This document shows, piece after piece, positions 1 to 64,000 of a stretch of 64,000 nucleotides of DNA. Within the stretch, counting starts at the first letter, position 1. Each line of letters begins with the position of its first letter. A program made the translations under genes and the position numbers. Origin of the DNA: an uncultured Verrucomicrobiae bacterium (GTDB lineage Bacteria; Verrucomicrobiota; Verrucomicrobiia; Chthoniobacterales; Chthoniobacteraceae). The stretch is from positions 92,942 through 156,941 of the forward strand of contig CAVYKI010000002.1 of assembly GCA_963769025.1 (NCBI GenBank), read 5' to 3'. The notes beneath the pieces are model-generated. The model was not told where the DNA came from. It saw nothing but the letters and a program-made list of their open reading frames with translations, and did no database searches.

Positions 1-34
1 TGACGGCAGCCGGCTTCTGGCGTTGCCTTGACTC

Positions 35-691
35 ATGAAAGCGTTCCTCCCTCTCGCTCTCGCCGCGGTTTTTGTCGCCGCTGCTTTTCCCGCTTCTGCG
101 CAGCAACGGCCGAGGAAGGGCGACCTTCGCATGCCGGACACCGTGCGCGTGGGCGACGCGGCACCGGACTTCAAACTGAAAACACTCGATGGTTCGCGTG
201 AAGTGCAGCTCTCCAGCTTCCGCGGCAAGCGGCCGGTGGTCCTTGTCTTCGGGAGTTACACCTGACCCCCTTTCCGGAGTCAGGTTGGCTCCATCGAGCA
301 GCTCTACGCGGACTACAAGGACAAGGCCGAGTTCTTCATGGTCTATATCAAGGAGGCTCATCCCACCGACGGCAGAGTGTCGCCAGGCAATGCGCGCGGC
401 GGGATCTCCATTCCCGATCCGAAGACGTATGCCGAGCGGGCCGATGTCGCGCACAAGGCATGCACGGAACTGAAAATCACCCTCCCGTGTCTCGTGGACG
501 GGATGAACGATGCCGCGAACAAGGCCTACGCCGCGTGGCCGGATCGGATCTACGTCGTGGATGCCACCGGGAAGATCGCGGTGAGAGGCGGGCCGGGGCC
601 GTCCGGTTTTGCGCCTTCGATCACCGAGACGCGGGTGTGGCTCGGCAAGATGTTTGGGCCGAAAGGCGCGGCGTCTCCCGGTTCCCGCTGA
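35..691 (+). CDS. Secreted iodothyronine-deiodinase-family (thioredoxin-fold) selenoprotein; in-frame UGA (Sec) at 263-265
   Basis: Track ORFs 35..265 and 338..691 share one frame. The only interruption is TGA 263-265, and codons 266-337 are open. The joined product reads ...RPVVLVFGSYT-U-PPFRSQ...FFMVYIKEAHPTDG...LVDGMNDAANKAYAAWPDRIYVV.... This matches the deiodinase active-site signature FGSxT-U-PPF and the downstream YIxEAHPxDG block. Signal peptide MKAFLPLALAAVFVAAAFPASA. A GGU-loop hairpin starts 10 nt after the UGA, and selD is adjacent. Confidence 0.85.
276..292 (+). promoter_or_regulatory. Candidate bacterial SECIS hairpin of the deiodinase-like gene
   Basis: GGAGUC-AGGUU-GGCUCC: a 6-bp stem (one G.U pair) with an apical loop containing GGU. 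It starts 10 nt after UGA 263-265, and the loop is about 16-20 nt from the UGA. Confidence 0.55.
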
Positions 692-708
692 CGCACTTTC
701 CGCGGCGG

Positions 709-1773
709 TCAGTCTTTGCCGGAATAGCGGACCGAGATCACCGAGGGGCCGCTGCGGACGATCTTGCCGATAACCGCAGCGCAGGGAGTGAGATGTTTTT
801 TCAAGAGCGCCAGCACGGCGGAGAAATTCTTCTGCGCGACGCAGAGAAGGAGGCCGCCGCTGGTCTGCGCATCGGTAAGCAGCGAACGGAAACGCTCCGG
901 CGTGCGATCCCAATCGGTGATCGCGTTGGCCGTTTCTTCATTCTGCCTGCTGCCGCCGGGCACGCATCCTTCGGCGATGAGCGAAAAGATTTCCGCGCTG
1001 ATCGCCGGGACGGATTCGGCGGTGATCTCCGCACTCACGCCGCTCGCGCGACACATCGAGGCGAGATGCCCGAGCAGGCCGAAGCCCGTCACATCCACCG
1101 CCGCGCGGACGAGTTCCTTTTCCGCAAGCACCGCGCCGCTGGAATTGAGCTGCGACATCAGCGTGATCACCTTTTTGCCCAGCGCTGCGGAAGCGATCTG
1201 CCGTTTGATTCCCGTCGTGGCGATGCCGGTGCCGAGCGGCTTTGTGAGCACGAGCAGATCGCCTATGCGGGCGCGGGCATTTGTCAGCATCCGCCTGGGC
1301 GAAACGAGCCCGGTGACTGCGAGGCCATAGATCGGCTCGGGATTCCGGATCGTGTGGCCGCCGACGATCGTGCAGCCCGCCTCGCGTGCCTTCATTGCGC
1401 CTCCGCGCAGGATGGCGGCGATGGCATTCGGCGGGACGAGATCCGGCGGGATGCCCATGATGTTCAGCGCGGTCAGCGGACGCCCGCCCATCGCATACAC
1501 ATCGGAGAGCGCATTGGCCGCCGCGATTTGCCCGTACTGCCGCGGGTCGTCCACGACGGGCGTAAAGAAGTCCACCGTCTGCACCAGCGCGATGTCGCGG
1601 GTGAGACGCCAGACGCCTGCATCATCGGCCGTGGAGGAGCCGACGAGCAGCCTGGGATCGTCGATGCGTGGAAGCTGGCGCAAGACTTGCGCCAGGGCCT
1701 GTTGGCTCAGCTTGGAAGCTCAACCGGCACAGGACGACAACTCGGTCAGACGGAGAATTGGTTTGCGGGACAA
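709..1773 (-). CDS. selD: Selenide, water dikinase (selenophosphate synthetase), Sec-containing form; UGA (Sec18) at 1722-1720
   Basis: Track ORF 709..1683 (LLVGSSTADDAGVW...TVDFFTPVVDDPRQYGQIAAANALSDVYAMGG...) is a SelD body lacking its N-terminus. Reading on upstream in the same frame gives M(TTG 1773)SRKPILRLTELSSCAG-U-ASKLSQQALAQVLRQ.... This is the GxG(C/U)xxK catalytic loop, with U at the E. coli Cys17 position and K three residues later. A 13-nt SD, AAGGAGGUGAUCC, lies 6 nt upstream of the TTG. Confidence 0.9.
1675..1695 (-). promoter_or_regulatory. Candidate bacterial SECIS hairpin of selD
   Basis: On the mRNA strand: CUGGCGCAA-GUC-UUGCGCCAG. The inverted repeat is a perfect 9 bp (8 bp if the loop opens to AGUCU). 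It starts 24 nt after UGA 1722-1720, and the apical loop contains GU. Confidence 0.6.
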
Positions 1774-1889
1774 ATGGATCACCTCCTTTCGATTTCCAAA
1801 AGACCGCTGGTCCGCCGAAAGCCAAGGAGAAACCTCGGCCCGGAGAATTCCCGTTTGACGGCCCCGTGGGACGAATCGACCGTGGAGCC

Positions 1890-3059
1890 ATGAAAGCAGC
1901 CATCGCCCTCACGTTGTTCGCCGCTCTCGCATGGACGCACGCCAACGGCGCGACGCTGAACGAGGAATTGTCCGGTTTTTCCAAGCGCTTCGAAGCCGCC
2001 CAGCCGTCCGAAAGCCAGCAGGCGATCTGGAAGCTCGACTGGGAGGATCACCTTTCCACCGCCCTCGCGCGCGCGAAAACCGAGCGCCGGCCGATCCTTT
2101 TCATCCACGTCACCAACATCTCCGGCCCGTCCTACTTCGGTGCCGGGCATTGTTGAGCAAATGCCGACCACGTGAGAGGCAGTTGCCTCTCCCACAGTGA
2201 CGCGATCGAGGCACTCAGAGGATTCATTGTCACGTCTTGGAGCGGTCACACCGACATGCGCGATCCGAAGGACATGCCGCCTGAAGTTGCGCGTGTGCAT
2301 GCCACGGCCGCGGGCACGCGTGTGAAAGGCAACATCAAGTGCTTCATCCTCGCACCCGACGGCGAGGTCGAGGCGGTGTTCAATGCGTTCCCAAACAACG
2401 ATGTCACCTCCTTCGGCTTCGACGCGGACGAAGCCGGTCGCTACTTTGCGAAGAGCATCCGGCATTTCTCGAGCGGACTGAAAATCCCCGATCCCGCGAA
2501 GAAGGATTCGCGACTTGCGCTGCCGAAGACCCTCCAGGACGGCACGCCGGCAGACGCGCGGCTCGTGCTTCATGTTTCGCCAAAATCGCAGCCGTCCCAA
2601 TACCGCGCCGCCGTGGCCGAACCGTTGCGGCTCGGAATCGAGGCCCGTTCCGCGCTGAGTGGAGGGGGGAAGCCGGTGAAGGAATCGGGCACGGTCGCGG
2701 CCAGTTCGCTCGCGACCGTGCTGAAGCTTTTCTACCCGCCGGCGATCATGCAGGAGACCGGCGAGATCAGCGCGGTCGCAGGGACGCTCAATCTGAGTCC
2801 CATCGGCGCCAACAGCGACGGCGCTTGGGCAAAACTCACCGGTTCCGCGACGCTCACGCTGGACGATGGTGCGGACACGAAGTTCCCCGTGGAAGTGGAC
2901 GCGCTGGTGCTCACGGATCCGGCCAGCGGCGCGTTCAAATCCGTGCGCGGCATTCTCAATGGCGTTTGTCCGAAAGTGGCTGGCAAAAGCGGACCCGGAC
3001 GGACGCATCAACTGGAAATGACCGGCACTTTCACGAGCCTCGACGCGGATTCGAAGTGA
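1890..3059 (+). CDS. Secreted thioredoxin-like protein with vicinal Cys-Sec (UGA at 2154-2156); candidate new selenoprotein
   Basis: Track ORFs 1668..2156 and 2172..3059 are in the same frame, separated only by TGA plus 15 open nt. ATG 1890 (GGAG 4 nt upstream) gives the signal peptide MKAAIALTLFAALAWTHANG. The N-terminal pattern W..L..AL.RAK.E.RPILF resembles Thioredoxin_7/DUF255-type domains, and the UGA sits in the expected redox position: ...YFGAGH-C-U-ANADHVRGSC.... A 7-bp hairpin starts 17 nt after the UGA. The gene is divergent from selD. Confidence 0.7.
2174..2191 (+). promoter_or_regulatory. Candidate bacterial SECIS hairpin of the Cys-Sec protein gene
   Basis: GAGAGGC-AGUU-GCCUCUC: a perfect 7-bp GC-rich stem with loop AGUU (contains GU), starting 17 nt after UGA 2154-2156. 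Confidence 0.6.
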
Positions 3060-3467
3060 TCGGTCTTGGTTCCGGACGTCCGGTCGCGGTGAGCAGTTCT
3101 GTTCAGCTCCCGAGGAGGCTTGAGGCGTTTTCCAGAACGTGTGCACCGGAGCGCCAAAGTATTCATGGCCGGTGTCTCAACCCCGGTTGACATGCAGAGG
3201 CGGTCTCCGTAGACAAAATCCCATGGGCAACAAACCGAACCCGTTCCTGATCGCCGATGGCGGGACGTTGATGGGGCGGTTCCTTCGGGCGAGTGCGGGT
3301 GTCCGTTTGGTCGAGGGCGCGTGCGGATCATTGGTGGGCGTTTATCCATTCAACACCAAGCCGCCGAGCACCCGGGCAATCGCCGGGTTCGTCGTCCGCC
3401 TTCCGCTTTGATGCGCACCCCGGCGCTTCCACGCGGCGTGTTTCCGAGGCTTTCCCGGTAGCAAAGC

Positions 3468-4391
3468 ATGAACTCCACAGACGGCATCCTCTTCAGTCTG
3501 ATCGTTCCGACGCTGAACAGGCACGACGACGTGGAGCGGTTGCTGGTGTCGATTGCCGGGCAGTCGTGCCGGGATTTCGAGGTCATCATCGTCGATCAAA
3601 ACGCGGACGATCGCCTCGGCGACCTATGCCGCGAGTTTGCGCGCCGCATGCCGCTGCTGCACCTGAAGGTGGAGTCGAAGGGGGCAGCGCGCGCGCGCAA
3701 CCACGGGCTTGGATTTGCAAAAGGTGGCATCATCAATTTTCCGGATGACGATTGCCAGCTCACGCCGGGATTGCTGGAAACCGTGGCCGCGCTCCTGAAG
3801 CAGAATCCTGACTGGGATGCGGTTTTCGGCCGCGCGATCGATCCGGTTTCAAAGGAAAGCTCAGTCACCAAGTTTGACTCGCGGGCGCAGTGGGTGACGC
3901 CAGGAAACGTCTATCAGACCACCGTGGAATTCACGATGTTCGCCAGACGATCGCTTTTCGACGAAGTCGGCCTGCTGGACGAAAATCTCGGCGTCGGGAC
4001 GTTTTTTGGTGCGGAAGAGGGCGCGGATTTTGTGTTGCGCGCGCTCTACAGGAAGAAGCGACTTTTCTACGACCCCTCGTTGCTGTTCTACCACGTGGAA
4101 AAAGTGGTCCGGTACGACGAGAAGGATCACGTGCGGGCGTACGAATATGGAAAGGGTTTCGGCCGCCTGTCGGTGAAGCATGCCCGGCTTTACCGGCAGC
4201 CGAGGGCTGCGCTGCGGTTCCTGTATCGGCTGGTGCGGGCCGCGATGGCGGTGGCGCTTTACCTCTGTCTGCTGAAGCCGAACCAGAGCAAATACTATCG
4301 CGAACTCATCCGCGGAAGGATGGTGGGAGTCTTCCGCTCCTGGAGCGAATTTGGGCGAAACGGCGCGGCCACGCTGCAGAAGAAATGCTGA
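3468..4391 (+). CDS. Family 2 glycosyltransferase
   Basis: N-terminus FSLIVPTLNRHDDVERLLVSIAGQSCRDFEVIIVDQNADD, then GAARARNHGL and FPDDDC (DxD-type). This is the classical GT2 GT-A pattern. Confidence 0.85.
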   Translation: MNSTDGILFSLIVPTLNRHDDVERLLVSIAGQSCRDFEVIIVDQNADDRLGDLCREFARRMPLLHLKVESKGAARARNHGLGFAKGGIINFPDDDCQLTPGLLETVAALLKQNPDWDAVFGRAIDPVSKESSVTKFDSRAQWVTPGNVYQTTVEFTMFARRSLFDEVGLLDENLGVGTFFGAEEGADFVLRALYRKKRLFYDPSLLFYHVEKVVRYDEKDHVRAYEYGKGFGRLSVKHARLYRQPRAALRFLYRLVRAAMAVALYLCLLKPNQSKYYRELIRGRMVGVFRSWSEFGRNGAATLQKKC

Positions 4392-4476
4392 ACGATCGCT
4401 GCCGGGAGGTTTGCGCGCGCCGGCCTTGCAACTTCAAAGCGAATAGACTTATGACTCCGTGAGCGCCAGTCCCCCG

Positions 4477-5652
4477 ATGAGAATCACCCTGAACGGCTAC
4501 TACGGCTTCGCCAATTACGGCGACGAGTTGTTCAATTTGACGACGGTCCTCGCCGCGCAGCGCTGGTGGGGAGGGCATCACGTGGACATCCTCGGTCCGC
4601 CGGTCCCGGGCATCGCGGCGGAATACCGGGTGCCGGCGTGGTTTCCCACGGCCCTCTACACTGGGCCGGGAGCGGTCGGGAAGGCGATCCGGCTGGCATT
4701 CTGTGCGGATGCGATGCTGCGGCGCGACTTACTCCTGTACGCAGGCGGTTCCACACTTTCATACGGCAGTATCCTCAAAAAAATCCAGAGGATCGCCGCG
4801 GAACGGAACTGCATCAAATTTGCCGGCATCGGCGTTTCCATAGGCCCGTTTGCAGATGCAGCGGACGAAGCGGAGGCCGCGCGTTTCCTTCGCAAGTTCA
4901 CCTGCATTTCCGTGCGCGACAGACGCTCGATGGACCATCTCCGGAAAATGGACATCCCGGTGAAGGCGTTGCTGGCGCGGGATCTCGTGGGTGCCCTGCC
5001 GCTCTTGCTGCCAGAGGGCGAAACCATGCAATCCGCCGGTGCAGGGAGCGCGCGCAAACCGCTGGGGATTTCACTCCGCGACTACGAGTGGCCCGATGCC
5101 GGAGACACGGCAGCCGCAGCTCGGAAGGAGGCGTTGTTCAAAGGCGTGGAGCGATTCGTAAAGCGCGAGCGGGTGCCGGTCCGCATTTTCTGCCTGAACA
5201 CCCACCCGCGTTCGGGGGATCAGGCGATGTCATCCCAGCTTGCGGAGCGCCTGACCCGGCAGGGCGCGGAGGTCGAGGTGATCAGCGCAAAGGACAACCT
5301 CCTCGGTTGCTGGCACGGGCTGGCATCTTGCTCCGCGGTATTCACCGTCCGTCTTCACGGTGCCATCACCGCGTACCTATGCGGTGTACCACTGGTCCAG
5401 ATCGAGTATCACGACAAGTGCACCGATCTGATGGATGACATCGGCCAGCACGCATCCTTGCGCATCGGCGGAGGCCATACCGATCCCGCGGCGATCGAGC
5501 AGGTCCTCGACCGGCTGTACCGTAACCCGCCGCCGCCGGCCTTGCCGCGAGAGACTTACATGGCCGAGGCCGCGTTGAACTTCACGCAGGTGCCATGGGC
5601 CACCGACCACGGAACGAAGGCGGCGGAGCATCCGGCGCAGCCCGCCCGGTGA
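4477..5652 (+). CDS. Polysaccharide pyruvyl transferase family protein
   Basis: MRITLNGYYGFANYGDELF... matches the N-terminal G..N.GD motif of PS_pyruv_trans/CsaB-like enzymes. The track ORF starts at GTG 4459; ATG 4477 gives the family-typical N-terminus. Start is uncertain. Confidence 0.75.
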   Translation: MRITLNGYYGFANYGDELFNLTTVLAAQRWWGGHHVDILGPPVPGIAAEYRVPAWFPTALYTGPGAVGKAIRLAFCADAMLRRDLLLYAGGSTLSYGSILKKIQRIAAERNCIKFAGIGVSIGPFADAADEAEAARFLRKFTCISVRDRRSMDHLRKMDIPVKALLARDLVGALPLLLPEGETMQSAGAGSARKPLGISLRDYEWPDAGDTAAAARKEALFKGVERFVKRERVPVRIFCLNTHPRSGDQAMSSQLAERLTRQGAEVEVISAKDNLLGCWHGLASCSAVFTVRLHGAITAYLCGVPLVQIEYHDKCTDLMDDIGQHASLRIGGGHTDPAAIEQVLDRLYRNPPPPALPRETYMAEAALNFTQVPWATDHGTKAAEHPAQPAR

Positions 5653-5807
5653 AACGGACAATTTCGACAATGTGGTTTGCTGCACTCACCACCCCGCAGA
5701 CCGCATCGGAATATTTCTGATCGCGGCGATTTCCACACCGAACCGATCGTGTCGCAAAAACTGAGTTTGAAGCCGGGAAACAAGGACGATGGAGGGATGT
5801 TAAACGG

Positions 5808-6932
5808 ATGAAACCAAATCTCGCCGAAGCAAGGGTAGCGTGGATCACCAGGCGCGAAGTGCTGGATGCCGATGCGCTCCCTGCCAATCATGCATGGGGA
5901 ACTGACGCCATTTTCTCGGCGGGAGCCAGGCGAGTGCAGCCGACGCGAATCCGGTGGATTGACGCGGTAGGAGCAAGGTTGCGCCTGGGGCCCAACCTCT
6001 CGGAACAGCTATGGCTCTTCTTTAACCAGAGAAAGTACGACTTCGTCATCGCCAAAGACACCGACCTGGTCTGCGTCCTCTGCGTCCTCCTCTGGTTGTT
6101 CCGGCAGAGCAAGGGGATATTCGCATTCCTCCACTTTCCGCTCCGGGTCTTCATCAAGGATTTTTTTCTGACGAAGCGTTGCAGCGTTCTCATGGCGCTC
6201 AGTGAAGAAATACACCGGCTTTCGCTCATCAGCTACCCCCGGGCAGCCCAACTTCTCAAAACCTTCGAATGGGCCGTCGATATTGAATTCTATGACCGGA
6301 TTCGCGCGGAACTGGATGCCGGTGGGCAGATCGAATCCGCAGGTGCTCCGGTGCCTGACGGCAAACTCCGCATTCTCCTCGTTGGGATCACCGGCAGGAA
6401 GTTCGCCTCATTCCTGGAGGCGACCGTTGCAGATCGGGATGTCGAAGTCCGGGTCGTGACCGATTCACCCGATGTGCTGCTTCAGATCCAGAGCCTCCCA
6501 AACTACACCCCGGTGCGGACGGAGCCGGATAAACCGGTAACCTATCGCCAACTTGTCGCGCAGTATCTCGCATGCGATGTCGTCGCCATTCCGCTGGAGA
6601 TCAAGGATGCTCCCGACGACGAACTTATCAGGCACCGGGCGACGCTTTGGGGAATCACCACCCTACTCGAAGCATCGGCCCTCGCGAGACCGGTCGTGAT
6701 GACCTTTAATCCGGTTCTAGGCTTCGACGTTGGCAGCCTGGAATGTGGCCTATGCCTCCGTGAGGACGACGCCCTCCATTGGAAAAAAGCGATCCAGTGG
6801 TGTCGCGGGCACAAGGCGTCGCTCAAGGCCATGGGTGAGCAGGCCAGGCGTAACGTCGACGAGTACTACAATTTGCGTTGCTTCCGGGAGCGGCTGAAGA
6901 CGACAATTGAAACTTACTATGCCAGTCAGTGA
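5808..6932 (+). CDS. Putative GT-B type glycosyltransferase (GT4-like C-terminal domain)
   Basis: Intact 374-aa ORF in a visibly AT-richer stretch. The C-terminal part (...WGITTLLEASALARPVVMT...GLCLREDDALHWKKAI...ARRNVDEYYN) resembles the nucleotide-sugar-binding half of GT4 enzymes. I did not recognise the N-terminal half. Confidence 0.55.
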   Translation: MKPNLAEARVAWITRREVLDADALPANHAWGTDAIFSAGARRVQPTRIRWIDAVGARLRLGPNLSEQLWLFFNQRKYDFVIAKDTDLVCVLCVLLWLFRQSKGIFAFLHFPLRVFIKDFFLTKRCSVLMALSEEIHRLSLISYPRAAQLLKTFEWAVDIEFYDRIRAELDAGGQIESAGAPVPDGKLRILLVGITGRKFASFLEATVADRDVEVRVVTDSPDVLLQIQSLPNYTPVRTEPDKPVTYRQLVAQYLACDVVAIPLEIKDAPDDELIRHRATLWGITTLLEASALARPVVMTFNPVLGFDVGSLECGLCLREDDALHWKKAIQWCRGHKASLKAMGEQARRNVDEYYNLRCFRERLKTTIETYYASQ

Positions 6933-7019
6933 CGCAACCTGGAATGGCCGGAACGAACCTCGCATCCACGCCAAGTTGGCCAGTCCGAAGGCTGCCGATG
7001 CGTTTGGATAAGGAGAAAC

Positions 7020-8381
7020 ATGCAGTTGCTTTTGCTTAGTTTGTTCTTTCTGGCGACTGTTACGTCCTCGTGGGACTTAATCGGAGTGCTCGACGTTGCC
7101 GGAGGAAATCTGCGCATTTGTTCCTTCTTCATGGTGAGTTTCATCGCGGCATCCATGATTTGCTTCAAGCCGAGTCGCGTACCCCGCGTCCGCGGATTTG
7201 TTCTTCTGCTGATTTGGTTTGGGTTCAACTTGGTTGGCGCCACGAATGCGCCTCAAGTTTTTCGAACGTATGCGTATCTCGTCTGGCTGACTCTTGACGT
7301 CGCCCTGGTCTTTGCGTGTGCAGCGGCCTTCAGGACTCCGCGAGACCTAGCCACCCTTGCGCGTTGGAACTACTACAGCTTCATCCCAATCTCGTTGTTT
7401 GGGTTGATCCAGTTTGCTGCCTATCCGCTTGGCATCAATTTGCTGGTAAAACAAACTTGGGTCTCGGTTCTGGCGCGGATTAACGGATTCTCCTACGAGC
7501 CTTCCTACTACTCGACATACATGATTGTCGGTTGGGCCATGTCCTTTGTGCTCCTCGTGCGGGGTGTACATTTTGTCCGTCCGGCGTTGAGTTGGGCTGT
7601 CTTTGGAATGCATACGGCCGTTCTTGTCCTTTGCAGCTCGCGGATTGGCTACCTCGGCATGGGAGTAATGGGCTTGGTCATGGCCCCGACAATCCTGAAA
7701 TCCTTCCGAACCTCCCGGACGAGCAGGATTTTGACATCTGTAGCGGCTCTTGGCGCGGTGGTTTTGATTGGCGGCGGGGCGGTTCTCCTCATGAGTGTCA
7801 AAGATACGCCACTTCTGCTCGAGGGGACCGGCTTGGGTGGGACAGCGGCACACTCCGTGGATCAGCGTATGGCTGGAGTCGAACTATACGAGGAATTGTT
7901 CATGGCCAACCCGTTGAAAGGCTACAGTGTGGGCGGCATCGCGGCGCAAATCGCGGGGGCGGACGGGTCCATGTCCATCGATTACGAGGCCATGCGACAA
8001 AGCCAGGGGTGCAACGTTTCGCTCGAAATCCTGCTGGCTACGGGCATCGTTGGGGCGCCGTTTTTTTTCTGGTACTTTTTCAAGCTCACCTTTGCCTCGC
8101 TCAGTCGAATCCGCACCGTTGCCGATGCGCGCATGCGTGCAATATGTGCCGCCAATATCTGGGGCCTTATCATGCAGTTTTTCCTGCTGCAATTTAACCA
8201 AAATATCTTGCGTAACTATTTTTGGATCCAAATCGCGGTGGTGTCTTGTCTTGTGACTCACGCCTTGCGCCAAAGGCGTGGAGAGCATGCACTCCCGGTC
8301 CATCATTCGCGGTCATTCCAGGCGGAGCGCGAGCACGCACCGCTTCCGGAGGCGGCCAATCTTTCCATTCCGCGAGCATGA
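7020..8381 (+). CDS. O-antigen ligase/polymerase-like (Wzy-type) integral membrane protein
   Basis: 453 aa, with about 10 or more hydrophobic segments, a large loop (...GTGLGGTAAHSVDQRMAGVELYEE...) and AAGGAG 7 nt upstream. It sits between glycosyltransferases in a Wzx-containing locus, in AT-richer sequence. Confidence 0.7.
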   Translation: MQLLLLSLFFLATVTSSWDLIGVLDVAGGNLRICSFFMVSFIAASMICFKPSRVPRVRGFVLLLIWFGFNLVGATNAPQVFRTYAYLVWLTLDVALVFACAAAFRTPRDLATLARWNYYSFIPISLFGLIQFAAYPLGINLLVKQTWVSVLARINGFSYEPSYYSTYMIVGWAMSFVLLVRGVHFVRPALSWAVFGMHTAVLVLCSSRIGYLGMGVMGLVMAPTILKSFRTSRTSRILTSVAALGAVVLIGGGAVLLMSVKDTPLLLEGTGLGGTAAHSVDQRMAGVELYEELFMANPLKGYSVGGIAAQIAGADGSMSIDYEAMRQSQGCNVSLEILLATGIVGAPFFFWYFFKLTFASLSRIRTVADARMRAICAANIWGLIMQFFLLQFNQNILRNYFWIQIAVVSCLVTHALRQRRGEHALPVHHSRSFQAEREHAPLPEAANLSIPRA

Positions 8382-9463
8382 AGATTTTGTTTGATGCCCG
8401 TTGCCTCATGCAGCCTACGACCGGCATCCAGGTCGTCGCTCGCAATCTGCTCGCCGAGTTGTCGCGCTCGGACATGGTTGACGAACTTGTTGTCCTCGCA
8501 GGGCCGGAAGTCGACATCGGCGACGGAGCGTCGGATTGCGAGTGCGTTCGCACAGGGATCGGCCCATATGATTTTTTCCGGCAGCGAGAGGTGGCGCGGT
8601 TGATCAATCAGACGGAGGCGGATATCCTGCTCTCGCCAACCTATTTCATTCCGTATGGCGTGAAGAAGCCTTACATCATGATGGTCCATGATTTGATCCC
8701 CCGGAAGATATGGCTCGGGCGGCAGTCAATTTATTACCGCTGCCTGCTTGGGGAACGCATGCGTTCTGCGCTTGGGATATGGACGGTTTCGAATTACTCG
8801 CGCCGGGAAATCCTCTCCACCAATGCGAATTTGGATGCGCGGGTCCAGGTATTGCCGTCTGGTTATACGAGCGCTCCAGGCAGTGCGGCGCCTTTGTGCA
8901 AGCGGCGCGAGCTTCTGGTCTTCGCGAGCCGGTTTCGCCACAAGAACATCTCGTTTGCCATCCGCGCGTTCGAAGCCCTGCAGGCGATTTCAGGCAAGGC
9001 TTGGAAGCTGCATGTGGTCGGCAACCTTTCGCACATGCAGGACGCTGCGTTTCCGGAAGGCGTTTCCCTTCGGGGCCGTGTGACGGACAGCGAACTCACC
9101 GAGCTTTACCGGCAGTGCTGGGGTGTGTTGCTTCCGTCTATGGAGGAAGGGTTCAGCCTGCCGTTGATCGAGGGCATGAGCCATGGCTGCGTAGTCTTTT
9201 ACCATCGTCATACGGCGATGAGCGAAACTGCCGGCGAGGCGGGGGTCGGGCTTGATTTGGGGCGACCCGAAGAATGGGCGCAAGCGATCATCGCAACTGC
9301 GGCGGGTGACGGCGAGGCGGAGGCGCACCGGGATCGGGCACGGAAGCGCGCTGCGGAATTTTCAAGGGAGCGCTTTGTCTCCGCATTTCACGGGGCGCTC
9401 AGCCGGACTTTGGAGGGTTTGCCGTTCGGAACCGGAGCAACGCGGAAACATCATTCAAAATGA
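8378..9463 (+). CDS. Family 4 (group 1) glycosyltransferase
   Basis: MKILFDARCLMQPTTGIQVVARNL... N-terminus, and a C-terminal EEGFSLPLIEGMSHGCVV (E-x7-E-like) motif. The ATGA overlap with the upstream stop supports ATG 8378 rather than the track start 8222. Confidence 0.8.
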   Translation: MKILFDARCLMQPTTGIQVVARNLLAELSRSDMVDELVVLAGPEVDIGDGASDCECVRTGIGPYDFFRQREVARLINQTEADILLSPTYFIPYGVKKPYIMMVHDLIPRKIWLGRQSIYYRCLLGERMRSALGIWTVSNYSRREILSTNANLDARVQVLPSGYTSAPGSAAPLCKRRELLVFASRFRHKNISFAIRAFEALQAISGKAWKLHVVGNLSHMQDAAFPEGVSLRGRVTDSELTELYRQCWGVLLPSMEEGFSLPLIEGMSHGCVVFYHRHTAMSETAGEAGVGLDLGRPEEWAQAIIATAAGDGEAEAHRDRARKRAAEFSRERFVSAFHGALSRTLEGLPFGTGATRKHHSK

Positions 9464-10599
9464 GCAACGTCGCGCTGGCTCATCATTGGCTCATCAGCAT
9501 GCGTGGAGGTGAACGCGTGCTGGAAGAGATGTGCGCGCTTTTTCCCGACGCACCCGTCCACACTCTCGTCGCGCAGGTCGATCGGCTCAGTGCCCGGATT
9601 GCGGCGCATCGCATCGTTCCTTCGCTGCTCCAGCGGCTGCCCGGGGCGACGCGGCACTATAAAAAACTGCTGCCGCTTTTCAAATTCGCGATCCCGCGGA
9701 TGCGCGTGGCGGCGGAGACGCAGTTGGTTTTCAGCTCCGACGCGAGCATGATCAAAGGGCTGAACGTGCCGCCGGGAGTGCCCCATGTCTGCTATTGCCA
9801 CTCGCCTCCGCGTTACCTCTGGGATCTGCACGAAACGTACATGAAAGGCAGTGCGGAGATCGGCGCGTTCGGGCGTTTTGTGTTCCGGCACGTGCTGGCT
9901 TCCGCGCGCGCCTTTGACCTTGCGGGCGCGAAGAAGGTTACGCACTTCATCGCCAATTCCGCCTTCGTCCGGGAGCGCATCCGGCGGATTTACGGCCGTG
10001 AATCGGTGGTGATTCATCCGCCGGTTTCGGTGGATGATTTTTCGGCGGAGCGCCCGCGGAAGGACTTTTTCCTGCTCGTCTCCGAAATCACGCCCTACAA
10101 GCGCGTGGACCTGGCGGTCGAGGCGTTCCGGCGGAATGGCCGGCAGTTGGTGGTAATCGGAGACGGTTCCGAGATGGCCGCGTTGCGGGGGAGCGCCCCT
10201 TCCAACGTGACTTTCCTCGGGCGCCAGTCCTTCGCCGTGCTCAAGGAGCACCTGGAGACTTGCCGGGCATTCGTCTTTCCGGGGATTGAAGATTTCGGCA
10301 TTGCGCCGTGCGAAGCGCAGGCGTCTGGCGCGCCGGTGATCGCCTTTGCCGAGGGTGGCGCGCTGGAGACGGTGAAGGACGGGGTGACTGGCGTTTACTT
10401 CGCCGAGCAGACGCCGGATGCGCTCGTCGCGGCGCTGGAACGGTTTGAAGCACTCCCGCCTTTTAGCCCCGAGGTCTGCCGCGTCAATGTCGAGCGGTTT
10501 CGCCCGGAGCAGTTCCGCCGCGCCATTCGCGAATATATGGCTTCGGAATTTCCGCGGTTTTTCGCCAGCTACCCGTGGCCTGAGGAGGGGAAACCGTAG
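9460..10599 (+). CDS. Family 4 (group 1) glycosyltransferase
   Basis: HHWLISMRGGERVLEEM... N-terminus and EDFGIAPCEAQASGAPVIAFAEGGALETV C-terminal motif. ATGA overlap with the upstream gene. Confidence 0.85.
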   Translation: MSNVALAHHWLISMRGGERVLEEMCALFPDAPVHTLVAQVDRLSARIAAHRIVPSLLQRLPGATRHYKKLLPLFKFAIPRMRVAAETQLVFSSDASMIKGLNVPPGVPHVCYCHSPPRYLWDLHETYMKGSAEIGAFGRFVFRHVLASARAFDLAGAKKVTHFIANSAFVRERIRRIYGRESVVIHPPVSVDDFSAERPRKDFFLLVSEITPYKRVDLAVEAFRRNGRQLVVIGDGSEMAALRGSAPSNVTFLGRQSFAVLKEHLETCRAFVFPGIEDFGIAPCEAQASGAPVIAFAEGGALETVKDGVTGVYFAEQTPDALVAALERFEALPPFSPEVCRVNVERFRPEQFRRAIREYMASEFPRFFASYPWPEEGKP

Positions 10600-10635
10600 C
10601 GCCAGAGCGGGGAGCATTCCGCGGCGGGGGCGGGC

Positions 10636-11931
10636 TTAGGAGGCGGCAGGTTGTGCGAGGGGGAGTTTCTGGAAGGGATTGAGCCGCATTTTCCAGAGGG
10701 TAATAAATACGGCGATGGTGATGGCAATCTCCGTCGCGAGAAGTGCGATTGCTGCGCCGAGTTCCATGAGCCATGGGGTCAGCGCGAGGACGAGGATCAC
10801 ATCGAGTGCGGCTCCGGCCCCGACGATCCGGTTGTAGGAACGCTCGTGGCCGAGCGGGAACATCCACCGGATTCCAAGCACGCCATTGAGCGCGGAGAAC
10901 GGGCACACCAGCCCCAGCACGCGCAGGACCGGGATGGCACGCTCATAGCCGGGGCCGAACAAAAGGTGGACCAGCCATGGCGCTCCGAGTGTGAGCGTCA
11001 GCCCGAGGAGCAGGCCTATTGCGCCGAGCGCGAGCGTGCCGCGCCGGACGGTGTTGCGCGCCTGATGGATGTCGTGTTTCACCAAGTGTGCGAGGTGCGG
11101 GTAGAGGACTTGGTTGATCGGGCCGGTAAAGGTGAGGAAACCGCGCATCAGCCGTTCGGGTCCGCCGTAGAAACTGACGACGGCCGGGGTGATCAGGATG
11201 CCGAGCATGAAGCCATTGGCCTTTGCATAGAGGGTGATGACTGCGACGAAGAGGAAGAAGTGCCATGCATCCCGCATCGTCCGTGCTGCGCGGGCGAGAC
11301 TGCACATGGCAAAGCGGACGGTACGGTACATGAGGCGGAATCCTATTCCAAGCGACAGCGTGAAGCTGATGGCCTGGTAGAATATCACCTTGGTCGCATC
11401 CTCGGGGGCCTTGATCAGGAAAAAGACGCTGATGGTGAAGAGCAGCCGGCACGCGACTTCAACGGACGCGGCGAGGCGCATGCGCTGGATGCCTTGAAAG
11501 TACCACATGGGACTGAACCCCTGTGCGATGGCGATCCACATTGCACCGATAAGGATGAGGGGATTCTCCCGAAATGTCGGAACTCCCAGCCAGAACACGA
11601 TGCCGGTCGCCAAGCCGAGGATGCTGAGGCCGACCTTGCAGGCCATTACGTCACTTACGATTTTGCGCAGCTTTTCCGGATTGCCGGAATGGCGGGCGAC
11701 CTCACGCGTGGCAGAATAGACAAATCCAAATTCCACGAGGATCGTGGGCCAGACCGCGACGGCCTGGGCGAAGAGGACCATTCCCCACGCGTCGGGCCCG
11801 AGTACGCGCGCGAGGTACGGCACGGTGACCAGAGGGAGGAGCGAATTGGCAATCGTGACTGCGTAAAGTGCGAAGGCATTTTGCGCGAGACTCCCGCGGC
11901 AGAGGGTGGAGATTTTTTGGAAAAGCGTCAC
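10636..11931 (-). CDS. Wzx-type polysaccharide flippase (MOP superfamily)
   Basis: 431 aa and polytopic. N-terminus ...SLAQNAFALYAVTIANSLLPLVTVPYLARVLGPDAWGMV is typical of O-antigen/EPS flippases. Confidence 0.85.
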   Translation of the reverse strand: MTLFQKISTLCRGSLAQNAFALYAVTIANSLLPLVTVPYLARVLGPDAWGMVLFAQAVAVWPTILVEFGFVYSATREVARHSGNPEKLRKIVSDVMACKVGLSILGLATGIVFWLGVPTFRENPLILIGAMWIAIAQGFSPMWYFQGIQRMRLAASVEVACRLLFTISVFFLIKAPEDATKVIFYQAISFTLSLGIGFRLMYRTVRFAMCSLARAARTMRDAWHFFLFVAVITLYAKANGFMLGILITPAVVSFYGGPERLMRGFLTFTGPINQVLYPHLAHLVKHDIHQARNTVRRGTLALGAIGLLLGLTLTLGAPWLVHLLFGPGYERAIPVLRVLGLVCPFSALNGVLGIRWMFPLGHERSYNRIVGAGAALDVILVLALTPWLMELGAAIALLATEIAITIAVFITLWKMRLNPFQKLPLAQPAAS

Positions 11932-12406
11932 TGCGCTTGCGGGTGATTTTCGATCCTGCCAAGAACCGCCGGCGAAGCACTGAACGTCAGGCGCTTGCGG
12001 GATGTTCCGCTTTGAGTGCCGCGTGGGAGGGACATGACTTCGAGAGCGGAATTTGGGCGATCCGAGTTGGGAGCTTGGTCACTATCCCCATCTGGATACA
12101 GGGTCAATGGCGGTTTGAAGCCGGAGTTCCGTGAAGGTTCCCGTCGTCGGCGTTTTGGATGGCGGACGATCCTCAATGTCTCACGGGAGAGCGGTGAGAG
12201 CGCTGTGAAACACCCCGTACCTTTCCCGACAGTACTCACGTGAGGTTTTATCAATTTTGCGCCAATCCATGAGTTCTGAAACTCGTTGGAAATGCTCCGA
12301 ACTCGGTCACACAAAAGGCTTGATGTTCTAAATGATGGCTCGTTGACTGGCGTCTCCCTCTACGCCCGCTGTCGCTACACCGGGCCTCTCCCGTCCAAAA
12401 ATTATT

Positions 12407-13885
12407 ATGAGTCGTCTGACCGATGAACTGTTGGAGTTATCGCGTGCCCGCCAAACGACGGATACCGCCGAGGTCAATCGCGCAATCGCGTGGCGCTTCC
12501 GGTTTCTCAGTGTGCTGGGTGACGCCGCGATCATCGTCGCGGCCTTGCTCTTCGCGTTTTGGGTGCGGTTCCGGACCGATTTCCTCAGTGGCGGCACGGT
12601 CAGCCCCCACGTACCTTTTCAAGGCTATCTGGTATTCGTCGGCATCGGGGCGTTGGTGCTCTTGTTGTTGCTCGCACATTACGGAATGTATCAGGCAGCC
12701 CAGCTCCTTCGCTACCGGCAGGTTTCTTTTTTGATCATCAAGGGGTGCTTCCTATGGTTCGTCGGTGTGCTTTTTGTCACCAGGGTGCTGAATGCCCCGC
12801 TCTCGCTTCCGGTGACATATGTGGGCCTCTCCTCCGCCTGTTTGCTGGTGTCCCTGCTGGCTTGGCGGGCAGTCCTCCACCGCATCTCTGCGATGGACGC
12901 ATTTTCCAGGCATCTCCGCGAACGGATTCTCTTCGTCGGCTGGAACGACATGGCAGAACGACTCACGAAATACGTGATGAGCGACCCATCTCATGCCTAC
13001 GCCGTGGTGGGATGCATTCCGCCGGTCAGCGGAAACTACGAGAAGCAGCCCCCCGCTGAAATCCCGCACATCGCGGCCTTCCAGGATATCGTCAATATGC
13101 TCCGGTCGAAGTGCATCGACATCGTCTTGTTGGCCGACCGGACCGCGTCGATGACTGAAATCGATGAGCTGGCGGCCATTTGCGAAAAGGAGCTCGTGCA
13201 GCTGAAAGTGATCCCGTCGTACTTCCAGATATTGGTAACCGGGCTCAGCCTGCAGACGATCAGTGGCGTTCCCATCCTCGGCATCTCGCAATTGCCGCTG
13301 GATCGCCCCGTGAATCAAATCCTCAAGCGAATCGTGGACATCGTCGGCTCGATCGTCGGCCTGATCCTCTCGGCGCCCATCATCGCGGTATTTGGGACAT
13401 TGGTGTATCTGGAATCGCCCGGACCGATATTTTACCGGCAGCCCCGGGTAAGGCGGGGAGGGATCCCGTTTGGCATGTTCAAAATTCGCAGCATGCGGCT
13501 GGATGCGGACAAGAGTGACAACCTCCAGCAGTCCACGCCAAAGGATGATCCGCGATTGCTGAAAGTTGGCGGGTTCATGCGCCGTTGGAACATCGACGAG
13601 ACCCCGCAGTTCTGGAACGTGCTCAAGGGCGAGATGAGCCTCGTCGGACCGCGTCCCGAGCGGCTCTACCATTCGGAGAAACTGAGCGATGAGATCCCGC
13701 ACTACAGCGCCCGCTATTGGAGCAAGCCGGGGATGACGGGGTGGGCGGCGGTGAACGGACTTCGCGGGGAAAGCGACTTGGTCGAGCGTATCCGGTGCGA
13801 TTTGTATTACCTCGAAAACTGGAATCTTTGGCTCGATTTCCAGATCATGTTCCTCACATTCCTCCGCCGGAAAGGCGCGGCCTGA
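12407..13885 (+). CDS. Initiating undecaprenyl-phosphate sugar-phosphate transferase (WcaJ/WbaP/EpsB type)
   Basis: N-terminal TM bundle, a central Rossmann-like region, and the C-terminal bacterial sugar transferase domain (KRIVDIVGS...ESPGPIFYRQPRV...FKIRSM...DETPQFWNVLKGEMSLVGPRP). Confidence 0.9.
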   Translation: MSRLTDELLELSRARQTTDTAEVNRAIAWRFRFLSVLGDAAIIVAALLFAFWVRFRTDFLSGGTVSPHVPFQGYLVFVGIGALVLLLLLAHYGMYQAAQLLRYRQVSFLIIKGCFLWFVGVLFVTRVLNAPLSLPVTYVGLSSACLLVSLLAWRAVLHRISAMDAFSRHLRERILFVGWNDMAERLTKYVMSDPSHAYAVVGCIPPVSGNYEKQPPAEIPHIAAFQDIVNMLRSKCIDIVLLADRTASMTEIDELAAICEKELVQLKVIPSYFQILVTGLSLQTISGVPILGISQLPLDRPVNQILKRIVDIVGSIVGLILSAPIIAVFGTLVYLESPGPIFYRQPRVRRGGIPFGMFKIRSMRLDADKSDNLQQSTPKDDPRLLKVGGFMRRWNIDETPQFWNVLKGEMSLVGPRPERLYHSEKLSDEIPHYSARYWSKPGMTGWAAVNGLRGESDLVERIRCDLYYLENWNLWLDFQIMFLTFLRRKGAA

Positions 13886-14044
13886 GCGGATCGTGATACC
13901 GGCTTTTTCCGTCGCCGAAGCGGAGGTTGACATGCGGGCTCCGCTTTCCGTATTGAAAGCCGTGTTAATCCGCTGGAAAGCCCGATTCCCCTCCAGTGTG
14001 TCCCTGCGTCGGCCGTACTCACTGACAGGGCACGCAGTCGTCGC

Positions 14045-16129
14045 ATGAAGCCCAACAGCAACCAATCACCCGAGGGAGACGCGGAGCAATATGCGGACTT
14101 CGATCTGCAGTCACTTTATGAGGCCGTGCGGCGGAGAATATGGCGGATTGCTGCCTGCAGCCTCGCCGGACTGCTAGTCGGCGGCGTGTGGGCCGCCATG
14201 CGCCCGGATGTCTTTGAGGCCACCGCGACTGTACGCGTGGAGGAGCAGAATCCCTCCGTCATCGCCATTCAGGAAATCAACAAAGAGGATTTCCGGCAGC
14301 CTGAGGACTTGAAGACAGTCGAGCAGCAGTTGCTGACTGACGATCTGATCTGGCGGGTGATCCGGAAGATCAAGCTCGACGTGACCCCGGGGTACTTCAA
14401 ACCGGGTCTGCGTCACCGGCTAACGGGGCAGCCGGTCTCAAAGGCTAATATGATCGATGCGATCCGGAACAGCTTCAGCGTGAGATTGCGAAAGGGAACC
14501 CGGCTGATCGACATCACCATCCAGCAAGGAAAACCGGAAATGGCGCAGGCCCTCGTGCGTTCCTTGATCGATGAGTACGTGAGCCAGATCGCCGAGTGGC
14601 GCCTGAACCCGTCCAAGGAAGCGACCAAAATCCTCGTGGACGAATCCGAACGCCTCAAGCGCAAGCTGGAAGAGGCCGAGCAGGCCCTGCAGGATTACCG
14701 GGAAAAGAACCACGCCGTTTCGCTCGAAGACAAACAGAACATCGTCGTCGAGCGCCTGAAGGACCTGAACATGCGCGTGGCGAAGGCGCAAAACGACACC
14801 CTCGCGCTGGAGTCCGATCTCGCGCAACTCGACAAAATCGGGCGCCAGCCGGAGAAGTTGCTCGCGATCGGAAGCATCGCCAATGCGCAGTCCGTCCTGG
14901 ATGTGCAGCGCGTTCTTACGGAGAAGGAGTCGGCATTTGCGGTGCTCCGGCAGCGCTACGGGCCGGAAAACCCCCTTTACACGCAGGCCGAACGGCAAGT
15001 GCAGCAGGTCCGCGCAACTTTCGAGGTCACGGTCCAGAATGCGGCCGACTCGCTCCGTGCGAAGCATGAGGCGGCGAAGTTCGCCCAGCAGATGTCGGAG
15101 AAGATGTTGCTCGAACAGGAAAAGCAGGCTCTCGACCTGAACAAGAAGGCGACCCAGTACGACGTGCTCAGCCGCGAGGTCGAATCTGATCGTGCGCTCT
15201 TCGCGGCGGTCCTCAAGCGGCTCAAGGAGACCGGCGTCATTCAGAACACCGGCCAGACCAATCTTCGCGTCGTGGATCCTCCGATGCTGCCCGAGTCACC
15301 AAAATGGCGGACGAAACTGCTCATCGTCGCATTTGGAATGTTCGGGGGCGTTGCGTTGGGATTTGGCGGTGTCGTTGGCGCGTACGTCGTCCGGCCCACG
15401 TTGCAGTTGTTGGATCAGGGCGAACGCATGCTGGGACTCCCGGGTCTGGGCGCGATTCCATACGCGTCCGGGTTGAAAGGCGACGCCAGCCAGGTTCCGT
15501 GCGTCAAGCATCCGCGCTCGCAGGCGGCCGAGGCATTTCGATTCCTCGTCGCCTCCGCATCGGCGGCGCTCGGCGGGGCAGGGAAGGGGAGCTTCCTGTT
15601 TACCGGCGCGGCGAAGGGCGATGGCAACACCTCGTGCGCCGCATCGTATGCCGTCGCACTCGCCCAGAGTGGCGTGCGCACGCTTTTGATCGATGCCGAT
15701 CTGAGGAACCCCGTGATCGGCAGGCTGTTTTCCATCCCGAAGGAAACCAGCGGACTTGCAGAATGCCTCGCAGGTCGCAGTACGCTGGAGGCGTGCGTCG
15801 TCCCAACAAAGGTGGAGAACCTTTTCGTGCTCGTCGCGGGAGCCGCGCCGCCTGATGTTTCCGCGCTCTTTTCGCCCACGGCGCTTGGATCCCTGCTCGG
15901 CAAGGCGGCGGAAGAATACGGACAGGTCGTCATCGACTCGGCGCCCGTCAACGTCGCGAGTGAGACATTGTCCATCGCCCGTCACGCGAGCGCGGCCTGC
16001 ATCGTCGTCCGTTCCGGAAGGACGGCAATCCGTGCGGCTTCCCGCGCGGCCCGGTTGCTTGGCCAGGCGGGGCGCAAGCCGGTCGGATTCATCCTGAATT
16101 CCGTCCCACGTCGGACGCTGGCGCAGTAG
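14045..16129 (+). CDS. Polysaccharide co-polymerase (PCP-2a/Wzc/GumC-like) with degenerate BY-kinase domain
   Basis: Wzz-like N-terminus, a long coiled-coil periplasmic region and a second TM. The C-terminal P-loop ATPase domain retains LLIDADLRNP (Walker A') and VVIDSAP (Walker B), but Walker A reads GAAKGDGNTS (Lys replaced by Asn) and there is no C-terminal Tyr cluster. Confidence 0.85.
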   Translation: MKPNSNQSPEGDAEQYADFDLQSLYEAVRRRIWRIAACSLAGLLVGGVWAAMRPDVFEATATVRVEEQNPSVIAIQEINKEDFRQPEDLKTVEQQLLTDDLIWRVIRKIKLDVTPGYFKPGLRHRLTGQPVSKANMIDAIRNSFSVRLRKGTRLIDITIQQGKPEMAQALVRSLIDEYVSQIAEWRLNPSKEATKILVDESERLKRKLEEAEQALQDYREKNHAVSLEDKQNIVVERLKDLNMRVAKAQNDTLALESDLAQLDKIGRQPEKLLAIGSIANAQSVLDVQRVLTEKESAFAVLRQRYGPENPLYTQAERQVQQVRATFEVTVQNAADSLRAKHEAAKFAQQMSEKMLLEQEKQALDLNKKATQYDVLSREVESDRALFAAVLKRLKETGVIQNTGQTNLRVVDPPMLPESPKWRTKLLIVAFGMFGGVALGFGGVVGAYVVRPTLQLLDQGERMLGLPGLGAIPYASGLKGDASQVPCVKHPRSQAAEAFRFLVASASAALGGAGKGSFLFTGAAKGDGNTSCAASYAVALAQSGVRTLLIDADLRNPVIGRLFSIPKETSGLAECLAGRSTLEACVVPTKVENLFVLVAGAAPPDVSALFSPTALGSLLGKAAEEYGQVVIDSAPVNVASETLSIARHASAACIVVRSGRTAIRAASRAARLLGQAGRKPVGFILNSVPRRTLAQ

Positions 16130-16161
16130 CCCGTCAGCGAGGAGTTCCTCGTGCGGCAGGG

Positions 16162-16809
16162 TCAGAACAGGCGTTCGGTGACGGTAATCACATCACCGGG
16201 GATGACCATGAAGCCGGGGGTGCCGGACTCCGTGGCGAGCTTTCGCAGGTCCACTTTGTAAACTTTGGCCCCGCGTTTCACCAAGACCTCCGACTGACGC
16301 GCGAGCCGCGTGTAGCCGCCTCCGAGTGCGATCGCATCCAGCAGCCCCAACCGCGGCTGCTGGCCGCGGGGAAATGCATAGCGGCCCGGCTGCGTCACCT
16401 GCCCGAGCAGCACGAAGGTCTGGCCGGAATATTCGGCCACCAAGACCTGCACCTTGGGATTGACGAGGACTTGGTTCTCCTTTGCGTAAGCCGTGATCTT
16501 GCCGGCCAATGCGGAAACGGTCATCCCCGCGGCCTGCATCTCCGAGCGCCCGCCGTGAGTCAGGTAGGCGAGGCTGATCCGCCCGTCCCAGTCCACCCGG
16601 ACCTGCTGGTTGTAATCCGGCTCGCCCGCAAAGGTGAGCGTCAGGAGATCGCCCGGCTGAAGTTTGTATTGCGAACTGCGGACGGGAGGCTGCGCGACGG
16701 GCAATCCCGGCTCCTCGGCATGGCGTGACGAACATCCCACGGCCATCAAAGCAACGCATGCGAGCAGCGCGCTGCGAATGAAGTATTGAATCGTTCCCAC
16801 GAAGCCCAC
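16162..16809 (-). CDS. Short outer-membrane polysaccharide export (OPX/Wza-like) lipoprotein
   Basis: Lipobox LMAVGC. Poly_export motif YKLQPGDLLTLTFAGEPDYNQ..., followed by one SLBB-like domain. At 215 aa it has no C-terminal amphipathic helix region like that of E. coli Wza. Confidence 0.8.
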   Translation of the reverse strand: MGFVGTIQYFIRSALLACVALMAVGCSSRHAEEPGLPVAQPPVRSSQYKLQPGDLLTLTFAGEPDYNQQVRVDWDGRISLAYLTHGGRSEMQAAGMTVSALAGKITAYAKENQVLVNPKVQVLVAEYSGQTFVLLGQVTQPGRYAFPRGQQPRLGLLDAIALGGGYTRLARQSEVLVKRGAKVYKVDLRKLATESGTPGFMVIPGDVITVTERLF

Positions 16810-16919
16810 TGGTTGCGAGCGTCCGCTGGGGTGTCAAACCAAAAGGCTCGGTACTCCAAGGGCTTGCTTGCGGCGGGGGTGCCGGCTCCCACTCAGCAGT
16901 TGACTCCAGATGGCGGAGA

Positions 16920-18473
16920 TTGAATGAAGCCCCGGTGCCGTTTCGATCCAAGGCCGGTCCTCCCGATTGCATCGCCAGTCTGATGCTGGCGCTCGGCTCC
17001 ATCACGTTCGCATCGGCACAGACCGCCCCGGCATTCCGTTCCGGCGCGCAGCTTCAGCTCATCGAATCGAGCGGCGCGGAGACGGTCCCGCCCGCCGGTA
17101 CGCAGAGCGAATTGTTCGGCAACGTGCCCGCATTCCGGACGGATGTGAACCGGATGCCCAAGGTCCCCCGCACCGTTCAGCCAATGCCGGGCACCGTGCA
17201 GCCGCTCCCCGCCCCCGAGGTATCAGTCCAGGTGAAGGGCGCGGCGGCGGCGCGGGCGGCGGCCGGGACATCGGCGCGGGCGAGGGAAACGCCCATCGCC
17301 TTTCAACGCCACCCGAGCCGCAACCTCGTTTCTCCCGATGACGATGCTGCCTTCACGTTTCGCACGACGACCGCTGCCGGAGTGCTGGGCCAGATCCGAG
17401 TGGGAGTCCAGACCGACGTCTTGCACACGGATAACCTCAGCAACACGGCGCGCAACCGCGCCATCGACGAAGTCGTCATGGACTTGAGGCCCATCATAAA
17501 GCTCAACCTCGGCAGCCTGCCCGCAGGTTCGGCGGATGAGACCCCGCGCAGCGAATATTACCTCGAGCTCCTTTACACACCCACCCAGCAAACGCTGGTG
17601 GACCGCGGAACATCGAGGATGCTGCAACGCCTCTCAGGCGAAGTCGGACGGGCCAGCCCCGTATTCCTGTCGGCGGTGAGGTTCGAGTACGACGAAAACA
17701 TTTCCTCCATCAGCGGAGACGGCACGGTCGAGGACGTTGGCACGCTGACGGAAATTTCCCCGGTGTTCGAATACAGCCTCAGCGCCAAGACCACGCTCCA
17801 TCTCAGGGCGATCGGGCGCCGTATCGCTTCGCAGGGATCGAGCACCAACCGCACGGATTACATTTTCCAGACTGGAATGGCCGTCGAGCAGACCGCCAAG
17901 ACCACGATTGGCGCGGGATTGGAATTCGGCCACATCCCCTTTGATCAGGCGCAGTTTGGCGAGCAGAACTACCAGCAAGCCTACGCCTCCATGGTGTGGA
18001 AAGCGTCGCCGAAACTGCGCTTCCAGACCCGCGCCGGGGTCGAGTTGCGGGAGTTCGACCGCCCGCTGCCAAAGGCCGCCCGCGTCACGCCGGTCGCGAG
18101 CATGGTGGTCAACTGGACCCCAAATCCGGGCACGCTGATCAACGCCGGCTTCCGCGTGCGCAACGAGCCATCCGTCTCCAAGGTCGGCGCGACCTTTCAG
18201 GAGATCCGTTTCGGGACTGATGCCACGTATCGCGTCGGCCAGAATTGGTATGTCAAAGGCGAGGCGGCGCTGATCCAGCGCAACTACGACTCCGGGACGA
18301 AGGAACTTGAATCCTACGTCCGTCCGGCATTTGGCTTTCGCAGCGAAAAGGGCCGGCTTTTCGACAGCCTGAATGTCGAAATCTACTATCAGTTCAGGCG
18401 TCTGGATTCGAACCAGCGCGGGGCGGATCGGGACAGGAATCTGTTCGGGATCGAATCGACGCTGTATTTTTGA
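16920..18473 (+). CDS. Putative outer-membrane beta-barrel protein of the EPS locus
   Basis: Signal-like N-terminus (…CIASLMLALGSITFASAQ), alternating-polarity strands through the C-terminal 350 aa, and the terminal motif ...GIESTLYF (C-terminal Phe, as in OMPs). Divergent from the OPX gene. The TTG start is uncertain. Confidence 0.55.
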   Translation: MNEAPVPFRSKAGPPDCIASLMLALGSITFASAQTAPAFRSGAQLQLIESSGAETVPPAGTQSELFGNVPAFRTDVNRMPKVPRTVQPMPGTVQPLPAPEVSVQVKGAAAARAAAGTSARARETPIAFQRHPSRNLVSPDDDAAFTFRTTTAAGVLGQIRVGVQTDVLHTDNLSNTARNRAIDEVVMDLRPIIKLNLGSLPAGSADETPRSEYYLELLYTPTQQTLVDRGTSRMLQRLSGEVGRASPVFLSAVRFEYDENISSISGDGTVEDVGTLTEISPVFEYSLSAKTTLHLRAIGRRIASQGSSTNRTDYIFQTGMAVEQTAKTTIGAGLEFGHIPFDQAQFGEQNYQQAYASMVWKASPKLRFQTRAGVELREFDRPLPKAARVTPVASMVVNWTPNPGTLINAGFRVRNEPSVSKVGATFQEIRFGTDATYRVGQNWYVKGEAALIQRNYDSGTKELESYVRPAFGFRSEKGRLFDSLNVEIYYQFRRLDSNQRGADRDRNLFGIESTLYF

Positions 18474-18501
18474 TTCGCGGCACCACGCCCGCGCGGGCCG
18501 C

Positions 18502-20215
18502 TCATTCCGAACTGAGTTTTGTGAGCTGCGTGCCGAGGTCGTTTAGCTGGCGCGCGGCCTGCGCCGTTCCCTGAATCGCCAGCAGTGCCTGCCGCGCGAC
18601 ATGGTCGATGTTTTTCATCGCGTCATTGATGTGCATCATCCCGCCGGCTTCCTGCTCGGCGGACCCGACGATTTGCGCGGACGTCTGAGCGACTTCCGAA
18701 AGTGCCACTGCCAGTTCGTTGATGGTCTTGCTGCTCTGGTCGCCCACTGCGATGGCGCCGGACACGCCCGTGGTCACTCCTTCCATCGATGCGACCGCGG
18801 CGCTGGTGGCCTTCAGGATTTGGCCGAGGATCTGCCGGACTTGTGCGGTGCCGTTTCGGGATTGTTCGGCCATGGCCTTGATCTCCCTGGCGATGACGGT
18901 GAACTCCTTTCCGCCCTCGCCCGCCTTTGCGGCTTCGATGGCGGCATTCACGGCCAGCAAGTGAGATTGCCGCGCGATGTCGTCCACGGTGGTGATGATG
19001 TCGGAGATGGCCTTCGTCTGCTGCACGAGCGCCATCATGTTCCGCGCCGTGTGCTCGACCTGCTGCTTCACGCCGTTGAGCGCGGAAACGGATTCATCCA
19101 CGGCCTTGCGTCCGGCGTTTCCGATTTCGATCGTCCGCTGGACGGTCTTGCCAACGCCTGCCGCGCGCATGGCCGCATCGCGCGCCGTCTGCGTGACTTC
19201 CTCCACGGTCGCGACGACACGGGTGACTGCCGCGGCCTGCTTCTCGGCGCCGGCGGCCTGTTCCCGCGTGCTGTCGAGCAACTGCGCGCTCGTGCCGCCG
19301 AGCTGGCTGACTGCGGCGCGGGTGCTGCCGAGGATTTCATCCAGCCGTGCACGCGACCGCTTTTCCGCGATCAGCGTTTCGTCGAGGCGCGCGCGCGACT
19401 GGGTTTCCGTCTGGATGGTGCTGCGCAGCGTGCCGACCATGCGCCAGAAGTCGCGGGCGAGCTGGCCGACTTCACCGCCGCTGTCGAGGACCGCCGTGAG
19501 CCTTTTCTCGGCTTCGGTGTCGTCCACTTTGTCGGCGATGCGCGAGGCCGTATCGGTAAGGACGCTGATGGGCCCGGCAATCGTGCGCACGATGAAAAAG
19601 CCAAAGATGCCGACGATGAGCGCGACCAGAATCGTCACGAGGATCGATGTCCGGACGACCCGGTTAAAGTGCGCATCGGCCTCGCGGTACGCTGCGCGAG
19701 CACTCGTCGATTTTCGCTTTTTGCCAGGTGTCGAGTTGGGCGATGACTGCATCAAACTGTGCGCGTCCCGCGCCGACGGCGTTGATGAACGCCTCCTCGC
19801 GAAATCCATTGATGGCGCGGTCGATGGTGAAGTCCTTGAGCTTCTTGTAGCGCTCCCACTCCGCCTGCAGTTTCTCAAATTCAATGCGCTCGGGCGTCGT
19901 CCCGCGATCACTTTGCCATCCTCGGAAGGCTTCGTCGATTTCGCGGCTCTTCTCCTTCTGCGCCGAGTTCAGCATCTCCCGGGCTTCACTGTCGGGAGCC
20001 AGCACGATCGAGAGCGCCGACTCGCGCACCCGATGCACCGGGTCGCTGATCTCCTTGCTGCTCCGTTGGAAGTCCTGCGCCGTGGCGTCCACTGCCTTGA
20101 CCCATTCGAAAGTCGAACGGGTATTCGAGATGCCGTAGAGCGCCATGCCGACAAACGTGATGATCGCAATGGCCACCAGGCAAAGCAGCTTGCGGGAGAT
20201 GCTCCAATTGTTCAT
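18502..20215 (-). pseudogene. Methyl-accepting chemotaxis protein (4HB_MCP sensor, HAMP, MA domain), one frame break near 19.69-19.70 kb
   Basis: ORF 19664..20215 encodes TM1 plus a four-helix-bundle sensor. ORF 18502..19911 encodes TM2 (SILVTILVALIVGIFGFFIV), HAMP and the highly conserved signalling domain (...IARQSHLLAVNAAIEAAKAGEGGKEF). The two frames join between ...TWQKAKIDE and AAYREADAHF. Confidence 0.8.
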
Positions 20216-20254
20216 CGGTGATTCGAGTCGGAGAAATTCGGGTGGCTGGGCATT

Positions 20255-21934
20255 TCAGTGAAGGCGGGTGATCTGGACTGGCTTCTTCAGCGAGTCGGGA
20301 TACGGCCCCTTCCGGACGGACCAGTGCTGGTCCGTGATCTGGATTTTCCACAAGGGCATGCACGCCATTTTGTAGGGACGAATGACGACCTCCTTGTTCA
20401 CGGCAAAGACATTGTTCGGCGTGGGAACCGCCAGCAGGTAGCCGTTTTCATAGGCCCGCCGCATGATCTTTTCGCAGACCGGGACGAATCCGGGTTCGAC
20501 CACCGCGGTGCGAAACATTTCCTCAATGTAGCCATCCATGACCGGGTCCGGGGAAACGGTGCTCCAGACATCGGTCGTGCGATAGACGAAGAAGGCCGTG
20601 AACGGATGATTGAAATACCAGTCGTCATTCCCCCAGACGAGGAGATCCCATTGCGTCTTGTTTTTGCGCGCATTCGTGGTGAGGAGCGTGCCAAAAATTT
20701 CCGCCTCACTCGGCGCCACGTCGATTTTCAGCGTCACGCCGACCTTGGACAGTTGCGACTGGATGCCGCGCCAGAGCGGAAGGAACCGATCCTGCGTGAA
20801 TACGCGCAGCTCCAGACCATCGAGGATATTCTTCAGCCTCTCCCGCGTCTCCGGAGCATAGGGATCTTCGACTTCCGAATACGGCTTCAGCGATTGCGAA
20901 ACCGTGCGCACTCCGGGAAAATTGGACGACGCGCCGACCGCCGAGAGGTCGCCTTCGCTTTCATAGACGAAATGCAGCAGGTTCGCCTGGTTGATGGCCT
21001 GGTTCAGCGCGACGCGGACGTCCTTTTCCAGCAGGCGCGGATTCCCGTTCCGCATGTTGATGTGGATGGTGATGTTATTCGTCGAAGGCGAAGTCAGCAG
21101 CTTCGCGAACGGGGACAGGATGGTCGCGACTTTGTCCACCGGGGAGATGGTCGTGATGTCCAGTGCGCCTTCCTCGTTCAAGACCATGTCGCGGGCCTTG
21201 TCGCTGTCGAGTTCGGTGTAGATGGTGATCTTCTCCACCTTGGGATAGCGCTTGTCCCAATAGTGGGGGTTTGCCTCCAGAACGACCTCCTTGGTATGGC
21301 GGTCGCCTTCCACATAGCCTTCCTTGAGAACGTAAGGCCCCAGCCCGTACGGCCCCGGCTCCGCGAGATTCGGGCAGTTGGATTTGCCGTTCCAGCCAAA
21401 CTTCCTGAGATACGGTTCCGTGTAGAATTGCATCCAGATCACGTCGTTGAGAAAGCTCCCGTATTTCTCCGTGAGGTGAAATCGGACCGTATAGTCATCC
21501 ACCTTCTCGGCGCGGTCGAAGACGAGGTGGATCTTGCTGTAGAGCGTGGGCTTCTTCTTGAAGTAACCCATGTTCAATACGACCGCGTCGGCATTGAACG
21601 GGCTGCCGTCCTGGAATTGCACACCTTCGCGCAATTTGAACTCGTAAGTCTTCTCGTCGATCTGGCGATAAGCTGTCGCCATGTCATACTCCCAGCCCTG
21701 CTCGTTATCCGAGGGCCGGAGGAGGGCCGCGTTGATCGAATGGGAAGTATAGAGGTACGGAAGGCTGGGGATGAAAACCTTCACGTGCGAGCCTTTCACC
21801 AGTGCCGGCTGCGCGCGCTGCGCAGCGTCGTCTTCCCGCAAGACGAGCGGCTCGAAGGCAGGCAGGCCGCTGGTGACGGGCAGCAATGCCGCGAGAATTC
21901 GGCAGAAGGTTCGGATGAGGAGATCGGATTTCAT
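20255..21934 (-). CDS. ABC-type solute-binding protein, family 5 (peptide/nickel/opine type), orphan
   Basis: Signal peptide plus ...AYRQIDEKTYEFKLREGVQFQDGSPFNADAVVLN..., typical of SBP_bac_5. No permease or ATPase genes are nearby, and it lies 39 bp upstream of the MCP on the same strand. Confidence 0.85.
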   Translation of the reverse strand: MKSDLLIRTFCRILAALLPVTSGLPAFEPLVLREDDAAQRAQPALVKGSHVKVFIPSLPYLYTSHSINAALLRPSDNEQGWEYDMATAYRQIDEKTYEFKLREGVQFQDGSPFNADAVVLNMGYFKKKPTLYSKIHLVFDRAEKVDDYTVRFHLTEKYGSFLNDVIWMQFYTEPYLRKFGWNGKSNCPNLAEPGPYGLGPYVLKEGYVEGDRHTKEVVLEANPHYWDKRYPKVEKITIYTELDSDKARDMVLNEEGALDITTISPVDKVATILSPFAKLLTSPSTNNITIHINMRNGNPRLLEKDVRVALNQAINQANLLHFVYESEGDLSAVGASSNFPGVRTVSQSLKPYSEVEDPYAPETRERLKNILDGLELRVFTQDRFLPLWRGIQSQLSKVGVTLKIDVAPSEAEIFGTLLTTNARKNKTQWDLLVWGNDDWYFNHPFTAFFVYRTTDVWSTVSPDPVMDGYIEEMFRTAVVEPGFVPVCEKIMRRAYENGYLLAVPTPNNVFAVNKEVVIRPYKMACMPLWKIQITDQHWSVRKGPYPDSLKKPVQITRLH

Positions 21935-22246
21935 TTCAGCGCCGTCCCGCTCAGTGGGTCAAACCTCGCCGGGGACCGGCGGCTTGACGTTCATGAGCGC
22001 GATTTTCGCTCAGGTGCGATTACTGGTGGCAGACTATGCACGCGGAATTTCGCGACAAGCCCAAAGCACGGCGCCGCACCGCGGGCGGGAATCATTCGTA
22101 AGCAACCGTTCAACGGCGATTCGCGAGAGTGCGGTTCTTTCGCCCGCAGTCGTCCCGATTTGCCGTCCAGCCCACTTCTTTCGCGTGGTAAAGGATGCCC
22201 CGTCGCCCGGTTCGGAAGGAGCGCTCTCACTGCAGATCCGGTGGCA

Positions 22247-23725
22247 TCAGGCTGCCATTACCGTCTTGGTAAAGATGATGGTCACGACTGCTCCGCCTTC
22301 GTCGGCGTTGCGGATGCCGAGGATGGCGCTGTGCATTTCCAGGATTTGCTTCGTGACGGTCAGGCCTAGCCCCGTGCCCTGCCCGACCGGCTTGGTCGTG
22401 AAGAACGGGTCGAAAAGCCTCTTCAAGTGTTCCTCCGGGATTCCGGTCCCGGTGTCGCGGATTTCGACGACCACCACGGTGTCACCTGCGACGTAGCGGG
22501 GCCCGGAGGCGCCGTTGGCCGCATAGTCGGCATCGTCCGTTTCCATCGTCCGTTGCGAGGTCTGGATGGTGAGCGTTCCTCCCGCCGACATGGCCTGCGA
22601 CGCATTCACGAAGACGTTGATGAAGACCTGCAGGATCTTATTTGGATCGACCCTGCATTTTGGAAGGCCTGGCGTCAGCGTTTTGGCGACCCGCACCTTC
22701 GCAATCGTCAGGTCATGCTTTACGAACCGCAGCGTCTTTTCGATCAGCGAATTCATGCATGCCGTCCCGATTTCGAGACTGCGCGGTGCCGCCAGGCTCA
22801 GCAGGTCGCTGATGACCAGGCTCGCTCGCTCCACGGCATCCTTCATGTCGCCGAGGACGCCGTCGGTCTGCCCGGGATTGTGCGTCAGCGGCACCTGGGC
22901 GAGCCACTCGATGCCGATTTGCAGAATGCCGAGGGGGTTCTTCACTTCATGGGCGATGGCGGCGGCGAGGCGGCCGACGCACTGGAGCTTCTCGGCTTCG
23001 ATCAATTGCATCTGCGCCTCCTTGAGACGCTCGTTGGACTCATTCGCAGCCGCGAGCGCCCGCCGGAGGTCGTCGGCCTGCTGTTCGAGCTGCTGCTTGG
23101 CATCCTCGAGCTGGCGGTTTTTCTGAACGGCGACTTCGTAAGTCGAAAGGAGGAGCTCGACCGAATGTGCGCGCTCGGTGTCGATGGAGTAGCTCTGACC
23201 GTCGTAAACGAGCTCGGTCACAACCGGCCTTTCGCCGGATCTCCGGAACGGCATGCTCGCGAGCAGGTGCTCGATCCGTGAGATCAGTACATCTTCGTCG
23301 TAGGGCTTGATCACGAAACTGTCGGCGCCGCACTGGATGCCCTTGAGGACATCCTTGGGCTCGGAGAGTGTCGTCAGCAGGATGACCGGCAGATCCCGGA
23401 GCGTGTCATCGCTCTTGATCCGGTCGCACAAATCGTAGCCGTTCATCTCGGGCATGTTGACGTCCGTGATCACCAAAGTGGGGCGGCGCCGGAGCAGATG
23501 GTCGAGCGCTTCCCTCCCGTTTTCGGTCAGGATCACCTCAAAGTGATGTTGCTGCAGCATGTAGGAGAGCGCCATCGCCTGCGTGCGGCTGTCTTCGGCG
23601 ATCAGGATGCTGACGAGCCGGGTACGCCCAGAGGTTTCACCATCACGCGAGCCATTGCCGAGGTCGGTGGCGATCTCGCCCCCCCGATTCCCATCCCCTC
23701 CCGGTGGTGTGATCCAGTTTTCCAT
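22247..23725 (-). CDS. Hybrid response-regulator/histidine kinase (REC-coiled coil-HisKA-HATPase)
   Basis: REC: ILIAEDSRTQ...LVITDVNMPEMNGYDLCDRIKSD...VIKPYD. HisKA: AAAIAHEVKNPLG. HATPase: ...DTGTGIPEEHLKRLFDPFFTTKPVGQGTGLGL. ATG 23725 is preferred over GTG 23758. Confidence 0.85.
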   Translation of the reverse strand: MENWITPPGGDGNRGGEIATDLGNGSRDGETSGRTRLVSILIAEDSRTQAMALSYMLQQHHFEVILTENGREALDHLLRRRPTLVITDVNMPEMNGYDLCDRIKSDDTLRDLPVILLTTLSEPKDVLKGIQCGADSFVIKPYDEDVLISRIEHLLASMPFRRSGERPVVTELVYDGQSYSIDTERAHSVELLLSTYEVAVQKNRQLEDAKQQLEQQADDLRRALAAANESNERLKEAQMQLIEAEKLQCVGRLAAAIAHEVKNPLGILQIGIEWLAQVPLTHNPGQTDGVLGDMKDAVERASLVISDLLSLAAPRSLEIGTACMNSLIEKTLRFVKHDLTIAKVRVAKTLTPGLPKCRVDPNKILQVFINVFVNASQAMSAGGTLTIQTSQRTMETDDADYAANGASGPRYVAGDTVVVVEIRDTGTGIPEEHLKRLFDPFFTTKPVGQGTGLGLTVTKQILEMHSAILGIRNADEGGAVVTIIFTKTVMAA

Positions 23726-23860
23726 GGTCGTGTCCCTCAGTACACCCAGTTTCCTCACTTTCGTTACAGCGAAGCAAGCAAAGAATGCCCCGATAACATC
23801 TGTATGGATTGCTTATCCACAGGCTTGCATTTCATCGGCACGGCTGGCACCAAGGGCGCG

Positions 23861-24322
23861 ATGACACGACCGGTTTCTGAGTCCGTGGTACTGCTTGTGG
23901 TGGAGGAGTTAAATCTCGCCTTGCACCTCGAAGCCGTGGAGTGCGTCATCCGGTCCGTTGAGATTTCCGCGCTGCCGGATGCGCCGCACGGCGTCCTGGG
24001 TGTGATCAACCTGAAGGGCCGGATCATTCCCGTGTTCGATCTGCGGGCGCGTTTCGGGCTGCCGCCGCGCGAAGTCCGCGCGAGCGATTACCTCGTCATC
24101 TCCCGCCTGCGCTCTCGCTCGGTGGCCTTGTTGGTGGACACGGTCGTGGGCGTGGTGCCGGCCGGCCAGATGCAGTTGATCCAGTCTGCGGAAATCCTGC
24201 CGGAAATGGAATCCATCTCCGGTGTCCTGAAACTTGGGGGCAACCTGGTTTTTGTGCATGATTTGGAAAAATTCCTTTCGACAGAGGGTTACGGCGCGCT
24301 CGAGGCGGCGCTGGAACGTTAG
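23861..24322 (+). CDS. cheW: Chemotaxis coupling protein CheW
   Basis: ...VLGVINLKGRIIPVFDLRARFGLP...VALLVDTVVGV... CheW-like domain. ATG 23861 lies inside the longer track ORF 23498..24322. Confidence 0.85.
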   Translation: MTRPVSESVVLLVVEELNLALHLEAVECVIRSVEISALPDAPHGVLGVINLKGRIIPVFDLRARFGLPPREVRASDYLVISRLRSRSVALLVDTVVGVVPAGQMQLIQSAEILPEMESISGVLKLGGNLVFVHDLEKFLSTEGYGALEAALER

Positions 24323-24334
24323 CCGCCACACGCC

Positions 24335-25711
24335 GTGAATCTTCCCCCTGAACTCCTCGATGCGGTGAGCCGGCTCGTGGAGTCGCAGCTCGGCCTGCAT
24401 TTCCCGCGCGAGCGGCTGGGCGACCTGGAACGTGGACTGCGGAACGCCGCCAAGGAGCTGGGGTTCCGCAGCGTGGAGGAATATGCGCGGGAGCTGGTAG
24501 GGGGAGGGAAGGGGATGGCGCAGGTCGAGTCCCTCGCCGCACACCTTACGATCGGGGAGACGTATTTCTGCCGCGATCCCAAGTCGTTCGAGGCCCTTGA
24601 GACAAGCATTCTCCCCGCCTTTGTCCGCGAGCGGAAAGGTGACGCGAGGCGGCTGCGCATCTGGAGCGCAGGCTGTTGCACCGGGGAGGAGGCGTATTCC
24701 ATCGCGATGTCGCTCCGCCGTGCCATCCCCGACATTCGCGAGTGGCAGGTGACGATCTTGGCGACGGACATCAATCCCAAGTTCCTCCACAAGGCTGCAG
24801 AGGGCGTTTACGGGCCGTGGTCGTTCCGCGGCGTGCCCGATGAAGTAAAGCAGGCGTTCTTCCGTGAGCTTCCCGAGGCGCGACTGGAGGTGGTGCCATC
24901 CATCCGCAAGATGGTGACCTTTGGCTGCCTGAACCTCGCGGAGGACGTCTATCCGTCGCTCGCCACCAATACGACGGCGATGGACATCATCTTTTGCCGC
25001 AACGTGATGATCTATTTCTCGCAGGAACAACTGCGCAAGGTCGTGGCCAACCTCCATCGATCGCTGAGTGAAGGAGGGTGGCTTTTCGTGAGCGCTTCGG
25101 AAGCCTCGCCGCAAGCCTTTGCCAGTTTTTCGCCCGCGGGATTCGAGGGGACCGCAGTCTATCGGAAGAATCCTCCGCTGCCGCTGGAACGGAAGCAGGT
25201 GTCGCCGGTGGCCCCAATCCTCCATGCGACCCTGGACAGGTTGCGCGCGAAGCCCAGCGCGCCGCCACAGAAGCGGGAGCAGCCTGCCGTCCCGCCCGCA
25301 CAGCACAGCTTCTTGGCGGCACATCCTGCCGCCGAGGCGCGGCGGCTGGCGAATGAAGGGCGCCTCGGCGACGCGCTCGCCGCTTGCGAGCGGGCGATCC
25401 AGGCGGAGAAAGTCGTCGCGGCGCACTACTATCTGCGCGGCGCCATTCTTCAGGAGCAGAACGCGATCGAGGAGGCGACAGCCGATTTCAGAAAGGCGCT
25501 GTACCTCGACCACTCGTTCGTGGTCGCGCACTTCGCACTCGGCAACGCAATGCTCCGCCGCGGACGGAATCGCGACGCCCGCCGGTGCTTTGAAAATGTG
25601 CGGTCGTTGCTGGAGAATTATGCGCCGGAGGCCGAGCTGCCCGAGTCCGACGGGATCACCGCCGGCCGCATGTTGGAAATCATCACATCCATGCAGGAGA
25701 TCGCTGTGTGA
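24335..25711 (+). CDS. cheR: Chemotaxis methyltransferase CheR with C-terminal TPR domain
   Basis: CheR N-terminal helical domain and SAM-binding fold (RIWSAGCCTGEEAYSIAM...ILATDINP...DIIFCRNVMIYF), followed by about 110 aa of TPR-like repeats. Confidence 0.9.
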   Translation: MNLPPELLDAVSRLVESQLGLHFPRERLGDLERGLRNAAKELGFRSVEEYARELVGGGKGMAQVESLAAHLTIGETYFCRDPKSFEALETSILPAFVRERKGDARRLRIWSAGCCTGEEAYSIAMSLRRAIPDIREWQVTILATDINPKFLHKAAEGVYGPWSFRGVPDEVKQAFFRELPEARLEVVPSIRKMVTFGCLNLAEDVYPSLATNTTAMDIIFCRNVMIYFSQEQLRKVVANLHRSLSEGGWLFVSASEASPQAFASFSPAGFEGTAVYRKNPPLPLERKQVSPVAPILHATLDRLRAKPSAPPQKREQPAVPPAQHSFLAAHPAAEARRLANEGRLGDALAACERAIQAEKVVAAHYYLRGAILQEQNAIEEATADFRKALYLDHSFVVAHFALGNAMLRRGRNRDARRCFENVRSLLENYAPEAELPESDGITAGRMLEIITSMQEIAV

Positions 25712-25912
25712 TGCGCCCAGCCCGTTTGAAACGCCAACCCCGGCCCCGCAACGCAGCACTCACCCCAGCTGAAATGTCGAACACCACCGCTCATCGCCAG
25801 ACGCCGCGCTTCGCGCCAGTGCGGGATTATCGGACAACGGGCATTGATTTTATCGTTACCGCGGACCTGCGGGTCTGATTTAACTGCCATTCACCTTTCC
25901 CTTCCAACTGCG

Positions 25913-26488
25913 ATGACAACACCCGACGCCCTGCCTCCGAATTGGTGCCGCAGACATTTTCAGATGGGGGCCCTGCTGACTTTGCTCGGCGTCCTTTCGT
26001 CGGTGATTCCCCGCCCGGCTCATGCGGCTTTCGACGAGCATCAGGTCAAGGCGGTCTGGATCTACAATTTCACCCAGTTTGTCCGATGGAGTCCCAATTC
26101 GTTTCCCGACAGCGAGTCGCCCTTCACCATCGGTGTGCTGGGCGATGATCCGTTTGGCGGGGCATTGGCGGCGGCGGTAAAAGGCGAAACAATCCAGGGG
26201 CGAAAATTCGCGATCAAGCGCAGCCGCAACGTCGGTGCGCTGAAAGGCTGCCAGATTATCTTCGTCAGCAAATCGGAGAGCTCGCGGCTCGGGGAAATTC
26301 TGGGTGCGGTGGCGAGACAGGGCATTCTCACCGTCGGCGAAAGCCCGGGATTTTGCGCGCAGGGAGGCGTGTTTAATTTCACGCTCGCGGGCGGCACCGT
26401 CGGGGTCGAGGTCTCCATCGGCGCCGCGGCGCGCGAGGGGCTGAAGATCAACGCCCAACTCCTCCAGAAGTGCAAACGGCTCCCGTAG
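25913..26488 (+). CDS. YfiR-like (DUF4154) periplasmic protein
   Basis: Signal sequence, then VKAVWIYNFTQFVRWSP...FTIGVLGDDPFG...CQIIFVS...ILTVGES.GF...GGVFNF. This is the pattern I associate with the YfiR/DUF4154 family. Confidence 0.75.
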   Translation: MTTPDALPPNWCRRHFQMGALLTLLGVLSSVIPRPAHAAFDEHQVKAVWIYNFTQFVRWSPNSFPDSESPFTIGVLGDDPFGGALAAAVKGETIQGRKFAIKRSRNVGALKGCQIIFVSKSESSRLGEILGAVARQGILTVGESPGFCAQGGVFNFTLAGGTVGVEVSIGAAAREGLKINAQLLQKCKRLP

Positions 26489-26515
26489 CGAATTTCACCA
26501 GGAATCACCAAACCC

Positions 26516-28171
26516 ATGTTTCAAGACCTGCCAATCAAACGGAAGCTCACCCTTGGTGTGCTGCTGACAAGCACCGCGTCGCTGCTGCTCGCGAGCGTCG
26601 CCTATTTTGTCTACGAGCGATCGACTTACCGTGGCGACAGGGCGCGGACACTCACCATTCTCGCCGATGTGCTCGGGACAAACAGCACCGCCGCCCTTTC
26701 CCTTTCCGAAGCCTCGGACACGAAAAGCGACGCGGAGGAGATCCTGAAGGCCCTCAACGCCGAGCCGGATATTCTCTCCGCCTCGCTTTACCATTATCCG
26801 GAGGGGAAGTTCTTCGCGAGCTTCACGCGCAACGAAGGGGAGAAAGTCCTCGCCTCGGCGCCGGAGGATGAGGGGCCGCGCATCACCGATGACCGCTTCA
26901 CGGTCGTCCGGCCGGTCATGCTCAGCGAAAAACGGATCGGCACCATCGTGCTGATATCCAGCATGGAGCGGATCAACGCCCAGCTGCGGCGGTACATGGA
27001 GATCGGTGTGATGGTGATTCTCGCGTCCGTGCTGGTGGCGGCGCTGCTCGCCAACGCCTTTCAACGGGCCATCTCGCGACCGATTCTCGCGCTGTTCAGC
27101 GCGGCGCAGCTCGTCGCCGAGAAGAAGGACTACTCCGTGCGGGCGGAGCGCTTCGGCAGCGATGAGCTGGGGCGGCTGACGGACGCCTTCAACCAGATGC
27201 TCGCGGCGATCGAGGAGCAAAGCGGAGCGCTGAAGAAAGCCATCGCCGAGAATGAGGAAAAGAGCGCGGCGCTCGGCGCTGCGAATGTCTCGATGACCGC
27301 ACAGACGGCGCAGATCATCGAGAGCGTGGAAGTTCTCGGCTCATCCGCGCGGGAGATTTTGAACTTCACCACGCAATCCACCGCAGCGGCCACGGAGACG
27401 GCCACCGCGATCACGGAGACCACGGCCACGGTGGAAGAGGTGAGGCAGACGGTGCATGCCTCCAGCGACAAGGCGCGGCACGTGGCCGAGAGCTCGGAGC
27501 GCTCCGCGCAGATTTCCGAGACGGGCCGAAAGTCCGCCGAGGCGAGCATCGAAGGCATGAAACACATCCGCGAGCAGATGGCGGCCATCGCGGACAGCAT
27601 GATCCGCCTCACGGAGCAGACCCAGGACATCGGCCAGATCGTCGCGGCAGTGGAGGACCTCTCGGCGCAGTCGCACCTGCTGGCGGTGAATGCCGCCGTC
27701 GAGGCGGCCAAGGCCGGCGAGCAGGGCAAGGGATTCGCCGTCGTGGCGCAGGAAGTCCGCAGCCTCGCGCAACAGTCCAAGCAGGCGACCACGCAGGTGC
27801 GCGCGATCCTCAAGGAAATCCAGAAGGCCACCGGCGCAGCCGTGATGGCCACCGAGCAGGGCGCGAAGGCGGTCGATACCGGCGTGGCGCAATCCACGCA
27901 CGCGGGCGAATCCATCCGTGCGCTCGCGGAGAGCGTCCACCAGGCCGCGCAGGCGGCGGCGCAGATTTCCGCCTCCAGCCACCAGCAGCTCGTGGGGATG
28001 GACCATGTCGCCACGGCGATGGAGAGCGTGCGGCAGGCGGGCACTCAGAATGTGGACAGCGCGCGGCACCTCGAGGCCGCGGCGCGCCGGCTTAGCGACC
28101 TGGGTGAAAAGCTGCGGCAGCTTTTGAACGAGTCGAAGAAGGCCGCAAACGGGAACAAGACCGCCGCATGA
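26516..28171 (+). CDS. Methyl-accepting chemotaxis protein with CHASE8-like periplasmic sensor and HAMP
   Basis: TM1, then a sensor of about 130 aa (…LADVLGTNSTAALSLSEASDTKSDAEEILKALNAEPDILSASLYHYPEGKFFASF…), TM2, HAMP (DELGRLTDAFNQML) and a conserved MA domain (QSHLLAVNAAVEAAKAGEQGKGFAVVAQEVRSLA). Confidence 0.9.
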   Translation: MFQDLPIKRKLTLGVLLTSTASLLLASVAYFVYERSTYRGDRARTLTILADVLGTNSTAALSLSEASDTKSDAEEILKALNAEPDILSASLYHYPEGKFFASFTRNEGEKVLASAPEDEGPRITDDRFTVVRPVMLSEKRIGTIVLISSMERINAQLRRYMEIGVMVILASVLVAALLANAFQRAISRPILALFSAAQLVAEKKDYSVRAERFGSDELGRLTDAFNQMLAAIEEQSGALKKAIAENEEKSAALGAANVSMTAQTAQIIESVEVLGSSAREILNFTTQSTAAATETATAITETTATVEEVRQTVHASSDKARHVAESSERSAQISETGRKSAEASIEGMKHIREQMAAIADSMIRLTEQTQDIGQIVAAVEDLSAQSHLLAVNAAVEAAKAGEQGKGFAVVAQEVRSLAQQSKQATTQVRAILKEIQKATGAAVMATEQGAKAVDTGVAQSTHAGESIRALAESVHQAAQAAAQISASSHQQLVGMDHVATAMESVRQAGTQNVDSARHLEAAARRLSDLGEKLRQLLNESKKAANGNKTAA

Positions 28172-28779
28172 ACGGGTCCGAGCCCATCCAGTGGACGGAA
28201 GCCCGCGCGCGAATCGACGCCGTGGAGGCTGCGATCGAGGAAGGCTTCGCGCCGAGTCCCGAGCAGGAGCGGGAGATCCTGAAAGCGCGGGCGAAGGAAT
28301 TTGCGAAGGAACCGGAGGCCGCGGAGGTGGAGTCGGACTGGCTCGAGGTGATCGAGTTTGAGCTCGCCGGCGAAGCGTACGCGCTGCCGCTCGCGCAGGT
28401 GCAGACCGTGAGCGCCCTCAAGGAGCTCACGCCGGTTCCATGCACGCCGGCGTTTGTGCTGGGAATCATCAACCTGCGCGGCGAAATCCGCGCCGTGATC
28501 GATCTGAAGAAGTTTTTCGATCTTCCGGAAAAGGGGATCACCGACCTGAACAAGATCATCCTGGTCCAGAATGACGAGATGCAGCTGGGCATCCTCGCGG
28601 ATTCCATTCGCGGGGTGCGGCGCATCCGGCTCGACGACTTGCAGCCGCCTCTCCCGACGCTGACGAAGATCGGTTCCGACTATTTGCGCGGGGTGACCAG
28701 CGAGCGGATCGTGGTCCTGGATGCCGGCAAGATCCTTTCCGATCCGGGAATTCTCGTGGACGACAAAGTCCGGACGTAA
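28168..28779 (+). CDS. cheW: CheW with a ~55-aa N-terminal extension
   Basis: ...VLGIINLRGEIRAVIDLKKFF...LGILADSIRGV... CheW-like domain. ATGA overlap with the MCP stop. Confidence 0.85.
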   Translation: MNGSEPIQWTEARARIDAVEAAIEEGFAPSPEQEREILKARAKEFAKEPEAAEVESDWLEVIEFELAGEAYALPLAQVQTVSALKELTPVPCTPAFVLGIINLRGEIRAVIDLKKFFDLPEKGITDLNKIILVQNDEMQLGILADSIRGVRRIRLDDLQPPLPTLTKIGSDYLRGVTSERIVVLDAGKILSDPGILVDDKVRT

Positions 28780-28804
28780 CCGCCATCTCCCGCAGGAGCA
28801 CCTC

Positions 28805-28948
28805 ATGAAACTATCCGTCGGCACAAAAATCGGCGCGGGGGCTTTCATGGGTGGCGCGGTCACGGCCCGGATCGCTCGCCGAGCGGTTCAAGGTATGACC
28901 CCGACGCATGCCTTCCGTACGAATGCGCCAGCCATCCTGAGACCATGA
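28805..28948 (+). CDS. Candidate 47-aa small protein translationally coupled to cheA
   Basis: AGGAG lies 6 nt upstream of ATG 28805. Its stop TGA 28946-28948 overlaps the cheA ATG 28945 (ATGA). Product: MKLSVGTKIGAGAFMGGAVTARIARRAVQGMTPTHAFRTNAPAILRP, with a Gly/Ala-rich hydrophobic segment. No homology evidence is available to me. Confidence 0.3.
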   Translation: MKLSVGTKIGAGAFMGGAVTARIARRAVQGMTPTHAFRTNAPAILRP

Positions 28949-31296
28949 AAGATCCGGAGTTTCTCAAACGACTTCGCGAGGCATTTGCCATCGAGGCTGC
29001 CGAGCACGTGCAGGAGATCACGGCCGGGCTGATCGAGCTGGAAAAGGCATCGGATCCGGCGCGGAGGAAGGAGCTGGTCGAGACGATTTTCCGGGATGCC
29101 CACAGCCTCAAGGGCGCCGCCGGGGCGGTGGACCACACGCACATCCAGAGCGTGTGCCAGGCTCTGGAGAGCGTCTTTTCCTCGTGGAAGAAAAAATCGT
29201 GCGATGTCTCGGCAGACGGGTTCGACGTGCTGAATCGCGCGGTGGATTTCGTGGTGACGTTGCTCCGGGGATCGGAGCCGGGGGACCATTCGGCGGATGC
29301 GCATGCCGTGGCTGCGATGGTCGCGCAGATCGCCGCGGTCGGCAGCGGTGCGCCATCGGACGCCGGGAAGCGGCCGACCGCAGCCGCCGTGCCCGTCGTC
29401 CCCGCGCAGCCAGCCGTCCCGCAGGGGAAAGAACGCAGCGCGAGCGGGGCGGGACCGGCCGCTGCCGCAGCTGCCACGCCGCCGGTCCCTGCGGGAGGGG
29501 AGGCCGCGTTGCCCGTGGAAATGCCGTCCCCGCACATTGCCGACACGGTGCGCATCCCGATGGCGAAGATGGACGCATTGCTGCGGCAGGCGGAGGAAAT
29601 GATCTCCGCGAAACTCGCCGCGCACCAGCATCTCATGGAACTGCGCGAGATCGGGGATCGGCTCGCGGAATGGCACAAGGAATGGGCGAAGGTCCGCGAC
29701 CTCACCCGCGGCGACCTCGCGAGCCAGAGCGCGGCGTCGCAGAAAAAAGTGGGGGAATTCCTGCACTGGAACCAGGACCACATCCGCACGATGGAAAAGC
29801 AGCTCGCCGCGCTGGAACGAACCGCGGCGCACGACGAGCGCAGCGTCGCCGCGCTCGTGGACCGGCTCCTCGACGACGCCAAGCGGCTCGTGATGCTGCC
29901 CTTCGCCACGCTGCTCGATCTTTTCCCAAAGATGGTCCGCGACATCTCGCGGGATCTGGGCAAGCAGGTGGACCTCCTCGTGCACGGCCGCGAGGTCGAG
30001 ATCGACAAGCGCATCCTCCAGGAAATGAAGGACCCGCTCATCCATCTCGTGCGCAATTCCATCGATCACGGAATCGAGACGGCCGCGATCCGGGCGACGC
30101 GCGGCAAGCCTCCGGTGGGCACCATCTCCATCGTCGTCGTCGCAGCGCGACGGCAGCAAGGTGGAGATCGTCGTGGCTGACGACGGAGGCGGGCATCCCG
30201 GTGGACAAGCTCAAGGCGACCGCGATCCGCGGCGGCTTGCTCTCCGAACCGGACGCGCGGGCGCTCGACGAGCAGGCCGCGTTCGCGCTGATTTACCAGT
30301 CCGGCCTTTCCACGAGCCCCATCGTCACGGAGATCTCCGGGCGCGGGCTCGGCATGGCGATCGTGCGGGAGAAAGTGGAGAAGCTGGGCGGGAACATCAC
30401 CATCGAGTCCAATCCTGCGAGGGGGACCACCTTCCGCATCCTGCTGCCCGTCACGCTCGCGACGTTCAAGGGCATCGTGGTTTCCGTCGGCGGGCAGTCG
30501 TTCGTCATCCCCACGGCGAGCGTGGAACGCATCGACCGCATCCGGCGCAGCGAAATCCAGACGGTGGAGAACAAGGAAACGATCCTGCTCGAGGGGCGCC
30601 CGTGTCTCTCGTGCGACTCGCCGCGGTGCTCGAGCTGCCGTTCCGCGAAGTCCGCGAGCCCGGCGGAATTCACCGAGGTGGTGGTGCTCGGCCTGGGGGA
30701 CAAGCGCATCGCCTTCGCGGTGGATGCCATCCTCAACGAGCAGGAGGTCCTGGTGAAATCGATCGGCAAACCGCTCGTGCGCGTCCGCAATGTCGCCGGG
30801 GCGACCGTCCTCGGCTCCGGCGCGCCGGCGGTCATCCTGAACACGGCCGATCTGCTCCATTCCGCCGTGCATCTCGTCGCCGGCAGGCAGGCCGTCCGAG
30901 CCGGGAGATCAGGCCGGCGCCGGGGAAACCGCGGCCCGGAACATCCTCGTGACGGACGACTCGGTCACCTCGCGCATGCTCTTGAAGAACATCCTCGAAT
31001 CCGCCGGCTACACGGTGACGACGGCGGTCGATGGCGTGGACGCGCTGACGCTTTTGAAAACGCACGACTTTGACCTTCTCGTCTCCGACGTGGAAATGCC
31101 GCGCATGGACGGATTCGATCTCACGGCGAAAATCCGCGCGGACAAGAGGCTCTCCGAGCTGCCGGTCGTGCTCGTCACCGCGCTCGGCTCGCCGGAGCAC
31201 GTGGAGCGCGGGGTGGATGTCGGCGCGAACGCCTACGTCGTGAAGAGCAAGTTCGACCAGAGGAACCTGCTCGAAGTCATCCGCAAACTCATCTGA
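28945..31296 (+). pseudogene. cheA: Hybrid chemotaxis histidine kinase CheA-REC, interrupted by about 5 frame breaks
   Basis: Hpt (FRDAHSLKGAAGAV), dimerisation region, HATPase (...HLVRNSIDHGIE...VEIVVADDG.GIPVDKLK...SGRGLGMAIV), CheW-like domain and C-terminal REC (LVSDVEMPRMDGFDLTAKIRAD...VKSKFD). These are spread over frames 1,2,0,2,0,1 (track ORFs 28945.., 30161.., 29154.., 30949..). Confidence 0.85.
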
Positions 31297-31298
31297 CC

Positions 31299-32373
31299 AT
31301 GCCGGACCGCAAAATCAAAGTGCTCGTGGTGGACGACTCCGCGGTGAGCCGCGCGGCGCTCACGCACGAGCTGGAATCCGACCCGGCTTTCGAGGTGGTG
31401 GGCAGCGCGAACAGCGGGGCGCAGGCCATCGAGGCACTCGAGAGCCAGCATCCCGACGTCGTGACGATGGACATCCACATGCCCGGGATGGACGGCTTTG
31501 AAGCGACGCGGAAGATCATGGAGACGCAGCCGCTGCCGATCGTGATCGTCAGCGCGAGCTTCGACGCGAGCGATGTGGCGAGGACCTTTCTCGCCATGGA
31601 GGCCGGTGCCGTCGCGGCCGTTGAAAAGCCGCCCGGCTTCAATCACCCGGATCACGCGACCTGCGCGCGCAGATTCCTGAACACCGTGAAGGCGATGTCC
31701 GAGGTCCGGGTCATCAAGCGCTGGGCGAAAAAGGAATCCACGGTGAGGCCGCCACCGCCCGCGGTGATTCTGCCGGCGAAGGGCAATGCCCGGCTGGTGG
31801 CCATCGGTGCATCCACGGGCGGACCGCCGGCGCTGCACAAGGTTCTCGCGGGTCTGGTGAAGCCCTTTCCCGTCCCGATCCTCATCGTGCAGCACATCAC
31901 CGCGGGCTTCGTGCAGGGACTTGCCGACTGGCTCGGGTCCAGCTCGGGCCTGCCGGTGCGCATCGCCCGCCACGGTGAAATCGCCCAGCCGGGCACCGCC
32001 TACATCGCGCCGGATGGGACGCACATGGGAGTGGACAGGGAGTGCCGGATCGTGTGCGCGGATGGGCCCGCCGGAGCACGGGCTGCGGCCCTCGGTTTCC
32101 CACCTTTTCCGCTCGGTGGCCGGCAGCCATGGCGCGCAGGCGGTCGGCGTTTTGCTCACCGGCATGGGGCGCGATGGCGCGGAGGAACTCAAGGCGATGC
32201 GCGACAAGGGCGCGGTGACCATCGCGCAGGACAAGGAGAGCTCCATCGTCCACGGCATGCCCGGCGAGGCCATCCGTCTCGGCGCTGCGATGCACGTCGC
32301 GGATCCCGACAATATTTCGCTCCTCCTCCGCTCGCTCGTCGGCGGGGAAACTGCTTCCACTCGCACCTCATGA
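31299..32373 (+). pseudogene. cheB: Chemotaxis methylesterase CheB (REC + esterase), one frame break near 32.05-32.07 kb
   Basis: REC (KVLVVDDSAV...VVTMDIHMPGMDG) and esterase start (LVAIGASTGGPPAL...ILIVQHI) are in frame 0. The C-terminus (RPSVSHLFRSVAGSHGAQAVGVLLTGMGRDGAEEL...IAQDKESSIVHGMPGEAI) is in track ORF 31921..32373. The 799-aa track ORF 31299..33698 is an artefact of the break. Confidence 0.85.
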
Positions 32374-33698
32374 CTCCTTCACCCGCAGTCGCGCCCGATT
32401 ACTCGACCCTGAAGGGAGTGGAAATCCTCGTCGCCGAGGACAGCCCGACGCAGGCGATGAAGCTCCTCTACGTTCTCGAGCAGCAGGGCTGCCGCGCCAC
32501 GCACGCGCAGAACGGCAGGAAAGCCCTCGCCTCGCTCGAAACGCACGTCCCGACGCTCGTCATCACCGACGTGAACATGCCGGAGATGGACGGCTTCGAG
32601 CTCTGCGAGCGGATCAAGAGCGACCCGAAGCTCAAGGACGTTCCCGTCATCCTCCTCACTTCGCTCTCGGCGCCGCAGGACATCATCCGCGGGCTCGAGT
32701 GCGGTGCGGACAACTTTGTCGTGAAGCCGTATGAGGCGGATTTCCTCCTCTCGCGCCTGGTCACCGTGCTGGCGAACCGCAACCTCGGCCTGGCGGACGA
32801 TGCGCGCGAGATTCCCATCCATTTTGCCGGCCAGCGTTACGTCATCACTTCCCGGCGGCGGCAGATTTTGAACCTGCTGCTCTCCACATACGAGACGGCG
32901 CTGAAGACGAACGATGCGCTGCTCAAGGCGCAGGAGGATCTCAAGACCGCGCAGCAGCAGTTGATCGAGGCCGAGAAAATCCAATCCGTCGGCCGGCTGG
33001 CCGCGGGCGTCGCGCACGAGGTGAAGAATCCGCTGGCGATCATCGAAATGGGCGTGGACCTCCTCAGCGCGAAGCCCGACGCGGAGACCGTCGAGATGCT
33101 CGTCGGGGAGATGAAGGAATCCGTCAAACGCGCGAACCACGTCATCGCCGGGCTCATGGATGTTTCATCGGCCGACGAGTCGGGAATGAAGGACGTCACC
33201 CTCGATTTCGTCATGGATCGCGTGCTGACCAATCTCGAACCGGCGATCACGCGCGCGAAGGTCGGGGTGTCGAAGGACTACGCCGGATCCCTCCCGATGT
33301 GCCGGGTCGATGTCACGAAGATCGAGCAGGTCTTCTCCAACGTCGTCACCAACGCACTGCAGGAAATGCCCGACGGGGGAAAGCTGGCCGTCAGCGTCTT
33401 GCCGAAGGTCCTCCGCGCGGAGGATGTGAACTTTGAGGCCGGGGACCGCAGCGGCTTCCGGTTCCGCGTCGGGGACACGGCGGTCATCGTGGAGGTGCGC
33501 GACACCGGCGGAGGAATCCTCCCGGAGAATCTCACCAAGGTCTTCGAGCCGTTCTTCAGCACGAGGCCGACTGGAAAGGGAATGGGCCTCGGCCTCACCG
33601 TCGCGCGGAAATTCATGGAGCTGCACGGCGGGCGGATCGCGCTGGCAAATGCACCGGAGGGCGGCACGGTGGTGACAATGATTTTCAAAACCTCATGA
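32370..33698 (+). CDS. Hybrid response-regulator/histidine kinase (REC-coiled coil-HisKA-HATPase), paralog of 22247..23725
   Basis: ATGA overlap with the cheB stop. REC: ILVAEDSPTQ...LVITDVNMPEMDGFELCERIKSD...VVKPYE. HisKA: AAGVAHEVKNPLA. HATPase: DTGGGILPENLTKVFEPFFSTRPTGKGMGLGL. Confidence 0.85.
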   Translation: MTPSPAVAPDYSTLKGVEILVAEDSPTQAMKLLYVLEQQGCRATHAQNGRKALASLETHVPTLVITDVNMPEMDGFELCERIKSDPKLKDVPVILLTSLSAPQDIIRGLECGADNFVVKPYEADFLLSRLVTVLANRNLGLADDAREIPIHFAGQRYVITSRRRQILNLLLSTYETALKTNDALLKAQEDLKTAQQQLIEAEKIQSVGRLAAGVAHEVKNPLAIIEMGVDLLSAKPDAETVEMLVGEMKESVKRANHVIAGLMDVSSADESGMKDVTLDFVMDRVLTNLEPAITRAKVGVSKDYAGSLPMCRVDVTKIEQVFSNVVTNALQEMPDGGKLAVSVLPKVLRAEDVNFEAGDRSGFRFRVGDTAVIVEVRDTGGGILPENLTKVFEPFFSTRPTGKGMGLGLTVARKFMELHGGRIALANAPEGGTVVTMIFKTS

Positions 33699-35085
33699 AC
33701 GACACCCTCGCCACACCCAACGGTGAAGTGACCGTCCTCGTCGTCGAAGACAGCCTGACCCAGGCGCTGAAGCTCCAGCACCTGCTCGAGCAGCATCAGC
33801 TCAAGGTGATCATCGCATCGAACGGCAAGGAGGCGCTTCTCAAGCTCGCCGCGAGCATTCCCACGCTCGTGGTCACGGACATCAACATGCCGGAGATGGA
33901 CGGCTACGAGCTTTGCCAGCGCATCAAGCAGGATGCGCAGAGCAAGGAACTGCCGGTGATTCTGCTCACCTCGCTCTCGGACCCGGAGGACATCCTCAAG
34001 GGCCTGGAGTGCGGCGCGGACAACTTCATCGTGAAACCGTACGACGAGGATTTCCTGCTCTCGCGGATCCGTCACGTCATGGAAAATCTCGAACTGCGCA
34101 AACAGGCGCGGCGGCGAGGAGCCGAGCGAGATTTTCTTTGCCGGCCGCAAGTACAAGCTCACCGCCGACCGGATTCACTCGATCGATCTCCTTCTCTCGA
34201 CCTACGAGACCGCCGTTCACAAGAACCTCGAACTCACCCGGGCCAAGGAGAAGCTCGAAATGCAGGCGGAACAGCTCCGGGAAACGAACGCGCAGATGAC
34301 CGAGGAACTCGAGATGGCGCGCGACCTCCAGAACGCGTTCCTCCCGCTGGACTATCCCGCATTCCCGGCGGGTGCGGCGGAAGGGAAAAGCACGCATCCG
34401 TTTTTCCCACCGCTACCATGCCACGAAGGAGCTTGGCGGTGACTTCTTCGACATCCTGCAGCTCTCGGATACCGTGGCCGGGATCTTCATTTGCGACGTG
34501 ATGGGACACGGCGTCCGCGCGGCGCTCGTCACCGCCATCGTGCGCGGTCTGGTCGAGGAACTGCGCCCGAAGGCCGGGGACGCCGGGGCCTTCCTCACGG
34601 AGATCAATCGCGCCCTCTGCCGCATCCTCAAGCAGACGACGACACCGCTTTTTGCCTCGGCATTTTACGCGATCGCGGATGTGGAAAAGGGCGAGGTGCG
34701 TTTTGCCAATGCCGGGCATCCGCCTGCGTTTCATGTGCGCCGCACCGCCGCCGTCGTCGAGCTGCTCAAGCGGCACGACGTCAAGCCCAGTCCTGCGCTC
34801 GGCATCCTTGAAGATGCCACGTATCCCGCGGCCGCATGCCCGTTCGACCCGGGCGACATGATCCTGCTTTTCACCGATGGCCTCTACGAAATCGAGAATG
34901 CCGCCGGGGACTACTTTGACCCGGAACTGCTGCGGGTGGCCGTCGAGCGACGGCTGGCAACGCCGACCCCGCAACTGCTGGACGACCTGCTCGTCGAGTT
35001 GAAGGACTTCGGCGGGAAGGAAAGCTTCGAGGACGACATCTGCGTCGTCGGCGTCGATATCGTGGAGACGTTGCAGCACCGGTGA
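33695..35085 (+). pseudogene. Response regulator with PP2C/SpoIIE phosphatase output (RsbU-like), two frame breaks
   Basis: REC (VLVVEDSLTQ...LVVTDINMPEMDGYELCQRIKQD...IVKPYD) is in frame 2. The linker/coiled coil (EIFFAGRKYKLTADRIHSIDLLLSTYETAV...) is in frame 0. The SpoIIE domain (HRYHATKELGGDFFD...FICDVMGHGVRAAL...NAGHPP...LLFTDGLYE) is in frame 1. ATGA overlap with the upstream gene. Confidence 0.8.
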
Positions 35086-35152
35086 AGCGTTCCGACGCAC
35101 GCTGGGGCGGATTCGGGTTGCGCGCGCGTGGGGGCAGAGCGGACGGTGTGTC

Positions 35153-36028
35153 GTGACTGAGCCGAACATCACGAACCTGCACATCGGCACCTGCGCCTGG
35201 AGTCATGAGGACTGGCGCGGCGTTTTCTATCCCGACCATCTGCCCGCTCCGGAACGGCTCGGGTATTACGCGCGGTGGTTCGATGCGGTGGAGGTGGACT
35301 CCACATTTTACCACACGCCCACGCCCGCGGTGGCGGCACACTGGGCCGAGGTGACGCCGCCGGGGTTCCGCTTTTCGTGCAAGGTGCCGCGTGAGATCAC
35401 GCACGAGCGCAAGCTGCGGGACTCGGACCAGGCGCTTGCGGCATTCCTGCGCGGCGTGGAGCCGCTGGGGGAGAAGCTGGCGTGCCTGCTCGTGCAGACG
35501 CCGCGGTGGTTCGATCCGAAGCACGACGAGCACGCGCTGCGGGATTTCCTCCACGGGTTGCCGAAAGGCTTCCGCTGGGCGGTGGAATTCCGCGACCAGA
35601 AATGGCACCTGCCGCGCATCGCGCACCTGCTGGAAAATCACGACATCGCGTGGGTGTGGAACGATCTGTCGCCGATGGAGGAGGCGGATGCCGCGGCATT
35701 CGGCTTTTTCCCGGAGACGGCGGACTTCGCCGTGGTGAGGCTGATGGGCGACCCGGCGACGAAGTATCATCCCGACGGGTCGCGGGTGCATCACTACGAC
35801 AGCCCGATGTGGCCGCGCGCGCGGTCGCTGGAAAATTGGGCCGTGAAGATCCGGCAGGAGCTGCCCGAGAAGCGCGAGGTGCTAGTGTTCGCGAACAATC
35901 ATTTCGAGGGCTTCTCGCCGCGCACCGTGCAGGAGATCGGCAGGCTGCTCGGCAGGAACGTCGATCTGCCGGGCCCGGACGAGCTGCATCCCGGCGGCGG
36001 GCGCGCGCAGATGCGCCTGTGGGAGTAG
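35153..36028 (+). CDS. DUF72 (YecE-like) family protein
   Basis: LHIGTCAWSHEDWRGVFYP...LGYYARWFDAVEVDSTFYH.P...FRFSCKVPREITH is the characteristic DUF72 N-terminal pattern. Confidence 0.8.
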   Translation: MTEPNITNLHIGTCAWSHEDWRGVFYPDHLPAPERLGYYARWFDAVEVDSTFYHTPTPAVAAHWAEVTPPGFRFSCKVPREITHERKLRDSDQALAAFLRGVEPLGEKLACLLVQTPRWFDPKHDEHALRDFLHGLPKGFRWAVEFRDQKWHLPRIAHLLENHDIAWVWNDLSPMEEADAAAFGFFPETADFAVVRLMGDPATKYHPDGSRVHHYDSPMWPRARSLENWAVKIRQELPEKREVLVFANNHFEGFSPRTVQEIGRLLGRNVDLPGPDELHPGGGRAQMRLWE

Positions 36029-36079
36029 CGCCGCACTCTTTCCTTTCCGCTCCCGCTTCATCCGGCGTACTCTGCGCGC

Positions 36080-36376
36080 ATGGCCCAATACCAACGCTCC
36101 AAGCAGACCAGCGAACTCACGGAGACATTCCTGCAGTTTGTGATGATGCACACGCAGCAGGCGCTCCTCGCGCTCGGCAGGCATCCGAGCCAGCCTGCCG
36201 GTGCGCCGCCGCCGAATCTGCAGCTCGGGAAAGTGTTCATCGATCACCTGGCGATGCTGCGTGCGAAGATGGAGGGAAACCTCGCGGGCGATGAGCAGAA
36301 CGCCATCGACAACGCGATCGCTCACCTTCAGAAGGAATTCGCCGAGGTGACGAACGAAAAGGGAGGCAAGGCTTGA
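36080..36376 (+). CDS. DUF1844-like small protein
   Basis: 98 aa. FLQFVMMHTQQALLALG...PNLQLGKVFIDHLAMLRAKMEGNL resembles DUF1844. It overlaps the kdsA start by 4 nt. Confidence 0.55.
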   Translation: MAQYQRSKQTSELTETFLQFVMMHTQQALLALGRHPSQPAGAPPPNLQLGKVFIDHLAMLRAKMEGNLAGDEQNAIDNAIAHLQKEFAEVTNEKGGKA

Positions 36377-37195
36377 GCACGCGGCCGGCATTCGGCGTGG
36401 GCAATGTGATGTTCGGGGGCGGCGCTCCGGTGTTCATGCTCGGGCCGTGCGTGATTGAGTCGGAGGAGTTCGTGTGGAAAATGGCGCGCGCGCTGAAGGC
36501 GATCTGCGCGGAGGTCGGGGCGCAGTTCATTTTCAAGGCGAGCTACGACAAGGCGAACCGCACCTCGGGCAAAAGCTACCGCGGCATCGGGCTGAAGGAC
36601 GGCTGCACGCATCCTCGCGAACATCGGCCGCGAGCTCGGCGTGCCGGTGACGACCGATGTGCATTCGCCCGAGGACGCGCGCGCGGCGGCGGAGTGGATC
36701 GACCTTTTGCAAATCCCCGCGTTCCTCTGCCGGCAGACGGATCTCATCCAGGCTGCCGCGGAGACTGGGCGCGCGGTGAATGTGAAGAAGGGGCAGTTCC
36801 TCGCGCCGTGGGACGTGAAGAACATCGCGGAAAAGCTGCGCGCGTTCGGCTGCGAGCGGTTCATGTTCACCGAGCGCGGGACGACCTTCGGCTACAACAA
36901 TCTCGTGGCCGACATGCGCTCGCTTTACTGGATGCGCGAGCTCGGCTGCCTCGCGATTTTCGACGCCACGCACAGCGTCCAGCGGCCCGGCGGGGCGGGC
37001 GACAAGACGGGCGGCGACGGCATCCTCGCGCCCGTGCTCGCGCGCGCGGCGGTGGCGGCGGGATGCGACGGTGTCTTCATCGAGACGCACGAGGATCCTT
37101 CGAAGGCGCTGAGCGACGGGCCGAATCAGATTCCGCTGGCGCAAGTCTCCGCGCTGCTCAAAACTCTGCTGCAAATCCATGCTCTCGTTTCGTAA
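36373..37195 (+). pseudogene. kdsA: 3-deoxy-8-phosphooctulonate (KDO-8-P) synthase, one frame break near 36.60-36.61 kb
   Basis: The N-terminal part (...FMLGPCVIESEEF...[26 protein letters not shown]) is in frame 1. The remainder ([23 protein letters not shown]...[13 protein letters not shown]...VNVKKGQF...FDATHSVQ...FIETHEDP...DGPN) is in frame 2 (track ORF 36641..37195). Confidence 0.85.
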
Positions 37196-37769
37196 AACCC
37201 CGGTGATTGCGCTCGCAGTGGGCATGGGCCTCATCCGGATGTCCTCTGCCGCCGAGCGGGCGAAGGATCCGGTGCCTGAAAAGCCCGTCGCCGTGGAAGC
37301 GAAGAAGCCGGACGTGGCGAAAGACAAGGACCGGCTCGACCTCCCCGTGCCAAAGGGCCAGCCGCAGAAAGGGCTCCGCATTCCCATCTACAGCCCGGAG
37401 GGGAAGCTGATGATGAGTTTCCAAATCGGCGTCGCCGAGGTCGTGGACGCCGACAATATCAAGATGGGCGACCTGCGGCTGGAGACTTTCAAGGAAACGG
37501 GCGAGCACGAGTTCGACATCGAGCTGCCGGATTCCATCTTCAACGCGAAGACCAAGGAGCTGATTTCAAAGCTGCACGTGACCATCAAGCGGCATGACTT
37601 CGAACTCACGGGCAACAGCGTGACATTCAATACCGAGACGAGGGTGGGGAAGTTCGGTGGCGGGGTGAAAATGGTGATCTACGACGCCCGTTCCGCCGCC
37701 GGGGCGAGCGATGAAAAGCCGGTGATTCCCACCGTGGAAGTGACACCTTTGAAGGAGGAAAAAAAATGA
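37179..37769 (+). CDS. LptC-like periplasmic protein (position-based)
   Basis: Single N-terminal anchor plus a beta-rich body of about 150 aa. It lies immediately upstream of lptA-lptB and its stop overlaps the lptA start. Sequence similarity to LptC was not verifiable by eye. Confidence 0.45.
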
Positions 37770-38461
37770 TGAAATCCTGTTTTATCCCAGTGATCGCAGC
37801 GCTGGTCGCGCTGGCAGCCCGTGCATCCGCACAGGGTCTCGGCGAAGAGCCCATCGGACGGTTGGGGCTCGAATCGTCCGGCAGCGAACCCGTGCGGGCC
37901 GCCGCGCCGGTGACCGCTTTCGTGACGCCAGAGAAGCGGCCGAAAGGGCCGACGGAAATCACCGCGCGCGAGGCGACGTTCGACAGCCGCATCCACCTTG
38001 GCACCTTCACGGACGACGTGCTGGTGCGCGATCCGGAGTTTGGCCTGTCGTGCGACAAGCTGACGGTGAATATGAAAAAGCCGCCGACTGACAGCGCTGC
38101 GAAACCGGAAGTGAAACCGGAGGTGAAGCCGAAGGCGCCCGGCGAATCGAGCAGCGGCATCGAAAAAGCCATTGCCGAGGGCAACGTCATCATCACGCAG
38201 GACAAGCCGGACGCGACTGGGAAACTCCAGCGCTACATCGGGAAGGCAAAGCGCGCCGTCTTCGACAACACGACCGGCACGCTCACGCTCTACGGCTGGC
38301 CGCAAATCTCGCAGACAATCGGCGGCTCGTTGAGCAAGCAGATCCTCTCGCGCGAGGAGAGCTGCGTCATCACGCTGAACCGTGCGGGAAAAATCGACGT
38401 GAAAGGCTACCACACCAGCACCCTGCAGGACGCGGGAGAAATCAGCCCGGGCTCACGATAA
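37766..38461 (+). CDS. lptA: LptA/OstA-like periplasmic LPS transport protein
   Basis: Signal peptide. The OstA-type repeats (TEITAREATFDS....FTDDVLVRDPEFGLSCDKLTV...AIAEGNVIITQD...KRAVFDNTTGTLTLYG) and the position upstream of lptB support the call. Confidence 0.7.
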   Translation: MMKSCFIPVIAALVALAARASAQGLGEEPIGRLGLESSGSEPVRAAAPVTAFVTPEKRPKGPTEITAREATFDSRIHLGTFTDDVLVRDPEFGLSCDKLTVNMKKPPTDSAAKPEVKPEVKPKAPGESSSGIEKAIAEGNVIITQDKPDATGKLQRYIGKAKRAVFDNTTGTLTLYGWPQISQTIGGSLSKQILSREESCVITLNRAGKIDVKGYHTSTLQDAGEISPGSR

Positions 38462-38463
38462 CC

Positions 38464-39239
38464 ATGTCTGCGGCCGCACCTGCACCCAAGCTCGAGAAGA
38501 CGGCGTCGCTGCCACCTGCCGTCCTGCGGACGGACAAGCTCGTGAAAATCTACGATGGCCGCTCCGTGGTGAACGGCGTGGACATCAACTGCCGCCGCGG
38601 CGAGATCGTCGGCCTGCTCGGCCCGAACGGCGCGGGCAAGACGACGAGCTTTTACATGATGGTCGGCCTGGTGCGGCCGAACTCGCGGAACCGTGTGGTT
38701 CGACGGCCACGACGTGACGGACATGGCGATGCACAAGCGCGCGCGCATGGGCATGGGCTACCTGCCGCAGGAGGAGAGCATCTTCCGCAAGCTCACCGTG
38801 GAGCAGAACATCATGGCCATCCTCGAGACGACGAAGCTCGACCGCGCCGCGCGCAAGGCCCGCTGCGACCAGCTGCTCGAACAATTCGGCATCGCCCACG
38901 TCCGCAAGCAGCTCGCGCTCACGCTTTCCGGCGGTGAAAAGCGCCGCCTCACCATCGCCCGTTCGCTCGTGCCGAACCCGAGCCTCATCATGCTCGACGA
39001 GCCGTTCAGCGGCGTGGATCCCGATCGCCGTGCAGGACGTGCAGAAAATCGTGAGCGGACTGCGCGAACTCGGCCTCGGCATCCTCATCACCGACCACAA
39101 CGTCCGCGAGACGCTGAGCATCGTGGATCGCGCCTACCTCATCTTCGAGGGCCGCGTGCTGATGGAAGGCACGAAGGATTTCCTCATCAACAATCCCGAG
39201 GCGCGCCGCCTCTACCTCGGCGAGAATTTTTCAATGTAA
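38464..39239 (+). pseudogene. lptB: LPS export ABC transporter ATPase LptB, two frame breaks (about 38.69 and 39.02 kb)
   Basis: Walker A (GLLGPNGAGKTT) is in frame 1. The Q-loop, signature and Walker B (GYLPQEESIF...LSGGEKRRLTIARSL...IMLDEPFSGVDP) are in frame 2. The C-terminus (IAVQDVQKIV...ILITDHNVRETL...RRLYLGENF) is in frame 0. Confidence 0.9.
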
Positions 39240-39332
39240 ACGCCCCGGCCATCCGCACCCGGCAAGCACCGTTGCGAGCCGGCCAAAGAACGGATGGCTT
39301 TTTCCCCAAACCCGCACGACAGAATAACCACA

Positions 39333-39917
39333 ATGCAAACCGCGAACATCAACGTCCCAGTCAGAGTCACCGGCCGTCACATCAGCATCACGGAGGCGAT
39401 CCGTGATTACGCCAAGTCGAAGATCGACAACATCCACCTCGACTACCCGCGCATCATCGAGGCGCACGTCATCCTCGACGTGAGCAAGCACCGCCACAGC
39501 GCGGAAATCGTCCTCCAGTGCGCGAACCACATCACCATCGAGGCCGACGAGGAATGCGACGACATGTATGCCGCGATCGACGGCGTGGTCGCGAAGATCG
39601 CCCGGCAGATGCGGAAGTACAAGACGAAGATGCTCCGCAGCCACCGCCCGCGCCGGCACGAGGCGCAGCATTTCGAGCAGCATGTGCTGCACATCGACGA
39701 GCACTTCGAACTCCACGAGGAGGCCGAGGCCCAGCAGGTGCAGACCGAGCAGCTCGTCGTCCGTTCGCTCTTCGTGGACGAGGCAATTCTCCAGCTCGAA
39801 ATGGCCGCGAACCGGCCGTTCGTCGTCTTCGTGAATGCGAAGACCGAGAAGGTGAACATCCTGCAGCGCCGCAAGGACGGGAAGTTCGGCCTTATCGAGA
39901 TCGCGATCCCGAGCTGA
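39333..39917 (+). CDS. hpf: Ribosome hibernation promoting factor, long form
   Basis: VRVTGRHISITEAIRDYAKSKI...AEIVLQCANHITIEADEECDDMYAAIDGVVAKIARQMRKYK is followed by a C-terminal dimerisation domain (...FVVFVNAKTEKVNILQRRKDGKFGLIE). Confidence 0.85.
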   Translation: MQTANINVPVRVTGRHISITEAIRDYAKSKIDNIHLDYPRIIEAHVILDVSKHRHSAEIVLQCANHITIEADEECDDMYAAIDGVVAKIARQMRKYKTKMLRSHRPRRHEAQHFEQHVLHIDEHFELHEEAEAQQVQTEQLVVRSLFVDEAILQLEMAANRPFVVFVNAKTEKVNILQRRKDGKFGLIEIAIPS

Positions 39918-41068
39918 CCGCTTCGCGCAGGGCGCGATCCCGGCGCATCACGTCGGGAAACGTCGCGAGCAAGAGCTGGCGTCCGCGGACATCCGCGAGG
40001 AACGTTGCGGGCAATTCCGCGTCGCTCACCTCCGGCAGCACGTGGATCTCCTCCTCCGTGATCGCCAGCGCGAGGCCGCCTGCGGCGAAGGGAAACACTT
40101 CCTGGGCGATGCAAAGCCAGCGCCGGAAATGCTCCGGCTGCTGCCGCGCGAGGCCGTCGAGCGCAGCGAGCCACACGTCCTCCTCGAAGTTTGCATGGCA
40201 GCGCTGCCCGAGCGTGCCGGAAGCGATCTCGTGGAGGCGGGATTTTCCCGCCGCGTGCCGGATGCCTACTTTCAAGGGCCCGGCCAGCGCGGCGATTTCC
40301 GCCGCGAGCGCGAGGGTCGCAGCGAGTTCGCCTTGGTCTCCTTCAAACTCCGCACCCGGCTGCCACGCGGGCCCGAGCGATGGGGAAATGCAAACCGGCC
40401 CGAGCCCGGAACGGGCCGTCTCGAGCGCGAGAAACAGAAATTCCTCCGCGCTATCGCGATCCCGGCGGCCCGCGAAATTCAGCTCGATGTCGGGTGCTGC
40501 GCCGCGACCCGTCCACGTGGTGCGAATCGCCTGCTGCAACTGCGCCGCATGGGCGAGCGCAGTCCCGTATTTCACGGCAGCCCGGGCGAGCGTCTCATCG
40601 CCGAACCGGAGCATGCGGCCGGATGCCAGGGGCCATTCACGGTCGGTGTAGTTCGCGTGCCAGCCTTGCGCGTAGCAGCCCGCGTCCTCGAGGGAGACGA
40701 CGGCTGCGTCGAGTCCGTCGAGCGACATCGAGTCGGCACGCCCGTTGCAAAGGCTGCCAAGCTCGAACGAAAACCACGTGTAACCCGCGGTCGCGAATGC
40801 AGCCGCCTCCGCGGTCGTGCGGACCACGCAGCCGGCGCCCCACGCGGCCGGTGGATCCCGCCTTTTCCAGCGCAGTTGCCGTCGCTGTGAGCATCTCGCG
40901 CGGGCCGTCGTCGGCACTGCCGTCTTCGCCGGTGAGATGGTGCATCAGGACCGGCGCCACGCCGCGTTCATGAGCTTCGCGCAGCGCGTCGGTCGGAAAA
41001 TAAATGCCGTTGCAGCCGAGCGCGACAGTGGGATGCGCGGCGAGTGGCGAGGGTGATGGGAGCGGCAT
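39892..41068 (-). pseudogene. Conserved hypothetical protein (possibly tagaturonate/fructuronate-epimerase UxaE-like), one frame break near 40.84-40.87 kb
   Basis: Two long overlapping ORFs in adjacent frames (40637..41107 and 39892..40917) read through each other. The family assignment rests only on a remembered C-terminal ...RQLL..TF... pattern and is weak. It overlaps the hpf 3' end by 26 bp (convergent). Confidence 0.4.
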
Positions 41069-41164
41069 CGCGCCACCATCCACCGCCGGGGCGGAGCGAT
41101 TCAACAATCAAACACGGTGCACGCTTGCACCCCGCGGGGCCGCGTTGTTTGCTCTCCGCCCCTT

Positions 41165-42094
41165 ATGGAAAAAGTCATCATTCTCGGCACCGGCTGCGCC
41201 GGGCTCACCGCGGCGATTTACGCCGCCCGCGCCAATCTTTCCCCGCTCGTCCTCGAAGGCCACGAGCCGGGCGGCCAGCTTTCCACCACGACGCTTGTGG
41301 AGAATTTTCCCGGCTTCAAGGAAGGCATCACGGGCCCGGAACTGATCATGAACATGAAGGCGCAGGCGGAGCGATTCGGCGCGCGGTTTCAGTATGCGGA
41401 GTGCGCAGGGCTGAAGCCCGCCGGCCAGCATGTGAGCATCAAGGTCGAGGGCAAGTGGATCGACACGCGCACGCTCATCGTCGCGAGCGGCGCGAGCGCG
41501 AAATGGCTCGGCATCGACCGCGAGCGCGAACTCATCGGCCATGGGCTGACCTCATGCGCGACGTGCGACGGCGCGTTTTACCGCAACGTGCCCGTGTGCG
41601 TCGTGGGCGGCGGCGATTCCGCGTGCGAGGAGGCGACGTTCCTCACTCGCTTCGCATCGAAGGTCTACCTCATCCACCGTCGCGACTCGCTGCGCGCATC
41701 GAAGATCATGGCCGACCGCACGCTCGCGAATCCGAAAATCGAGCCGATCTGGAACAGCGCGGTCGCGGAATATCTCCCGGATGCGGAAGGCGAGATGCGC
41801 GCGGTGAAACTGCGCGACTTGAAGTCGGACGCCGAGCGTGAACTCGAGGTGAAATGCGTCTTCGTCGCCATCGGCCACACCCCGAATACGGCGCCGTTCA
41901 AGGGCATCCTTTCGATGGATGAAAACGGCTACCTCCTGCAGCAGGGCGGAACGACCGCGACGAATGTGCCCGGCGTCTTCGCGGCGGGCGACGTGTCCGA
42001 TCACCGCTACCGGCAGGCGGTCACCGCCGCGGGCCAGGGTTGCGCCGCCGCGCTGGATGCGGAGCGGCATCTCGCCGAACACGGCGCGGATTGA
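41165..42094 (+). CDS. trxB: Thioredoxin-disulfide reductase
   Basis: MEKVIILGTGCAGLTAAIYAARA... (FAD GxGxxG), redox-active CATCDG, and NADPH site VVGGGDSACEEATFL. Confidence 0.9.
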   Translation: MEKVIILGTGCAGLTAAIYAARANLSPLVLEGHEPGGQLSTTTLVENFPGFKEGITGPELIMNMKAQAERFGARFQYAECAGLKPAGQHVSIKVEGKWIDTRTLIVASGASAKWLGIDRERELIGHGLTSCATCDGAFYRNVPVCVVGGGDSACEEATFLTRFASKVYLIHRRDSLRASKIMADRTLANPKIEPIWNSAVAEYLPDAEGEMRAVKLRDLKSDAERELEVKCVFVAIGHTPNTAPFKGILSMDENGYLLQQGGTTATNVPGVFAAGDVSDHRYRQAVTAAGQGCAAALDAERHLAEHGAD

Positions 42095-42114
42095 GTCACG
42101 GCGGGCGAGCCCGC

Positions 42115-42639
42115 TCAGGCCTGCAGCCGCGCGTTGCGCTGGAGCACGAGCGAGATCATCTGGAGGAGTTCGTCGCTCGGCACCGGCTTGAAGACAACGA
42201 GGCCGTCCGCGTGGTGGAGGAAGTCGTTCGTCCGCGGGTCATCGCCGTTTCCGGTGACGAAGAGAAAGCGCGAGCACAGGTGCGGCTTCACCTTTTGGAT
42301 GGCGAGGTAAAACATGTCGCCCGGCATCGTCGGCATCATCATGTCGCAGATGATCACGTCGAAATCCATCCCCATGGCCTCGCGCAGCCCCTCGACGCCG
42401 TTGCGCGCGGTGGTGACGACAAAATTGCGTGATTCCAGCAGCAGCTTCAGCGTGTCCGCCAGCTCCACGTCGTCATCGAGCAGGAGGATGTTGGTGATTT
42501 CGAGATCCTGCGTGCTCTCATCGTCCTGCGCCATGGCCGACGAACGGCCGCCACGCTGCGAGGGGAAACGCACCGTGCGCTCCTGCGCCGATCCTGGCAA
42601 CGGGATGACTTGTGGGTTGGGTAAAGACATGATTCTCAT
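42115..42639 (-). CDS. Stand-alone response regulator receiver protein
   Basis: ILLLDDDVELADTLK...FDVIICDMMMPTMPGDMF...RFLFVTG...VFKPV. This is a REC domain only. Start taken at ATG 42639. Confidence 0.75.
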   Translation of the reverse strand: MRIMSLPNPQVIPLPGSAQERTVRFPSQRGGRSSAMAQDDESTQDLEITNILLLDDDVELADTLKLLLESRNFVVTTARNGVEGLREAMGMDFDVIICDMMMPTMPGDMFYLAIQKVKPHLCSRFLFVTGNGDDPRTNDFLHHADGLVVFKPVPSDELLQMISLVLQRNARLQA

Positions 42640-42716
42640 TTTTGAAAAGCAGATGTCGTGCTTGATTGGCGCGCTTCGCCGGATAGTTTGCGCCGCCACG
42701 TTCACCCTGCAGGAAC

Positions 42717-42792
42717 GCCAGTATAGCTCAGTTGGTAGAGCGCTCGATTTGTAATCGAAAGGTCGCGGGTTCGAATCCCGCTGCTGGCTCCA
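42717..42792 (+). tRNA. tRNA-Thr (anticodon UGU), CCA encoded
   Basis: Manual cloverleaf: acceptor GCCAGUA/UGCUGGC (one G.U pair), D arm GCUC-AGUUGGUA-GAGC, anticodon arm CUCGA-UUUGUAA-UCGAA (27:43 C-A mismatch), variable AGGUC, T arm GCGGG-UUCGAAU-CCCGC, discriminator U, then CCA. Confidence 0.9.
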
Positions 42793-42844
42793 CGCGGCGG
42801 CGCACTGGCTGCATCAAAACACGATCCGTCATTCACTTCAGCCG

Positions 42845-43851
42845 ATGCCCCGCCTTTTCACACTGCTCGCCATCCTGATCGGCTGCGTGCTGCCGGCGTG
42901 GGGCGCGCAGGACTGGAGCGGTCGTGAAAGTCGGAGGGACGCGACTACCTCACGATGGACAACATCGCGGAGTTTTACAGCCTCAGCGCCGTGCGGCGGA
43001 AGGAGAAGGAGGCGTCGGCGTCTTCCGGGGTGCGTACCATCCGCGCGACCATCGGCTCGCCGGATTTCTTCATCAACAATCTCAAGTTCATCCTCAGCTA
43101 CCCCGCGATCGAGCACGACGGGAAGGTCTGCATCTCGCGGATGGACCTCGTGAAGCTCATCGAGCCGGTCATGCGCCCGAGCCGCATCAAGAACGCGGAG
43201 CCGATCGACACCGTCGTGCTCGATGCCGGCCACGGCGGGCACGACAACGGCGCGCTAGAGCATCTACGGCCCGGAGAAGGCGTTCGCGCTCGACGTCGTG
43301 CTTCGCGCGAAGGCGCTGCTCCAGGCCAGCGGATTGAAGGTGGTGCTCACCCGCACGGACGACACCTTCATCTCGCTCGACGATCGCGTGCGCATCGCGA
43401 ACCAGCACAAGCGCGCCATCTTCATCTCCGTGCATTTCAACGCCGGCGGCTACGGCACCGGCGTCGAGGCCTTCACGCTCGCGCCGCGCGGCGTCCCCTC
43501 GATGATGTCCGACGGCCCGCGCGTCTCCGATCTTCACGAGTGCCGTGGCAATGCCCGCGACGCGGAAAACATCGCGCTCGCCACCGCGACCCACGCCGCG
43601 CTCGTCGTAAAGACGCAAGCATGTTCGATCGCGGCCTCAAGCGCGCGCGCTTCGTCGTCATCCGCGACATCACCATCCCCGGCGTGCTCATCGAGGGCGG
43701 TTTCCAGACGAATCCCTACGACGCAAAACTGATCGCCACCGCCGGCTACCGGCAACTCCTCGCCCAGGCCATCCTGCAGGCTGTGGAGAACTACCGCCGC
43801 GCAGTCGGCAACCAGCCGCGACGCCGGTCGTCTCGCATACCGATGATGTGA
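42845..43851 (+). pseudogene. N-acetylmuramoyl-L-alanine amidase (Amidase_3, AmiC-like), about 3 frame breaks
   Basis: The signal peptide (MPRLFTLLAILIGCVLPAWG) is in frame 2. The N-terminal domain and VVLDAGHGGHDNGA are in frame 1. YGPEKAFALDVVL...LTRTDD.FISLDDRVRIAN...IFISVHFNA is in frame 2. The C-terminus DRGLKRARFVVIRDITIPGVLIEGGFQTNP is back in frame 1. Confidence 0.8.
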
Positions 43852-44000
43852 AGCCCGAGCGCGCGCCCGCCGACAAGACCGTGAAACGCGAGACGCCCGA
43901 AGGCCCCGAAGCCCGAGCCCATCGAGCCGCCCGTGGCGAACTGACGCGCGACTGCGCTTGCCACGCGCGCGGCGCCCGCCTCTCATCGCGCTCCTTTTTC

Positions 44001-44846
44001 GTGAAGCGATCCACCGCCCGCAAACCCACGCCCCCCGCCGCCCCGCAGCCCATCGGCGTCTTCGATTCCGGCATCGGCGGCCTCACCGTCGTCGCCGCGC
44101 TTCGCAAGCTGCTGCCCGCCGAGAACATCTTCTACATCGGCGACACCGCGCGCGTGCCGTACGGCGGCAAAAGCCAGGCGACCATCGAGCGCTACAGCCA
44201 GGAAATCTCCGGCCTCCTCCTCGCCGAGCGCGCAAAGCTCATCGTCGTCGCCTGCAACACCGCCAGCGCCCTCGGCGTCCCGCGCCTCCGCGAGACGCTG
44301 CGCGTCCCCGTCACCGGCGTCATCGAGCCCGGCGCGCAGGCCGCGGTGAAGGCCACGCGTTCGGGAAAAGTCGGCGTCATCGGCACGCGCGCCACCATCG
44401 CCAGCCGCGCCTACGAACGCGCCATCGAGGCGCTCGACTCCGACGTGAAGGTCTTCACCGAGCCGTGCCCGCTGCTCGTCCCGCTCATCGAGGAAGGCTG
44501 GCTCGACGATCCCGTCACCGACTCCATCATCGCCCGCTATCTGGAAAAGCTGCTGCGCTCCGGCGTGGACACGCTCGTCCTCGGCTGCACGCATTACCCG
44601 CTGCTCCGCGACGCCATCCAGCGCCACGTCGGCCCCGATGTCACCCTCGTGGACTCCGCGCAGAACACCGCCCTCGCCGTGCAGAAACTCCTCCGCCAGC
44701 AAAAGCTCGCCGCCCCTGCGAAGAACGTCGGCAAGCTCCAGGTCGCCCTCACCGATCAAAGCAGCGCATTCCTCCGCGTCGCCGAGCAAGCCCTCGGTCT
44801 GCAAGTCGGCGACACGAAGCTCCGCGCCGTGCAGCACGTCGGCTGA
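44001..44846 (+). CDS. murI: Glutamate racemase
   Basis: IGVFDSGIGGLTVV...IFYIGDTARVPYG...LIVVACNTASA...LVLGCTHYPLL. The start is uncertain (GTG 44001 chosen; the track ORF opens at 43848). Confidence 0.85.
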   Translation: MKRSTARKPTPPAAPQPIGVFDSGIGGLTVVAALRKLLPAENIFYIGDTARVPYGGKSQATIERYSQEISGLLLAERAKLIVVACNTASALGVPRLRETLRVPVTGVIEPGAQAAVKATRSGKVGVIGTRATIASRAYERAIEALDSDVKVFTEPCPLLVPLIEEGWLDDPVTDSIIARYLEKLLRSGVDTLVLGCTHYPLLRDAIQRHVGPDVTLVDSAQNTALAVQKLLRQQKLAAPAKNVGKLQVALTDQSSAFLRVAEQALGLQVGDTKLRAVQHVG

Positions 44847-44871
44847 GCGGATCTCCGCGTCGCGCAGAGCG

Positions 44872-46386
44872 TCAGCCGAGCTTGCTGTCGGCGATGTGGT
44901 AGTGCGGGTCTTCGTGCGTGTTCACTTCGACCATGGGCTTCGCCTTGTGCAGAAGCTCGAGGCAGTCCGGGCTGAGGTGCCGCAGGTGCAGCCGCTTGCC
45001 GACTTGCAGGTAGCGGCCCGCCAGTGCGTCGATGGCCTCGATGGCGGAGTGATCCACCACTTTCGCACGGCGGAACTCCACGACGACCTCCGCCGGATCC
45101 TCCCGGGGAGTGAACAAGGCCGCAAACCCCGCCGCGGATGCGAAGAACAGCGAGCCTTCGAGATCGTACACCTTCCAGCCTTTGTCGTCCGTGTAGGTCT
45201 TCACGTTGATCTGTTTTGCGTGCTGCCACGCGAATACCAGGGCCGCGATGATCACGCCGAGCACGACGGCAATCGCCAAGTCCGTGAAGACCGTCACCAC
45301 TGTCACCAGCACGACGATGATCGCGTCGGAGCGCGGAATCTTCCGCAGCGCCTCCAGGCTCGCCCATTCAAACGTCTTTTCGCACACGACGAACATCACG
45401 CCGATGAGCGCCGCGAGCGGGATGCGCTCGATGAGGCTCGATCCAAACAGGATGAACGCCAGCAGGAACAGCGACATGGAGATGCTCGCCAGCCGCTTCG
45501 TCCCGCCGCTGTTCACATTGATCATGCTCTGGCCGATCATCGCGCAGCCGCCCATGCCGCCGAAGAATCCCGTCACCACATTCGCCGCGCCCTGCGCCAT
45601 GCACTCACGGTTCGGCTTGCCGCGCGTGTCGGTCATCGCGTCGATGAGGTTCAGTGTCAGCAGCGACTCGATCAGCCCGATGGCCGCGAGAATCAGCGCG
45701 TAGGGGAAAATGATCTTCAGCGTCTCCCAATTCCACGGCACGCCGGGCACGTGGAACGCCGGCAACCCGCCCGCGATCGAGCCGAGGTCGCCCACCGTCT
45801 TCGTGTGAATGCCGAATCCGCCGACCAACCCGGACACGACGAGAATCCCGGCGAGCGTCGCGGGCACCGCCTTCGTCAGCTTGGGAAACAGATAGATGAT
45901 CGCCATCGTCAGCGCGATGAGGCCCAGCATCGTGTAAAGGGCCGAGCCCTGCATCCAGTGCGGCACGCCATCCGCGCCGGTCGTCTTGAAGTGCCCGAAC
46001 TGCGCCAGGAAAATGACGATCGCCAGCCCGTTCACAAAGCCGAGCATCACCGGATGCGGCACCAGCCGGATGAGCTTGCCGAGGCGGAACGCCGCGAAAA
46101 GAAGCTGGAGCATTCCCATCAGGACCACGGTGGCAAAAAGGTATTCCGCACCATGCATCGCGACCAGCGACACCATGACCACCGCCAGCGCACCCGCAGC
46201 TCCCGACACCATGCCGGGCCGCCCGCCAATCGTCGCCGTGATGAGCCCGACGATGAACGCCGCATAAAGCCCCGTGAGCGGTGAAAGGTGGGCGACGAGC
46301 GCGAAGGCTATCGCCTCGGGAACCATGGCCAGCGCGACCGTCAGGCCGCTGAGGACATTGGTTTTAATCTCAGAAGTGGAAATCAT
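44872..46386 (-). CDS. SulP-family anion (sulfate) permease with C-terminal STAS domain
   Basis: LSGLTVALAMVPEAIAFALVA...GLYAAF..., multiple TM segments, and a C-terminal STAS domain (...YDLEGSLFFASAAGF...VVEFRRAKVVDHSAIEAIDAL). Confidence 0.9.
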   Translation of the reverse strand: MISTSEIKTNVLSGLTVALAMVPEAIAFALVAHLSPLTGLYAAFIVGLITATIGGRPGMVSGAAGALAVVMVSLVAMHGAEYLFATVVLMGMLQLLFAAFRLGKLIRLVPHPVMLGFVNGLAIVIFLAQFGHFKTTGADGVPHWMQGSALYTMLGLIALTMAIIYLFPKLTKAVPATLAGILVVSGLVGGFGIHTKTVGDLGSIAGGLPAFHVPGVPWNWETLKIIFPYALILAAIGLIESLLTLNLIDAMTDTRGKPNRECMAQGAANVVTGFFGGMGGCAMIGQSMINVNSGGTKRLASISMSLFLLAFILFGSSLIERIPLAALIGVMFVVCEKTFEWASLEALRKIPRSDAIIVVLVTVVTVFTDLAIAVVLGVIIAALVFAWQHAKQINVKTYTDDKGWKVYDLEGSLFFASAAGFAALFTPREDPAEVVVEFRRAKVVDHSAIEAIDALAGRYLQVGKRLHLRHLSPDCLELLHKAKPMVEVNTHEDPHYHIADSKLG

Positions 46387-46580
46387 GGACCGCGTTCATC
46401 GCACACGAGGAGGCATCGGCAACGTGCAATCGTCCCACCGCCCCGCGCGCCAACGGCGGCAGGCTCCATGTCGCCCTCGCCGTTCAAAGCAGCGCATGCC
46501 TCCGGCGCCCCGAGAGCCAAGGCGGCTGCCAAATCAGCGGTTCACATTTCCGATATGAACGTTACGATCAAGCGTTCACC

Positions 46581-47657
46581 ATGAACGCCTCTCCGGATTC
46601 CCCCAACCACTTTGAACGGATTCGTTCATGGGTAGCTGCGTCGCGCTTCGTGACCATTTCGCTCCTCATCCACGCGATCGTCGTCATCGTGGCTGGCAGC
46701 GTGGTGCTCTACAAGGTGACGCATGAGCCGCCGGACTTTGAATCCGATAGCGGAGGGCTGGTGGCGGACGACTTCCGAGCCAACGAACCACGGTCGGAGG
46801 CGCCAGAGAGTCCTCAGATCGCGCAAGCTGCCCCGCAAACTCCGATCCTGGCGGCTCCGGTGATTGCCATCGTGACGACGGCCCAGACTCCGGCATGGAA
46901 GGTGTCCGCGATCCCTGACGCTCAGATGCTCGGAGTTTCGGATTCGATCAAAGGCGCAATGGCGTCCGTCGGAGGCACGGGAGCCGGGGGCATGGGAAAT
47001 GGCGGCATCGGAACCGGGGGTCTGGGCCGGATGGGCGGCACGCGGACGGCGATGATTTTCGGCAAGAAAGTCACGGCTGCGAAACTGGGCGTGATCCTCG
47101 ATGTTTCCGGCTCGGCTCACCCTCACCTGGCGGGCGCAGTCACGGAAATCCAGAAGGGTTTCGAGAACGCCACGCTCGTCCTCTATCCCGGATGCGGGAT
47201 GATTAATTTCAACGGCACGTCGGGACACGAAATCCGCAAGTATTCGAGCATCACGAAGCGCGATCTCGAGAAGACCAAAGGCAATTTCACGACCCCCGGG
47301 CAGATCGCGAAAGCGCTGAAGATCGAAGAGTTTGAAAAAATGACGAAGCGCCCCACCGTGAAGGACAAGCTCTACGTGTCGTGGTTTGACGATGAGGGAG
47401 GCGACTCCGGGAAGCTGATCGGGCGGACGCAGGTGGCCTTCGACGACCTGGTCAAGCGTGGCGTGGACACGATCTACTGGTTCGCGGATTTCGCCGACAA
47501 GGTGGATGTCGAAGTGCTGGAAAAGCTCAGTTCCCAGTTGGAGGATCGGAAGATCACGCTCCACGTGCACAACTTCGCCGGGAAGAAAATCAACCCCCTG
47601 ATCACCGCGATGGCCGAGAAGTCAGGCGGCACGGTGAACACCGAAAAGCCGCAGTAG
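46581..47657 (+). CDS. Hypothetical membrane-anchored protein with a vWA-like DxSxS motif
   Basis: One N-terminal TM (FVTISLLIHAIVVIVAGSVVLY), a Gly-rich linker, then ...KLGVILDVSGSAHPHL... (MIDAS-like DVSGS). I recognised nothing else. Confidence 0.5.
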   Translation: MNASPDSPNHFERIRSWVAASRFVTISLLIHAIVVIVAGSVVLYKVTHEPPDFESDSGGLVADDFRANEPRSEAPESPQIAQAAPQTPILAAPVIAIVTTAQTPAWKVSAIPDAQMLGVSDSIKGAMASVGGTGAGGMGNGGIGTGGLGRMGGTRTAMIFGKKVTAAKLGVILDVSGSAHPHLAGAVTEIQKGFENATLVLYPGCGMINFNGTSGHEIRKYSSITKRDLEKTKGNFTTPGQIAKALKIEEFEKMTKRPTVKDKLYVSWFDDEGGDSGKLIGRTQVAFDDLVKRGVDTIYWFADFADKVDVEVLEKLSSQLEDRKITLHVHNFAGKKINPLITAMAEKSGGTVNTEKPQ

Positions 47658-47662
47658 GCGGG

Positions 47663-48931
47663 TTACTCGAAGCGGATGCGCGCACTCCGCCCGTGGGCGT
47701 CGAGGCCTTCTATTCGGCTGAATTGCTCGATGGTCTCCACGCTTTTCGCGAGCGAGGCGCGGTCGAGGCGGATGATGCTCGTGCGGCGCTGGAACATGTC
47801 ACTCATCAGTCCGGGGAAACTTTTTCCCGCGCCGCCCGTGGGCAGCGTGTGGCTCGGGCCGGCGACAAAATCGCCCGCGGCGACGGGCGACCAGCCGCCG
47901 AGGAAGATCGCGCCGCTCGTGCGGATGTCGCGGGCGATGGCGTCCTCGTTTTTCGCGACGATGGAGATGTGCTCGGGCGCGAAGTCGTTCGCGATGGCGG
48001 TGCCGTCGGCGAGGGTTTTCACGAGGACGAGCGCGGCGTTTTGATCGAGGACGTCGGTGAGGTATTCGCGGCGGCTGAGCGTGGCGGCCTGGGCGCGGAT
48101 TTGCTTCTCCACTTCGTGAGGAGGCTGCGCGCTGTCGGTGACGAAGAGGATGCTGCTGCCGTGGCCATGCTCGGCCTGCGCGAGGAGGTCGGCGGCGACC
48201 CACGCGGCGTTTGCGGTGGCGTCGGCGAGGACGAGGATTTCGCTCGGGCCGGGGAGGAGATCGATGGCGCACTGGCCGAAGACCTGCCGCTTCGCCTCGA
48301 CGACCCACGGGCTGCCGGGGCCGAAGATTTTCTGCACGGGCCGGATGGTCTTCGTGCCATACGCGAGCGCGGCGACCGCCTGCGCGCCGCCGACGCGGTA
48401 GATTTCCGTCGCGCCCGCGTGGCGGAGCGCGAAGAGCAGCGCGGGATTCATCGAGCCGTCCTTGCCGCACGGCGTGACGGCGACGATCTCCGGGCAGCCC
48501 GCGGCGGCGGCGAGCGTGACGGTCATCACCGCAGTCGAGACGAGCGGCGCGGTGCCGCCGGGCACATACACGCCGACGCGCTGGAAGGGATCAAAGCGTT
48601 CGCCGACGCGCGCGCCCTGCGCGTTGCGTCCGCTCCACGACTTGCGGAGGCTCTTCTTGGCAAAGGCGAAGACGTTCTTGTGTGACATCGCGATGGCTTT
48701 CCGCGTCGCGGCATCCACGGACGCAGGCTCGGAGACGGCGAGTTGCGCGGGCTTCAGCTTCGACCCGCCGAACTTCTCCGTGAGTTCGATCAGCGCCGCA
48801 TCGCCGCGCTTGCGGATGTCCGCAATGATGCCCGCGACCGTCTTGCGCACATCGTCCGTCGGCTCGGCATGGCGCTTGAGGGCGGCGAGGGCTTTTGCAA
48901 AACCGGGCTGTGAGTGGCGGAGAATCTTCAT
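47663..48931 (-). CDS. hisD: Histidinol dehydrogenase
   Basis: ...IIADIRKRGDAALIELTEKFGG..., ...VGVYVPGGTAPLVSTAVM..., ...DLLAQAEHG..., ...GPSHTLPT... are conserved HisD blocks. Confidence 0.9.
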   Translation of the reverse strand: MKILRHSQPGFAKALAALKRHAEPTDDVRKTVAGIIADIRKRGDAALIELTEKFGGSKLKPAQLAVSEPASVDAATRKAIAMSHKNVFAFAKKSLRKSWSGRNAQGARVGERFDPFQRVGVYVPGGTAPLVSTAVMTVTLAAAAGCPEIVAVTPCGKDGSMNPALLFALRHAGATEIYRVGGAQAVAALAYGTKTIRPVQKIFGPGSPWVVEAKRQVFGQCAIDLLPGPSEILVLADATANAAWVAADLLAQAEHGHGSSILFVTDSAQPPHEVEKQIRAQAATLSRREYLTDVLDQNAALVLVKTLADGTAIANDFAPEHISIVAKNEDAIARDIRTSGAIFLGGWSPVAAGDFVAGPSHTLPTGGAGKSFPGLMSDMFQRRTSIIRLDRASLAKSVETIEQFSRIEGLDAHGRSARIRFE

Positions 48932-49001
48932 GCGCGCGCTGCTTGTAGCCGCTGCGGCGCTGCGCAGGCAAGCGGGACGCCCGCGGCGTCCGGCCTCGCG
49001 C

Positions 49002-50306
49002 TCACTTCACATTTTTCACCGCCAGCTTCATCGTCACGTCTGGCTCGGCCTTGAGATCGTTGAACAAGTAGGCCGTGATGGTGTCGCCGGCGAGGTGGTC
49101 CTTCAGCAGGTTGATGTGATAGACGAGTGCCGTCGCGGCGTCCTTTTTCACGACGACGTGCCCCTGGATGCGGCTGATGTCCACCTTGTGAAAGGCGCCC
49201 GCCCGCCAGTCCCAGCGGGTCTCGCGCTGCCACGCGGTTGAGTTGATTCCCGTCCTCAGCACCTCGGCGGCAATACCGGAGCCGGCCCATTTCTTTTTCA
49301 CGATCTCGATCAGCGCCGCCTTGTCCGGGCCGTTGTAGCGGTCCTGCGGGGGCTGGTTGGATTGGACGATGTCGTCGTGCAGCGCGGCCTGCATGGTCTT
49401 CACTTTTGCGCGCGCGGCTTCGAGTTTCTGCCGGGCGGCGACCGTCGCCGGGGAATCGGGCGCCGCGGCGGCGAGGACATTCAGCCGGGTCTGCGCCTCG
49501 TCCAGGCGCTGATTCACGCCGCCGCCCTGGCCAAAGAACGCGTGCTTCTTCCCCGCGACCGCGCCTTCGCCCATCTGGAGCGCATCGTCCACGCTCTTGC
49601 CGACGGCCGCAGGCGCGCTGGCGACGAAACCCTTCAGCGCGGTGTCGAACCTGCCAAAGACCTCGTCGAAGTAACGAAGCACGGAGTTCATGTCCTTTGC
49701 CTCGGGCGTCGTCTGCTTGAGCAGGTCGGCGTATTTCGCGGCGATGCGCTTGCGCTCCTCCTGCACCGGCAGGATCAGCTTGATGGTTTCGATCGCCGCT
49801 TCCGGCTGGGTTTCGATGACCTGCGGATTGGCGAATGTCGCGTTGATCTCGCGCAGTCGGTCAAAGTCGGCCTTCCACCCGGCTCCGCCGCCTTTCGCGA
49901 CCACGCCGGCGAGCGCGTTGCGGATCTCGGTGAGCTTCCTGTCCTGCGCGTCGAGTTCGGCCCTGGCCTTGTCAAAGCGTGCCTGCTCCACCTTCACGTC
50001 GGGATGCTCGGCCGGAAGTTGCTTCAGGCGGGCCTCGGTGTTCGTGAGGTACTGCGCGAGGCGGGTCTTGTTGGCCAGCAGGTTGTCCACGTCCTGAATC
50101 TGCACCGAGGCATCCCCGACTTTCATCCCGGCGGATTTCTGCGCGATCAGCCCGGTCGTTCCTTCGACCTGACTCAGGTAATAGCGCGCGTCCTTGATCG
50201 CCTGCTCCTGCCGATAGTCGAGCCGCTTCGTCGCAGGTTGCGCCGTCGCGCCGTTGAGGACGATGAGCATCAACAGCGGAGCCAGTATCGGGTGAAACGC
50301 ATTCAT
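49002..50306 (-). CDS. Hypothetical secreted, largely alpha-helical protein
   Basis: Signal peptide MNAFHPILAPLLMLIVLNGATAQ. A 434-aa ORF with host-like codon bias and no recognised motif. Confidence 0.55.
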   Translation of the reverse strand: MNAFHPILAPLLMLIVLNGATAQPATKRLDYRQEQAIKDARYYLSQVEGTTGLIAQKSAGMKVGDASVQIQDVDNLLANKTRLAQYLTNTEARLKQLPAEHPDVKVEQARFDKARAELDAQDRKLTEIRNALAGVVAKGGGAGWKADFDRLREINATFANPQVIETQPEAAIETIKLILPVQEERKRIAAKYADLLKQTTPEAKDMNSVLRYFDEVFGRFDTALKGFVASAPAAVGKSVDDALQMGEGAVAGKKHAFFGQGGGVNQRLDEAQTRLNVLAAAAPDSPATVAARQKLEAARAKVKTMQAALHDDIVQSNQPPQDRYNGPDKAALIEIVKKKWAGSGIAAEVLRTGINSTAWQRETRWDWRAGAFHKVDISRIQGHVVVKKDAATALVYHINLLKDHLAGDTITAYLFNDLKAEPDVTMKLAVKNVK

Positions 50307-50706
50307 GGGAGTGTTTGGAGTTTTCCGTTGTGCAGTGGAATGGAGGGAAGCTCGAAGAGGACTGGAGTCGCCATATTGCTTTTGTACGGCGGATTTCGGG
50401 AGTGGAAAATTCCGACGCAGCGAAACTCATTCGCCCCGTTTGATGCCCGGGATTTTGGCGGTTCGGCATCCGGTACCAAGCTTTTTGGCGGCGAGTCGCA
50501 TTTGGATCGCCCGTTCCAGCCCGCGTGACTCAGCCTCCGCGGTGACACGGCAGAAAAGAAGGCGATCCCATCCCCTTGAGTTCCCCAGTCACGGAATTGA
50601 AATGTTGTTCCAATTTTTGCCCGGCCTTGCGTAGTTTGCGCTCCGCACTGGCGACGCCCCGTCACGACGACGGGATCGCCAGTGCCTCCTTGTTGAACCT
50701 TTACCT

Positions 50707-52020
50707 ATGACCATCCCTTCAAATCCCAACCGAAAGTTCCGCCGAGTAGCCCTTCTTTTTGCAGGAGGGCCGGCTCCCGCTGCAAACGCGGTGATTTCCA
50801 CCTGTGCGGCCTCGTTTGTGCGGAATGGGATTAGTGCGATTGGAATCAAGCACGGCTACTCGGCGCTGGCCGAGTATTCACCGGACAAGCCGCTGGAAGC
50901 GGGCCGCGACTACATCGAGTTGGATTTTGCCGCCCTCCGCCGGACGCGCAACTCGCAGGGCATCCTGATCGGCACCGCACGCACGAACCCCGGCAAGAAC
51001 ATTTCCAGCCCGGCGCACCTCGAGGATGCCGAGCGTGTGGCGCCGCTGCGGCGCGTTTACGAAGGGCTCTGCTCGCTGGGCGTGGACGCCCTGATCTCGA
51101 TCGGCGGCGATGACACGCTGAAGACGGCCAACAAGTTCAAGCTGTTCCAGGACAAGTTGCCAGCCGACGCCCACCGGATTCCGGTCGTCCACGTCCCGAA
51201 GACGATCGACAACGACTACGCCGGCATTGATTTCACCTTCGGCTATTTCACCGCCGTGGAGACGCTGGCGGGCGAAGTCCGCAACCTCCTCTTCGACGCC
51301 GAGGCGAACCGCGCGTATTTCCTCGCCGAGACGATGGGCCGCAGTGCCGGCTGGCTGGCCTACGGGGTCGCGATCGCCGGTGAGGCGAGCATGGTCCTGA
51401 GCGTCGAGGACATCATCGGCGATCTGCGTGAGGAAGAGACCACGACGGACGCCAAGACCGGGAAGTCGAAGACCAAGGCCATCATGAACATGGACCGCGT
51501 TGTCGCCCGGATCGTGGACATGATGGAGGCTCGCGAAAAGGCGGGCCGGAACTTCGGCGTGATCATCCTGGCGGAGGGACTCGCCGAATTTTTGCCCGCG
51601 AAGTATCTCAGCAACGTGCAACGTGACGACCATGGCCACATCGCGATTTCGCAGGTCAATCTCGGCCAGCGTTTCGCCCAGCTCGTCGCGGACGCATACA
51701 AGGCGCGCACGAAGCGGACGCGGAAAGTCACCGGCATCCAGCTCGGCTACGAGTCCCGCTGCGCCAAACCCCACGCCTTCGACGTGATGCTGGGAAGCCA
51801 GCTCGGCGTCGGCGCCTACCGGGCCTTGGTGGAAAATGGAGCCAACGGCGTGATGGTTTCCGTCGTCGGCCAACTGGACCTGCACTACGTCCCTTTCACC
51901 GATCTGATCGACCCGCAGACGCTCGTGACTGTCGTCCGCTACATCGATCCAAACAAAGACTTCCACAAGCTCGCCCGCTTCCTGGAAACGTACGCGGCAA
52001 AAGAGCCGTCATCCGTGTAA
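50707..52020 (+). CDS. pfp: Pyrophosphate-dependent 6-phosphofructokinase (PFK family A)
   Basis: VALLFAGGPAPAANAVI, SIGGDDTLKTA (GGDD rather than the GGDG of ATP-PFKs), HVPKTIDNDY (Lys before TIDND) and ETMGRSAG. The D/K pair is the established PPi-specificity signature. Confidence 0.8.
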   Translation: MTIPSNPNRKFRRVALLFAGGPAPAANAVISTCAASFVRNGISAIGIKHGYSALAEYSPDKPLEAGRDYIELDFAALRRTRNSQGILIGTARTNPGKNISSPAHLEDAERVAPLRRVYEGLCSLGVDALISIGGDDTLKTANKFKLFQDKLPADAHRIPVVHVPKTIDNDYAGIDFTFGYFTAVETLAGEVRNLLFDAEANRAYFLAETMGRSAGWLAYGVAIAGEASMVLSVEDIIGDLREEETTTDAKTGKSKTKAIMNMDRVVARIVDMMEAREKAGRNFGVIILAEGLAEFLPAKYLSNVQRDDHGHIAISQVNLGQRFAQLVADAYKARTKRTRKVTGIQLGYESRCAKPHAFDVMLGSQLGVGAYRALVENGANGVMVSVVGQLDLHYVPFTDLIDPQTLVTVVRYIDPNKDFHKLARFLETYAAKEPSSV

Positions 52021-52187
52021 CGACCGCGCCATCGCGATGGAAGGTGTGGGTGTCGGGGATTGCCCTGCCCGTGCGGCGGTTTCCGTGATGTCGACGCGTA
52101 ATCGCCGCTTTTGCCTGGCTGCTTGACCGCCCACGCGGCGGTACGAGGTGCCGAAAATTCGGAGCGCAGTCGCGCGCGGAGTCCGGA

Positions 52188-54957
52188 TCAACTCGCGGCG
52201 ACGGCTTCCGGCTGCGCAGCCTTCTTCTCCACCGGCGCGCTCACCCGCTCCACATCCACGGCGACGACTTTGTATTCGGGGCACATGGTGTCTTCGTCGC
52301 ACTCGCTGCTGGTGACGACGTTCACGAGGTGTTCGGGGAAGTGGAAGGTGGTGTAGAGGATGCCGGGTTTCACTTCGTCGGAGACCTTGGCGTGGATTCG
52401 CACTTCGCCGCGGGCGGAGAAGATGCGGACGAGGTCGCCGGTCGGCGATGTCCTTTTTCGCGGCGTCGGCGGGGTGGATGGCGAGGATGTCCTCGGTGAC
52501 GATGCGGGCGTTGCCGGTGCGGCGGGTCATGGTGCCGCAGTTGTAGTGCTCCAGCACGCGGCCGGTGGTGAGGATGAAGGGGAATTCGCCGTGGTGCTGC
52601 ACGATTTCGCGCGATTCCTGGAAGCGGAAGAAGTGGAACTTGCCGAGGCCGCGCTTGAAGGTGTCGGTGTGGAGGATTTCGGTGCCGATGCAGCCTTCCT
52701 GGATGGGCCATTGCTTGCCGTTGTCGCCGAGTTTTTCCCACACGGCGCCTTTGAAAAACGGGACGACGCGGGCGATTTCGGCGAGGACGCCGTCGGGCGT
52801 GTAGTCGGGCTGCGGGATGCCCATGCGGTTCATGATGTCCACGACGATCTGGCCGTCGGTCTTCGTGCCGGCGAGCGGCGGGATGACTTCGTTCACGCGC
52901 TGCACGCGGCGCTCGCCATTGGTGAAGGTGCCGCTCTTTTCAAAGAACGATGCGCCGGGCAGCACGACGTTGGCGAACTTCGCGGTCTCTGATCATGAAG
53001 ATTTCCTGCACGACGAGGAACTCGAGCGAGTTGAGCGCCTTCTTCACGTGCTCGGTGTTCGGGTCGGTCTGCACGAGGTCCTGGCCCATGACCCAGATGG
53101 CCTTCAATTTTCCCGCGAGCGCGGCGTCATACATCTGCGGGATCTTGAGGCCGATCTGGTCGGACATTTTCGCGCCGTAGAACTGCTCATACATCGCGTG
53201 GTTCGCGGGATCGTTCACCTGCAAATAGCCCGCGCCCTGGTGCGGCTGGCAGCCCATGTCGGCGGTGCCCTGCACGTTGTTCTGCCCGCGCAACGGGTTC
53301 ACGCCGACGCCGCGGCGGCCGATGTTGCCGGTCATCATCGCGATGTCGGCGATGAGCATGATGGTCTTCGAGCCGTGCGTGTGCTCGGTGACGCCGAGGC
53401 CGTGGAAGGCCATCGCGTTTTCCGCGTTCGCGTATTCGAGCGCGGCGGCCTTCACGAGGTTGCGATCGACGCCGTGGATTTTCTCCAGTTCGTCGAGGTC
53501 GAGCGAGCGGAGGCCGGCTTCGAACTCGGCCCAGTTCTCGCAGCGCTTCTCGATGAAGTCGCGATCCACGAGCCCGGCTTCGAGGATGTAATAGGCGAAC
53601 ATGTCGAGCAGCGCGACGTTCGTGCCGGGGCGGAGCTGGAGGTGATACTTCGCAAATTTCACGATCTCGATCTCGCGCGGGTCGATGATGATGAGCGGCA
53701 CGCCCTTCATCGCGCGCTGCTTGATCTTCGCGCCGGTCACGGGATGGCCCTCGGTCGGGTTCGCGCCGATGACGAGGATGCAGTTCGTGTATTGCAGATC
53801 GATCGACCGAGTTCGTCGCCGCGCCGGTGCCGAATGCCTTCTGCATGCCCCACGCCGTCGGCGAATGGCAGACGCGCGCGCAGGCATCGATGTTGTTCGT
53901 GCCGAACGCGACGCGGATGAATTTCTGCATGAGGTAGTTTTCCTCATTCGTGCAGCGCGCCGACGAAATGCCGCCGACCGCATCGCCGCCGTGCTCGGCC
54001 TTGATGCGCTTCAAATTCGCCGCGATGTGATCATACGCCTCGTCCCACGTGGCCTCGACGAAGTGGCCGTTGGTGCGGATGAGCGGCTTCCGCAGGCGGT
54101 CGGGGTGGTTGTAAAACTTGAACGCGTAGCGGCCCTTGAGGCAGGTGTGCGCCGCGTTCACCTCGGCGTCGAACGGCGCCTGGATGGAGAGAATCTCGTT
54201 GCCCTTCGTGGCGACCTCCAGGTTGCAGCCGACGCCGCAGTAGGTGCAGATCGTGCGCGTCTTCTTCGTCGCCTCGATGGCCTTCGATTTGAACGATGTC
54301 CGAAATCGCCGAGGTCGGGCACGCCTGCGAACACGCGCCGCACGACACGCACGGCGAATCCTCGAACGAGACATCGAGCCCCTTGATGATGCGCGCATCG
54401 AAACCGCGCCCGTGCATCGAGAGCACGAACTGCCCCTGCACCTCGTCGCACGCGCGCACGCAGCGGGAGCAGTTGATGCACTTCGAGAGGTCCGAAGTCA
54501 TGTAGGGGTGCGAGAGGTCCTTCTTGCGGTCGAGATGGTTTTTGCCCGCCGGATAGCGCACGCTGCGGATGCCGACTTTCGCCGCGACGGTCTGCAGCTC
54601 GCAGTTGCCGTTCACTTCGCAGGTGAGGCAGTCGAGCGGATGATCGGTGAGCACCAGTTCGACGATGTTCCGCCGCAGCCCGCGCATCTTCTGCGACTCG
54701 GTGAAGATGTGCATCCCCGCCGTGAGCGGCGTGTGGCACGAGGCGACGACGCGGCGCGGGCCGTCGGCGCTCTGCGCGATTTCGACGGAGCAGACGCGGC
54801 AAGCGCCGTAGGGCTTGAGCTGCGGCGCATCGCAGAGCGTCGGCACATGCCCGCGCCCGCGATGGCGGTCGATGAAATTGAGCAGCGTGTCGCCGTCCTC
54901 GAACTGCTGCGGCGTGCCGTCGATGTAGGCGGTGATGGTGGCGAGATCCTGGACCAT
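52188..54957 (-). pseudogene. fdhA: NAD-type formate dehydrogenase catalytic subunit (FdhA/FdsA-like, NuoG-type Fe-S N-terminus + Mo/W-bisPGD domain), 4 frame breaks
   Basis: 2Fe-2S/4Fe-4S N-terminus (YIDGTPQQF...CRVCSVEI...HPLDCLTCEVNGNCELQ...CINCSRCVRACDE...CVSCGACSQACPT). Molybdopterin domain (TICTYCGVGCNLEV...ARVCHSPTAWG...ILVIGANPTEGHPV...VVQEIFM...VLPGASFFEKSGTFTNGERR...FHFPEH). These lie in five successive frames (track ORFs ending 54957, 54398, 53983, 52965, 52403). Confidence 0.85.
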
Positions 54958-54969
54958 GGTCGTGATGAG

Positions 54970-56651
54970 TTAGCGCCTGGCGGTTGCGCTGCTTAGGAAA
55001 GGGCGAAGCTCGTCCTCGAAATATTGCAGCGCATTCTTGATCGGCAAGGGCACGCCGCCGCCGAGGGCGCAGAGGGAGGTCAGCTCCATCGTGTCGAGCA
55101 GGTCGTCAATGAGCGTGCGGTCGATCTTGTAGCTGCTGTCGCTGCGCGCCTTCGCGACGAGTTCCGCGCCGCGCGTGCTGCCGAGGCGGCAGGGGAAGCA
55201 TTTGCCGCAGCTCTCGTCGGCGGTGAACTGGAAGAGGTGCTGGATGTATTCGATCATCGGGAACGACTCCGGGATGCTCACGACGCCCGCGTGGCCGAGC
55301 AGGAATCCGGCCTTCTTGAACGACTCGAAATCCACGGTGAGATCGCCGATTTTCTCCACCGGCACGATGCCGCCGAGCGGGCCGCCGATTTGGATCGCCT
55401 TGATCTTCGTCTTGAAGCCGCCCGCGAGCGCGACCACGTCGGCGAGCGGCGTGCCCATCGCGACTTCGTAGATGCCGGGCTTTGCGAAATGGCTGTCGAG
55501 CGAGAGCAGCTTCGGCCCGGTGCTCTGCGCGGTGCCGATTTTCGCGTAGCCCTTGCCGCCGAGCGTGAGGATCGCGTGGAGGTTCGAGAAGGTCTCGACG
55601 TTGTTCACGATCGTGGGCTTGCGGTAGAGCCCCTCGACCGTCGGGAAGGGCGGACGCACGCGGACCTCGGGACGCTGGCCTTCGATGCTCGCGAGCAGCG
55701 CCGTCTCCTCGCCGCAGATGTAGGCGCCCGCGCCCTTGATCGTCTTCAGCGCAAAATCGAATCCGCTCCCGAGGATGTTCTTCCCGAGCAATCCCGCGGC
55801 GTGCAAGCTCCGCGATGGCCGCATTCACGATGCGCATCGAATCCGGATACTCCGCGCGGATGTAGAGCATGCCGACCTCCGCGCCCGCGAACCAGCCCGC
55901 GACCATCATGCCGAGCAGCACCGAGTGCGGCTGCTGCTCCATGAGATACTTGTCGATGTAGGCGCCGGGATCGCCCTCGTCGGCATTGCAGACGATGTAC
56001 TTCACCGCGCCCTCGGCTCGCGCGGCACGACGACCATTTGAAATGCAGCGGAAAACCCGCGCCGCCGCGTCCGCGCAGGCCGGAGTCCTTGCAGTTCGCC
56101 CGCGAGCCAGTCGCGATCGCGTTCGCGAGCAACTCGCGGAACGGCTCGTAGTATTCCTCGACGCCGGGAAACGGCGCGGTGAGTTGCGGCGGCTGCAGAT
56201 GCGACACGACCTCGTAGCGATCCTCCGAATCGCCTTTGCCCGTCGAAAAAAGCGACTTCAGCGCCGCGTCCGGCTGTCCTGAGTAGTTCTTTTCCTGATA
56301 CTGAAACGCGCCGCCCGTATGGCAGCGCCCGAGACAGCAGATATGGCCGATTTCCTCCTCCTTGAAATGCCCGCCCAGCGCATCGTGCAGCCTGTCCTGC
56401 GTCCCCGCGCACAGGCACGCCGAGCCGTTGCAGACGAAGACCTTCTTCCCCGCGTTTTCCTTTTTCAGAAAGTCGTAAAACGAAACCGCCCCGAGCGTGA
56501 ATGCGTCGCCAAAAAGGGACTCTTCGCCAAGCTGCCGCACTGTCTCGGGATTGGCCGCGGTACCCGTTTTTTCCGCAGCCTCCACCATTCGCTCGAAGAG
56601 GTTTTTTTCGGCGCTTTTTCGAAACGCAAGGGCGCTGAGGTTTTCAGACAT
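54970..56651 (-). pseudogene. Formate dehydrogenase diaphorase subunit (fused NuoE-like 2Fe-2S + NuoF-like FMN/NAD domains), 2 frame breaks
   Basis: NuoE-like VFVCNGSACLCAG...CLGRCHTGGAF. NuoF-like SGLRGRGGAGFP, KYIVCNADEGDPGAY, GAGAYICGEETALLASIEG, ESCGKCFPCRLG. These lie in three successive frames (track ORFs ending 56882, 56005, 55824). Confidence 0.85.
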
Positions 56652-56884
56652 GAATCGGGCGGGGTGGGAGGCTCCATTACTCAGAGCACGGACGCTCCCG
56701 TATGGCCAGCCGCGTTGTGCCGTGCGGAGATCCTTTTTTTGCCGGAGGCGATCCAAGGTGTGGAACCGGACTGCACACCGAGGCGTATCAGCCAAGATCG
56801 ACGGGGCTTCGCCCGCTCCGATCATAAGACGCTTGGCTCCCTTGTCTTGAACCGTAGAGTCGCCATGAATCTCCCCCTCCAAAC

Positions 56885-58159
56885 ATGCATCGCTTGTCGT
56901 TGAAAATATCGTCGCAATTCGCGGCCGTCGTCCTCCTTGGATTGAGCATGGCGGTGGCTGCGGAGCCTTTGACGGTCACATCGGACTTCGAAGGTGGGTC
57001 GGTCAGCGCGGTGGAAATTGATAACGTCGCGCGCAGCATCAGCTTCATGCCCGGTGGCGATCCGACGCGCGGCTGGCCGTGCTGGTGGTTTTTTCGCGTG
57101 AACGGGCTGACGCCCGGCGAGACGATCACCCTGCGACTGCGCGGCTCGACGGCCACGGTGCCGAAGGCGGGCGCGCCGCTCTCGAAACCACTCGCCGCCT
57201 CGTGGGCGATGCCGGCGCAGGCGACATTTTCCACCGACGGCACGACGTGGCTGCACACGGAGAAAGGGACGAAAGAGGAGGACCGGATGAGCTATGCGAT
57301 CAAGGCGGAGGCCACCTCGGTGTTTGTCGCGTGGGGGCCGCCGTACACGCCGGGGACCGCCGCGAAGTTCGTTCGCGAGATGAGCGAGAAATCCCCGCAC
57401 GCGAAGGCCGGGGAACTTTGTCGTTCGCGTGAGAATCGCGCCGTCCCGATGCTGCATGTGCAGGAGGGCGGGCGGACGAAGGAGCAGCGCTTCGGCGTGT
57501 GGATGCAGGCGCGCCAGCATGCGTGGGAGAGCGGTTCGAGCTGGGTGGCGCAGGGTTTTGGCGAGTGGCTGCTCAGCGAGAATGAGGATGCCGCGTGGCT
57601 GCGGCAGCACGCGGAGATTTTCATCGTCCCGATCATGGATGTGGACAACACCGCGACGGGAAATGGCGGAAAGGACGCGCAGCCTCAGGATCACAACCGC
57701 GACTGGTCACCGCAGCCGCATTGGAACGAAGTCGTCGCGGCGCAGAGAATGGTGGGCGGCCTGATTCGCGAAGGCCGCATGGACGTCTTTCTGGACCTGC
57801 ATAATCCGGCGCCCGGAGATCCCACCTTCTTCTACATTCTGCCGCCCGACTTGTTGAAGGAGCCGATGATCGGTCTGCGCGACCGTTTCATTGCGCTGGC
57901 GTATTCGCGCATCAGCAAGATCAAACCGCTGATGCCCATGAGCAGCAAACCCAAGATGACCGGCGCGGGCTATCACCCGCTGTGGCGGCAGATCAGTGCG
58001 AACTGGGTGAGCATGAATGGCAATCCGCACACCGTCAGCCTTTGCCTGGAGACGATGTGGAATTACCAAAACAGCACGACAACGGGCTACCGCGCAGTCG
58101 GGGCCAATCTCGCCGCAGCCGTGCGGGATTATCTCGCAGAACGTCCCGCCCGGCCGTGA
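56885..58159 (+). CDS. Secreted M14-family zinc carboxypeptidase-like protein
   Basis: Signal peptide. Zn-ligand motif ARQHAWESGSSW (HxxE), DHNRDW, and DVFLDLHNP (third His). Confidence 0.7.
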   Translation: MHRLSLKISSQFAAVVLLGLSMAVAAEPLTVTSDFEGGSVSAVEIDNVARSISFMPGGDPTRGWPCWWFFRVNGLTPGETITLRLRGSTATVPKAGAPLSKPLAASWAMPAQATFSTDGTTWLHTEKGTKEEDRMSYAIKAEATSVFVAWGPPYTPGTAAKFVREMSEKSPHAKAGELCRSRENRAVPMLHVQEGGRTKEQRFGVWMQARQHAWESGSSWVAQGFGEWLLSENEDAAWLRQHAEIFIVPIMDVDNTATGNGGKDAQPQDHNRDWSPQPHWNEVVAAQRMVGGLIREGRMDVFLDLHNPAPGDPTFFYILPPDLLKEPMIGLRDRFIALAYSRISKIKPLMPMSSKPKMTGAGYHPLWRQISANWVSMNGNPHTVSLCLETMWNYQNSTTTGYRAVGANLAAAVRDYLAERPARP

Positions 58160-58263
58160 TGGAATGCCCGATGGGCGATGCCGGCCCCGAAAACTTCAGA
58201 GCCGCGTGGATGTGATATCCCCGCGGCTCTGTCTGGTAAATCGGCCCGTGTCAGCGACGTTTT

Positions 58264-58539
58264 TCAGCGCTCGAAGACGAACCGAAGGAATCCGATGAGC
58301 GGCGGGCCAGGATGCGGCGGCGGTGGCATGGGCCGGGCGTGGCGCGGTGGGACGAAGTGCGGATGATGATGTCGCGGAGGAGGCATGGGCCGGCGCTCGA
58401 AGTGGGGCGGCGGCGGTCCGAATTCCCCGCCGTAGAAATGGCCGCCGGGAGGCGGACCCATGGGGGGCTGCGCATGCGCGGTGAGGGCGCCGGCAGCGAA
58501 GGTGAGTGCGATGGTCGTGGCTGCGAGGAGTGTTTTCAT
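58264..58539 (-). CDS. Small secreted Pro/His-rich protein
   Basis: 91 aa, with signal peptide MKTLLAATTIALTFAAGALTAHA. The mature part is Pro/Gly/His-rich with PPPxHF-type repeats (…GPPPPHFERRPMPPPRHHHPHFVPPRHARPMPPPPHPGPP…). Low complexity, so coding status is uncertain. Confidence 0.4.
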   Translation of the reverse strand: MKTLLAATTIALTFAAGALTAHAQPPMGPPPGGHFYGGEFGPPPPHFERRPMPPPRHHHPHFVPPRHARPMPPPPHPGPPLIGFLRFVFER

Positions 58540-58686
58540 TGCTACAGATTTCGACGGCTGCCAACGTGGCGTTATTCAAAGGGACCGGCGGCATTTGCGA
58601 AACCGCATCGTGCGAAGGCTGCGAGGCGTCGGAAATTGGCGCTGGAGCGACGCTTTTTCGCGGCTATTATTCAAAGAATCTCCTTC

Positions 58687-61600
58687 ATGACCCCCTCCGC
58701 CTTCTCCCTCGGAAAATCGGCCCCGCGGCCGATTACTCAACTCCCGGCACTGTTGCTTCCGTTGCTTGTGTTCTATGCAGCAGGCGCGGCGCTCGCGCAG
58801 GAAATCACGAAGGAGCAGGCCGAGTTCTTCGAGTTGAAAATCCAACCCGTCCTCGCGGACACCTGCTACCGCTGCCACAGCGCCGATGCAGGCAAGAGCA
58901 AGGGCGGGCTCATGCTCGACTCGCGAGACGCAATGCTGAAGGGTGGCGACACCGGTCCGGCCGTCGCGCCGGGCGATCCCGAAAAATCGCTGCTCATCAA
59001 GGCCATCACGTACGTCGATCCCGATCTCCAGATGCCTCCTTCGAGCGCCGGCGGAAAGCTGAGCGACGCCCAGATCGCGGATCTCAACACGTGGGTGAAG
59101 ATGGGCGCGCCAGTCCCGGCGAACGCCACGGCGGTGAAGACCAAGCTCAGCGGCATGACCGACAAGGCGAAGGGCCATTGGTCCTATCAGCCCGTGAAGA
59201 ACCCGAAGGTGCCCATCAACAAAAACCAGCAGTGGTGCCGCACGCCGGTGGATTGTTTCATCCTGCAGAAAATCGAGGCTGCAGGGATGCTCCCGTCGCC
59301 GGATGCGGCGCAGGAGACGCCCGAGATACTGCTGCGGCGCGGCTACTACGATCTCACCGGGCTTCCCCCTGGCCCCGCGGAGATCGAGGCGTTTGTCGCC
59401 GACTATAAGCGCGACCACGCCGGGGCATGGGCCCGCGTGGTGGACCGGCTCCTCGCTTCGCCTCACTACGGCGAACGCTGGGGCCGCCACTGGCTCGACA
59501 CCGCGCGCTACAGCGACACTGCGGGAGAAAATGTGAACGGCACCGAGTACCGCTACGCGCACGCGTGGACGTATCGCGACTGGGTGATCAACGCGCTGAA
59601 CGCCGACATGCCTTACGACCAGTTCCTGACGCATCAGCTCGCGGCGGATCTTTTGCCAAAGGAGCAGCAGGGCTACAACAGCGCGAACCTCGCGGCGCTT
59701 GGATTCATCACGGTCGGCGAGCGCTTTGGAAATCCAAACGATCTCATCAACGAGCGCATCGACACCGTCAGCAAGGCGATGCTCGCGATGACCGTCTCGT
59801 GCGCGCGCTGCCACGACCACATGTTCGACCCGATCTCGCAGAAGGACTACTACGCGCTGCACGGCGTCTTTTCGAGCATCACGGAGCCAAGCGTGAAGCC
59901 GCTCATCGGCGCGCTGCCGCAGGCGGACCTGCTGGCCGACTACTCCAAAAAGGAGGACGGCGTGAAAAAGGAGATTCGTGATTCGTACTACGAGTCCATC
60001 GGGCATTTCAACCAGACCTTCCGTCTGAAGGCGCCGCTCTATTTTGAACTGCTCACGCTCTCCCGCGAAAGGACGGGCGGCTTGGGGACGGACTCGCCCT
60101 ACAACGCATTCCGCGCGGCCAACAAGCTCGACGACGAACTCGCGCGCCGTGTCGAGGCGCGCGTACGGAAGAAGGACGACAGCGTCTTTGGCCCGCTGGC
60201 GGTTTTGTCCGCGCTGAAGGCCGATGAATTTGCCGCGAAGTCGCCGGCCATCATCGCGCAAGTCCAGGCCGGCCTGCTGCCGGACGCGGCGAAAAAGCCC
60301 GTCAACCGTCTCGTCGCCGCCGCATTCCGCGCAGCGAAGCCGAACTCGCTCAGGTCCATCAAGGACGTCTGGCAGCTCTACGACAATGCATTCGCGACGG
60401 TCGCGCCGAAGTCCGCGATCTGGCTCGACGAAATGGCCGTCAGCTCCAGCGACACCGTGCCGGGCGTCGATGCCGCGATGGCGGAACTGCTCCAGATTCC
60501 CTTCGAGGTGAAGCCCGGCGGTTCGCTTTCGATCGCCGACTTCCGCCAGCTCATCGACCGCCTCCCGAACAACCGCAAGCGAGGCGCGGAGGGAGCACTC
60601 GTGAAGCTCAACGAACTCCAGCTCACGCATCCCGGCTCCCCGTCGTACGCGATGGTCGTCGCCGACAAACCGCAGCCGCAGAATTCGCCCGTCTTCATCC
60701 GCGGCCAGGCGAACACCCGCGGCGAGATGGTCCCGCGCCGCTTCCTCGACGTGCTTTCGCCCACGGGCAAAGGCGTGGTGTTCACGCAGGGCAGCGGACG
60801 CCTCGAACTCGCTCGCTGCATCGCCGACAAGAACAACCCGCGCACCGCACGCGTGATGGTGAACCGCGTGTGGATGCACCACTTCGGCGAAGGGCTCGTG
60901 TCCACGCCCGACGATCTCGGCATGATGGCGGAGGCACCGACGCATCCCGAGTTGCTCGATTACCTCACGCATTACTTCACTGAGAATGGCTGGAGCCTGA
61001 AGAAGCTCCACCGGCTCATCATGCTCTCGCGCGTCTATCAGGAGAGCAGCCACGTCATCGACGAATACCAGGACAAGGACCCGTACAACCGCCTGCTCTG
61101 GCGCGCGAATGTGCGGCGGCTCGACTTCGAGTCCGTGCGCGACTCGCTGCTCGTGATGAGCGGCCAGCTCGATCGCACCATCGGCGGCAAGTCCGTGAAC
61201 GTCACCGAGGAACCTTACAGCTACCGGCGCTCCGTGTACGGCTACGTGGACCGCGGCAACCTGCCCGAGCTCATGTCGCACTTCGATTTTGCCAAGCCCG
61301 AGATGGCGAACTCCAAGCGCACCGCGACCATCGTCCCGCAGCAGGCGCTCTTTTTGATGAACAGCCCGATGTCCGTGGACGTCACGCGCCGCATCGTGAA
61401 CCGCCCCGAGTTTACCGGCGCCCGCGACGATCTCGGCAGAATTTCCGCGCTTTACCGCATCATCTTCCAGCGGATGCCGAGGCCGGATGAATACAAGATG
61501 GGCCTCGCATTCGTGCAGGTCGAATCGCAGGACTGGTCCGCAAACAATTTCGCTGCGAAAAACATCAAGCAGGGCGGGGGCAATCGCATGGATGGCCGCG

Positions 61601-61707
61601 CGACCATCAAGAACGACGGGTTCCGCGTCTCGCGCCGTCCGCTCAACCAGTGGGAAACCTACACGCAGGCGCTGCTCTTTTCGAACGAGGCGGCCTACGT
61701 GAATTGA
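58687..61707 (+). CDS. PSCyt (planctomycete cytochrome c) - DUF1549 - DUF1553 protein
   Basis: Signal/anchor, heme motif DTCYRCHSAD...GGLMLD (CxxCH), DUF1549 blocks (FVADY...RLLASPHYGERWGRHWLDTARYSD) and the DUF1553 block SCARCHDHMFDPISQKDYYAL. ATG 58687 lies inside the longer track ORF starting at 58312. Confidence 0.85.
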   Translation: MTPSAFSLGKSAPRPITQLPALLLPLLVFYAAGAALAQEITKEQAEFFELKIQPVLADTCYRCHSADAGKSKGGLMLDSRDAMLKGGDTGPAVAPGDPEKSLLIKAITYVDPDLQMPPSSAGGKLSDAQIADLNTWVKMGAPVPANATAVKTKLSGMTDKAKGHWSYQPVKNPKVPINKNQQWCRTPVDCFILQKIEAAGMLPSPDAAQETPEILLRRGYYDLTGLPPGPAEIEAFVADYKRDHAGAWARVVDRLLASPHYGERWGRHWLDTARYSDTAGENVNGTEYRYAHAWTYRDWVINALNADMPYDQFLTHQLAADLLPKEQQGYNSANLAALGFITVGERFGNPNDLINERIDTVSKAMLAMTVSCARCHDHMFDPISQKDYYALHGVFSSITEPSVKPLIGALPQADLLADYSKKEDGVKKEIRDSYYESIGHFNQTFRLKAPLYFELLTLSRERTGGLGTDSPYNAFRAANKLDDELARRVEARVRKKDDSVFGPLAVLSALKADEFAAKSPAIIAQVQAGLLPDAAKKPVNRLVAAAFRAAKPNSLRSIKDVWQLYDNAFATVAPKSAIWLDEMAVSSSDTVPGVDAAMAELLQIPFEVKPGGSLSIADFRQLIDRLPNNRKRGAEGALVKLNELQLTHPGSPSYAMVVADKPQPQNSPVFIRGQANTRGEMVPRRFLDVLSPTGKGVVFTQGSGRLELARCIADKNNPRTARVMVNRVWMHHFGEGLVSTPDDLGMMAEAPTHPELLDYLTHYFTENGWSLKKLHRLIMLSRVYQESSHVIDEYQDKDPYNRLLWRANVRRLDFESVRDSLLVMSGQLDRTIGGKSVNVTEEPYSYRRSVYGYVDRGNLPELMSHFDFAKPEMANSKRTATIVPQQALFLMNSPMSVDVTRRIVNRPEFTGARDDLGRISALYRIIFQRMPRPDEYKMGLAFVQVESQDWSANNFAAKNIKQGGGNRMDGRATIKNDGFRVSRRPLNQWETYTQALLFSNEAAYVN

Positions 61708-61720
61708 GCCCCGCTGCCCC

Positions 61721-63722
61721 ATGAAATCGCCGGCGCTCGTCCTGTCTGCCGTCCTCGTCGTGGCATTGGGTGAAGCAACCATTGCCGCAGAACCCTTGCA
61801 CTGGTCATTCGCGCCGGTGCGCAAGCCTGCCATTCCGGCGGTGAAAAATGGCGCGTGGCTCAAGGACGGGATCGACGTGTTCATCCTCGCGAAACTCGAA
61901 GCCGCCGGCATCGCACCAAATCCCGACGCCGACCGCGCGACGCTGCTGCGGCGCGCGACCTTCGATCTCACGGGTCTGCCGCCGACGCCGGAGGAACTCG
62001 CAGCATTCGTGCGCGATCCGGCGCCGGACGACGCAGCATTTGCGAAGGTGGTGGATCGGCTGCTCGCGTCGCCGCGCTTTGGCGAGCGCTGGGCGCGGCA
62101 CTGGCTCGATGTCGTGCGCTACGCCGACTCCGTGGGCCGCACGTGGAATTCGCCTTTCCTCTATGCGTGGCGCTACCGCGACTGGGTCATCGATTCGCTG
62201 AACGAGGACAAGCCGTTCAGCACGTTTCGCGAGCGAGCAGATCGCCGGCGACCTGCTGCCCGCGCGCACCGTCGCGGAGAAGCGCTCGCGCCTCACCGCC
62301 ACCGGCCTGCTCGCGCTCGGCGCGCTGCCGTTGCAGGACAGCGGCGCGCTGACGTTCGCGCTCGATCGCGTGGATGATCAGATCGACGTGACGTCACGCG
62401 CCTTCCTCGGCCTCACGATGGCGTGCGCGCGCTGCCACGATCACAAGACCGACCCGATCTCGCAGCGCGACTACTACGCGCTCGCCGGGATTTTCTACAG
62501 CTCCGACACGCTCTCCGGTGGCCAGCGCGGCGTGTACGTGGACCCCGATCTGCACCAGCGCCTGCCCGTGGACAATACGCCGGTCGCGCAGGTCCTGTCC
62601 GCGCCGCGCGGCTCACGGCCCGCCGCTGCTTCCACCGGGCCGGACACGATGCAGATGGCGATGTCGAACGACAGCATCTCCCGCGGCGCGATGGCCGCGG
62701 ACGGCCGCTACCGCGTGAACCCCAACCTCGCGATGGGCGTCATCGAGGGCGAAATTCAGGACTGCGCCATCCGCATCAAGGGCGAGGCCAACCAGCCCGG
62801 CGACACGCCGAAGCGCGGCGACATCCGCGTGCCCGGCCTGCCCGCGCTCCCGAAGATCGGCGAAAAGGAAAGCGGACGTCTCGCACTCGCGCAGTGGATC
62901 ACCTCGCCAGCCAATCCGCTCACCGCGCGCGTCGCCGTGAACCGCATCTGGGCGCACCTCTTCGGCCGCGGCCTCGTGCGCACCGTGGACGACTTCGGCT
63001 TCACCGGCGAAGACCCCACGAATCCCGCGCTGCTCGATCATCTCGCGGTGCGCTTCGTCGAAGGCGGCTGGTCGGTGAAAAAACTCATCCGCGCGCTCAT
63101 GCTCAGCCACACCTACCGGCAGGCCAGCACCACCGATCCCGAGCGTATGAAACGCGACGGCGCAAACGTCCTCTACTGGCGCATGAATCCGAAGCGGCTC
63201 GAATTCGAAGCCATCCGCGACACGATGCTCCTCGTCGGCGGACAGCTCGATTTCGCGCGCCCCGAAGGCATCCCGATCGCGGGCAACGGCGGCAAGGGCA
63301 ACAAAGCCCGCACCCGCGCGACGCTCGACGAGCACTCGCCGTATCGCACCGTCTATCTCCCCGTGCTCCGCGATCTGCTGCCGGAAATCTACAAGACCTT
63401 CGACTTCCCCGAGCCCACGCAGATCATCGGACGCCGCGAAGTCACGACCGTCCCCGCGCAGGCGCTCTTTTTCATGAACAGCGAGTTCGCCGCGTCCTCC
63501 GCCAGCGCCGCCGCGGCCCGCATCCTCGACGACAAATCTCTCCGCGACGACGAAGCGCGCGTCCGCCGCGCATACGGCGTCCTGCTTGCTCGCGAGCCCG
63601 CACGCGAGGAGATTGCCGATGCCGCCGCATTCCTCGCCGGGGAAAAAGGATCGCCGTCCGCCGGCTGGACGTCGCTCGTGCAGTCGCTCATCGCCGGCAC
63701 GGAATTCCGCTACGTCTGGTGA
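61721..63722 (+). pseudogene. DUF1549-DUF1553 protein (no cytochrome domain), one frame break near 62.22-62.23 kb
   Basis: The signal peptide, GLPPTPEELAAF and RLLASPRFGERWARHWLDVVRYADS are in frame 2. SEQIAGDLLP...ACARCHDHKTDPISQRDYYAL...VNRIWAHLFGRGLV onward is in frame 0 (track ORF 62331..63722). Confidence 0.8.
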
Positions 63723-63770
63723 TGCATGCTCGAAATTCACTATGCGCGACCGAGCGCGATTTCGCCTGGG

Positions 63771-63905
63771 AGCGGCGACATTCCTGTCGCCGTCGAAGCC
63801 GATGCGCGAAGCGCCAAACTGATGCCGCTCACGTGCGCCACCACCTTGCCAGCAGGGTGTGCTGCTCCGCAGCTCGTTCGGGTCGGCGACAGGAATGTCG
63901 CCGCT
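63771..63905. repeat. REP-like inverted repeat pair (two 22-nt arms, each an internal palindrome)
   Basis: AGCGGCGACATTCCTGTCGCCG (63771-63792) and its exact reverse complement CGGCGACAGGAATGTCGCCGCT (63884-63905) are separated by 91 bp. Each arm contains GGCGACA-N4-TGTCGCC. Located in the intergenic region after the DUF1553 gene. Confidence 0.7.
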
Positions 63906-64000
63906 CCTTGCCGTCCCTGCCGGCAAAACCACGCCCGCATCTCACGGGCCTCGGGATGACTCCCGATTTTGAAAGGAACTCCAATTCCATTCGCCTCCCA

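Follow-up and report, generated by a model that had tools for sequence, protein, structure and literature searches.

Three adjacent genes at the start of a 64,000-nucleotide stretch of DNA from an uncultured Verrucomicrobiae bacterium (hereafter the window) raise a simple question: are the TGA codons that interrupt them ordinary stops, or do they encode selenocysteine (Sec)? The original prediction favored Sec and placed one in-frame TGA in each gene, which is borne out by read-through translation of positions 1-3059 into three continuous proteins with one TGA apiece. These are a deiodinase-family protein (g1), selenophosphate synthetase (selD) and a member of the 'GHCU' family (g3). Very likely, each of the three is a selenoprotein gene and the family of g3 is an unlisted one. 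The deiodinase-like and SelD families have long been known as selenoprotein families; g3 is the new part.

Sec codons in g1 and selD

The features of the region are listed below; L010 is the corresponding locus of a close relative.

35..691, plus strand: g1, predicted secreted deiodinase-family (thioredoxin-fold) selenoprotein, 218 aa (Pfam PF00837)
35..100, plus strand: predicted signal peptide of g1, MKAFLPLALAAVFVAAAFPASA (by inspection only)
263..265, plus strand: g1 Sec codon UGA in the context VLVFGSYT-U-PPFRSQ (Dio2/Dio3 alignment; TGA in L010)
276..292, plus strand: candidate g1 SECIS hairpin GGAGUC-AGGUU-GGCUCC, starting 10 nt past the UGA
689-691, plus strand: ordinary stop UGA of g1
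709..1773, minus strand: selD, selenophosphate synthetase, Sec form, 354 aa (TIGR00476)
1675..1695, minus strand: selD SECIS hairpin CUGGCGCAA-GUC-UUGCGCCAG, starting 24 nt past the UGA
1720..1722, minus strand: selD Sec codon UGA in SSCAG-U-ASK, a UxxK motif (E. coli/Aquifex SelD alignment; TGA in L010)
1773, minus strand: selD start TTG, 7 nt after an AGGAGG Shine-Dalgarno sequence at 1782-1787
1774..1889, no strand: divergent selD-g3 intergenic region, 116 bp, presumed from position only to hold both promoters
1890..3059, plus strand: g3, predicted secreted selenoprotein of the uncatalogued 'GHCU' family, 389 aa (homologue read-through)
1890..1943, plus strand: predicted signal peptide of g3, MKAAIALTLFAALAWTHA (by inspection)
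2154..2156, plus strand: g3 Sec codon UGA in GAGHC-U-ANADHVRGSC (same TGA column in 10 loci)
2174..2191, plus strand: g3 SECIS hairpin GAGAGGC-AGUU-GCCUCUC, starting 17 nt past the UGA
35..265, 338..691, 709..1683 (minus strand), 1668..2156 and 2172..3059: fragments returned by ORF calling on the window

Six broken ORFs had been announced for this region; the five listed above stand, but the supposed sixth is merely the 17-codon N-terminus of selD. The expectation that the genes would be mis-annotated was correct, since public gene calls on the same contig hold the truncated products alone (324, 117 and 267 aa). Such separate entries, from gene callers and NCBI alike, are also what one would see if the TGAs were normal stops, nonsense mutations or errors of assembly and the pieces small genes or pseudogenes, and the same assembly does have frame-disrupted genes elsewhere, at 52-57 kb and near 30.2 kb, which may be pseudogenes or the product of indel errors. 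UGA is the normal terminator of g1, selD and g3 as well, so no reassignment of the genetic code is involved.

In g1 and selD the internal TGAs fall on catalytic positions, as had been claimed. g1 matches Pfam PF00837 (T4_deiodinase) with E = 1.7e-34 and 119.6 bits (gathering cut-off 27), and its U aligns to the Cys substituted for the catalytic Sec in crystallized Dio2 (9h48) and Dio3 (4tr3), within FGSxT-C-PPF. The L010 orthologue is 85% identical and has TGA at the same site. Against NCBIfam NF038285 (deiodinase_rel) g1 scores 208.7 bits, below the cut-off of 250, and aligns to model positions 177-337 of 347, the C-terminal half; by this comparison it is a shorter relative, outside that hypothetical equivalog. 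Bacterial deiodinase-like selenoproteins were first found in the Sargasso Sea metagenome (PMC1088965) and are included in a 2026 inventory (PMC13188914). g1 resembles them in its Pfam family, in Sec at the same catalytic column and in a bacterial-type hairpin after the UGA. It differs in having a signal peptide, in scoring below the NF038285 cut-off and in its motif, which is U-P-P-F as in animal deiodinases, whereas UxxC is given for the bacterial family (PMC13188914). The g1 product is a deiodinase-family protein of thioredoxin fold, predicted to be exported, with Sec at its catalytic position.

selD is a full-length equivalog match to TIGR00476 (E = 1.3e-112, 376.1 bits, cut-off 125) and aligns to E. 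coli SelD (3u0o) with E = 4e-75. Its U lies in the N-terminal glycine-rich loop, on the column of E. coli Cys17 and of the Aquifex SelD position changed from Sec13 to Cys, and the TGA is kept in L010. With U-A-S-K in this loop the protein agrees with Sec-form SelD; apart from a Cys three residues before U (C-A-G-U), as against the Cys17/Cys19 pair of E. coli, it is otherwise unremarkable. As selD is itself of the Sec form, synthesis of the selenium donor would need selenium.

Bacterial SECIS elements are stem-loops that lie a short way 3′ of the UGA and whose small apical loop contains a G (PMC1088965). Hairpins with GU in the loop had been predicted 10-24 nt past each TGA, and all three were found. 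In this 63% GC DNA none is exceptional on thermodynamics alone (z = -0.2 to -2.0 against shuffles), and this lack of individual significance also suits the reading of the TGAs as plain stops. No Rfam model of the SECIS family matched over positions 1-3200 at E <= 10. The g1 hairpin is the weakest of the three: at -9.1 kcal/mol it makes up about 15% of the ensemble, the minimum-energy fold differs, and its sequence is identical in L010, so that covariation could not be tested. The selD hairpin (-14.5 kcal/mol, z = -2.0) is the minimum-energy element, and its L010 counterpart, CUGACGCAG...UUGCGUCAG, carries one compensatory G:C to A:U change and one A:U to G:U change. In g3 (-12.4 kcal/mol), 98.4% of cells are paired across nine distinct sequences, with compensatory changes at two pairs (G:C to C:G and C:G to G:C) and a covariation score matched by none of 500 shuffles. 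Synonymous variation affects two of the seven g3 stem codons, compared with 83.5% of 170 invariant-residue codons gene-wide, and the stem has the lowest value among 35 windows. It is comparative evidence, not the hairpin energies, that lifts the three-gene observation above chance.

A crude scan of the window for further in-frame TGAs flagged positions 20257 and 42092. The former separates two genes, an SBP_bac_5 protein and a second gene starting 13 codons downstream; the latter is a normal gene end. An FdhA-type gene at 52-55 kb was also considered as a fourth selenoprotein gene and proved to be the Cys form by its active site, ARVCHSPT. This gene is frame-disrupted.

Extent and conservation of the GHCU family

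The original prediction could name no family for g3, and none emerged from Pfam, NCBIfam or the PDB, the last searched with a single sequence and two profiles. Pfam and NCBIfam 20.0 were equally silent on the distant members L013 and L014 (apart from the sigma domains of the latter) and on four more fragments of the family, P0013, P0014, P0035 and P0150. A recent catalogue lists 119 prokaryotic selenoprotein families (PMC13188914, Table 1); g3 matched none of its listed Pfam or NCBIfam models, a comparison that covers all but the few families whose definition is by CDD or PANTHER identifier alone. Literature searches on the motif and on selenoproteins in these phyla returned no description of g3.

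A profile of the C-terminal part, run against a library of 1.84 billion proteins, recovered 81 clusters at 50% identity from Verrucomicrobiota and Gemmataceae. The representatives of all 81 are C-terminal pieces no longer than 320 aa, and not one full-length protein occurs among 179 family sequences. The pieces meet at the TGA: N-terminal ones stop at "GHC" (27 independently called fragments end exactly there), and C-terminal ones start at or after "(M/V)RG". When distinct loci were read through, TGA occupied the same column (GHC-U-[A/G]-N) in 10 of 10 from two phyla, the homologue alignment that had been proposed as a check. The column is kept down to 23-27% identity, in L013 from Verrucomicrobiae and L014 from Gemmataceae. 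Conservation of the protein is strong on both sides of it in these 10 loci. It extends to the five codons that separate the UGA from the first potential start after it, which are conserved in frame and vary mostly at third positions. The full protein consists of an approximately 180-aa N-terminal domain that bears the Sec, followed by a beta-rich C-terminal domain.

These observations bear directly on the reading of the TGAs as plain stops. Independent assemblies from two phyla would have to share one stop column, with conservation running straight across it and through codons that precede any downstream start; the g1 and selD TGAs would have to coincide with catalytic Sec/Cys columns of solved structures; and neither the hairpin covariation in selD and g3 nor the Sec machinery adjacent to the genes in L010 would be accounted for. 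The comparative data effectively refute this explanation, which we regard as extremely improbable, and the internal UGAs are best read as recoded.

The His, Cys and Sec of the g3 motif are adjacent and all invariant. A Cys form did not appear, and none of the sequences in the set contains an unbroken GHC-x-[AG]N. Scans of genomes and metagenomes for relatives returned two loci and one locus, respectively, and one of the two genome patterns carried Cys in place of the Sec codon. Use of Sec in the family seems obligatory. Taken at the level of sequence comparison, g3 represents an apparently uncatalogued family of predicted exported proteins with Sec in every member found, annotated so far as split fragments.

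Gene neighborhood and Sec machinery

The window contains selD, and no selA, selB or tRNA-Sec was found within its 64 kb, where tRNA-Thr was the sole match of an Rfam scan at gathering threshold. L010, with 86% nucleotide identity to the window, has the order Rdx (SelW-like)-tRNA-Sec-selA-selB-g1-selD-g3. Because tRNA-Sec, selA and selB lie directly upstream there, the window probably opens on the last genes of an ordinary Sec-machinery cluster, and positions 1-3059 would most likely be the distal end of such a cluster in a Chthoniobacteraceae-like verrucomicrobium. For the window, the selA, selB and selC members of the cluster are placed outside its bounds by reference to L010. By analogy with the bacterial mechanism, SelB carrying Sec-tRNA(Sec) would bind the short hairpin after each UGA.

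Selenoprotein genes beside the Sec machinery are a known pattern; in Proteobacteria, for instance, fdhA adjoins the operon for Sec insertion (PMC4807772). L010 resembles selC-selA-selB clusters, with or without selD, in which machinery and client genes are grouped. Its clients differ, being a deiodinase-like protein and a member of an unlisted family instead of the FdhA of Proteobacteria (PMC4807772).

A more ambitious claim had been that co-localization marks g1, selD and g3 as one dedicated periplasmic selenium-dependent redox module, their adjacency reflecting a shared pathway. The three genes are indeed adjacent in the window and in L010, and both g1 and g3 begin with N-terminal signal peptides, judged by inspection, in agreement with the predicted export of the two products. 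However, selD converges on g1 and diverges from g3, so the three do not form one operon. Synteny with L010 ends precisely at the stop codon of g3, beyond which the window continues with an exopolysaccharide cluster. SelD, moreover, is a cytoplasmic enzyme that serves all Sec synthesis. In about seven other g3 contexts with flanking genes (L001, L004, L005, L006, L013, L014 and two gene lists without DNA) the neighbors are unrelated, including sulfatases, amidohydrolases, ECF sigma factors, kinases and efflux pumps, and never selD or a deiodinase gene. Among the loci compared, tblastn with g1 and selD matched L010 only, and L008 likewise lacks both. Since g3 adjoins selD and the deiodinase gene in a single close relative, the module is not supported and we consider it very unlikely; the "island" is probably the end of a Sec-machinery cluster.

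Possible roles of the GHCU domain

AlphaFold2 models were confident for g3 residues 90-389 (pLDDT 86.7) and 90-200, both of which begin after beta1 and the Sec loop. Foldseek searches with these partial models gave nothing at E <= 0.001; for the partial domain, lacking beta1 and the Sec loop, the best match was a thioredoxin at a non-significant E = 2.3. L013 reached E = 0.065 and 13.8 bits against Pfam Thioredoxin_7 (cut-off 27), and g3 itself had no Pfam match. The order of secondary structure is a predicted beta1 followed by alpha1-(beta2)-alpha2-beta3-beta4-alpha3, which would set G-H-C-U-x-N between a predicted beta-strand and a helix, at the CxxC position of a thioredoxin fold. On this modeling the motif may lie where beta1 passes into alpha1, as in thioredoxin-fold selenoproteins. 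Homologues of g3 carry signal peptides, or a single transmembrane anchor after an ECF sigma domain, and g3 is predicted to be extracytoplasmic like the DsbA/DsbG-like selenoproteins.

A redox function for g3 is plausible. Mammalian thioredoxin reductase carries vicinal Cys and Sec in its GCUG terminus. The vicinal pair of g3 would cycle through a selenenylsulfide as that end does, and the protein would act on an extracytoplasmic substrate held by its beta-rich C-terminal domain. This selenenylsulfide mechanism is our preferred guess for g3, put forward tentatively, as one that could well prove wrong. Adjacent Cys and Sec are shared with the CU redox centers of thioredoxin reductase and of the CU families in the recent inventory (PMC13188914). 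In g3, however, the motif is internal, where that of thioredoxin reductase is C-terminal, and it is flanked by an invariant His before and an invariant Asn after. A beta-rich domain of about 200 aa with no PDB match follows, no Cys homologues were found, and a sequence or fold match to CU or thioredoxin-fold selenoproteins was not detectable, the fold search having used the partial models.

The same triad could instead bind metal. Under this reading g3, in place of an oxidoreductase, would be a protein that binds or senses metals or metalloids. Its His-Cys-Sec would chelate a soft metal such as Cu(I), Hg or Zn in the extracytoplasmic space, and in some lineages the domain would be the sensor module of an ECF sigma factor that spans the membrane. 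Elsewhere among bacterial selenoproteins, CU motifs frequently go with metal handling and not with disulfide chemistry, several of the families being metal-related (SaoL, SaoC, HgcA, MbdU and a 2Fe-2S protein; PMC13188914). The invariance and adjacency of the three residues accord with chelation. So does the second Cys of the window protein, at +10, which varies across the family and so leaves the vicinal Cys as the sole CxxC-like resolving partner. Yet a vicinal Cys-Sec pair fits redox cycling equally, and metal-transport or resistance genes are not consistently near g3 homologues in the contexts examined. The sensor aspect comes from L014, in which the GHCU domain forms an in-frame fusion with Sigma70_r2, r4_2 and one transmembrane helix. 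P0165 and P0152 seem to be built alike, but the fusion is confirmed by Pfam in L014 only and P0165 gave no Pfam match. Metal binding or sensing is on balance an unlikely role, though one with definite points in its favor.

Planctomycete ECF sigma factors have C-terminal transmembrane and extracytoplasmic extensions. L014 is like them in carrying its sigma domains, single helix and GHCU domain in one frame, whereas g3 of the window lacks a sigma domain and carries a simple signal peptide. We know of no description of a selenoprotein domain as the extracytoplasmic module of an ECF sigma factor. As a speculative proposal, to which we give little credence at present, the GHCU domain may be an extracytoplasmic module of Planctomycetota and Verrucomicrobiota, either sensory or catalytic, that strictly requires selenium, whose chemistry cysteine cannot perform and that in Gemmataceae is joined to an ECF sigma factor through one transmembrane helix.

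The g3 family would join some 119 known prokaryotic selenoprotein families with at least 81 clusters at 50% identity, ranging over soil and freshwater Verrucomicrobiota and Gemmataceae, and public annotation now splits each of its members into two "hypothetical proteins". To our knowledge, selenoprotein families wholly without Cys homologues are unusual, and they are good ground for asking where sulfur is unable to stand in for selenium. The invariant His-Cys-Sec triad, the predicted extracytoplasmic location and the occasional ECF sigma fusion provide testable hypotheses for g3. If the last proposal were true, the fusion of GHCU and sigma domains would be a selenoprotein device for transmembrane signaling, by which an external redox or metal cue, or the supply of selenium itself, could control gene expression.

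Recoded genes and their known families

Three genes at the start of the window each yield a continuous protein when one in-frame TGA is read through, as originally predicted, and the ORF listing returns the predicted fragments (35..265, 338..691, 709..1683 on the minus strand, 1668..2156 and 2172..3059).

35..691, plus strand: g1, deiodinase-family gene; TGA at 263-265 in VLVFGSYT-U-PPFRSQ
1773..709, minus strand: selD, selenophosphate synthetase gene; TGA at 1722-1720 in LSSCAG-U-ASKLS
1890..3059, plus strand: g3, gene of an uncatalogued GHCU family; TGA at 2154-2156 in FGAGHC-U-ANADHVRGSCLSH

The start codon of selD is TTG, with AGGAGG 7 nt before it. Because g1, selD and g3 all terminate at an ordinary UGA (689-691, 709-711 and 3057-3059, respectively), the genetic code is not reassigned. 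Each selenoprotein mRNA contains one recoded and one terminating UGA, told apart by context alone.

By sequence, g1 and selD are assigned to known selenoprotein families. In Pfam, g1 hits T4_deiodinase (E = 1.7e-34), while AhpC-TSA and Redoxin match less strongly. It scores 208.7 bits against NCBIfam NF038285 (cut-off 250) and covers the model's C-terminal half alone, which marks it as related to that family but shorter. Deiodinase-like selenoproteins of bacteria entered the literature in 2005 (PMC1088965) and also appear in a 2026 inventory of 119 families, each with a Pfam, NCBIfam or CDD identifier (PMC13188914). The selD product matches the equivalog model TIGR00476 at full length (E = 1.3e-112). 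Alignment places both TGAs at the catalytic positions that had been proposed: that of g1 at the FGSxT-[U]-PPF column of Dio2 (9h48) and Dio3 (4tr3), which were crystallised as Sec-to-Cys constructs, and that of selD at the column of Cys17 in E. coli SelD and the Sec13 position in Aquifex SelD. The window SelD shares the UxxK motif of Sec-form SelD in the inventory (PMC13188914). It has a Cys three residues ahead of Sec (1720..1731, minus strand; C-A-G-U-A-S-K, or CxxU), whereas E. coli SelD has a Cys17/Cys19 pair.

A new selenoprotein family

g3 is a new selenoprotein family that adjoins the two known ones. The view that it fits no nameable family holds: g3 has no match in Pfam, in NCBIfam 20.0 or among PDB sequences, neither it nor its distant relatives match a Pfam or NCBIfam model of any inventory family, and literature text searches found no description of it. 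An initial homology search returned 12 clusters, every one a C-terminal fragment of 262-300 aa, exclusively from Chthoniobacteraceae-type bacteria or metagenomes. In every contig examined, a short same-strand ORF terminates just upstream of this fragment, and read-through gives GHC-TGA-ANADHVRGSCLSH. Against 1.84 billion representatives, a C-terminal profile recovered 81 clusters (50% identity) of 100-320 aa, each starting at or past the "(M/V)RG" that comes after the TGA. Two distant members at 23-27% identity, L013 (Verrucomicrobiae) and L014 (Gemmataceae), give GHC-TGA-GNATSVR(A/G)GPLS on read-through. Searching with the N-terminal domain returned N-terminal and C-terminal fragments only, which in one Gemmataceae assembly are adjoining locus tags (VKD72_40085 and VKD72_40090).

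The Sec column holds TGA in the read-through loci, L013 and L014 included. No Cys form was found in these loci or among the gathered family sequences, since 27 of the latter end exactly at GHC, none is full length and none reads through as GHC-x-[AG]N. A selenoprotein family without a Cys form would be unusual. Three variants derive from metagenomes (P0177, P0168/P0170 and P0087), among which one N-terminal fragment ends at GFC rather than GHC. One family variant has a C-terminal region that differs beyond the first ~125 residues, and in some members a repeat domain of ~170 aa lies N-terminal to the Sec domain.

The hairpin predicted after each TGA found support in covariation and synonymous suppression for g3 and in a compensatory pair for selD, but not in folding energy or Rfam. 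Energy by itself is unconvincing (z = -0.2 to -2.0 against shuffles), and Rfam matches none of the three hairpins. For the g3 hairpin (7 bp, 17 nt past the UGA), 98.4% of cells are paired over nine distinct sequences, and pairing falls to 48-68% in slid registers. Both partners differ at two of its pairs, one in L013 (G:C to C:G) and one in L014 (C:G to G:C). The covariation score was reached by 0 of 500 shuffles. Across the eight closer sequences, synonymous variation is seen in 83.5% of 170 codons for invariant residues but in only two of the seven stem codons. Both of these changes retain pairing, and the stem windows rank lowest of 35 for such variation. The selD hairpin, 24 nt past the UGA, has one compensatory G:C to A:U change between the window and its close relative L010; the g1 candidate (GGAGUC-AGGUU-GGCUCC, -9.1 kcal/mol) is identical in sequence in L010.

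Location and fold of the g3 protein

Family members begin with a signal peptide or one transmembrane anchor, and in L014 (679..2664; GCA_035259065.1) a single frame encodes the whole of an ECF sigma factor (Sigma70_r2, E = 3e-12; r4_2, E = 3e-6), one transmembrane helix and then the GHCU domain; the Sec domain of the g3 family is accordingly predicted to be extracytoplasmic. The public gene call ends this sigma factor at the Sec codon. Two further family proteins, P0165 and P0152, apparently share the architecture.

AF2 models of g3 are confident (pLDDT 86.7 for residues 90-389, 84.3 for residues 90-200) and show alpha-(beta)-alpha-beta-beta-alpha leading into a beta-rich domain of five strands. 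Foldseek returned no match to them at E <= 0.001; the top match of the partial domain is thioredoxin (E = 2.3), and Pfam Thioredoxin_7 scores below threshold on L013 (E = 0.065). That g3 may adopt a thioredoxin-like fold, its Cys-Sec pair occupying the CxxC position, is a reasonable inference. Invariant residues group at R-P, V-x-N, G-H-C-U-x-N-A and V-R, and the +10 Cys of the window protein is not conserved family-wide. Cys-Sec may act as a selenenylsulfide redox couple, or His-Cys-Sec as a metal site.

Genomic setting

Elsewhere the window, with a G+C content of ~63% on average, contains:

3468..16129: exopolysaccharide cluster (GT2, pyruvyl transferase, Wzy-like, GT1, Wzx, Bac_transf, Wzz/GNVR)
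18502..33698: chemotaxis cluster (MCPs, CheR, CheA, CheB-hybrid kinase)
58312..63722: PSCyt1/PSCyt2/PSD1 planctomycete-type cytochrome genes, consistent with a PVC-superphylum genome

An NAD-linked formate dehydrogenase-type operon (52009..56882, minus strand) has NuoE/NuoF-like genes, then an FdhA-like gene (Fer2_4, NADH-G_4Fe-4S_3, Molybdop_Fe4S4, Molybdopterin, Molydop_binding), and is broken where the reading frame shifts six times or more, always in the same direction; one Molybdopterin domain is split across three frames. The FdhA-like gene was rejected as a Sec form, its active site ARVCHSPT being the Cys form. This broken operon is either a decaying pseudogene or the product of clustered indel errors. 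CheA (28945..31073, plus strand) has an apparent frameshift near 30180, with Hpt in one frame and the remaining HATPase_c and CheW in another; frame disruptions therefore extend beyond the operon, and assembly quality is uncertain.

Positions 18-3065 share 86% identity with L010 in an alignment that ends just past the g3 stop codon. Upstream of g1-selD-g3, L010 (1..3531) has the end of an Rdx/SelW-like gene, tRNA-Sec (145-241), selA and selB. Since Sec machinery precedes the three genes there, the window probably begins within the selB-g1 spacer; selA and selB were not found elsewhere in the window, whose sole tRNA is tRNA-Thr at 42717. A tRNA-Ser in L010 (7168..7253) lies just past the end of synteny, so tRNA genes may bound the shared block. 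The exopolysaccharide cluster 3' of g3 is unrelated.

In two other loci (L004, 5820..9008; L005, 4575..7535) the opposite strand encodes, immediately or closely downstream of g3, a large DUF7133-HEAT protein that also has a cupredoxin or cytochrome c domain; it is the sole recurring neighbour of g3 and may be a coincidence. The periplasmic redox module of the original prediction is not borne out as a conserved unit by the other g3 contexts, where neighbours are unrelated and selD or a deiodinase gene occurs in none. The adjacency of g1, selD and g3 would instead be a lineage-specific siting of client genes next to the Sec machinery, and the three genes most likely sit in an ordinary Sec gene cluster.

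Follow-up and report, generated by a model that had tools for sequence, protein, structure and literature searches.

Deiodinases control thyroid-hormone action in animals, and bacterial relatives of these enzymes were found twenty years ago. Bacterial deiodinase-like selenoproteins were described from the Sargasso Sea (Zhang, Fomenko and Gladyshev 2005), again in the GOS survey of 2008, and in the prokaryotic selenoproteome reviews of 2022 and 2026. According to the selenoproteome literature, bacteria would not be expected to contain thyroid hormone. Our literature searches found no experimental study or assay of a bacterial family member. An earlier reading of the DNA analysed here, made from the sequence only, had stated that such bacterial proteins are known and their substrates unknown, which agrees with the literature. 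The novelty it implied was overstated, since the family has been part of the selenoproteome catalogues since 2005, close homologues already carry the NCBI name 'deiodinase-like protein', and metagenomes contain many Sec forms. The gene is a correctly annotated member of a known family and not a discovery.

The gene lies at the beginning of a stretch of 64,000 nucleotides from an uncultured Verrucomicrobiae bacterium, referred to as the window in the following (Table 1). As a whole, it is best explained as encoding a selenocysteine-containing bacterial relative of the animal thyroid-hormone deiodinases, probably exported and with a deiodinase-like cycle, and we consider this explanation highly likely. 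The window protein shares with the described bacterial selenoproteins the PF00837 domain, the occurrence of Sec and Cys forms, a bacterial SECIS element after the UGA codon and a presumed redox role. It differs from them in its origin, Verrucomicrobiota, and in its location within a Sec-machinery island. A further difference concerns the active-site motif, given as UxxC in the reviews: in the window protein, the retrieved Sec forms and most homologues from the open protein search it is U/C-P-P-F, and position +3 is not a Cys, as in animals.

Table 1. Features of the deiodinase-like gene and its neighbours in the window.
Feature	Position	Strand	Remarks
Deiodinase-like selenoprotein CDS	35..691	+	218 codons including Sec77, TGA stop 689-691; based on translation, PF00837, Dio2/Dio3 matches and 128 homologues
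Predicted Sec-type signal peptide, residues 1-22, MKAFLPLALAAVFVAAAFPASA	35..100	+	Cleavage expected after A-S-A; heuristic basis
Active-site motif F72-G-S-Y-T-U-P-P-F80	248..274	+	Aligned with FGSATUPPF (Dio2) and FGSCTUPPF (Dio3)
UGA very probably read as selenocysteine (Sec77)	263..265	+	Cys column in full-length homologues; TGA recurs in 87 further sequences; catalytic Sec of Dio2/Dio3
SECIS-like hairpin GGAGUC-AGGUU-GGCUCC	276..292	+	Stem 276-281 / 287-292; begins 13 nt after the U of UGA
Start of deiodinase-specific insertion, Y104-IKEAHPTDG-R114	344..376	+	Carries Tyr104, Glu107, His109
Cys143, candidate resolving thiol	461..463	+	Most conserved additional cysteine of the family
Cys152 in P-C-L-V-D, second candidate resolving thiol	488..490	+	Aligned with distal Cys205 of Dio2
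selD, selenophosphate synthetase	709..1773	-	Itself a selenoprotein, TGA 1720-1722 in SCAG-U-ASK; TIGR00476 376 bits (cut-off 125)
ORF3, second exported candidate selenoprotein	1890..3059	+	TGA 2154-2156 (GHC-U-ANADH), hairpin 2174-2191

The open reading frame extends from the ATG at position 35 and contains a single in-frame TGA before its terminal one, at codon 77. A start upstream of this ATG is ruled out by an in-frame TGA at 29-31. Comparison with Pfam T4_deiodinase (PF00837) gave a strong match of 119.6 bits (cut-off 27, E = 1.7e-34), in which residues 31-206 correspond to profile positions 67-236 of 237. The sequence-only reading had aligned three segments with vertebrate deiodinases by eye, and HMMER recovered all three alignments with the best sequence matches in the PDB, mouse Dio2 (9h48, E = 7.1e-25) and mouse Dio3 (4tr3, E = 1.2e-23). 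FGSYT-U-PPF pairs with FGSATCPPF in 9h48 and FGSCTCPPF in 4tr3, VYIKEAHPTDG with VYIDEAHPSDGW in Dio2/Dio3, and D-MndaAnkAY...R.Y.V...GGpGP with the corresponding stretches of both enzymes. Since the crystallized proteins 9h48 and 4tr3 carry a Sec-to-Cys mutation, the window TGA falls on the catalytic residue. The alignment also continues through the deiodinase insertion with one 3-residue gap. Sequence identity to the vertebrate enzymes is only about 30%. Membership in NCBIfam NF038285 (deiodinase_rel, 'deiodinase family protein') was rejected: of the 347 model positions only 177-337 are covered, by the catalytic domain, whose 208.7 bits stay below the cut-off of 250, and the N-terminal half of the model (about 176 positions) is missing from the 218-residue window protein.

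For the fold, the closest Cys homologue, P0001 (64% identical), was taken in place of the window protein. Its AlphaFold model has a pLDDT of 90.1, with low confidence at the N-terminus (about 55). Foldseek placed the same two structures on top, 9h48 (E = 6.6e-14) and 4tr3 (E = 2.1e-13), with a TM-score of 0.79 for each of Dio2 and Dio3, normalised to the target. ResA, AhpE and Bcp followed with E-values weaker by four to five orders of magnitude. By homology, the fold of the window protein is predicted to be of the Dio2/Dio3 type, i.e. a peroxiredoxin-like thioredoxin fold with the deiodinase-specific insertion.

The FGSxTUPPF motif is identical to that of Dio1, Dio2 and Dio3. Across 32 homologues there is no variation at G73, S74 and F80, and conservation reaches at least 90% at T76, C/U77, P78 and P79. 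Tyr104, Glu107 and His109 align with Dio3 Tyr197, Glu200 and His202, whose equivalents are placed in a proposed proton relay by the Dio2 structure paper (PMC11592359). Five residues of the Dio2 relay, Ser127, Thr129, Tyr157, Glu160 and His162, correspond to Ser74, Thr76, Tyr104, Glu107 and His109, and all 71 Sec forms possess each of these five. At the sixth relay position, that of His182, the window protein has Pro129, and Pro occupies this position in 65 of the 71. By homology, the catalytic core appears intact, comprising Ser74, Thr76, Sec77, Tyr104, Glu107, His109, Arg135, Asp155 and Arg171, as judged from invariant columns mapped onto the residues that PMC11592359 names. The situation is different for the thyronine-binding residues of Dio3 (roles from PMC11592359), all of which are replaced in the alignment: His219 by Pro129, Asp211 by Gly118, Phe258 by Pro169, Glu259 by Asp170 and Arg275 by Pro187. 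Hence, the substrate pocket would differ from that of Dio3, and since the hormone-binding residues are absent, thyroid hormone is presumably not the substrate. Trp207 is Arg114 in the window protein, yet Trp in 60/71 Sec forms.

Two cysteines come into consideration for resolving an oxidized Sec77. The column of Cys143 or the one adjacent to it holds a Cys in 51 of 71 Sec forms, and exactly one other Cys is present in 52 of 71. Cys152 has the distal Cys205 of Dio2 as its counterpart, which forms a selenenyl-sulfide (PMC11592359); it is conserved only in the closest relatives of the gene (8/71 Sec forms). A universal resolving cysteine was therefore rejected, Cys152 being limited to these relatives and the Cys143 column being common and not invariant.

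The predicted signal peptide consists of MK, a hydrophobic core of 16 residues and then A-S-A/QQ. Its best 12-residue Kyte-Doolittle mean is 2.7, and 22 uncharged residues follow one another. The segment contains no Cys and is therefore not a lipoprotein signal. The sequence therefore agrees with the signal peptide proposed in the earlier reading; by rule of thumb, n-, h- and c-regions can be assigned, as can an AxA site. A similar N-terminal hydrophobic segment is present in 77 of 87 full-length homologues. The gene product is probably exported, and the family in general appears to be exported or membrane-anchored; export was not mentioned in the family papers searched. In Dio1, Dio2 and Dio3 an N-terminal hydrophobic segment likewise targets the catalytic domain, as a membrane anchor there and as a predicted cleavable signal peptide in the window protein.

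In our reading, which follows the analogy with deiodinases, the protein may act in the periplasm as a selenol reductase whose cycle resembles that of peroxiredoxins. The 22-residue signal peptide would direct it, still unfolded, to the Sec translocon, so that the mature enzyme of about 196 residues would work in the periplasm. There, the selenolate of Sec77 would attack an electrophilic atom of the substrate, while the Tyr/Glu/His/Ser/Thr network would give a proton to the leaving group. The resulting Se-X intermediate would be resolved by Cys143 or Cys152 to a selenenyl-sulfide, and a periplasmic thiol reductant would regenerate the enzyme. A resolving-cysteine cycle as in peroxiredoxins has also been proposed for deiodinases (PMC11592359).

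As to the substrate, halogenated aromatics are slightly favoured over peroxides. An activity that removes iodine or bromine reductively, with small halogenated phenolic compounds as substrates, is put forward only tentatively; peroxide reduction is a less probable activity, and an activity other than these two has an equally modest chance. Towards halogen chemistry points the conservation of those elements by which deiodinases differ from ordinary peroxiredoxins: the insertion edges, EAHP.DGW and ER. A further argument is the ratio of Sec to Cys homologues in the GOS survey, which is 22:21 for deiodinase-like proteins, 253:7,348 for Prx and 40:3,287 for GPx. This unusually high ratio leads us to lean to halogen chemistry, and we also count in its favour that replacement of Sec by Cys cuts deiodinase activity about 1000-fold (PMC11592359).

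The most serious alternative is a periplasmic selenol peroxidase, in which H2O2 or an organic hydroperoxide would oxidize Sec77 to a selenenic acid, a Cys would resolve it and a thioredoxin-like protein would reduce the enzyme. In that case the protein would in practice function as a peroxiredoxin, and deiodination would be an innovation of animals. We regard this as possible but unlikely. The fold is peroxiredoxin-like, with the nucleophile at the start of the helix that follows strand beta-1 as in 1-Cys and atypical 2-Cys peroxiredoxins (AhpE, Bcp/PrxQ), and the structural neighbours of the P0001 model include Bcp and the 1-Cys peroxiredoxin AhpE. The Pfam cut-offs for AhpC-TSA (49.1 bits, cut-off 26) and Redoxin (45.7 bits, cut-off 26.6) are exceeded, and a generic redox role is assumed in the literature. 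Moreover, Ser74 three residues before Sec77 (S74-x-x-U77) and the invariant Arg171 before a beta-strand may mimic the peroxidatic Thr/Ser-x-x-Cys and Arg of peroxiredoxins, an equivalence that we read from the motif pattern. Among long homologues with fusions, one carries a CMD/AhpD-like domain, seven of ten have EF-hand repeats and one has a TPR; these fusions do not identify the substrate. Against a peroxidase speak the invariant deiodinase insertion and its Tyr/Glu/His network, which are dispensable to ordinary peroxiredoxins. The peroxiredoxin matches are also much weaker than the deiodinase ones, Dio2 and Dio3 being much closer than any peroxiredoxin in both sequence and fold. Finally, Sec usage is very different: the Sec:Cys ratio is near 1:1 in the deiodinase-like family, whereas Cys forms dominate 30- to 80-fold in Prx and GPx.

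A periplasmic thiol-disulfide oxidoreductase of the TlpA/ResA type, reducing a protein e.g. in cytochrome or copper-protein maturation, is improbable. Proteins of this type are thioredoxin-fold proteins that are exported, as the deiodinase-like protein appears to be. They are found among the structural neighbours of the P0001 model and among weak sequence matches, and many homologues are named 'thiol-disulfide isomerase/thioredoxin' by JGI. However, the defining C-x-x-C or U-x-x-C is absent and the motif is U-P-P-F with the invariant Phe80. Membership was rejected on this ground and because the NCBIfam ResA model reached 37 bits against a cut-off of 170. Furthermore, no recurring cytochrome-maturation or DsbD/CcdA neighbour gene was present at the loci examined.

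The surroundings of the gene raise the question of a role in selenium metabolism. The next gene is selD, 17 bp away and convergent with the deiodinase-like gene. The neighbour that the sequence-only reading had named is thereby confirmed as selD on the minus strand (NCBIfam TIGR00476). As a handle on function the link needs revision: the adjacency stands, but the pairing is not with selD specifically and involves a whole Sec-machinery island instead. At the syntenic locus L191, which is 85.7% identical, the order is tRNA-Sec, selA, selB, deiodinase-like gene, selD and ORF3, and the first three lie immediately upstream of the point that matches the window start. Within the 64-kb window itself, no tRNA-Sec gene was found, nor were selA and selB in tblastn searches with the L054 proteins. 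At loci L054 and L090 the deiodinase-like gene is preceded by selD, selA and selB, with a tRNA-Sec in the vicinity. The gene directly follows selB at these two loci and at L191, and by synteny with L191 the same would apply to the window. A nearby selD was also seen in L076, L113 and L144, while none of 53 Cys-form loci had a sel gene beside the deiodinase-like gene.

This arrangement could be explained if the protein reduced or captured a periplasmic selenium compound to feed SelD; a role in selenium handling would account for the place of the gene inside the sel island. We nevertheless consider it very improbable. A sel gene was present at only 4 of 120 loci of the metagenome scan, many of them on short contigs, and at none of five other Sec-form neighbourhoods that were read directly, and Cys forms exist in genomes without any sel linkage. 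Selenoprotein genes often travel with sel genes and are transferred together, so the linkage can be explained without a functional tie. A partner gene that might point to the substrate or the reductant was sought by all-against-all clustering of the ORFs around 184 loci, and no conserved one was found; common to the loci were only the gene itself, its overlapping frames and some local synteny. The Pfam-annotated gene neighbourhoods of Sec forms vary.

ORF3, the gene beyond selD, gave no family match. It looks like an undescribed selenoprotein, judged from its sequence, and would be a fresher lead than the deiodinase-like gene. Its closest named relatives belong to Chthoniobacteraceae, those of the deiodinase-like protein to Opitutaceae.

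The UGA of codon 77 is very probably recoded as Sec. In the alignments with Dio2/Dio3 and with the homologues, the UGA falls on the catalytic Sec/Cys column. Together with the strong T4_deiodinase match, this means that both checks by which the earlier reading could have been refuted came out in its favour. Among 120 database homologues, nearly every full-length protein has Cys in this column, and a few entries have W, R or L. Sec forms were gathered via split gene products and by means of a degenerate DNA pattern, including the TGA, in metagenomes, where at least 120 stretches match. The same in-frame TGA is present in 87 further distinct environmental Sec forms. Their reading frame continues in 87 of 87 checked, and in 85 of 87 the EAH motif further downstream is retained, as such or in a form accepted by the script. 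A scan of reference genomes yielded 53 loci; it returned only Cys forms because its pattern contained TGC/TGT. Across the homologues, the catalytic column thus switches between Sec and Cys. Comparison with L191 showed 25 synonymous and 24 non-synonymous differences in the codons 3' of the TGA. This ratio is well above the approximately 1:3 expected for untranslated sequence, which suggests that selection continues past the TGA. Taken together, these observations greatly exceed what chance would produce.

The hairpin downstream of the UGA was found at the equivalent position in most of 88 Sec forms and is weak in Cys forms. Its mean energy is -11.2 kcal/mol in the 88 Sec forms vs. -7.4 kcal/mol in 48 Cys forms (Mann-Whitney p = 3.3e-9). 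Of the alignment cells in the stem, 74% pair, compared to 55 +/- 1.5% after column shuffles and 40-56% in shifted registers. Two pairs show covariation by swaps between GC and CG, and the loop positions are G/G/U in 78, 72 and 62 of 87 sequences. When window positions 260-320 were folded alone, the minimum-energy structure was a different one and the z-score of -0.92 was not significant. Little weight was given to the Rfam search, in which the SECIS family was absent at gathering thresholds and tRNA-Thr was the sole match. The hairpin is convincing only through the comparison of Sec and Cys forms. A bacterial SECIS element recruits SelB carrying Sec-tRNA. With its G/U-containing loop, the hairpin appears to have the form of such an element, and SelB binding is predicted; the recruited SelB would insert Sec at the UGA. 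This in-frame bacterial kind differs from the SECIS element of the vertebrate deiodinases, which is located in the 3'-UTR.

That the TGA is a true stop or disabling mutation, leaving a broken gene (35-265 and 338-691), or encodes Trp or Gly under a variant code, is hardly credible: gene callers do split homologues into N- and C-terminal fragments, a few entries have W, R or L at the position and the window hairpin alone is statistically unremarkable, but the same codon with protein conserved on both sides recurs in many lineages, homologues have Cys and not Trp or Gly in the column, synonymous differences are in excess 3' of the TGA, the hairpin is conserved and covarying, Sec machinery genes are adjacent, and TGA also serves as an ordinary stop in this organism, as it ends the gene itself and the L191 orthologue of identical length.

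As a test case for the family, the gene has several merits. It is short and without extra domains, and it combines an intact catalytic core with a well-supported Sec decoding signal and a predicted export signal. Close Cys-containing relatives can be expressed without Sec machinery. To the known family the present analysis adds a statement at the residue level: conservation extends to the catalytic network but not to the hormone-binding residues. It also adds that Sec forms are plentiful in non-marine settings and that several lineages have the gene inside a Sec-machinery cluster. In its widest form, our proposal is that the protein could be the main client of a transferable Sec island in Verrucomicrobiota and further bacteria from soil and freshwater, acting as an exported selenium-dependent reductive dehalogenase of natural iodinated or brominated aromatics, and that this could be the ancestral activity of the animal deiodinases. 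This is speculative, and we think it rather doubtful. Should the enzyme prove to be a selenium-dependent dehalogenase, this would matter for the question of how thyroid-hormone metabolism arose and for our view of natural organohalogen turnover.

The gene at 35-691 encodes a member of the deiodinase family. With codon 77 taken as selenocysteine and entered as Cys in the searches, the 218-residue protein matches Pfam T4_deiodinase over residues 31-206 (E 1.7e-34, 119.6 bits against a cut-off of 27) in the profile search that the sequence-only reading had proposed. Matches to AhpC-TSA and Redoxin exceed the Pfam cut-offs and are weaker. The best sequence matches in the PDB are mouse Dio2 (9h48, E 7.1e-25) and mouse Dio3 (4tr3, E 1.2e-23), the third-ranked match being about seventeen orders of magnitude weaker. 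All stretches that had been matched by eye to vertebrate deiodinases are recovered in the alignments with these two structures, and TGA 263-265 aligns with their catalytic selenocysteine. Together with the family match, this position bears out the earlier identification of a bacterial deiodinase-like selenoprotein.

Features of the window in and beyond the selenocysteine-machinery island
Feature	Position	Strand	Details
Deiodinase-like gene	35-691	+	ATG 35, TGA stop 689-691; in-frame TGA at 29-31 precedes the ATG
Predicted Sec codon (codon 77)	263-265	+	single internal in-frame TGA
SECIS-like hairpin	276-292	+	GGAGUC-AGGUU-GGCUCC, starts 13 nt after the U of the UGA
selD	709-1773	-	next gene, convergent, 17 bp gap; TIGR00476 376 bits
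In-frame TGA of selD	1720-1722	-	SCAG-U-ASK
ORF3, exported candidate selenoprotein	1890-3059	+	389 codons
In-frame TGA of ORF3	2154-2156	+	GAGHC-U-ANADHVRGSCLSH
ORF3 hairpin	2174-2191	+	GAGAGGC-AGUU-GCCUCUC, perfect, 7 bp, starts 20 nt after the UGA
Polysaccharide biosynthesis cluster	3468-9463	+	
tRNA-Thr (TGT)	42717-42792	+	sole tRNA gene in the window

Four agreeing lines strongly indicate that TGA 263-265 is a selenocysteine codon: alternation of Sec and Cys, recurrence of the TGA, a downstream hairpin and selection beyond the TGA. Within a set of 120 homologues from databases, almost every full-length protein reads FGSYTCPPFR. Many others are split entries, either an N-terminal part that stops at FGSYT or a C-terminal part about 120 residues long, and a few have W, R or L at the catalytic column, which is the output expected from gene callers that meet an in-frame TGA. 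The same TGA was present in all six independent split-gene loci whose DNA was read, and at least 120 metagenome stretches match the degenerate DNA pattern F-G-S-Y/F-T-TGA-P-P-F-R. The loci examined hold 87 further distinct Sec forms, i.e. homologues with the TGA at the catalytic column; the EAH motif, or a variant accepted by the script, follows in 85 of them. Locus L191 (1-6804) is syntenic with 21-3134 of the window at 85.7% DNA identity. Past the TGA, the two genes differ by 25 synonymous and 24 non-synonymous codons, have equal length and are both terminated by TGA. This pattern indicates that translation goes beyond codon 77, and the common terminator that TGA is otherwise an ordinary stop in this organism.

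The putative SECIS-like hairpin downstream of the UGA recurs at the equivalent position in most Sec forms. Mean folding energy of the region is -11.2 kcal/mol in 88 Sec forms versus -7.4 kcal/mol in 48 Cys forms (Mann-Whitney p = 3.3e-9), with similar G+C in both sets, and the hairpin is missing from the closest Cys forms, whose encoded peptide is almost identical (-2.7 and -1.1 kcal/mol). Pairing in fixed register is found in 74% of cells, compared with 55 +/- 1.5% after column shuffling and 40-56% in shifted registers. At two positions of the stem some sequences have G-C and about as many have C-G, and the loop G, G and U occur in 78, 72 and 62 of 87 sequences. Such features define bacterial SECIS elements (PMC1088965). 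Folding of the window sequence taken alone is not significant, and an Rfam search gave no match for the hairpin. At two Cys-form loci, L012 and L016, whose genes read RRQMGEVE and RRQVGEME, a stable hairpin persists where the SECIS element would lie (-10.8 and -10.5 kcal/mol); these may be recent Sec-to-Cys conversions.

P0001, the Cys homologue nearest to the window protein (64% identical), was modelled with confidence (pLDDT 90.1, pTM 0.83); the top PDB fold matches of the model are Dio2 (E 6.6e-14) and Dio3 (E 2.1e-13), each with a target-normalised TM-score of 0.79; ResA/TlpA-like proteins, AhpE and Bcp rank next, with E-values four to five orders weaker. Residues were mapped by projecting the PDB sequence alignment onto those described for the Dio2 structure (PMC11592359). 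Ser127, Thr129, Sec130, Tyr157, Glu160 and His162 of Dio2 are conserved as Ser74, Thr76, Sec77, Tyr104, Glu107 and His109. These residues and Arg135 are found in all 71 Sec forms analysed, Asp155 and Arg171 in nearly all. Positions that have been linked to thyronine recognition or to the relay's outer part are replaced: His219 of Dio3 (His182 of Dio2) by Pro129, Asp211 by Gly118, Phe258 by Pro169, Glu259 by Asp170, Arg275 by Pro187, and Trp207 by Arg114, the Trp being present in 60 of the 71 Sec forms. The alignment thus points to conservation of the catalytic core, or engine, but not of the hormone pocket. Two cysteines could resolve oxidised selenium. Of the 71 Sec forms, 51 have a cysteine in or next to the column of Cys143; Cys152, the counterpart of the distal Cys205 of Dio2 in the alignment, is confined to the closest relatives of the window gene (8/71).

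The N-terminus had been read as a signal peptide, and by rule of thumb we agree: residues 1-22 (MKAFLPLALAAVFVAAAFPASA) are basic at the start, have a hydrophobic core of 16 residues and contain an A-S-A site. Since they contain no cysteine, a lipoprotein signal is not indicated. A hydrophobic N-terminal segment, signal-peptide-like or longer and anchor-like, occurs in 77 of 87 full-length homologues; animal deiodinases also have an N-terminal membrane segment. The nearest named relatives belong to the Opitutaceae and Chthoniobacteraceae, which have two membranes, and the predicted destination is therefore the periplasm.

We infer a cycle of the deiodinase/peroxiredoxin type. The Sec77 selenolate would attack an electrophilic atom of the substrate, the leaving group would be protonated via the Tyr/Glu/His/Ser/Thr network, a cysteine would resolve the Se-X species, and the enzyme would finally be reduced by a thiol system of the periplasm. 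As substrates we tentatively propose small halogenated phenolics, from which iodine or bromine would be removed. Peroxide reduction by a selenol enzyme is a serious and only slightly less probable rival: by motif, the arrangement of Ser-x-x-Sec and Arg171 recalls the active site of peroxiredoxins, and fusion to an AhpD-like domain occurs in one homologue. We lean to halogen removal because the conserved features are those that set deiodinases apart from ordinary peroxiredoxins, and because Sec and Cys are about equally frequent in the family (22:21 in the GOS survey, versus 253:7,348 for Prx and 40:3,287 for GPx). Moreover, a Sec-to-Cys swap is costly for deiodinases, whose activity drops about 1000-fold (PMC11592359). 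A role in selenium supply is possible, with little support, and a ResA-like disulfide reductase is unlikely since the CxxC motif is absent.

Ten long homologues (455-913 residues; P0142, P0143, P0181, P0189, P0192, P0206, P0260 and others) were tested for fusions. EF-hand calcium-binding repeats directly precede the deiodinase-like domain in seven; one other carries TPR repeats and one the CMD/AhpD-like domain.

Decoding machinery adjoins the gene, and the selD neighbour seen in the sequence-only reading is indeed the next gene. This selD is itself a selenoprotein gene, its Sec presumably occupying the position of Cys17 in E. coli SelD. With ORF3, three adjacent genes each contain an in-frame TGA. 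The order in L191 is a Rdx/SelW-like gene, tRNA-Sec (145-241), selA, selB, the deiodinase-like gene, selD (reverse strand) and ORF3; by synteny, the window begins inside the spacer that separates selB from the deiodinase-like gene, a few bases from its selB end. No tRNA-Sec was found within the 64-kb window. In two other sub-groups of the family (L054, L090), selD, selA and selB lie upstream, with tRNA-Sec close by, and selD is near the gene in L076, L113 and L144. None of 53 Cys-form loci has sel genes. Among the matches listed, a sel gene occurs at only 4 of 120 metagenome-scan loci, many of the 120 being on short contigs, and five other Sec-form neighbourhoods read directly are mutually different and without sel genes. 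Across 184 loci no further recurrent neighbour was found. To us, the linkage suggests that a selenoprotein gene travels together with its decoding machinery; it is not, in our view, a sign of a common pathway. On one metagenome contig (L143), two Sec-form genes lie about 1.6 kb apart on opposite strands (1593-1621, -; 3230-3258, +). Beyond the selenoprotein genes of the window, the polysaccharide cluster encodes a family-2 glycosyltransferase, a polysaccharide pyruvyl transferase, a group-1 glycosyltransferase and a Wzy/O-antigen-ligase-like membrane protein (weak match, below cut-off).

ORF3 may represent an undescribed selenoprotein family. It has no match in Pfam or in NCBIfam, the latter with models for many selenoprotein families of a 2026 review. 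Its relatives form only 12 database clusters, all hypothetical fragments starting past the TGA, one from Chthoniobacteraceae. In L191, L187 and L188 the TGA is conserved together with the sequence on either side of it and the hairpin. In another lineage (L054), the ORF that immediately follows the deiodinase-like gene (8371-9645) also has an in-frame TGA (PLGCT-U-NNGVAG) and begins like a signal peptide; its similarity to the ORF3 N-terminus is weak (E 0.002, single comparison), and the U positions of the two align.

ORF3 is more novel than the deiodinase-like gene, which belongs to a described family and will not surprise a specialist. As the sequence-only reading had stated, such proteins appear in selenoproteome surveys: a 2005 study of the Sargasso Sea described them, along with their Cys homologues and bacterial SECIS elements (PMC1088965), the GOS survey counted them again, and reviews of 2022 and 2026 list them with function given as unknown. 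NCBI labels close homologues 'deiodinase-like protein', and a profile search found 812 cluster representatives at E <= 1e-30. NCBIfam deiodinase_rel describes a longer architecture, and the window protein scores below its cut-off. The reviews give the motif UxxC, whereas the window protein has U-P-P-F. The export signal and the place inside sel islands are without mention in the literature searched on these selenoproteins. The deiodinase-like gene is of use as an experimental handle.

Follow-up and report, generated by a model that had tools for sequence, protein, structure and literature searches.

A probable exported selenoprotein family with a Cys-Sec pair in a thioredoxin-like domain from Verrucomicrobiota and Planctomycetota

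The known thioredoxin-fold selenoproteins include the Trx7/PDZ family NF041199 (CxxU), the VPGUxxT family NF041383, the HUIPC-motif family NF047660, Sec-Trx and the DsbA-like and DsbG-like proteins. A vicinal Cys-Sec pair is found in the GCUG motif of mammalian thioredoxin reductase (TrxR), where it can form an eight-membered selenenylsulfide ring. With few known exceptions, selenoprotein families alternate between Sec and Cys forms. The discovery of bacterial selenoproteins relies on such Sec/Cys pairs or on known families, as in SECIS-independent searches, the deep-Sep homology filter and BSepDB. The authors of deep-Sep themselves point out that a family lacking Cys homologs could escape detection (PMC12013277). 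In bacteria, adjacent Cys and Sec residues have been listed in SaoL, SaoC, SaoB, HgcA, MbdU, KCU-star/DUF466 and form 2 of the CopZ-like 2Fe-2S proteins (PMC13188914, Table 1 therein).

Judging from the sequence of the gene and its relatives, the frame at 1890-3059 of the 64-kb window (the whole stretch of DNA analysed here) is very probably a single gene for an exported selenoprotein of 389 residues, in which an internal TGA is read as selenocysteine (Table 1). As in the original prediction, one frame opens at ATG 1890 and closes with the stop codon 3057-3059, TGA 2154-2156 being its sole interruption, in the local context ...GAGH-C-TGA-ANADHVRGSC..., and a GGAG stands 5' of the ATG. A hydrophobic N-terminus is common to all N-type homologs, and the signal-peptide-like character of this N-terminus implies a predicted export to the periplasm. 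The organism very probably has the selenocysteine trait: directly upstream of the gene lie selD, which is divergent from it at a distance of 116 bp and has a 9-bp hairpin downstream of its own UGA, and the deiodinase-like gene, and in a syntenic relative (L011, 87% identity) the same gene pair is found beside tRNA-Sec, selA and selB. Within the window, selD is the sole member of the selA/selB/selC/selD set and no tRNA-Sec was found in the 64 kb; selA, selB and selC are not seen because the window begins where selB would end. A 477-aa open reading frame at 460-1893 (+) was rejected as a gene, given its antisense position to selD and the lack of any family match. Gene clustering over 22 loci revealed no recurrent neighbor gene that points to a substrate or a reductant; apart from the gene itself, the recurrent clusters consisted solely of ORFs that overlap it in alternate frames.

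Table 1. Features of the selenoprotein gene and of its upstream neighbors (positions in the window)
Feature	Position	Strand	Remarks
Exported deiodinase-like/peroxiredoxin-like selenoprotein gene	35..691	+	UGA 263-265, FGSYT-U-PPF; the two halves match Pfam AhpC-TSA and T4_deiodinase
selD (selenophosphate synthetase), Sec-containing	709..1773	-	Pfam AIRS, AIRS_C; UGA 1722-1720, SSCAG-U-ASK, translated through TGA
Selenoprotein gene, complete	1890..3059	+	88 codons, UGA (Sec89), 300 codons, stop TGA 3057-3059; predicted product 389 aa
Signal-peptide-like N-terminus	1890..1943	+	MKAAIALTLFAALAWTHA-NG; by inspection: basic n-region, hydrophobic core, T-H-A site
Thioredoxin-fold domain (predicted), Thioredoxin_7/AGR2/ERp19 type	2019..2474	+	Residues ~44-195; AF2, Foldseek, weak Pfam matches
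Putative active-site triplet His87-Cys88-Sec89	2148..2156	+	CAT TGT TGA; Sec codon 2154-2156; TGA invariant in 27/27 loci
Bacterial SECIS-type hairpin	2174..2191	+	7-bp stem GAGAGGC/GCCUCUC, apical loop AGUU, begins 17 nt after UGA
C-terminal domain (predicted), ~180 aa	2523..3056	+	Residues ~212-389; no recognizable relative; two helices and a five-strand antiparallel beta meander

The in-frame TGA occurs at the same codon in 10 distinct loci of a close subfamily, whose full-length proteins are 65-89% identical, and in 17 loci that form a divergent subfamily; it is conserved in all 27 related loci with DNA, while their true 3' stops are a mixture of TGA, TAA and TAG. Both flanks of the UGA are under protein-level constraint in the coding frame, the segment GHC-U-A(N/S)AD(H/L)xRG being conserved with synonymous variation on either side across the 27 loci. 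The ATG 88 codons upstream of the TGA is kept in most close homologs, and Cys99 of the RGSC segment is limited to the close subfamily. Among database relatives, all 26 N-pieces end in ...G(H/Q)C at the stop (19 of these endings were read directly), and these N-pieces and the 12 C-pieces are without exception split at the TGA. An exhaustive profile search (hmmsearch) of 1.84 billion representatives recovered 64 N-type and 79 C-type pieces; the N-type pieces terminate where the TGA lies, usually with GHC, and none of the 143 representatives spans the junction. No Cys form was found by two word-indexed searches either, and a profile search of genome contigs matched two GTDB species representatives, both among the known relatives. 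We refer to the family as Sec-obligate because no Cys-containing or uninterrupted homolog was detectable. A lack of Cys/Sec conservation at the UGA column had been named in the original prediction as speaking against it: the UGA is invariant there, and the tabulation of homologs gave no Cys form, an unusual outcome that nevertheless leaves the prediction standing. This lack of a Cys homolog makes the Sec/Cys-pair criterion inapplicable, and the catalytic role of the position therefore bears no independent mark of that kind. The family comprises ~140 clusters at 50% identity and is found in two phyla, the Verrucomicrobiota (Chthoniobacteraceae) and the Planctomycetota. Neither Pfam nor NCBIfam gave anything above noise with the read-through protein, 10 full-length homologs and 32 diverse C-pieces, and the 119-family selenoprotein inventory of 2026 does not contain the family (PMC13188914). 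It thus appears to be a new selenoprotein family, as had been suggested, and one that occurs in Verrucomicrobia and Planctomycetes.

The perfect 7-bp hairpin that had been placed 17 nt downstream of the UGA (GAGAGGC/AGTT/GCCTCTC in the DNA) is present, and it has evolved in the manner of a functional RNA, which is what a bacterial SECIS should show. The AGUU loop is near-invariant across relatives, and synonymous sites are frozen at codons +5 to +12, which form the hairpin, while synonymous variation is seen everywhere else. In the 24 distinct sequences, pairing is maintained in 98.2% of cells, as against 54-80% for slid controls; pair 27-32 shows a compensatory exchange (GC:14/CG:9), pair 22-37 a compensatory change (AU:23/CG:1), and the other stem changes are G-U wobbles. 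The covariation score exceeds that of 500/500 shuffles. The folding energy of the hairpin alone is unexceptional relative to shuffles (z = -1.25 to -1.35), and the case for the hairpin therefore rests on its conservation and covariation. No SECIS or other relevant family was found in Rfam, either at the gathering threshold or at E<=10. According to the spacing rule of the bSECISearch literature, the apical loop lies ~16-37 nt from the UGA and contains a G (GU). The evolutionarily maintained hairpin, with its distance of 17 nt and its AGUU loop, fits this rule, which was applied as such and not through the program bSECISearch.

Structure prediction suggests that residues ~44-195 form a thioredoxin domain of the Thioredoxin_7/AGR2 type. 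An AF2 model built from the X-masked window protein and database pieces in a small balanced alignment (pLDDT 70.8, moderate confidence) shows, over residues 69-194, the order beta-alpha-beta-alpha-beta-beta-alpha: a lead-in helix is followed by beta1 (69-74), the active-site segment with H87-C88-U89, beta2 (113-118), a helix (131-140), beta3 (149-154), beta4 (160-165) and a last helix (179-194). The single-sequence model was unusable (pLDDT 37). The best Foldseek matches in the PDB all have a thioredoxin fold (AGR2, AGR3, ERp19, 3ira, YphP and 2kuc), with probabilities of 0.94-1.0, E-values of 3e-3 to 5e-2 and target-normalized TM scores of 0.42-0.52. Among 31 divergent N-pieces, 12 gave weak Pfam Thioredoxin_7 matches, confined to profile positions 1-27 (scores up to 16.2 bits with E-values of 0.008-0.12, below the Pfam gathering threshold of 27 bits), and DUF255 matched weakly over the same profile positions. 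Thioredoxin_7 is the very family that had been guessed beforehand, and these matches, the AF2 topology and the Foldseek results together support the thioredoxin-fold prediction. The window protein itself has no Pfam Thioredoxin_7 match, nothing meaningful emerged when the PDB sequences were searched with the profile or the thioredoxin-like domain, and hhalign of the family profile against an approximate human AGR2 sequence yielded a 27-column local match at 8.6% probability.

The thioredoxin N-terminus had been assigned to the first 88 residues. The fold agrees with this assignment; the confinement does not, since the predicted domain continues to ~195 and the TGA therefore cuts it in two. It also follows that the C-terminal domain is ~180 aa long rather than the ~300 aa originally proposed. 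This C-terminal domain, in which no motif had been recognized, has indeed no Pfam or NCBIfam match in 32 diverse members and only low-probability Foldseek matches; within residues 251-360, most AF2 block means of pLDDT fall at 79-94, and the domain contains the conserved motifs YPP(A/G)(I/V)M, G-x-L-x-L-x-P-x-G and RG-x3-G-x-(C/Y)P(K/R). In the model, the H-C-U triplet lies between beta1 and beta2, 8-14 residues past the CxxC/WCxxC position of Thioredoxin_7, in a region (residues 77-97) where the model is unreliable, with pLDDT <50, probably in part because the alignment put the terminal GHC of the N-pieces on G97-S98-C99. Sec would thus follow an insertion peculiar to the family and still belong to the active-site segment, and the stop coincides with the expected redox motif approximately, not exactly as first stated. 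The endings of the 64 N-type representatives are GHC (54), GHT (3), GFC (2), GQC (1) and GHG (1), the residue preceding Sec being Cys in 57, Thr in three and Gly in one. The vicinal Cys-Sec pair is therefore near-universal without being absolute, and the replacement of Cys88 by Thr or Gly in 4/61 representatives means that a vicinal selenenylsulfide is not a universal mechanism.

A likely scheme begins with SelB-GTP-Sec-tRNA(Sec), which would bind the hairpin on the translating mRNA and insert Sec at the UGA; the nascent chain would be exported via its N-terminal signal peptide, and residues ~44-195 would fold as the thioredoxin domain, with His87-Cys88-Sec89 on an enlarged beta1-to-alpha1 loop. 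The subsequent steps are more speculative. The Sec89 selenolate might act as the reactive nucleophile or as a ligand; by analogy with the GCUG motif of TrxR, Cys88 might resolve Sec89 as a vicinal selenenylsulfide in most members; His87 might serve as general base, and the ~180-aa C-terminal domain might bind a substrate or a partner. The protein would thus provide a periplasmic Sec-based redox or ligand-binding site.

The same product may also be read differently, with His-Cys-Sec as a site for the binding or sensing of soft metals and metalloids (Hg, Cu, As, Se) instead of a thiol-disulfide oxidoreductase center; the protein would then serve in the periplasm as a module for binding, detoxification or sensing. 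We consider this possible, if on the unlikely side. Many of the listed bacterial C-U families are related to metals or organometals (SaoL, HgcA, MbdU, CopZ-like; PMC13188914, Table 1 therein), the His before C-U is almost universal, a second Cys at the spacing of CxxC is lacking, some members do without Cys88, and the best fold match, AGR2, binds through CxxS and is not catalytic. Moreover, in three representatives the domain is joined to an ECF sigma factor and a transmembrane segment, a layout typical of extracytoplasmic sensors. However, metal-resistance or transport genes are not recurrent beside the gene in the 22 loci, Pfam and NCBIfam reveal no sequence relationship to those C-U families, and thioredoxin folds that carry Sec in the active-site segment mostly act as redox catalysts. 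A bolder version, which we regard as distinctly doubtful, makes the family a Sec-obligate extracytoplasmic module of the PVC bacteria, in which His-Cys-Sec would be a redox or ligand sensor and not a housekeeping oxidoreductase; in some Planctomycetes, as the periplasmic part of fusions between an ECF sigma factor and a TM segment, it would be wired directly to gene expression, and the C-terminal domain would have a new fold. If this were true, it would be the first selenocysteine-dependent transmembrane signaling device.

A division into two genes, namely an 88-aa secreted peptide and a ~295-aa protein starting at GTG 2172, with the hairpin as a regulatory element or attenuator between them, is highly improbable. 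This is nevertheless what all gene callers, PGAP included, annotate: every homolog is split, always at the in-frame TGA. In GenBank, one MAG of the Chthoniobacteraceae lists the halves as two hypothetical proteins, an N-piece and C-pieces of Planctomycetota MAGs are each annotated as a hypothetical protein, and the named GenBank/JGI records each annotate one half as a separate protein, mostly hypothetical. In addition, GTG, ATG or TTG is found at the 'VRG' position in most loci, and many C-type database entries begin with MRG. Yet the supposed start is TTC in L016, GTA in L019 and L020 and CTG in L028, and inspection of the window revealed no purine-rich Shine-Dalgarno sequence before GTG 2172, which is covered by the hairpin; the missing Shine-Dalgarno sequence and the occlusion by the hairpin had been argued originally. 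The dividing stop is always TGA, whereas true stops vary, and the two pieces always share one frame. Consistent encoding of the homologs as two genes had been named as the outcome that would speak against a single protein, but the split always falls at the TGA, and the five codons between it and the supposed start are conserved as protein (A-N/S-A-D-H/L). Two genes would also sever the thioredoxin fold after beta1 and leave the C-piece without a signal peptide while its partner half is exported.

Least probable of all is a UGA decoded as something other than Sec (Trp/Gly reassignment or near-cognate read-through), or else a pseudogene or sequencing error: UGA-to-Trp reassignment is reported for some Verrucomicrobiota (PMC13462651), and the divergent loci L016 and L018 carry extra premature stops, but TGA is the ordinary stop of the gene itself and of its homologs, the invariance of the site in independent assemblies from many samples excludes error or decay, and Sec decoding has its specific hallmarks here in the adjacent Sec machinery and in a conserved, covarying hairpin at the distance of a SECIS.

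Read as a Sec-containing protein, the family is relevant in several respects. Being devoid of Cys homologs, it is a case of the discovery blind spot acknowledged for deep-Sep, and a family never found in Cys form offers a natural test case for why Sec is used and not Cys. Periplasmic biochemistry would gain a vicinal Cys-Sec center in a thioredoxin-like scaffold together with a domain of unknown fold, and recognition of the family would correct a systematic annotation error in the genomes of Verrucomicrobiota and Planctomycetota.

With the bacterial C-U selenoproteins, the family shares the adjacent Cys and Sec residues; folds and families are unrelated, and neither the window protein nor any of 32 diverse members was relevantly matched by their models in Pfam and in release 20 of NCBIfam. 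A bacterial C-U pair is thus precedented as such, but none of these families is listed as thioredoxin-like (PMC13188914, Table 1 therein), in agreement with the original statement that no bacterial family with C-U in a thioredoxin-like fold was known. The vicinal pair is also the feature shared with mammalian TrxR, without homology: in that flavoenzyme it is the penultimate dipeptide of a flexible tail, whereas here it is internal, follows a His and lies in a thioredoxin-like domain, and Pfam and NCBIfam detect no flavoprotein domain. The known thioredoxin-fold selenoproteins likewise carry Sec in or near the active-site segment, with a SECIS hairpin just 3' of the UGA, and many of them are exported. 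They differ in their motif (UxxC or CxxU instead of C-U) and in their abundant Cys homologs, of which this family has none, and none of their NCBIfam or Pfam models matches it. From the Thioredoxin_7 (PF13899)/DUF255/AGR2-AGR3-ERp19 type, the family is set apart by scores that are all sub-threshold, by the insertion of 8-14 residues between beta1 and the redox residue, by H-C-U in place of CxxC or CxxS, by a conserved Asn-(Ile/Val) that apparently replaces the usual cis-Pro before beta3, and by its fusion to the unrelated ~180-aa C-terminal domain. It is nonetheless this type that provides the best Foldseek matches and the sole recurrent, albeit weak, Pfam matches; its members are likewise secreted or periplasmic domains, and the family resembles them in the lead-in helix and beta1, IW...A..(R)AK.E.(R/K)P(I/V)L.., and in the predicted beta-alpha-beta-alpha-beta-beta-alpha order.

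We have demonstrated here a conserved UGA, a SECIS-like RNA, a selenocysteine (Sec) trait and single-frame coding for the gene at 1890-3059 (+), which is very probably one genuine selenoprotein gene of an undescribed family. In the window, the frame that opens at ATG 1890 and closes at 3057-3059 is interrupted solely by TGA 2154-2156, around which translation gives ...YFGAGH-C-*-ANADHVRGSCLSH...; the translation and the ORF listing thus agree with the original prediction of one broken frame, and the perfect hairpin said to cover GTG 2172 is also present. When the read-through product was searched against 5.8 billion protein clusters, all 12 relatives (64-100% identity) aligned solely to its final 66-76%, and the first 88 residues retrieved 26 relatives of about 88 aa each, save for one fragment and a few extended upstream; the 19 N-piece sequences that were retrieved all terminate in ...G(H/Q)C. 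DNA was obtained for nine relatives of the part after the TGA (C-type). In every such locus of this close subfamily the two gene calls share a frame with a TGA between them and the GHC-TGA-ANADHVRGSCLSH motif is invariant; the ATG 88 codons before the TGA is kept in most. Flanking genes vary (sulfatases, amidohydrolases, kinases and others), and therefore the N- and C-pieces travel together as one unit: homologs are split as gene calls, yet they are very probably not two separate genes. The internal stop is TGA in 27/27 loci of both subfamilies, so that conservation at the UGA column holds, and the genuine 3' stops are a mix of TGA, TAA and TAG.

Exhaustive hmmsearch of 1.84 billion representatives (50% identity) yielded 143 matches (64 N-type, 79 C-type), none of them a junction-spanning, uninterrupted or Cys homolog. 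The N-type matches finish at the alignment column of Cys88 (GHC 54, GHT 3, GFC 2, GQC 1, GHG 1), the other three being frameshifted or truncated gene calls, and most C-type matches start M(H)VRG..., inside the hairpin region. In the representatives P0094, P0112, P0125 and P0170, Thr or Gly precedes Sec; in two of the Thr variants a Cys occurs seven positions earlier (AGCNFYTGHT) and may take over the resolving role. A metagenome scan that used a divergent N-type subfamily as seed (24-39% identity to the window N-piece) yielded 17 loci, all with TGA immediately past GHC. Their open frame runs on for 260-301 codons wherever the contig permits, with A-(N/S)-A-D-(H/L)-x-R-G kept at the protein level. 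The supposed second-start position is TTC, GTA or CTG in four of these loci; there is therefore no conserved initiation site. Two of the divergent loci carry an extra stop, a TAG 49 codons past the Sec codon (L016, 4256-4405) and a TGA 30 codons past it (L018, 3218-3310); gene decay or misassembly may account for these, and the stop in L018 may instead be a second UGA. Named sources are one Chthoniobacteraceae MAG, one uncultured Verrucomicrobiota MAG and several Planctomycetota MAGs, whose records label the halves hypothetical proteins, except for two JGI function labels. From these matches, the family appears PVC-restricted and its Sec obligate.

Within 120 codons, the close subfamily shows synonymous variation at nearly all conserved residues, the exception being the hairpin codons, +5 to +12: their His, Val, Gly, Ser, Leu and Ser codons are frozen, and the only changes, AGA to AGG and TGC to TGT, each turn a Watson-Crick pair into G-U. 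With both subfamilies represented by 25 sequences, 24 of them distinct, pairing holds in 98.2% of hairpin cells and falls to 54-80% when the 3' arm is slid by 1-3 columns. The apical C-G pair becomes G-C in nine sequences, where a silent GGC/GGG change in a Gly codon is coupled to a Cys/Ser replacement on the opposite arm, and an A-U pair is replaced by C-G in one sequence. None of 500 shuffles (mean 0.154) reaches the covariation score of 0.274, and the AGUU loop and 17-nt spacing are nearly invariant. Fold energy is unremarkable relative to shuffles (z about -1.3) and no Rfam model matching the hairpin was found; the case for a SECIS is therefore evolutionary, not thermodynamic, and by its pattern of substitution the hairpin appears to behave like one.

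Features of the window around the probable selenoprotein gene
Feature	Position	Strand	Remarks
Deiodinase-like/peroxiredoxin-like selenoprotein gene, exported	35-691	+	FGSYT-TGA-PPF, TGA 263-265
selD	709-1773	-	Pfam AIRS + AIRS_C; directly upstream, divergent, 116-bp intergenic gap
ORF halves of the gene	1668..2156 and 2172..3059	same frame	ORF listing
Hairpin GAGAGGC AGTT GCCTCTC	2174-2191	+	Perfect 7-bp stem, 17 nt past TGA, overlaps GTG 2172
Family-2 glycosyltransferase	3468-4391	+	Glycan-biosynthesis run 3468-8381, downstream
CsaB/WcaK-like polysaccharide pyruvyl transferase	4459-5652	+	Same run
ORF without assignment	5808-6932	+	Inside same run
Membrane protein	7020-8381	+	Weak, below-threshold Wzy_C (O-antigen ligase) match; end of run
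tRNA-Thr (TGT)	42717-42792	+	Sole tRNA in window

The gene content indicates that the source organism uses selenocysteine. The selD frame reads SSCAG-TGA-ASK (TGA at 1722-1720), and its product should therefore itself be a Sec enzyme; both selD and the deiodinase-like gene have a hairpin with a GU-containing loop shortly past their own UGA. The selD start is TTG, 7 nt past AGGAGG, and its 9-bp hairpin lies 24 nt past the UGA; a 477-aa ORF at 460-1893 (+), antisense over selD, was rejected as spurious. Gene callers cut the deiodinase-like gene into 76-aa and 117-aa ORFs, and its hairpin (GGAGUCA-GGU-UGGCUCC) begins 10 nt past the UGA. No tRNA-Sec was found within the 64 kb. In the syntenic locus L011, whose protein is 87% identical, the order over 1-6000 is an Rdx-family gene fragment, tRNA-Sec (145-241), selA, selB, a split deiodinase-like selenoprotein, selD and the homolog. 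By this synteny the window's left edge appears to fall exactly where selB ends, which would place selA, selB and selC outside its view. Among the neighbour genes of the family loci, no conserved one pointing to a substrate or reductant was found.

By inspection, all members have a signal-peptide-like N-terminus. AF2 was unusable from a single sequence (pLDDT 37); with the small alignment A8 (pLDDT 70.8, pTM 0.59) it placed helices at 23-65, beta 69-74, helix about 103-108, beta 113-118, helix 131-140, beta 149-154, beta 160-165 and helix 179-194, a thioredoxin-fold order, with low confidence at residues 77-97 surrounding Sec. The top Foldseek matches in the PDB are thioredoxin-fold proteins of the AGR2, AGR3, ERp19, DUF255 (3ira), YphP and 2kuc type (probability 0.94-1.0, E 3e-3 to 5e-2, target-normalised TM 0.42-0.52). 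Independently, 12 of 31 divergent N-pieces match Pfam Thioredoxin_7 weakly and one DUF255; in those members that were scanned singly, the matches span profile positions 1-22 to 1-27 (lead-in helix and beta1). Together these results support the proposed thioredoxin-like domain. The profile matches stop 8-14 residues ahead of GHC-U, and Sec is therefore predicted to lie in the beta1-to-alpha1 active-site segment, past a family-specific insertion. The stop had been placed exactly at the expected redox position; this holds only approximately. The unfamiliar C-terminal domain, put at about 300 aa, covers only residues about 212-389, a confidently modelled helix-plus-beta-meander for which Foldseek on the model, and profile searches with 32 diverse members, found no credible relative. 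Both subfamilies share the core G-H-C-U-A-x-A-D-H-x-R-G-x-x-L; Cys99, Cys151 and Cys360 are conserved in the close subfamily only.

Thioredoxin-fold selenoproteins are the commonest kind of selenoprotein, and Sec decoding of this gene is entirely conventional; the features that we rate as those of a new family are the H-C-U site, the obligate Sec, the novel C-terminal domain and the PVC-restricted distribution. Each of the 119 prokaryotic selenoprotein families in a 2026 inventory is tied to a model from Pfam, NCBIfam or CDD (PMC13188914), and BSepDB gathers known families only (PMC13326102); in Pfam and NCBIfam searches, the window protein and 32 diverse relatives matched no inventory-family model. 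With the conserved TGA, the hairpin and the Sec trait, this leaves the proposal of a new selenoprotein family standing. The deep-Sep authors noted that selenoproteins without Cys homologs may escape correct identification (PMC12013277). Here a clean, sizeable Sec-only family was overlooked by current pipelines, one that is relevant to why proteins use Sec instead of Cys.

As to function, SelB would insert Sec at the UGA, the product would be exported, and the thioredoxin-like domain would display a His-Cys-Sec site in the periplasm. That this site binds or senses a metal or metalloid is a less likely reading, but several observations favour it: Cys88 is replaced by Thr or Gly in 4/61 representatives, Sec89 has no partner at CxxC spacing, a His precedes the pair near-universally, many of the bacterial selenoproteins known to carry C-U are metal-related (PMC13188914), and in three representatives the module is fused with an ECF sigma factor plus a transmembrane segment. 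In these Planctomycete-like proteins (P0153, P0169, P0179; protein sequence only) the N-piece forms the C-terminus of a longer ORF with Sigma70_r2 and r4 domains and a hydrophobic segment, ending ...TGHC/SGHC, suggesting a sigma factor whose extracytoplasmic domain contains Sec. Redox chemistry is the most likely role, held with much lower confidence than the selenoprotein gene itself: the selenolate would act as nucleophile and the vicinal Cys would resolve it by forming a selenenylsulfide, Cys88-Sec89 being likened to the vicinal Cys-Sec of the GCUG centre of thioredoxin reductase.
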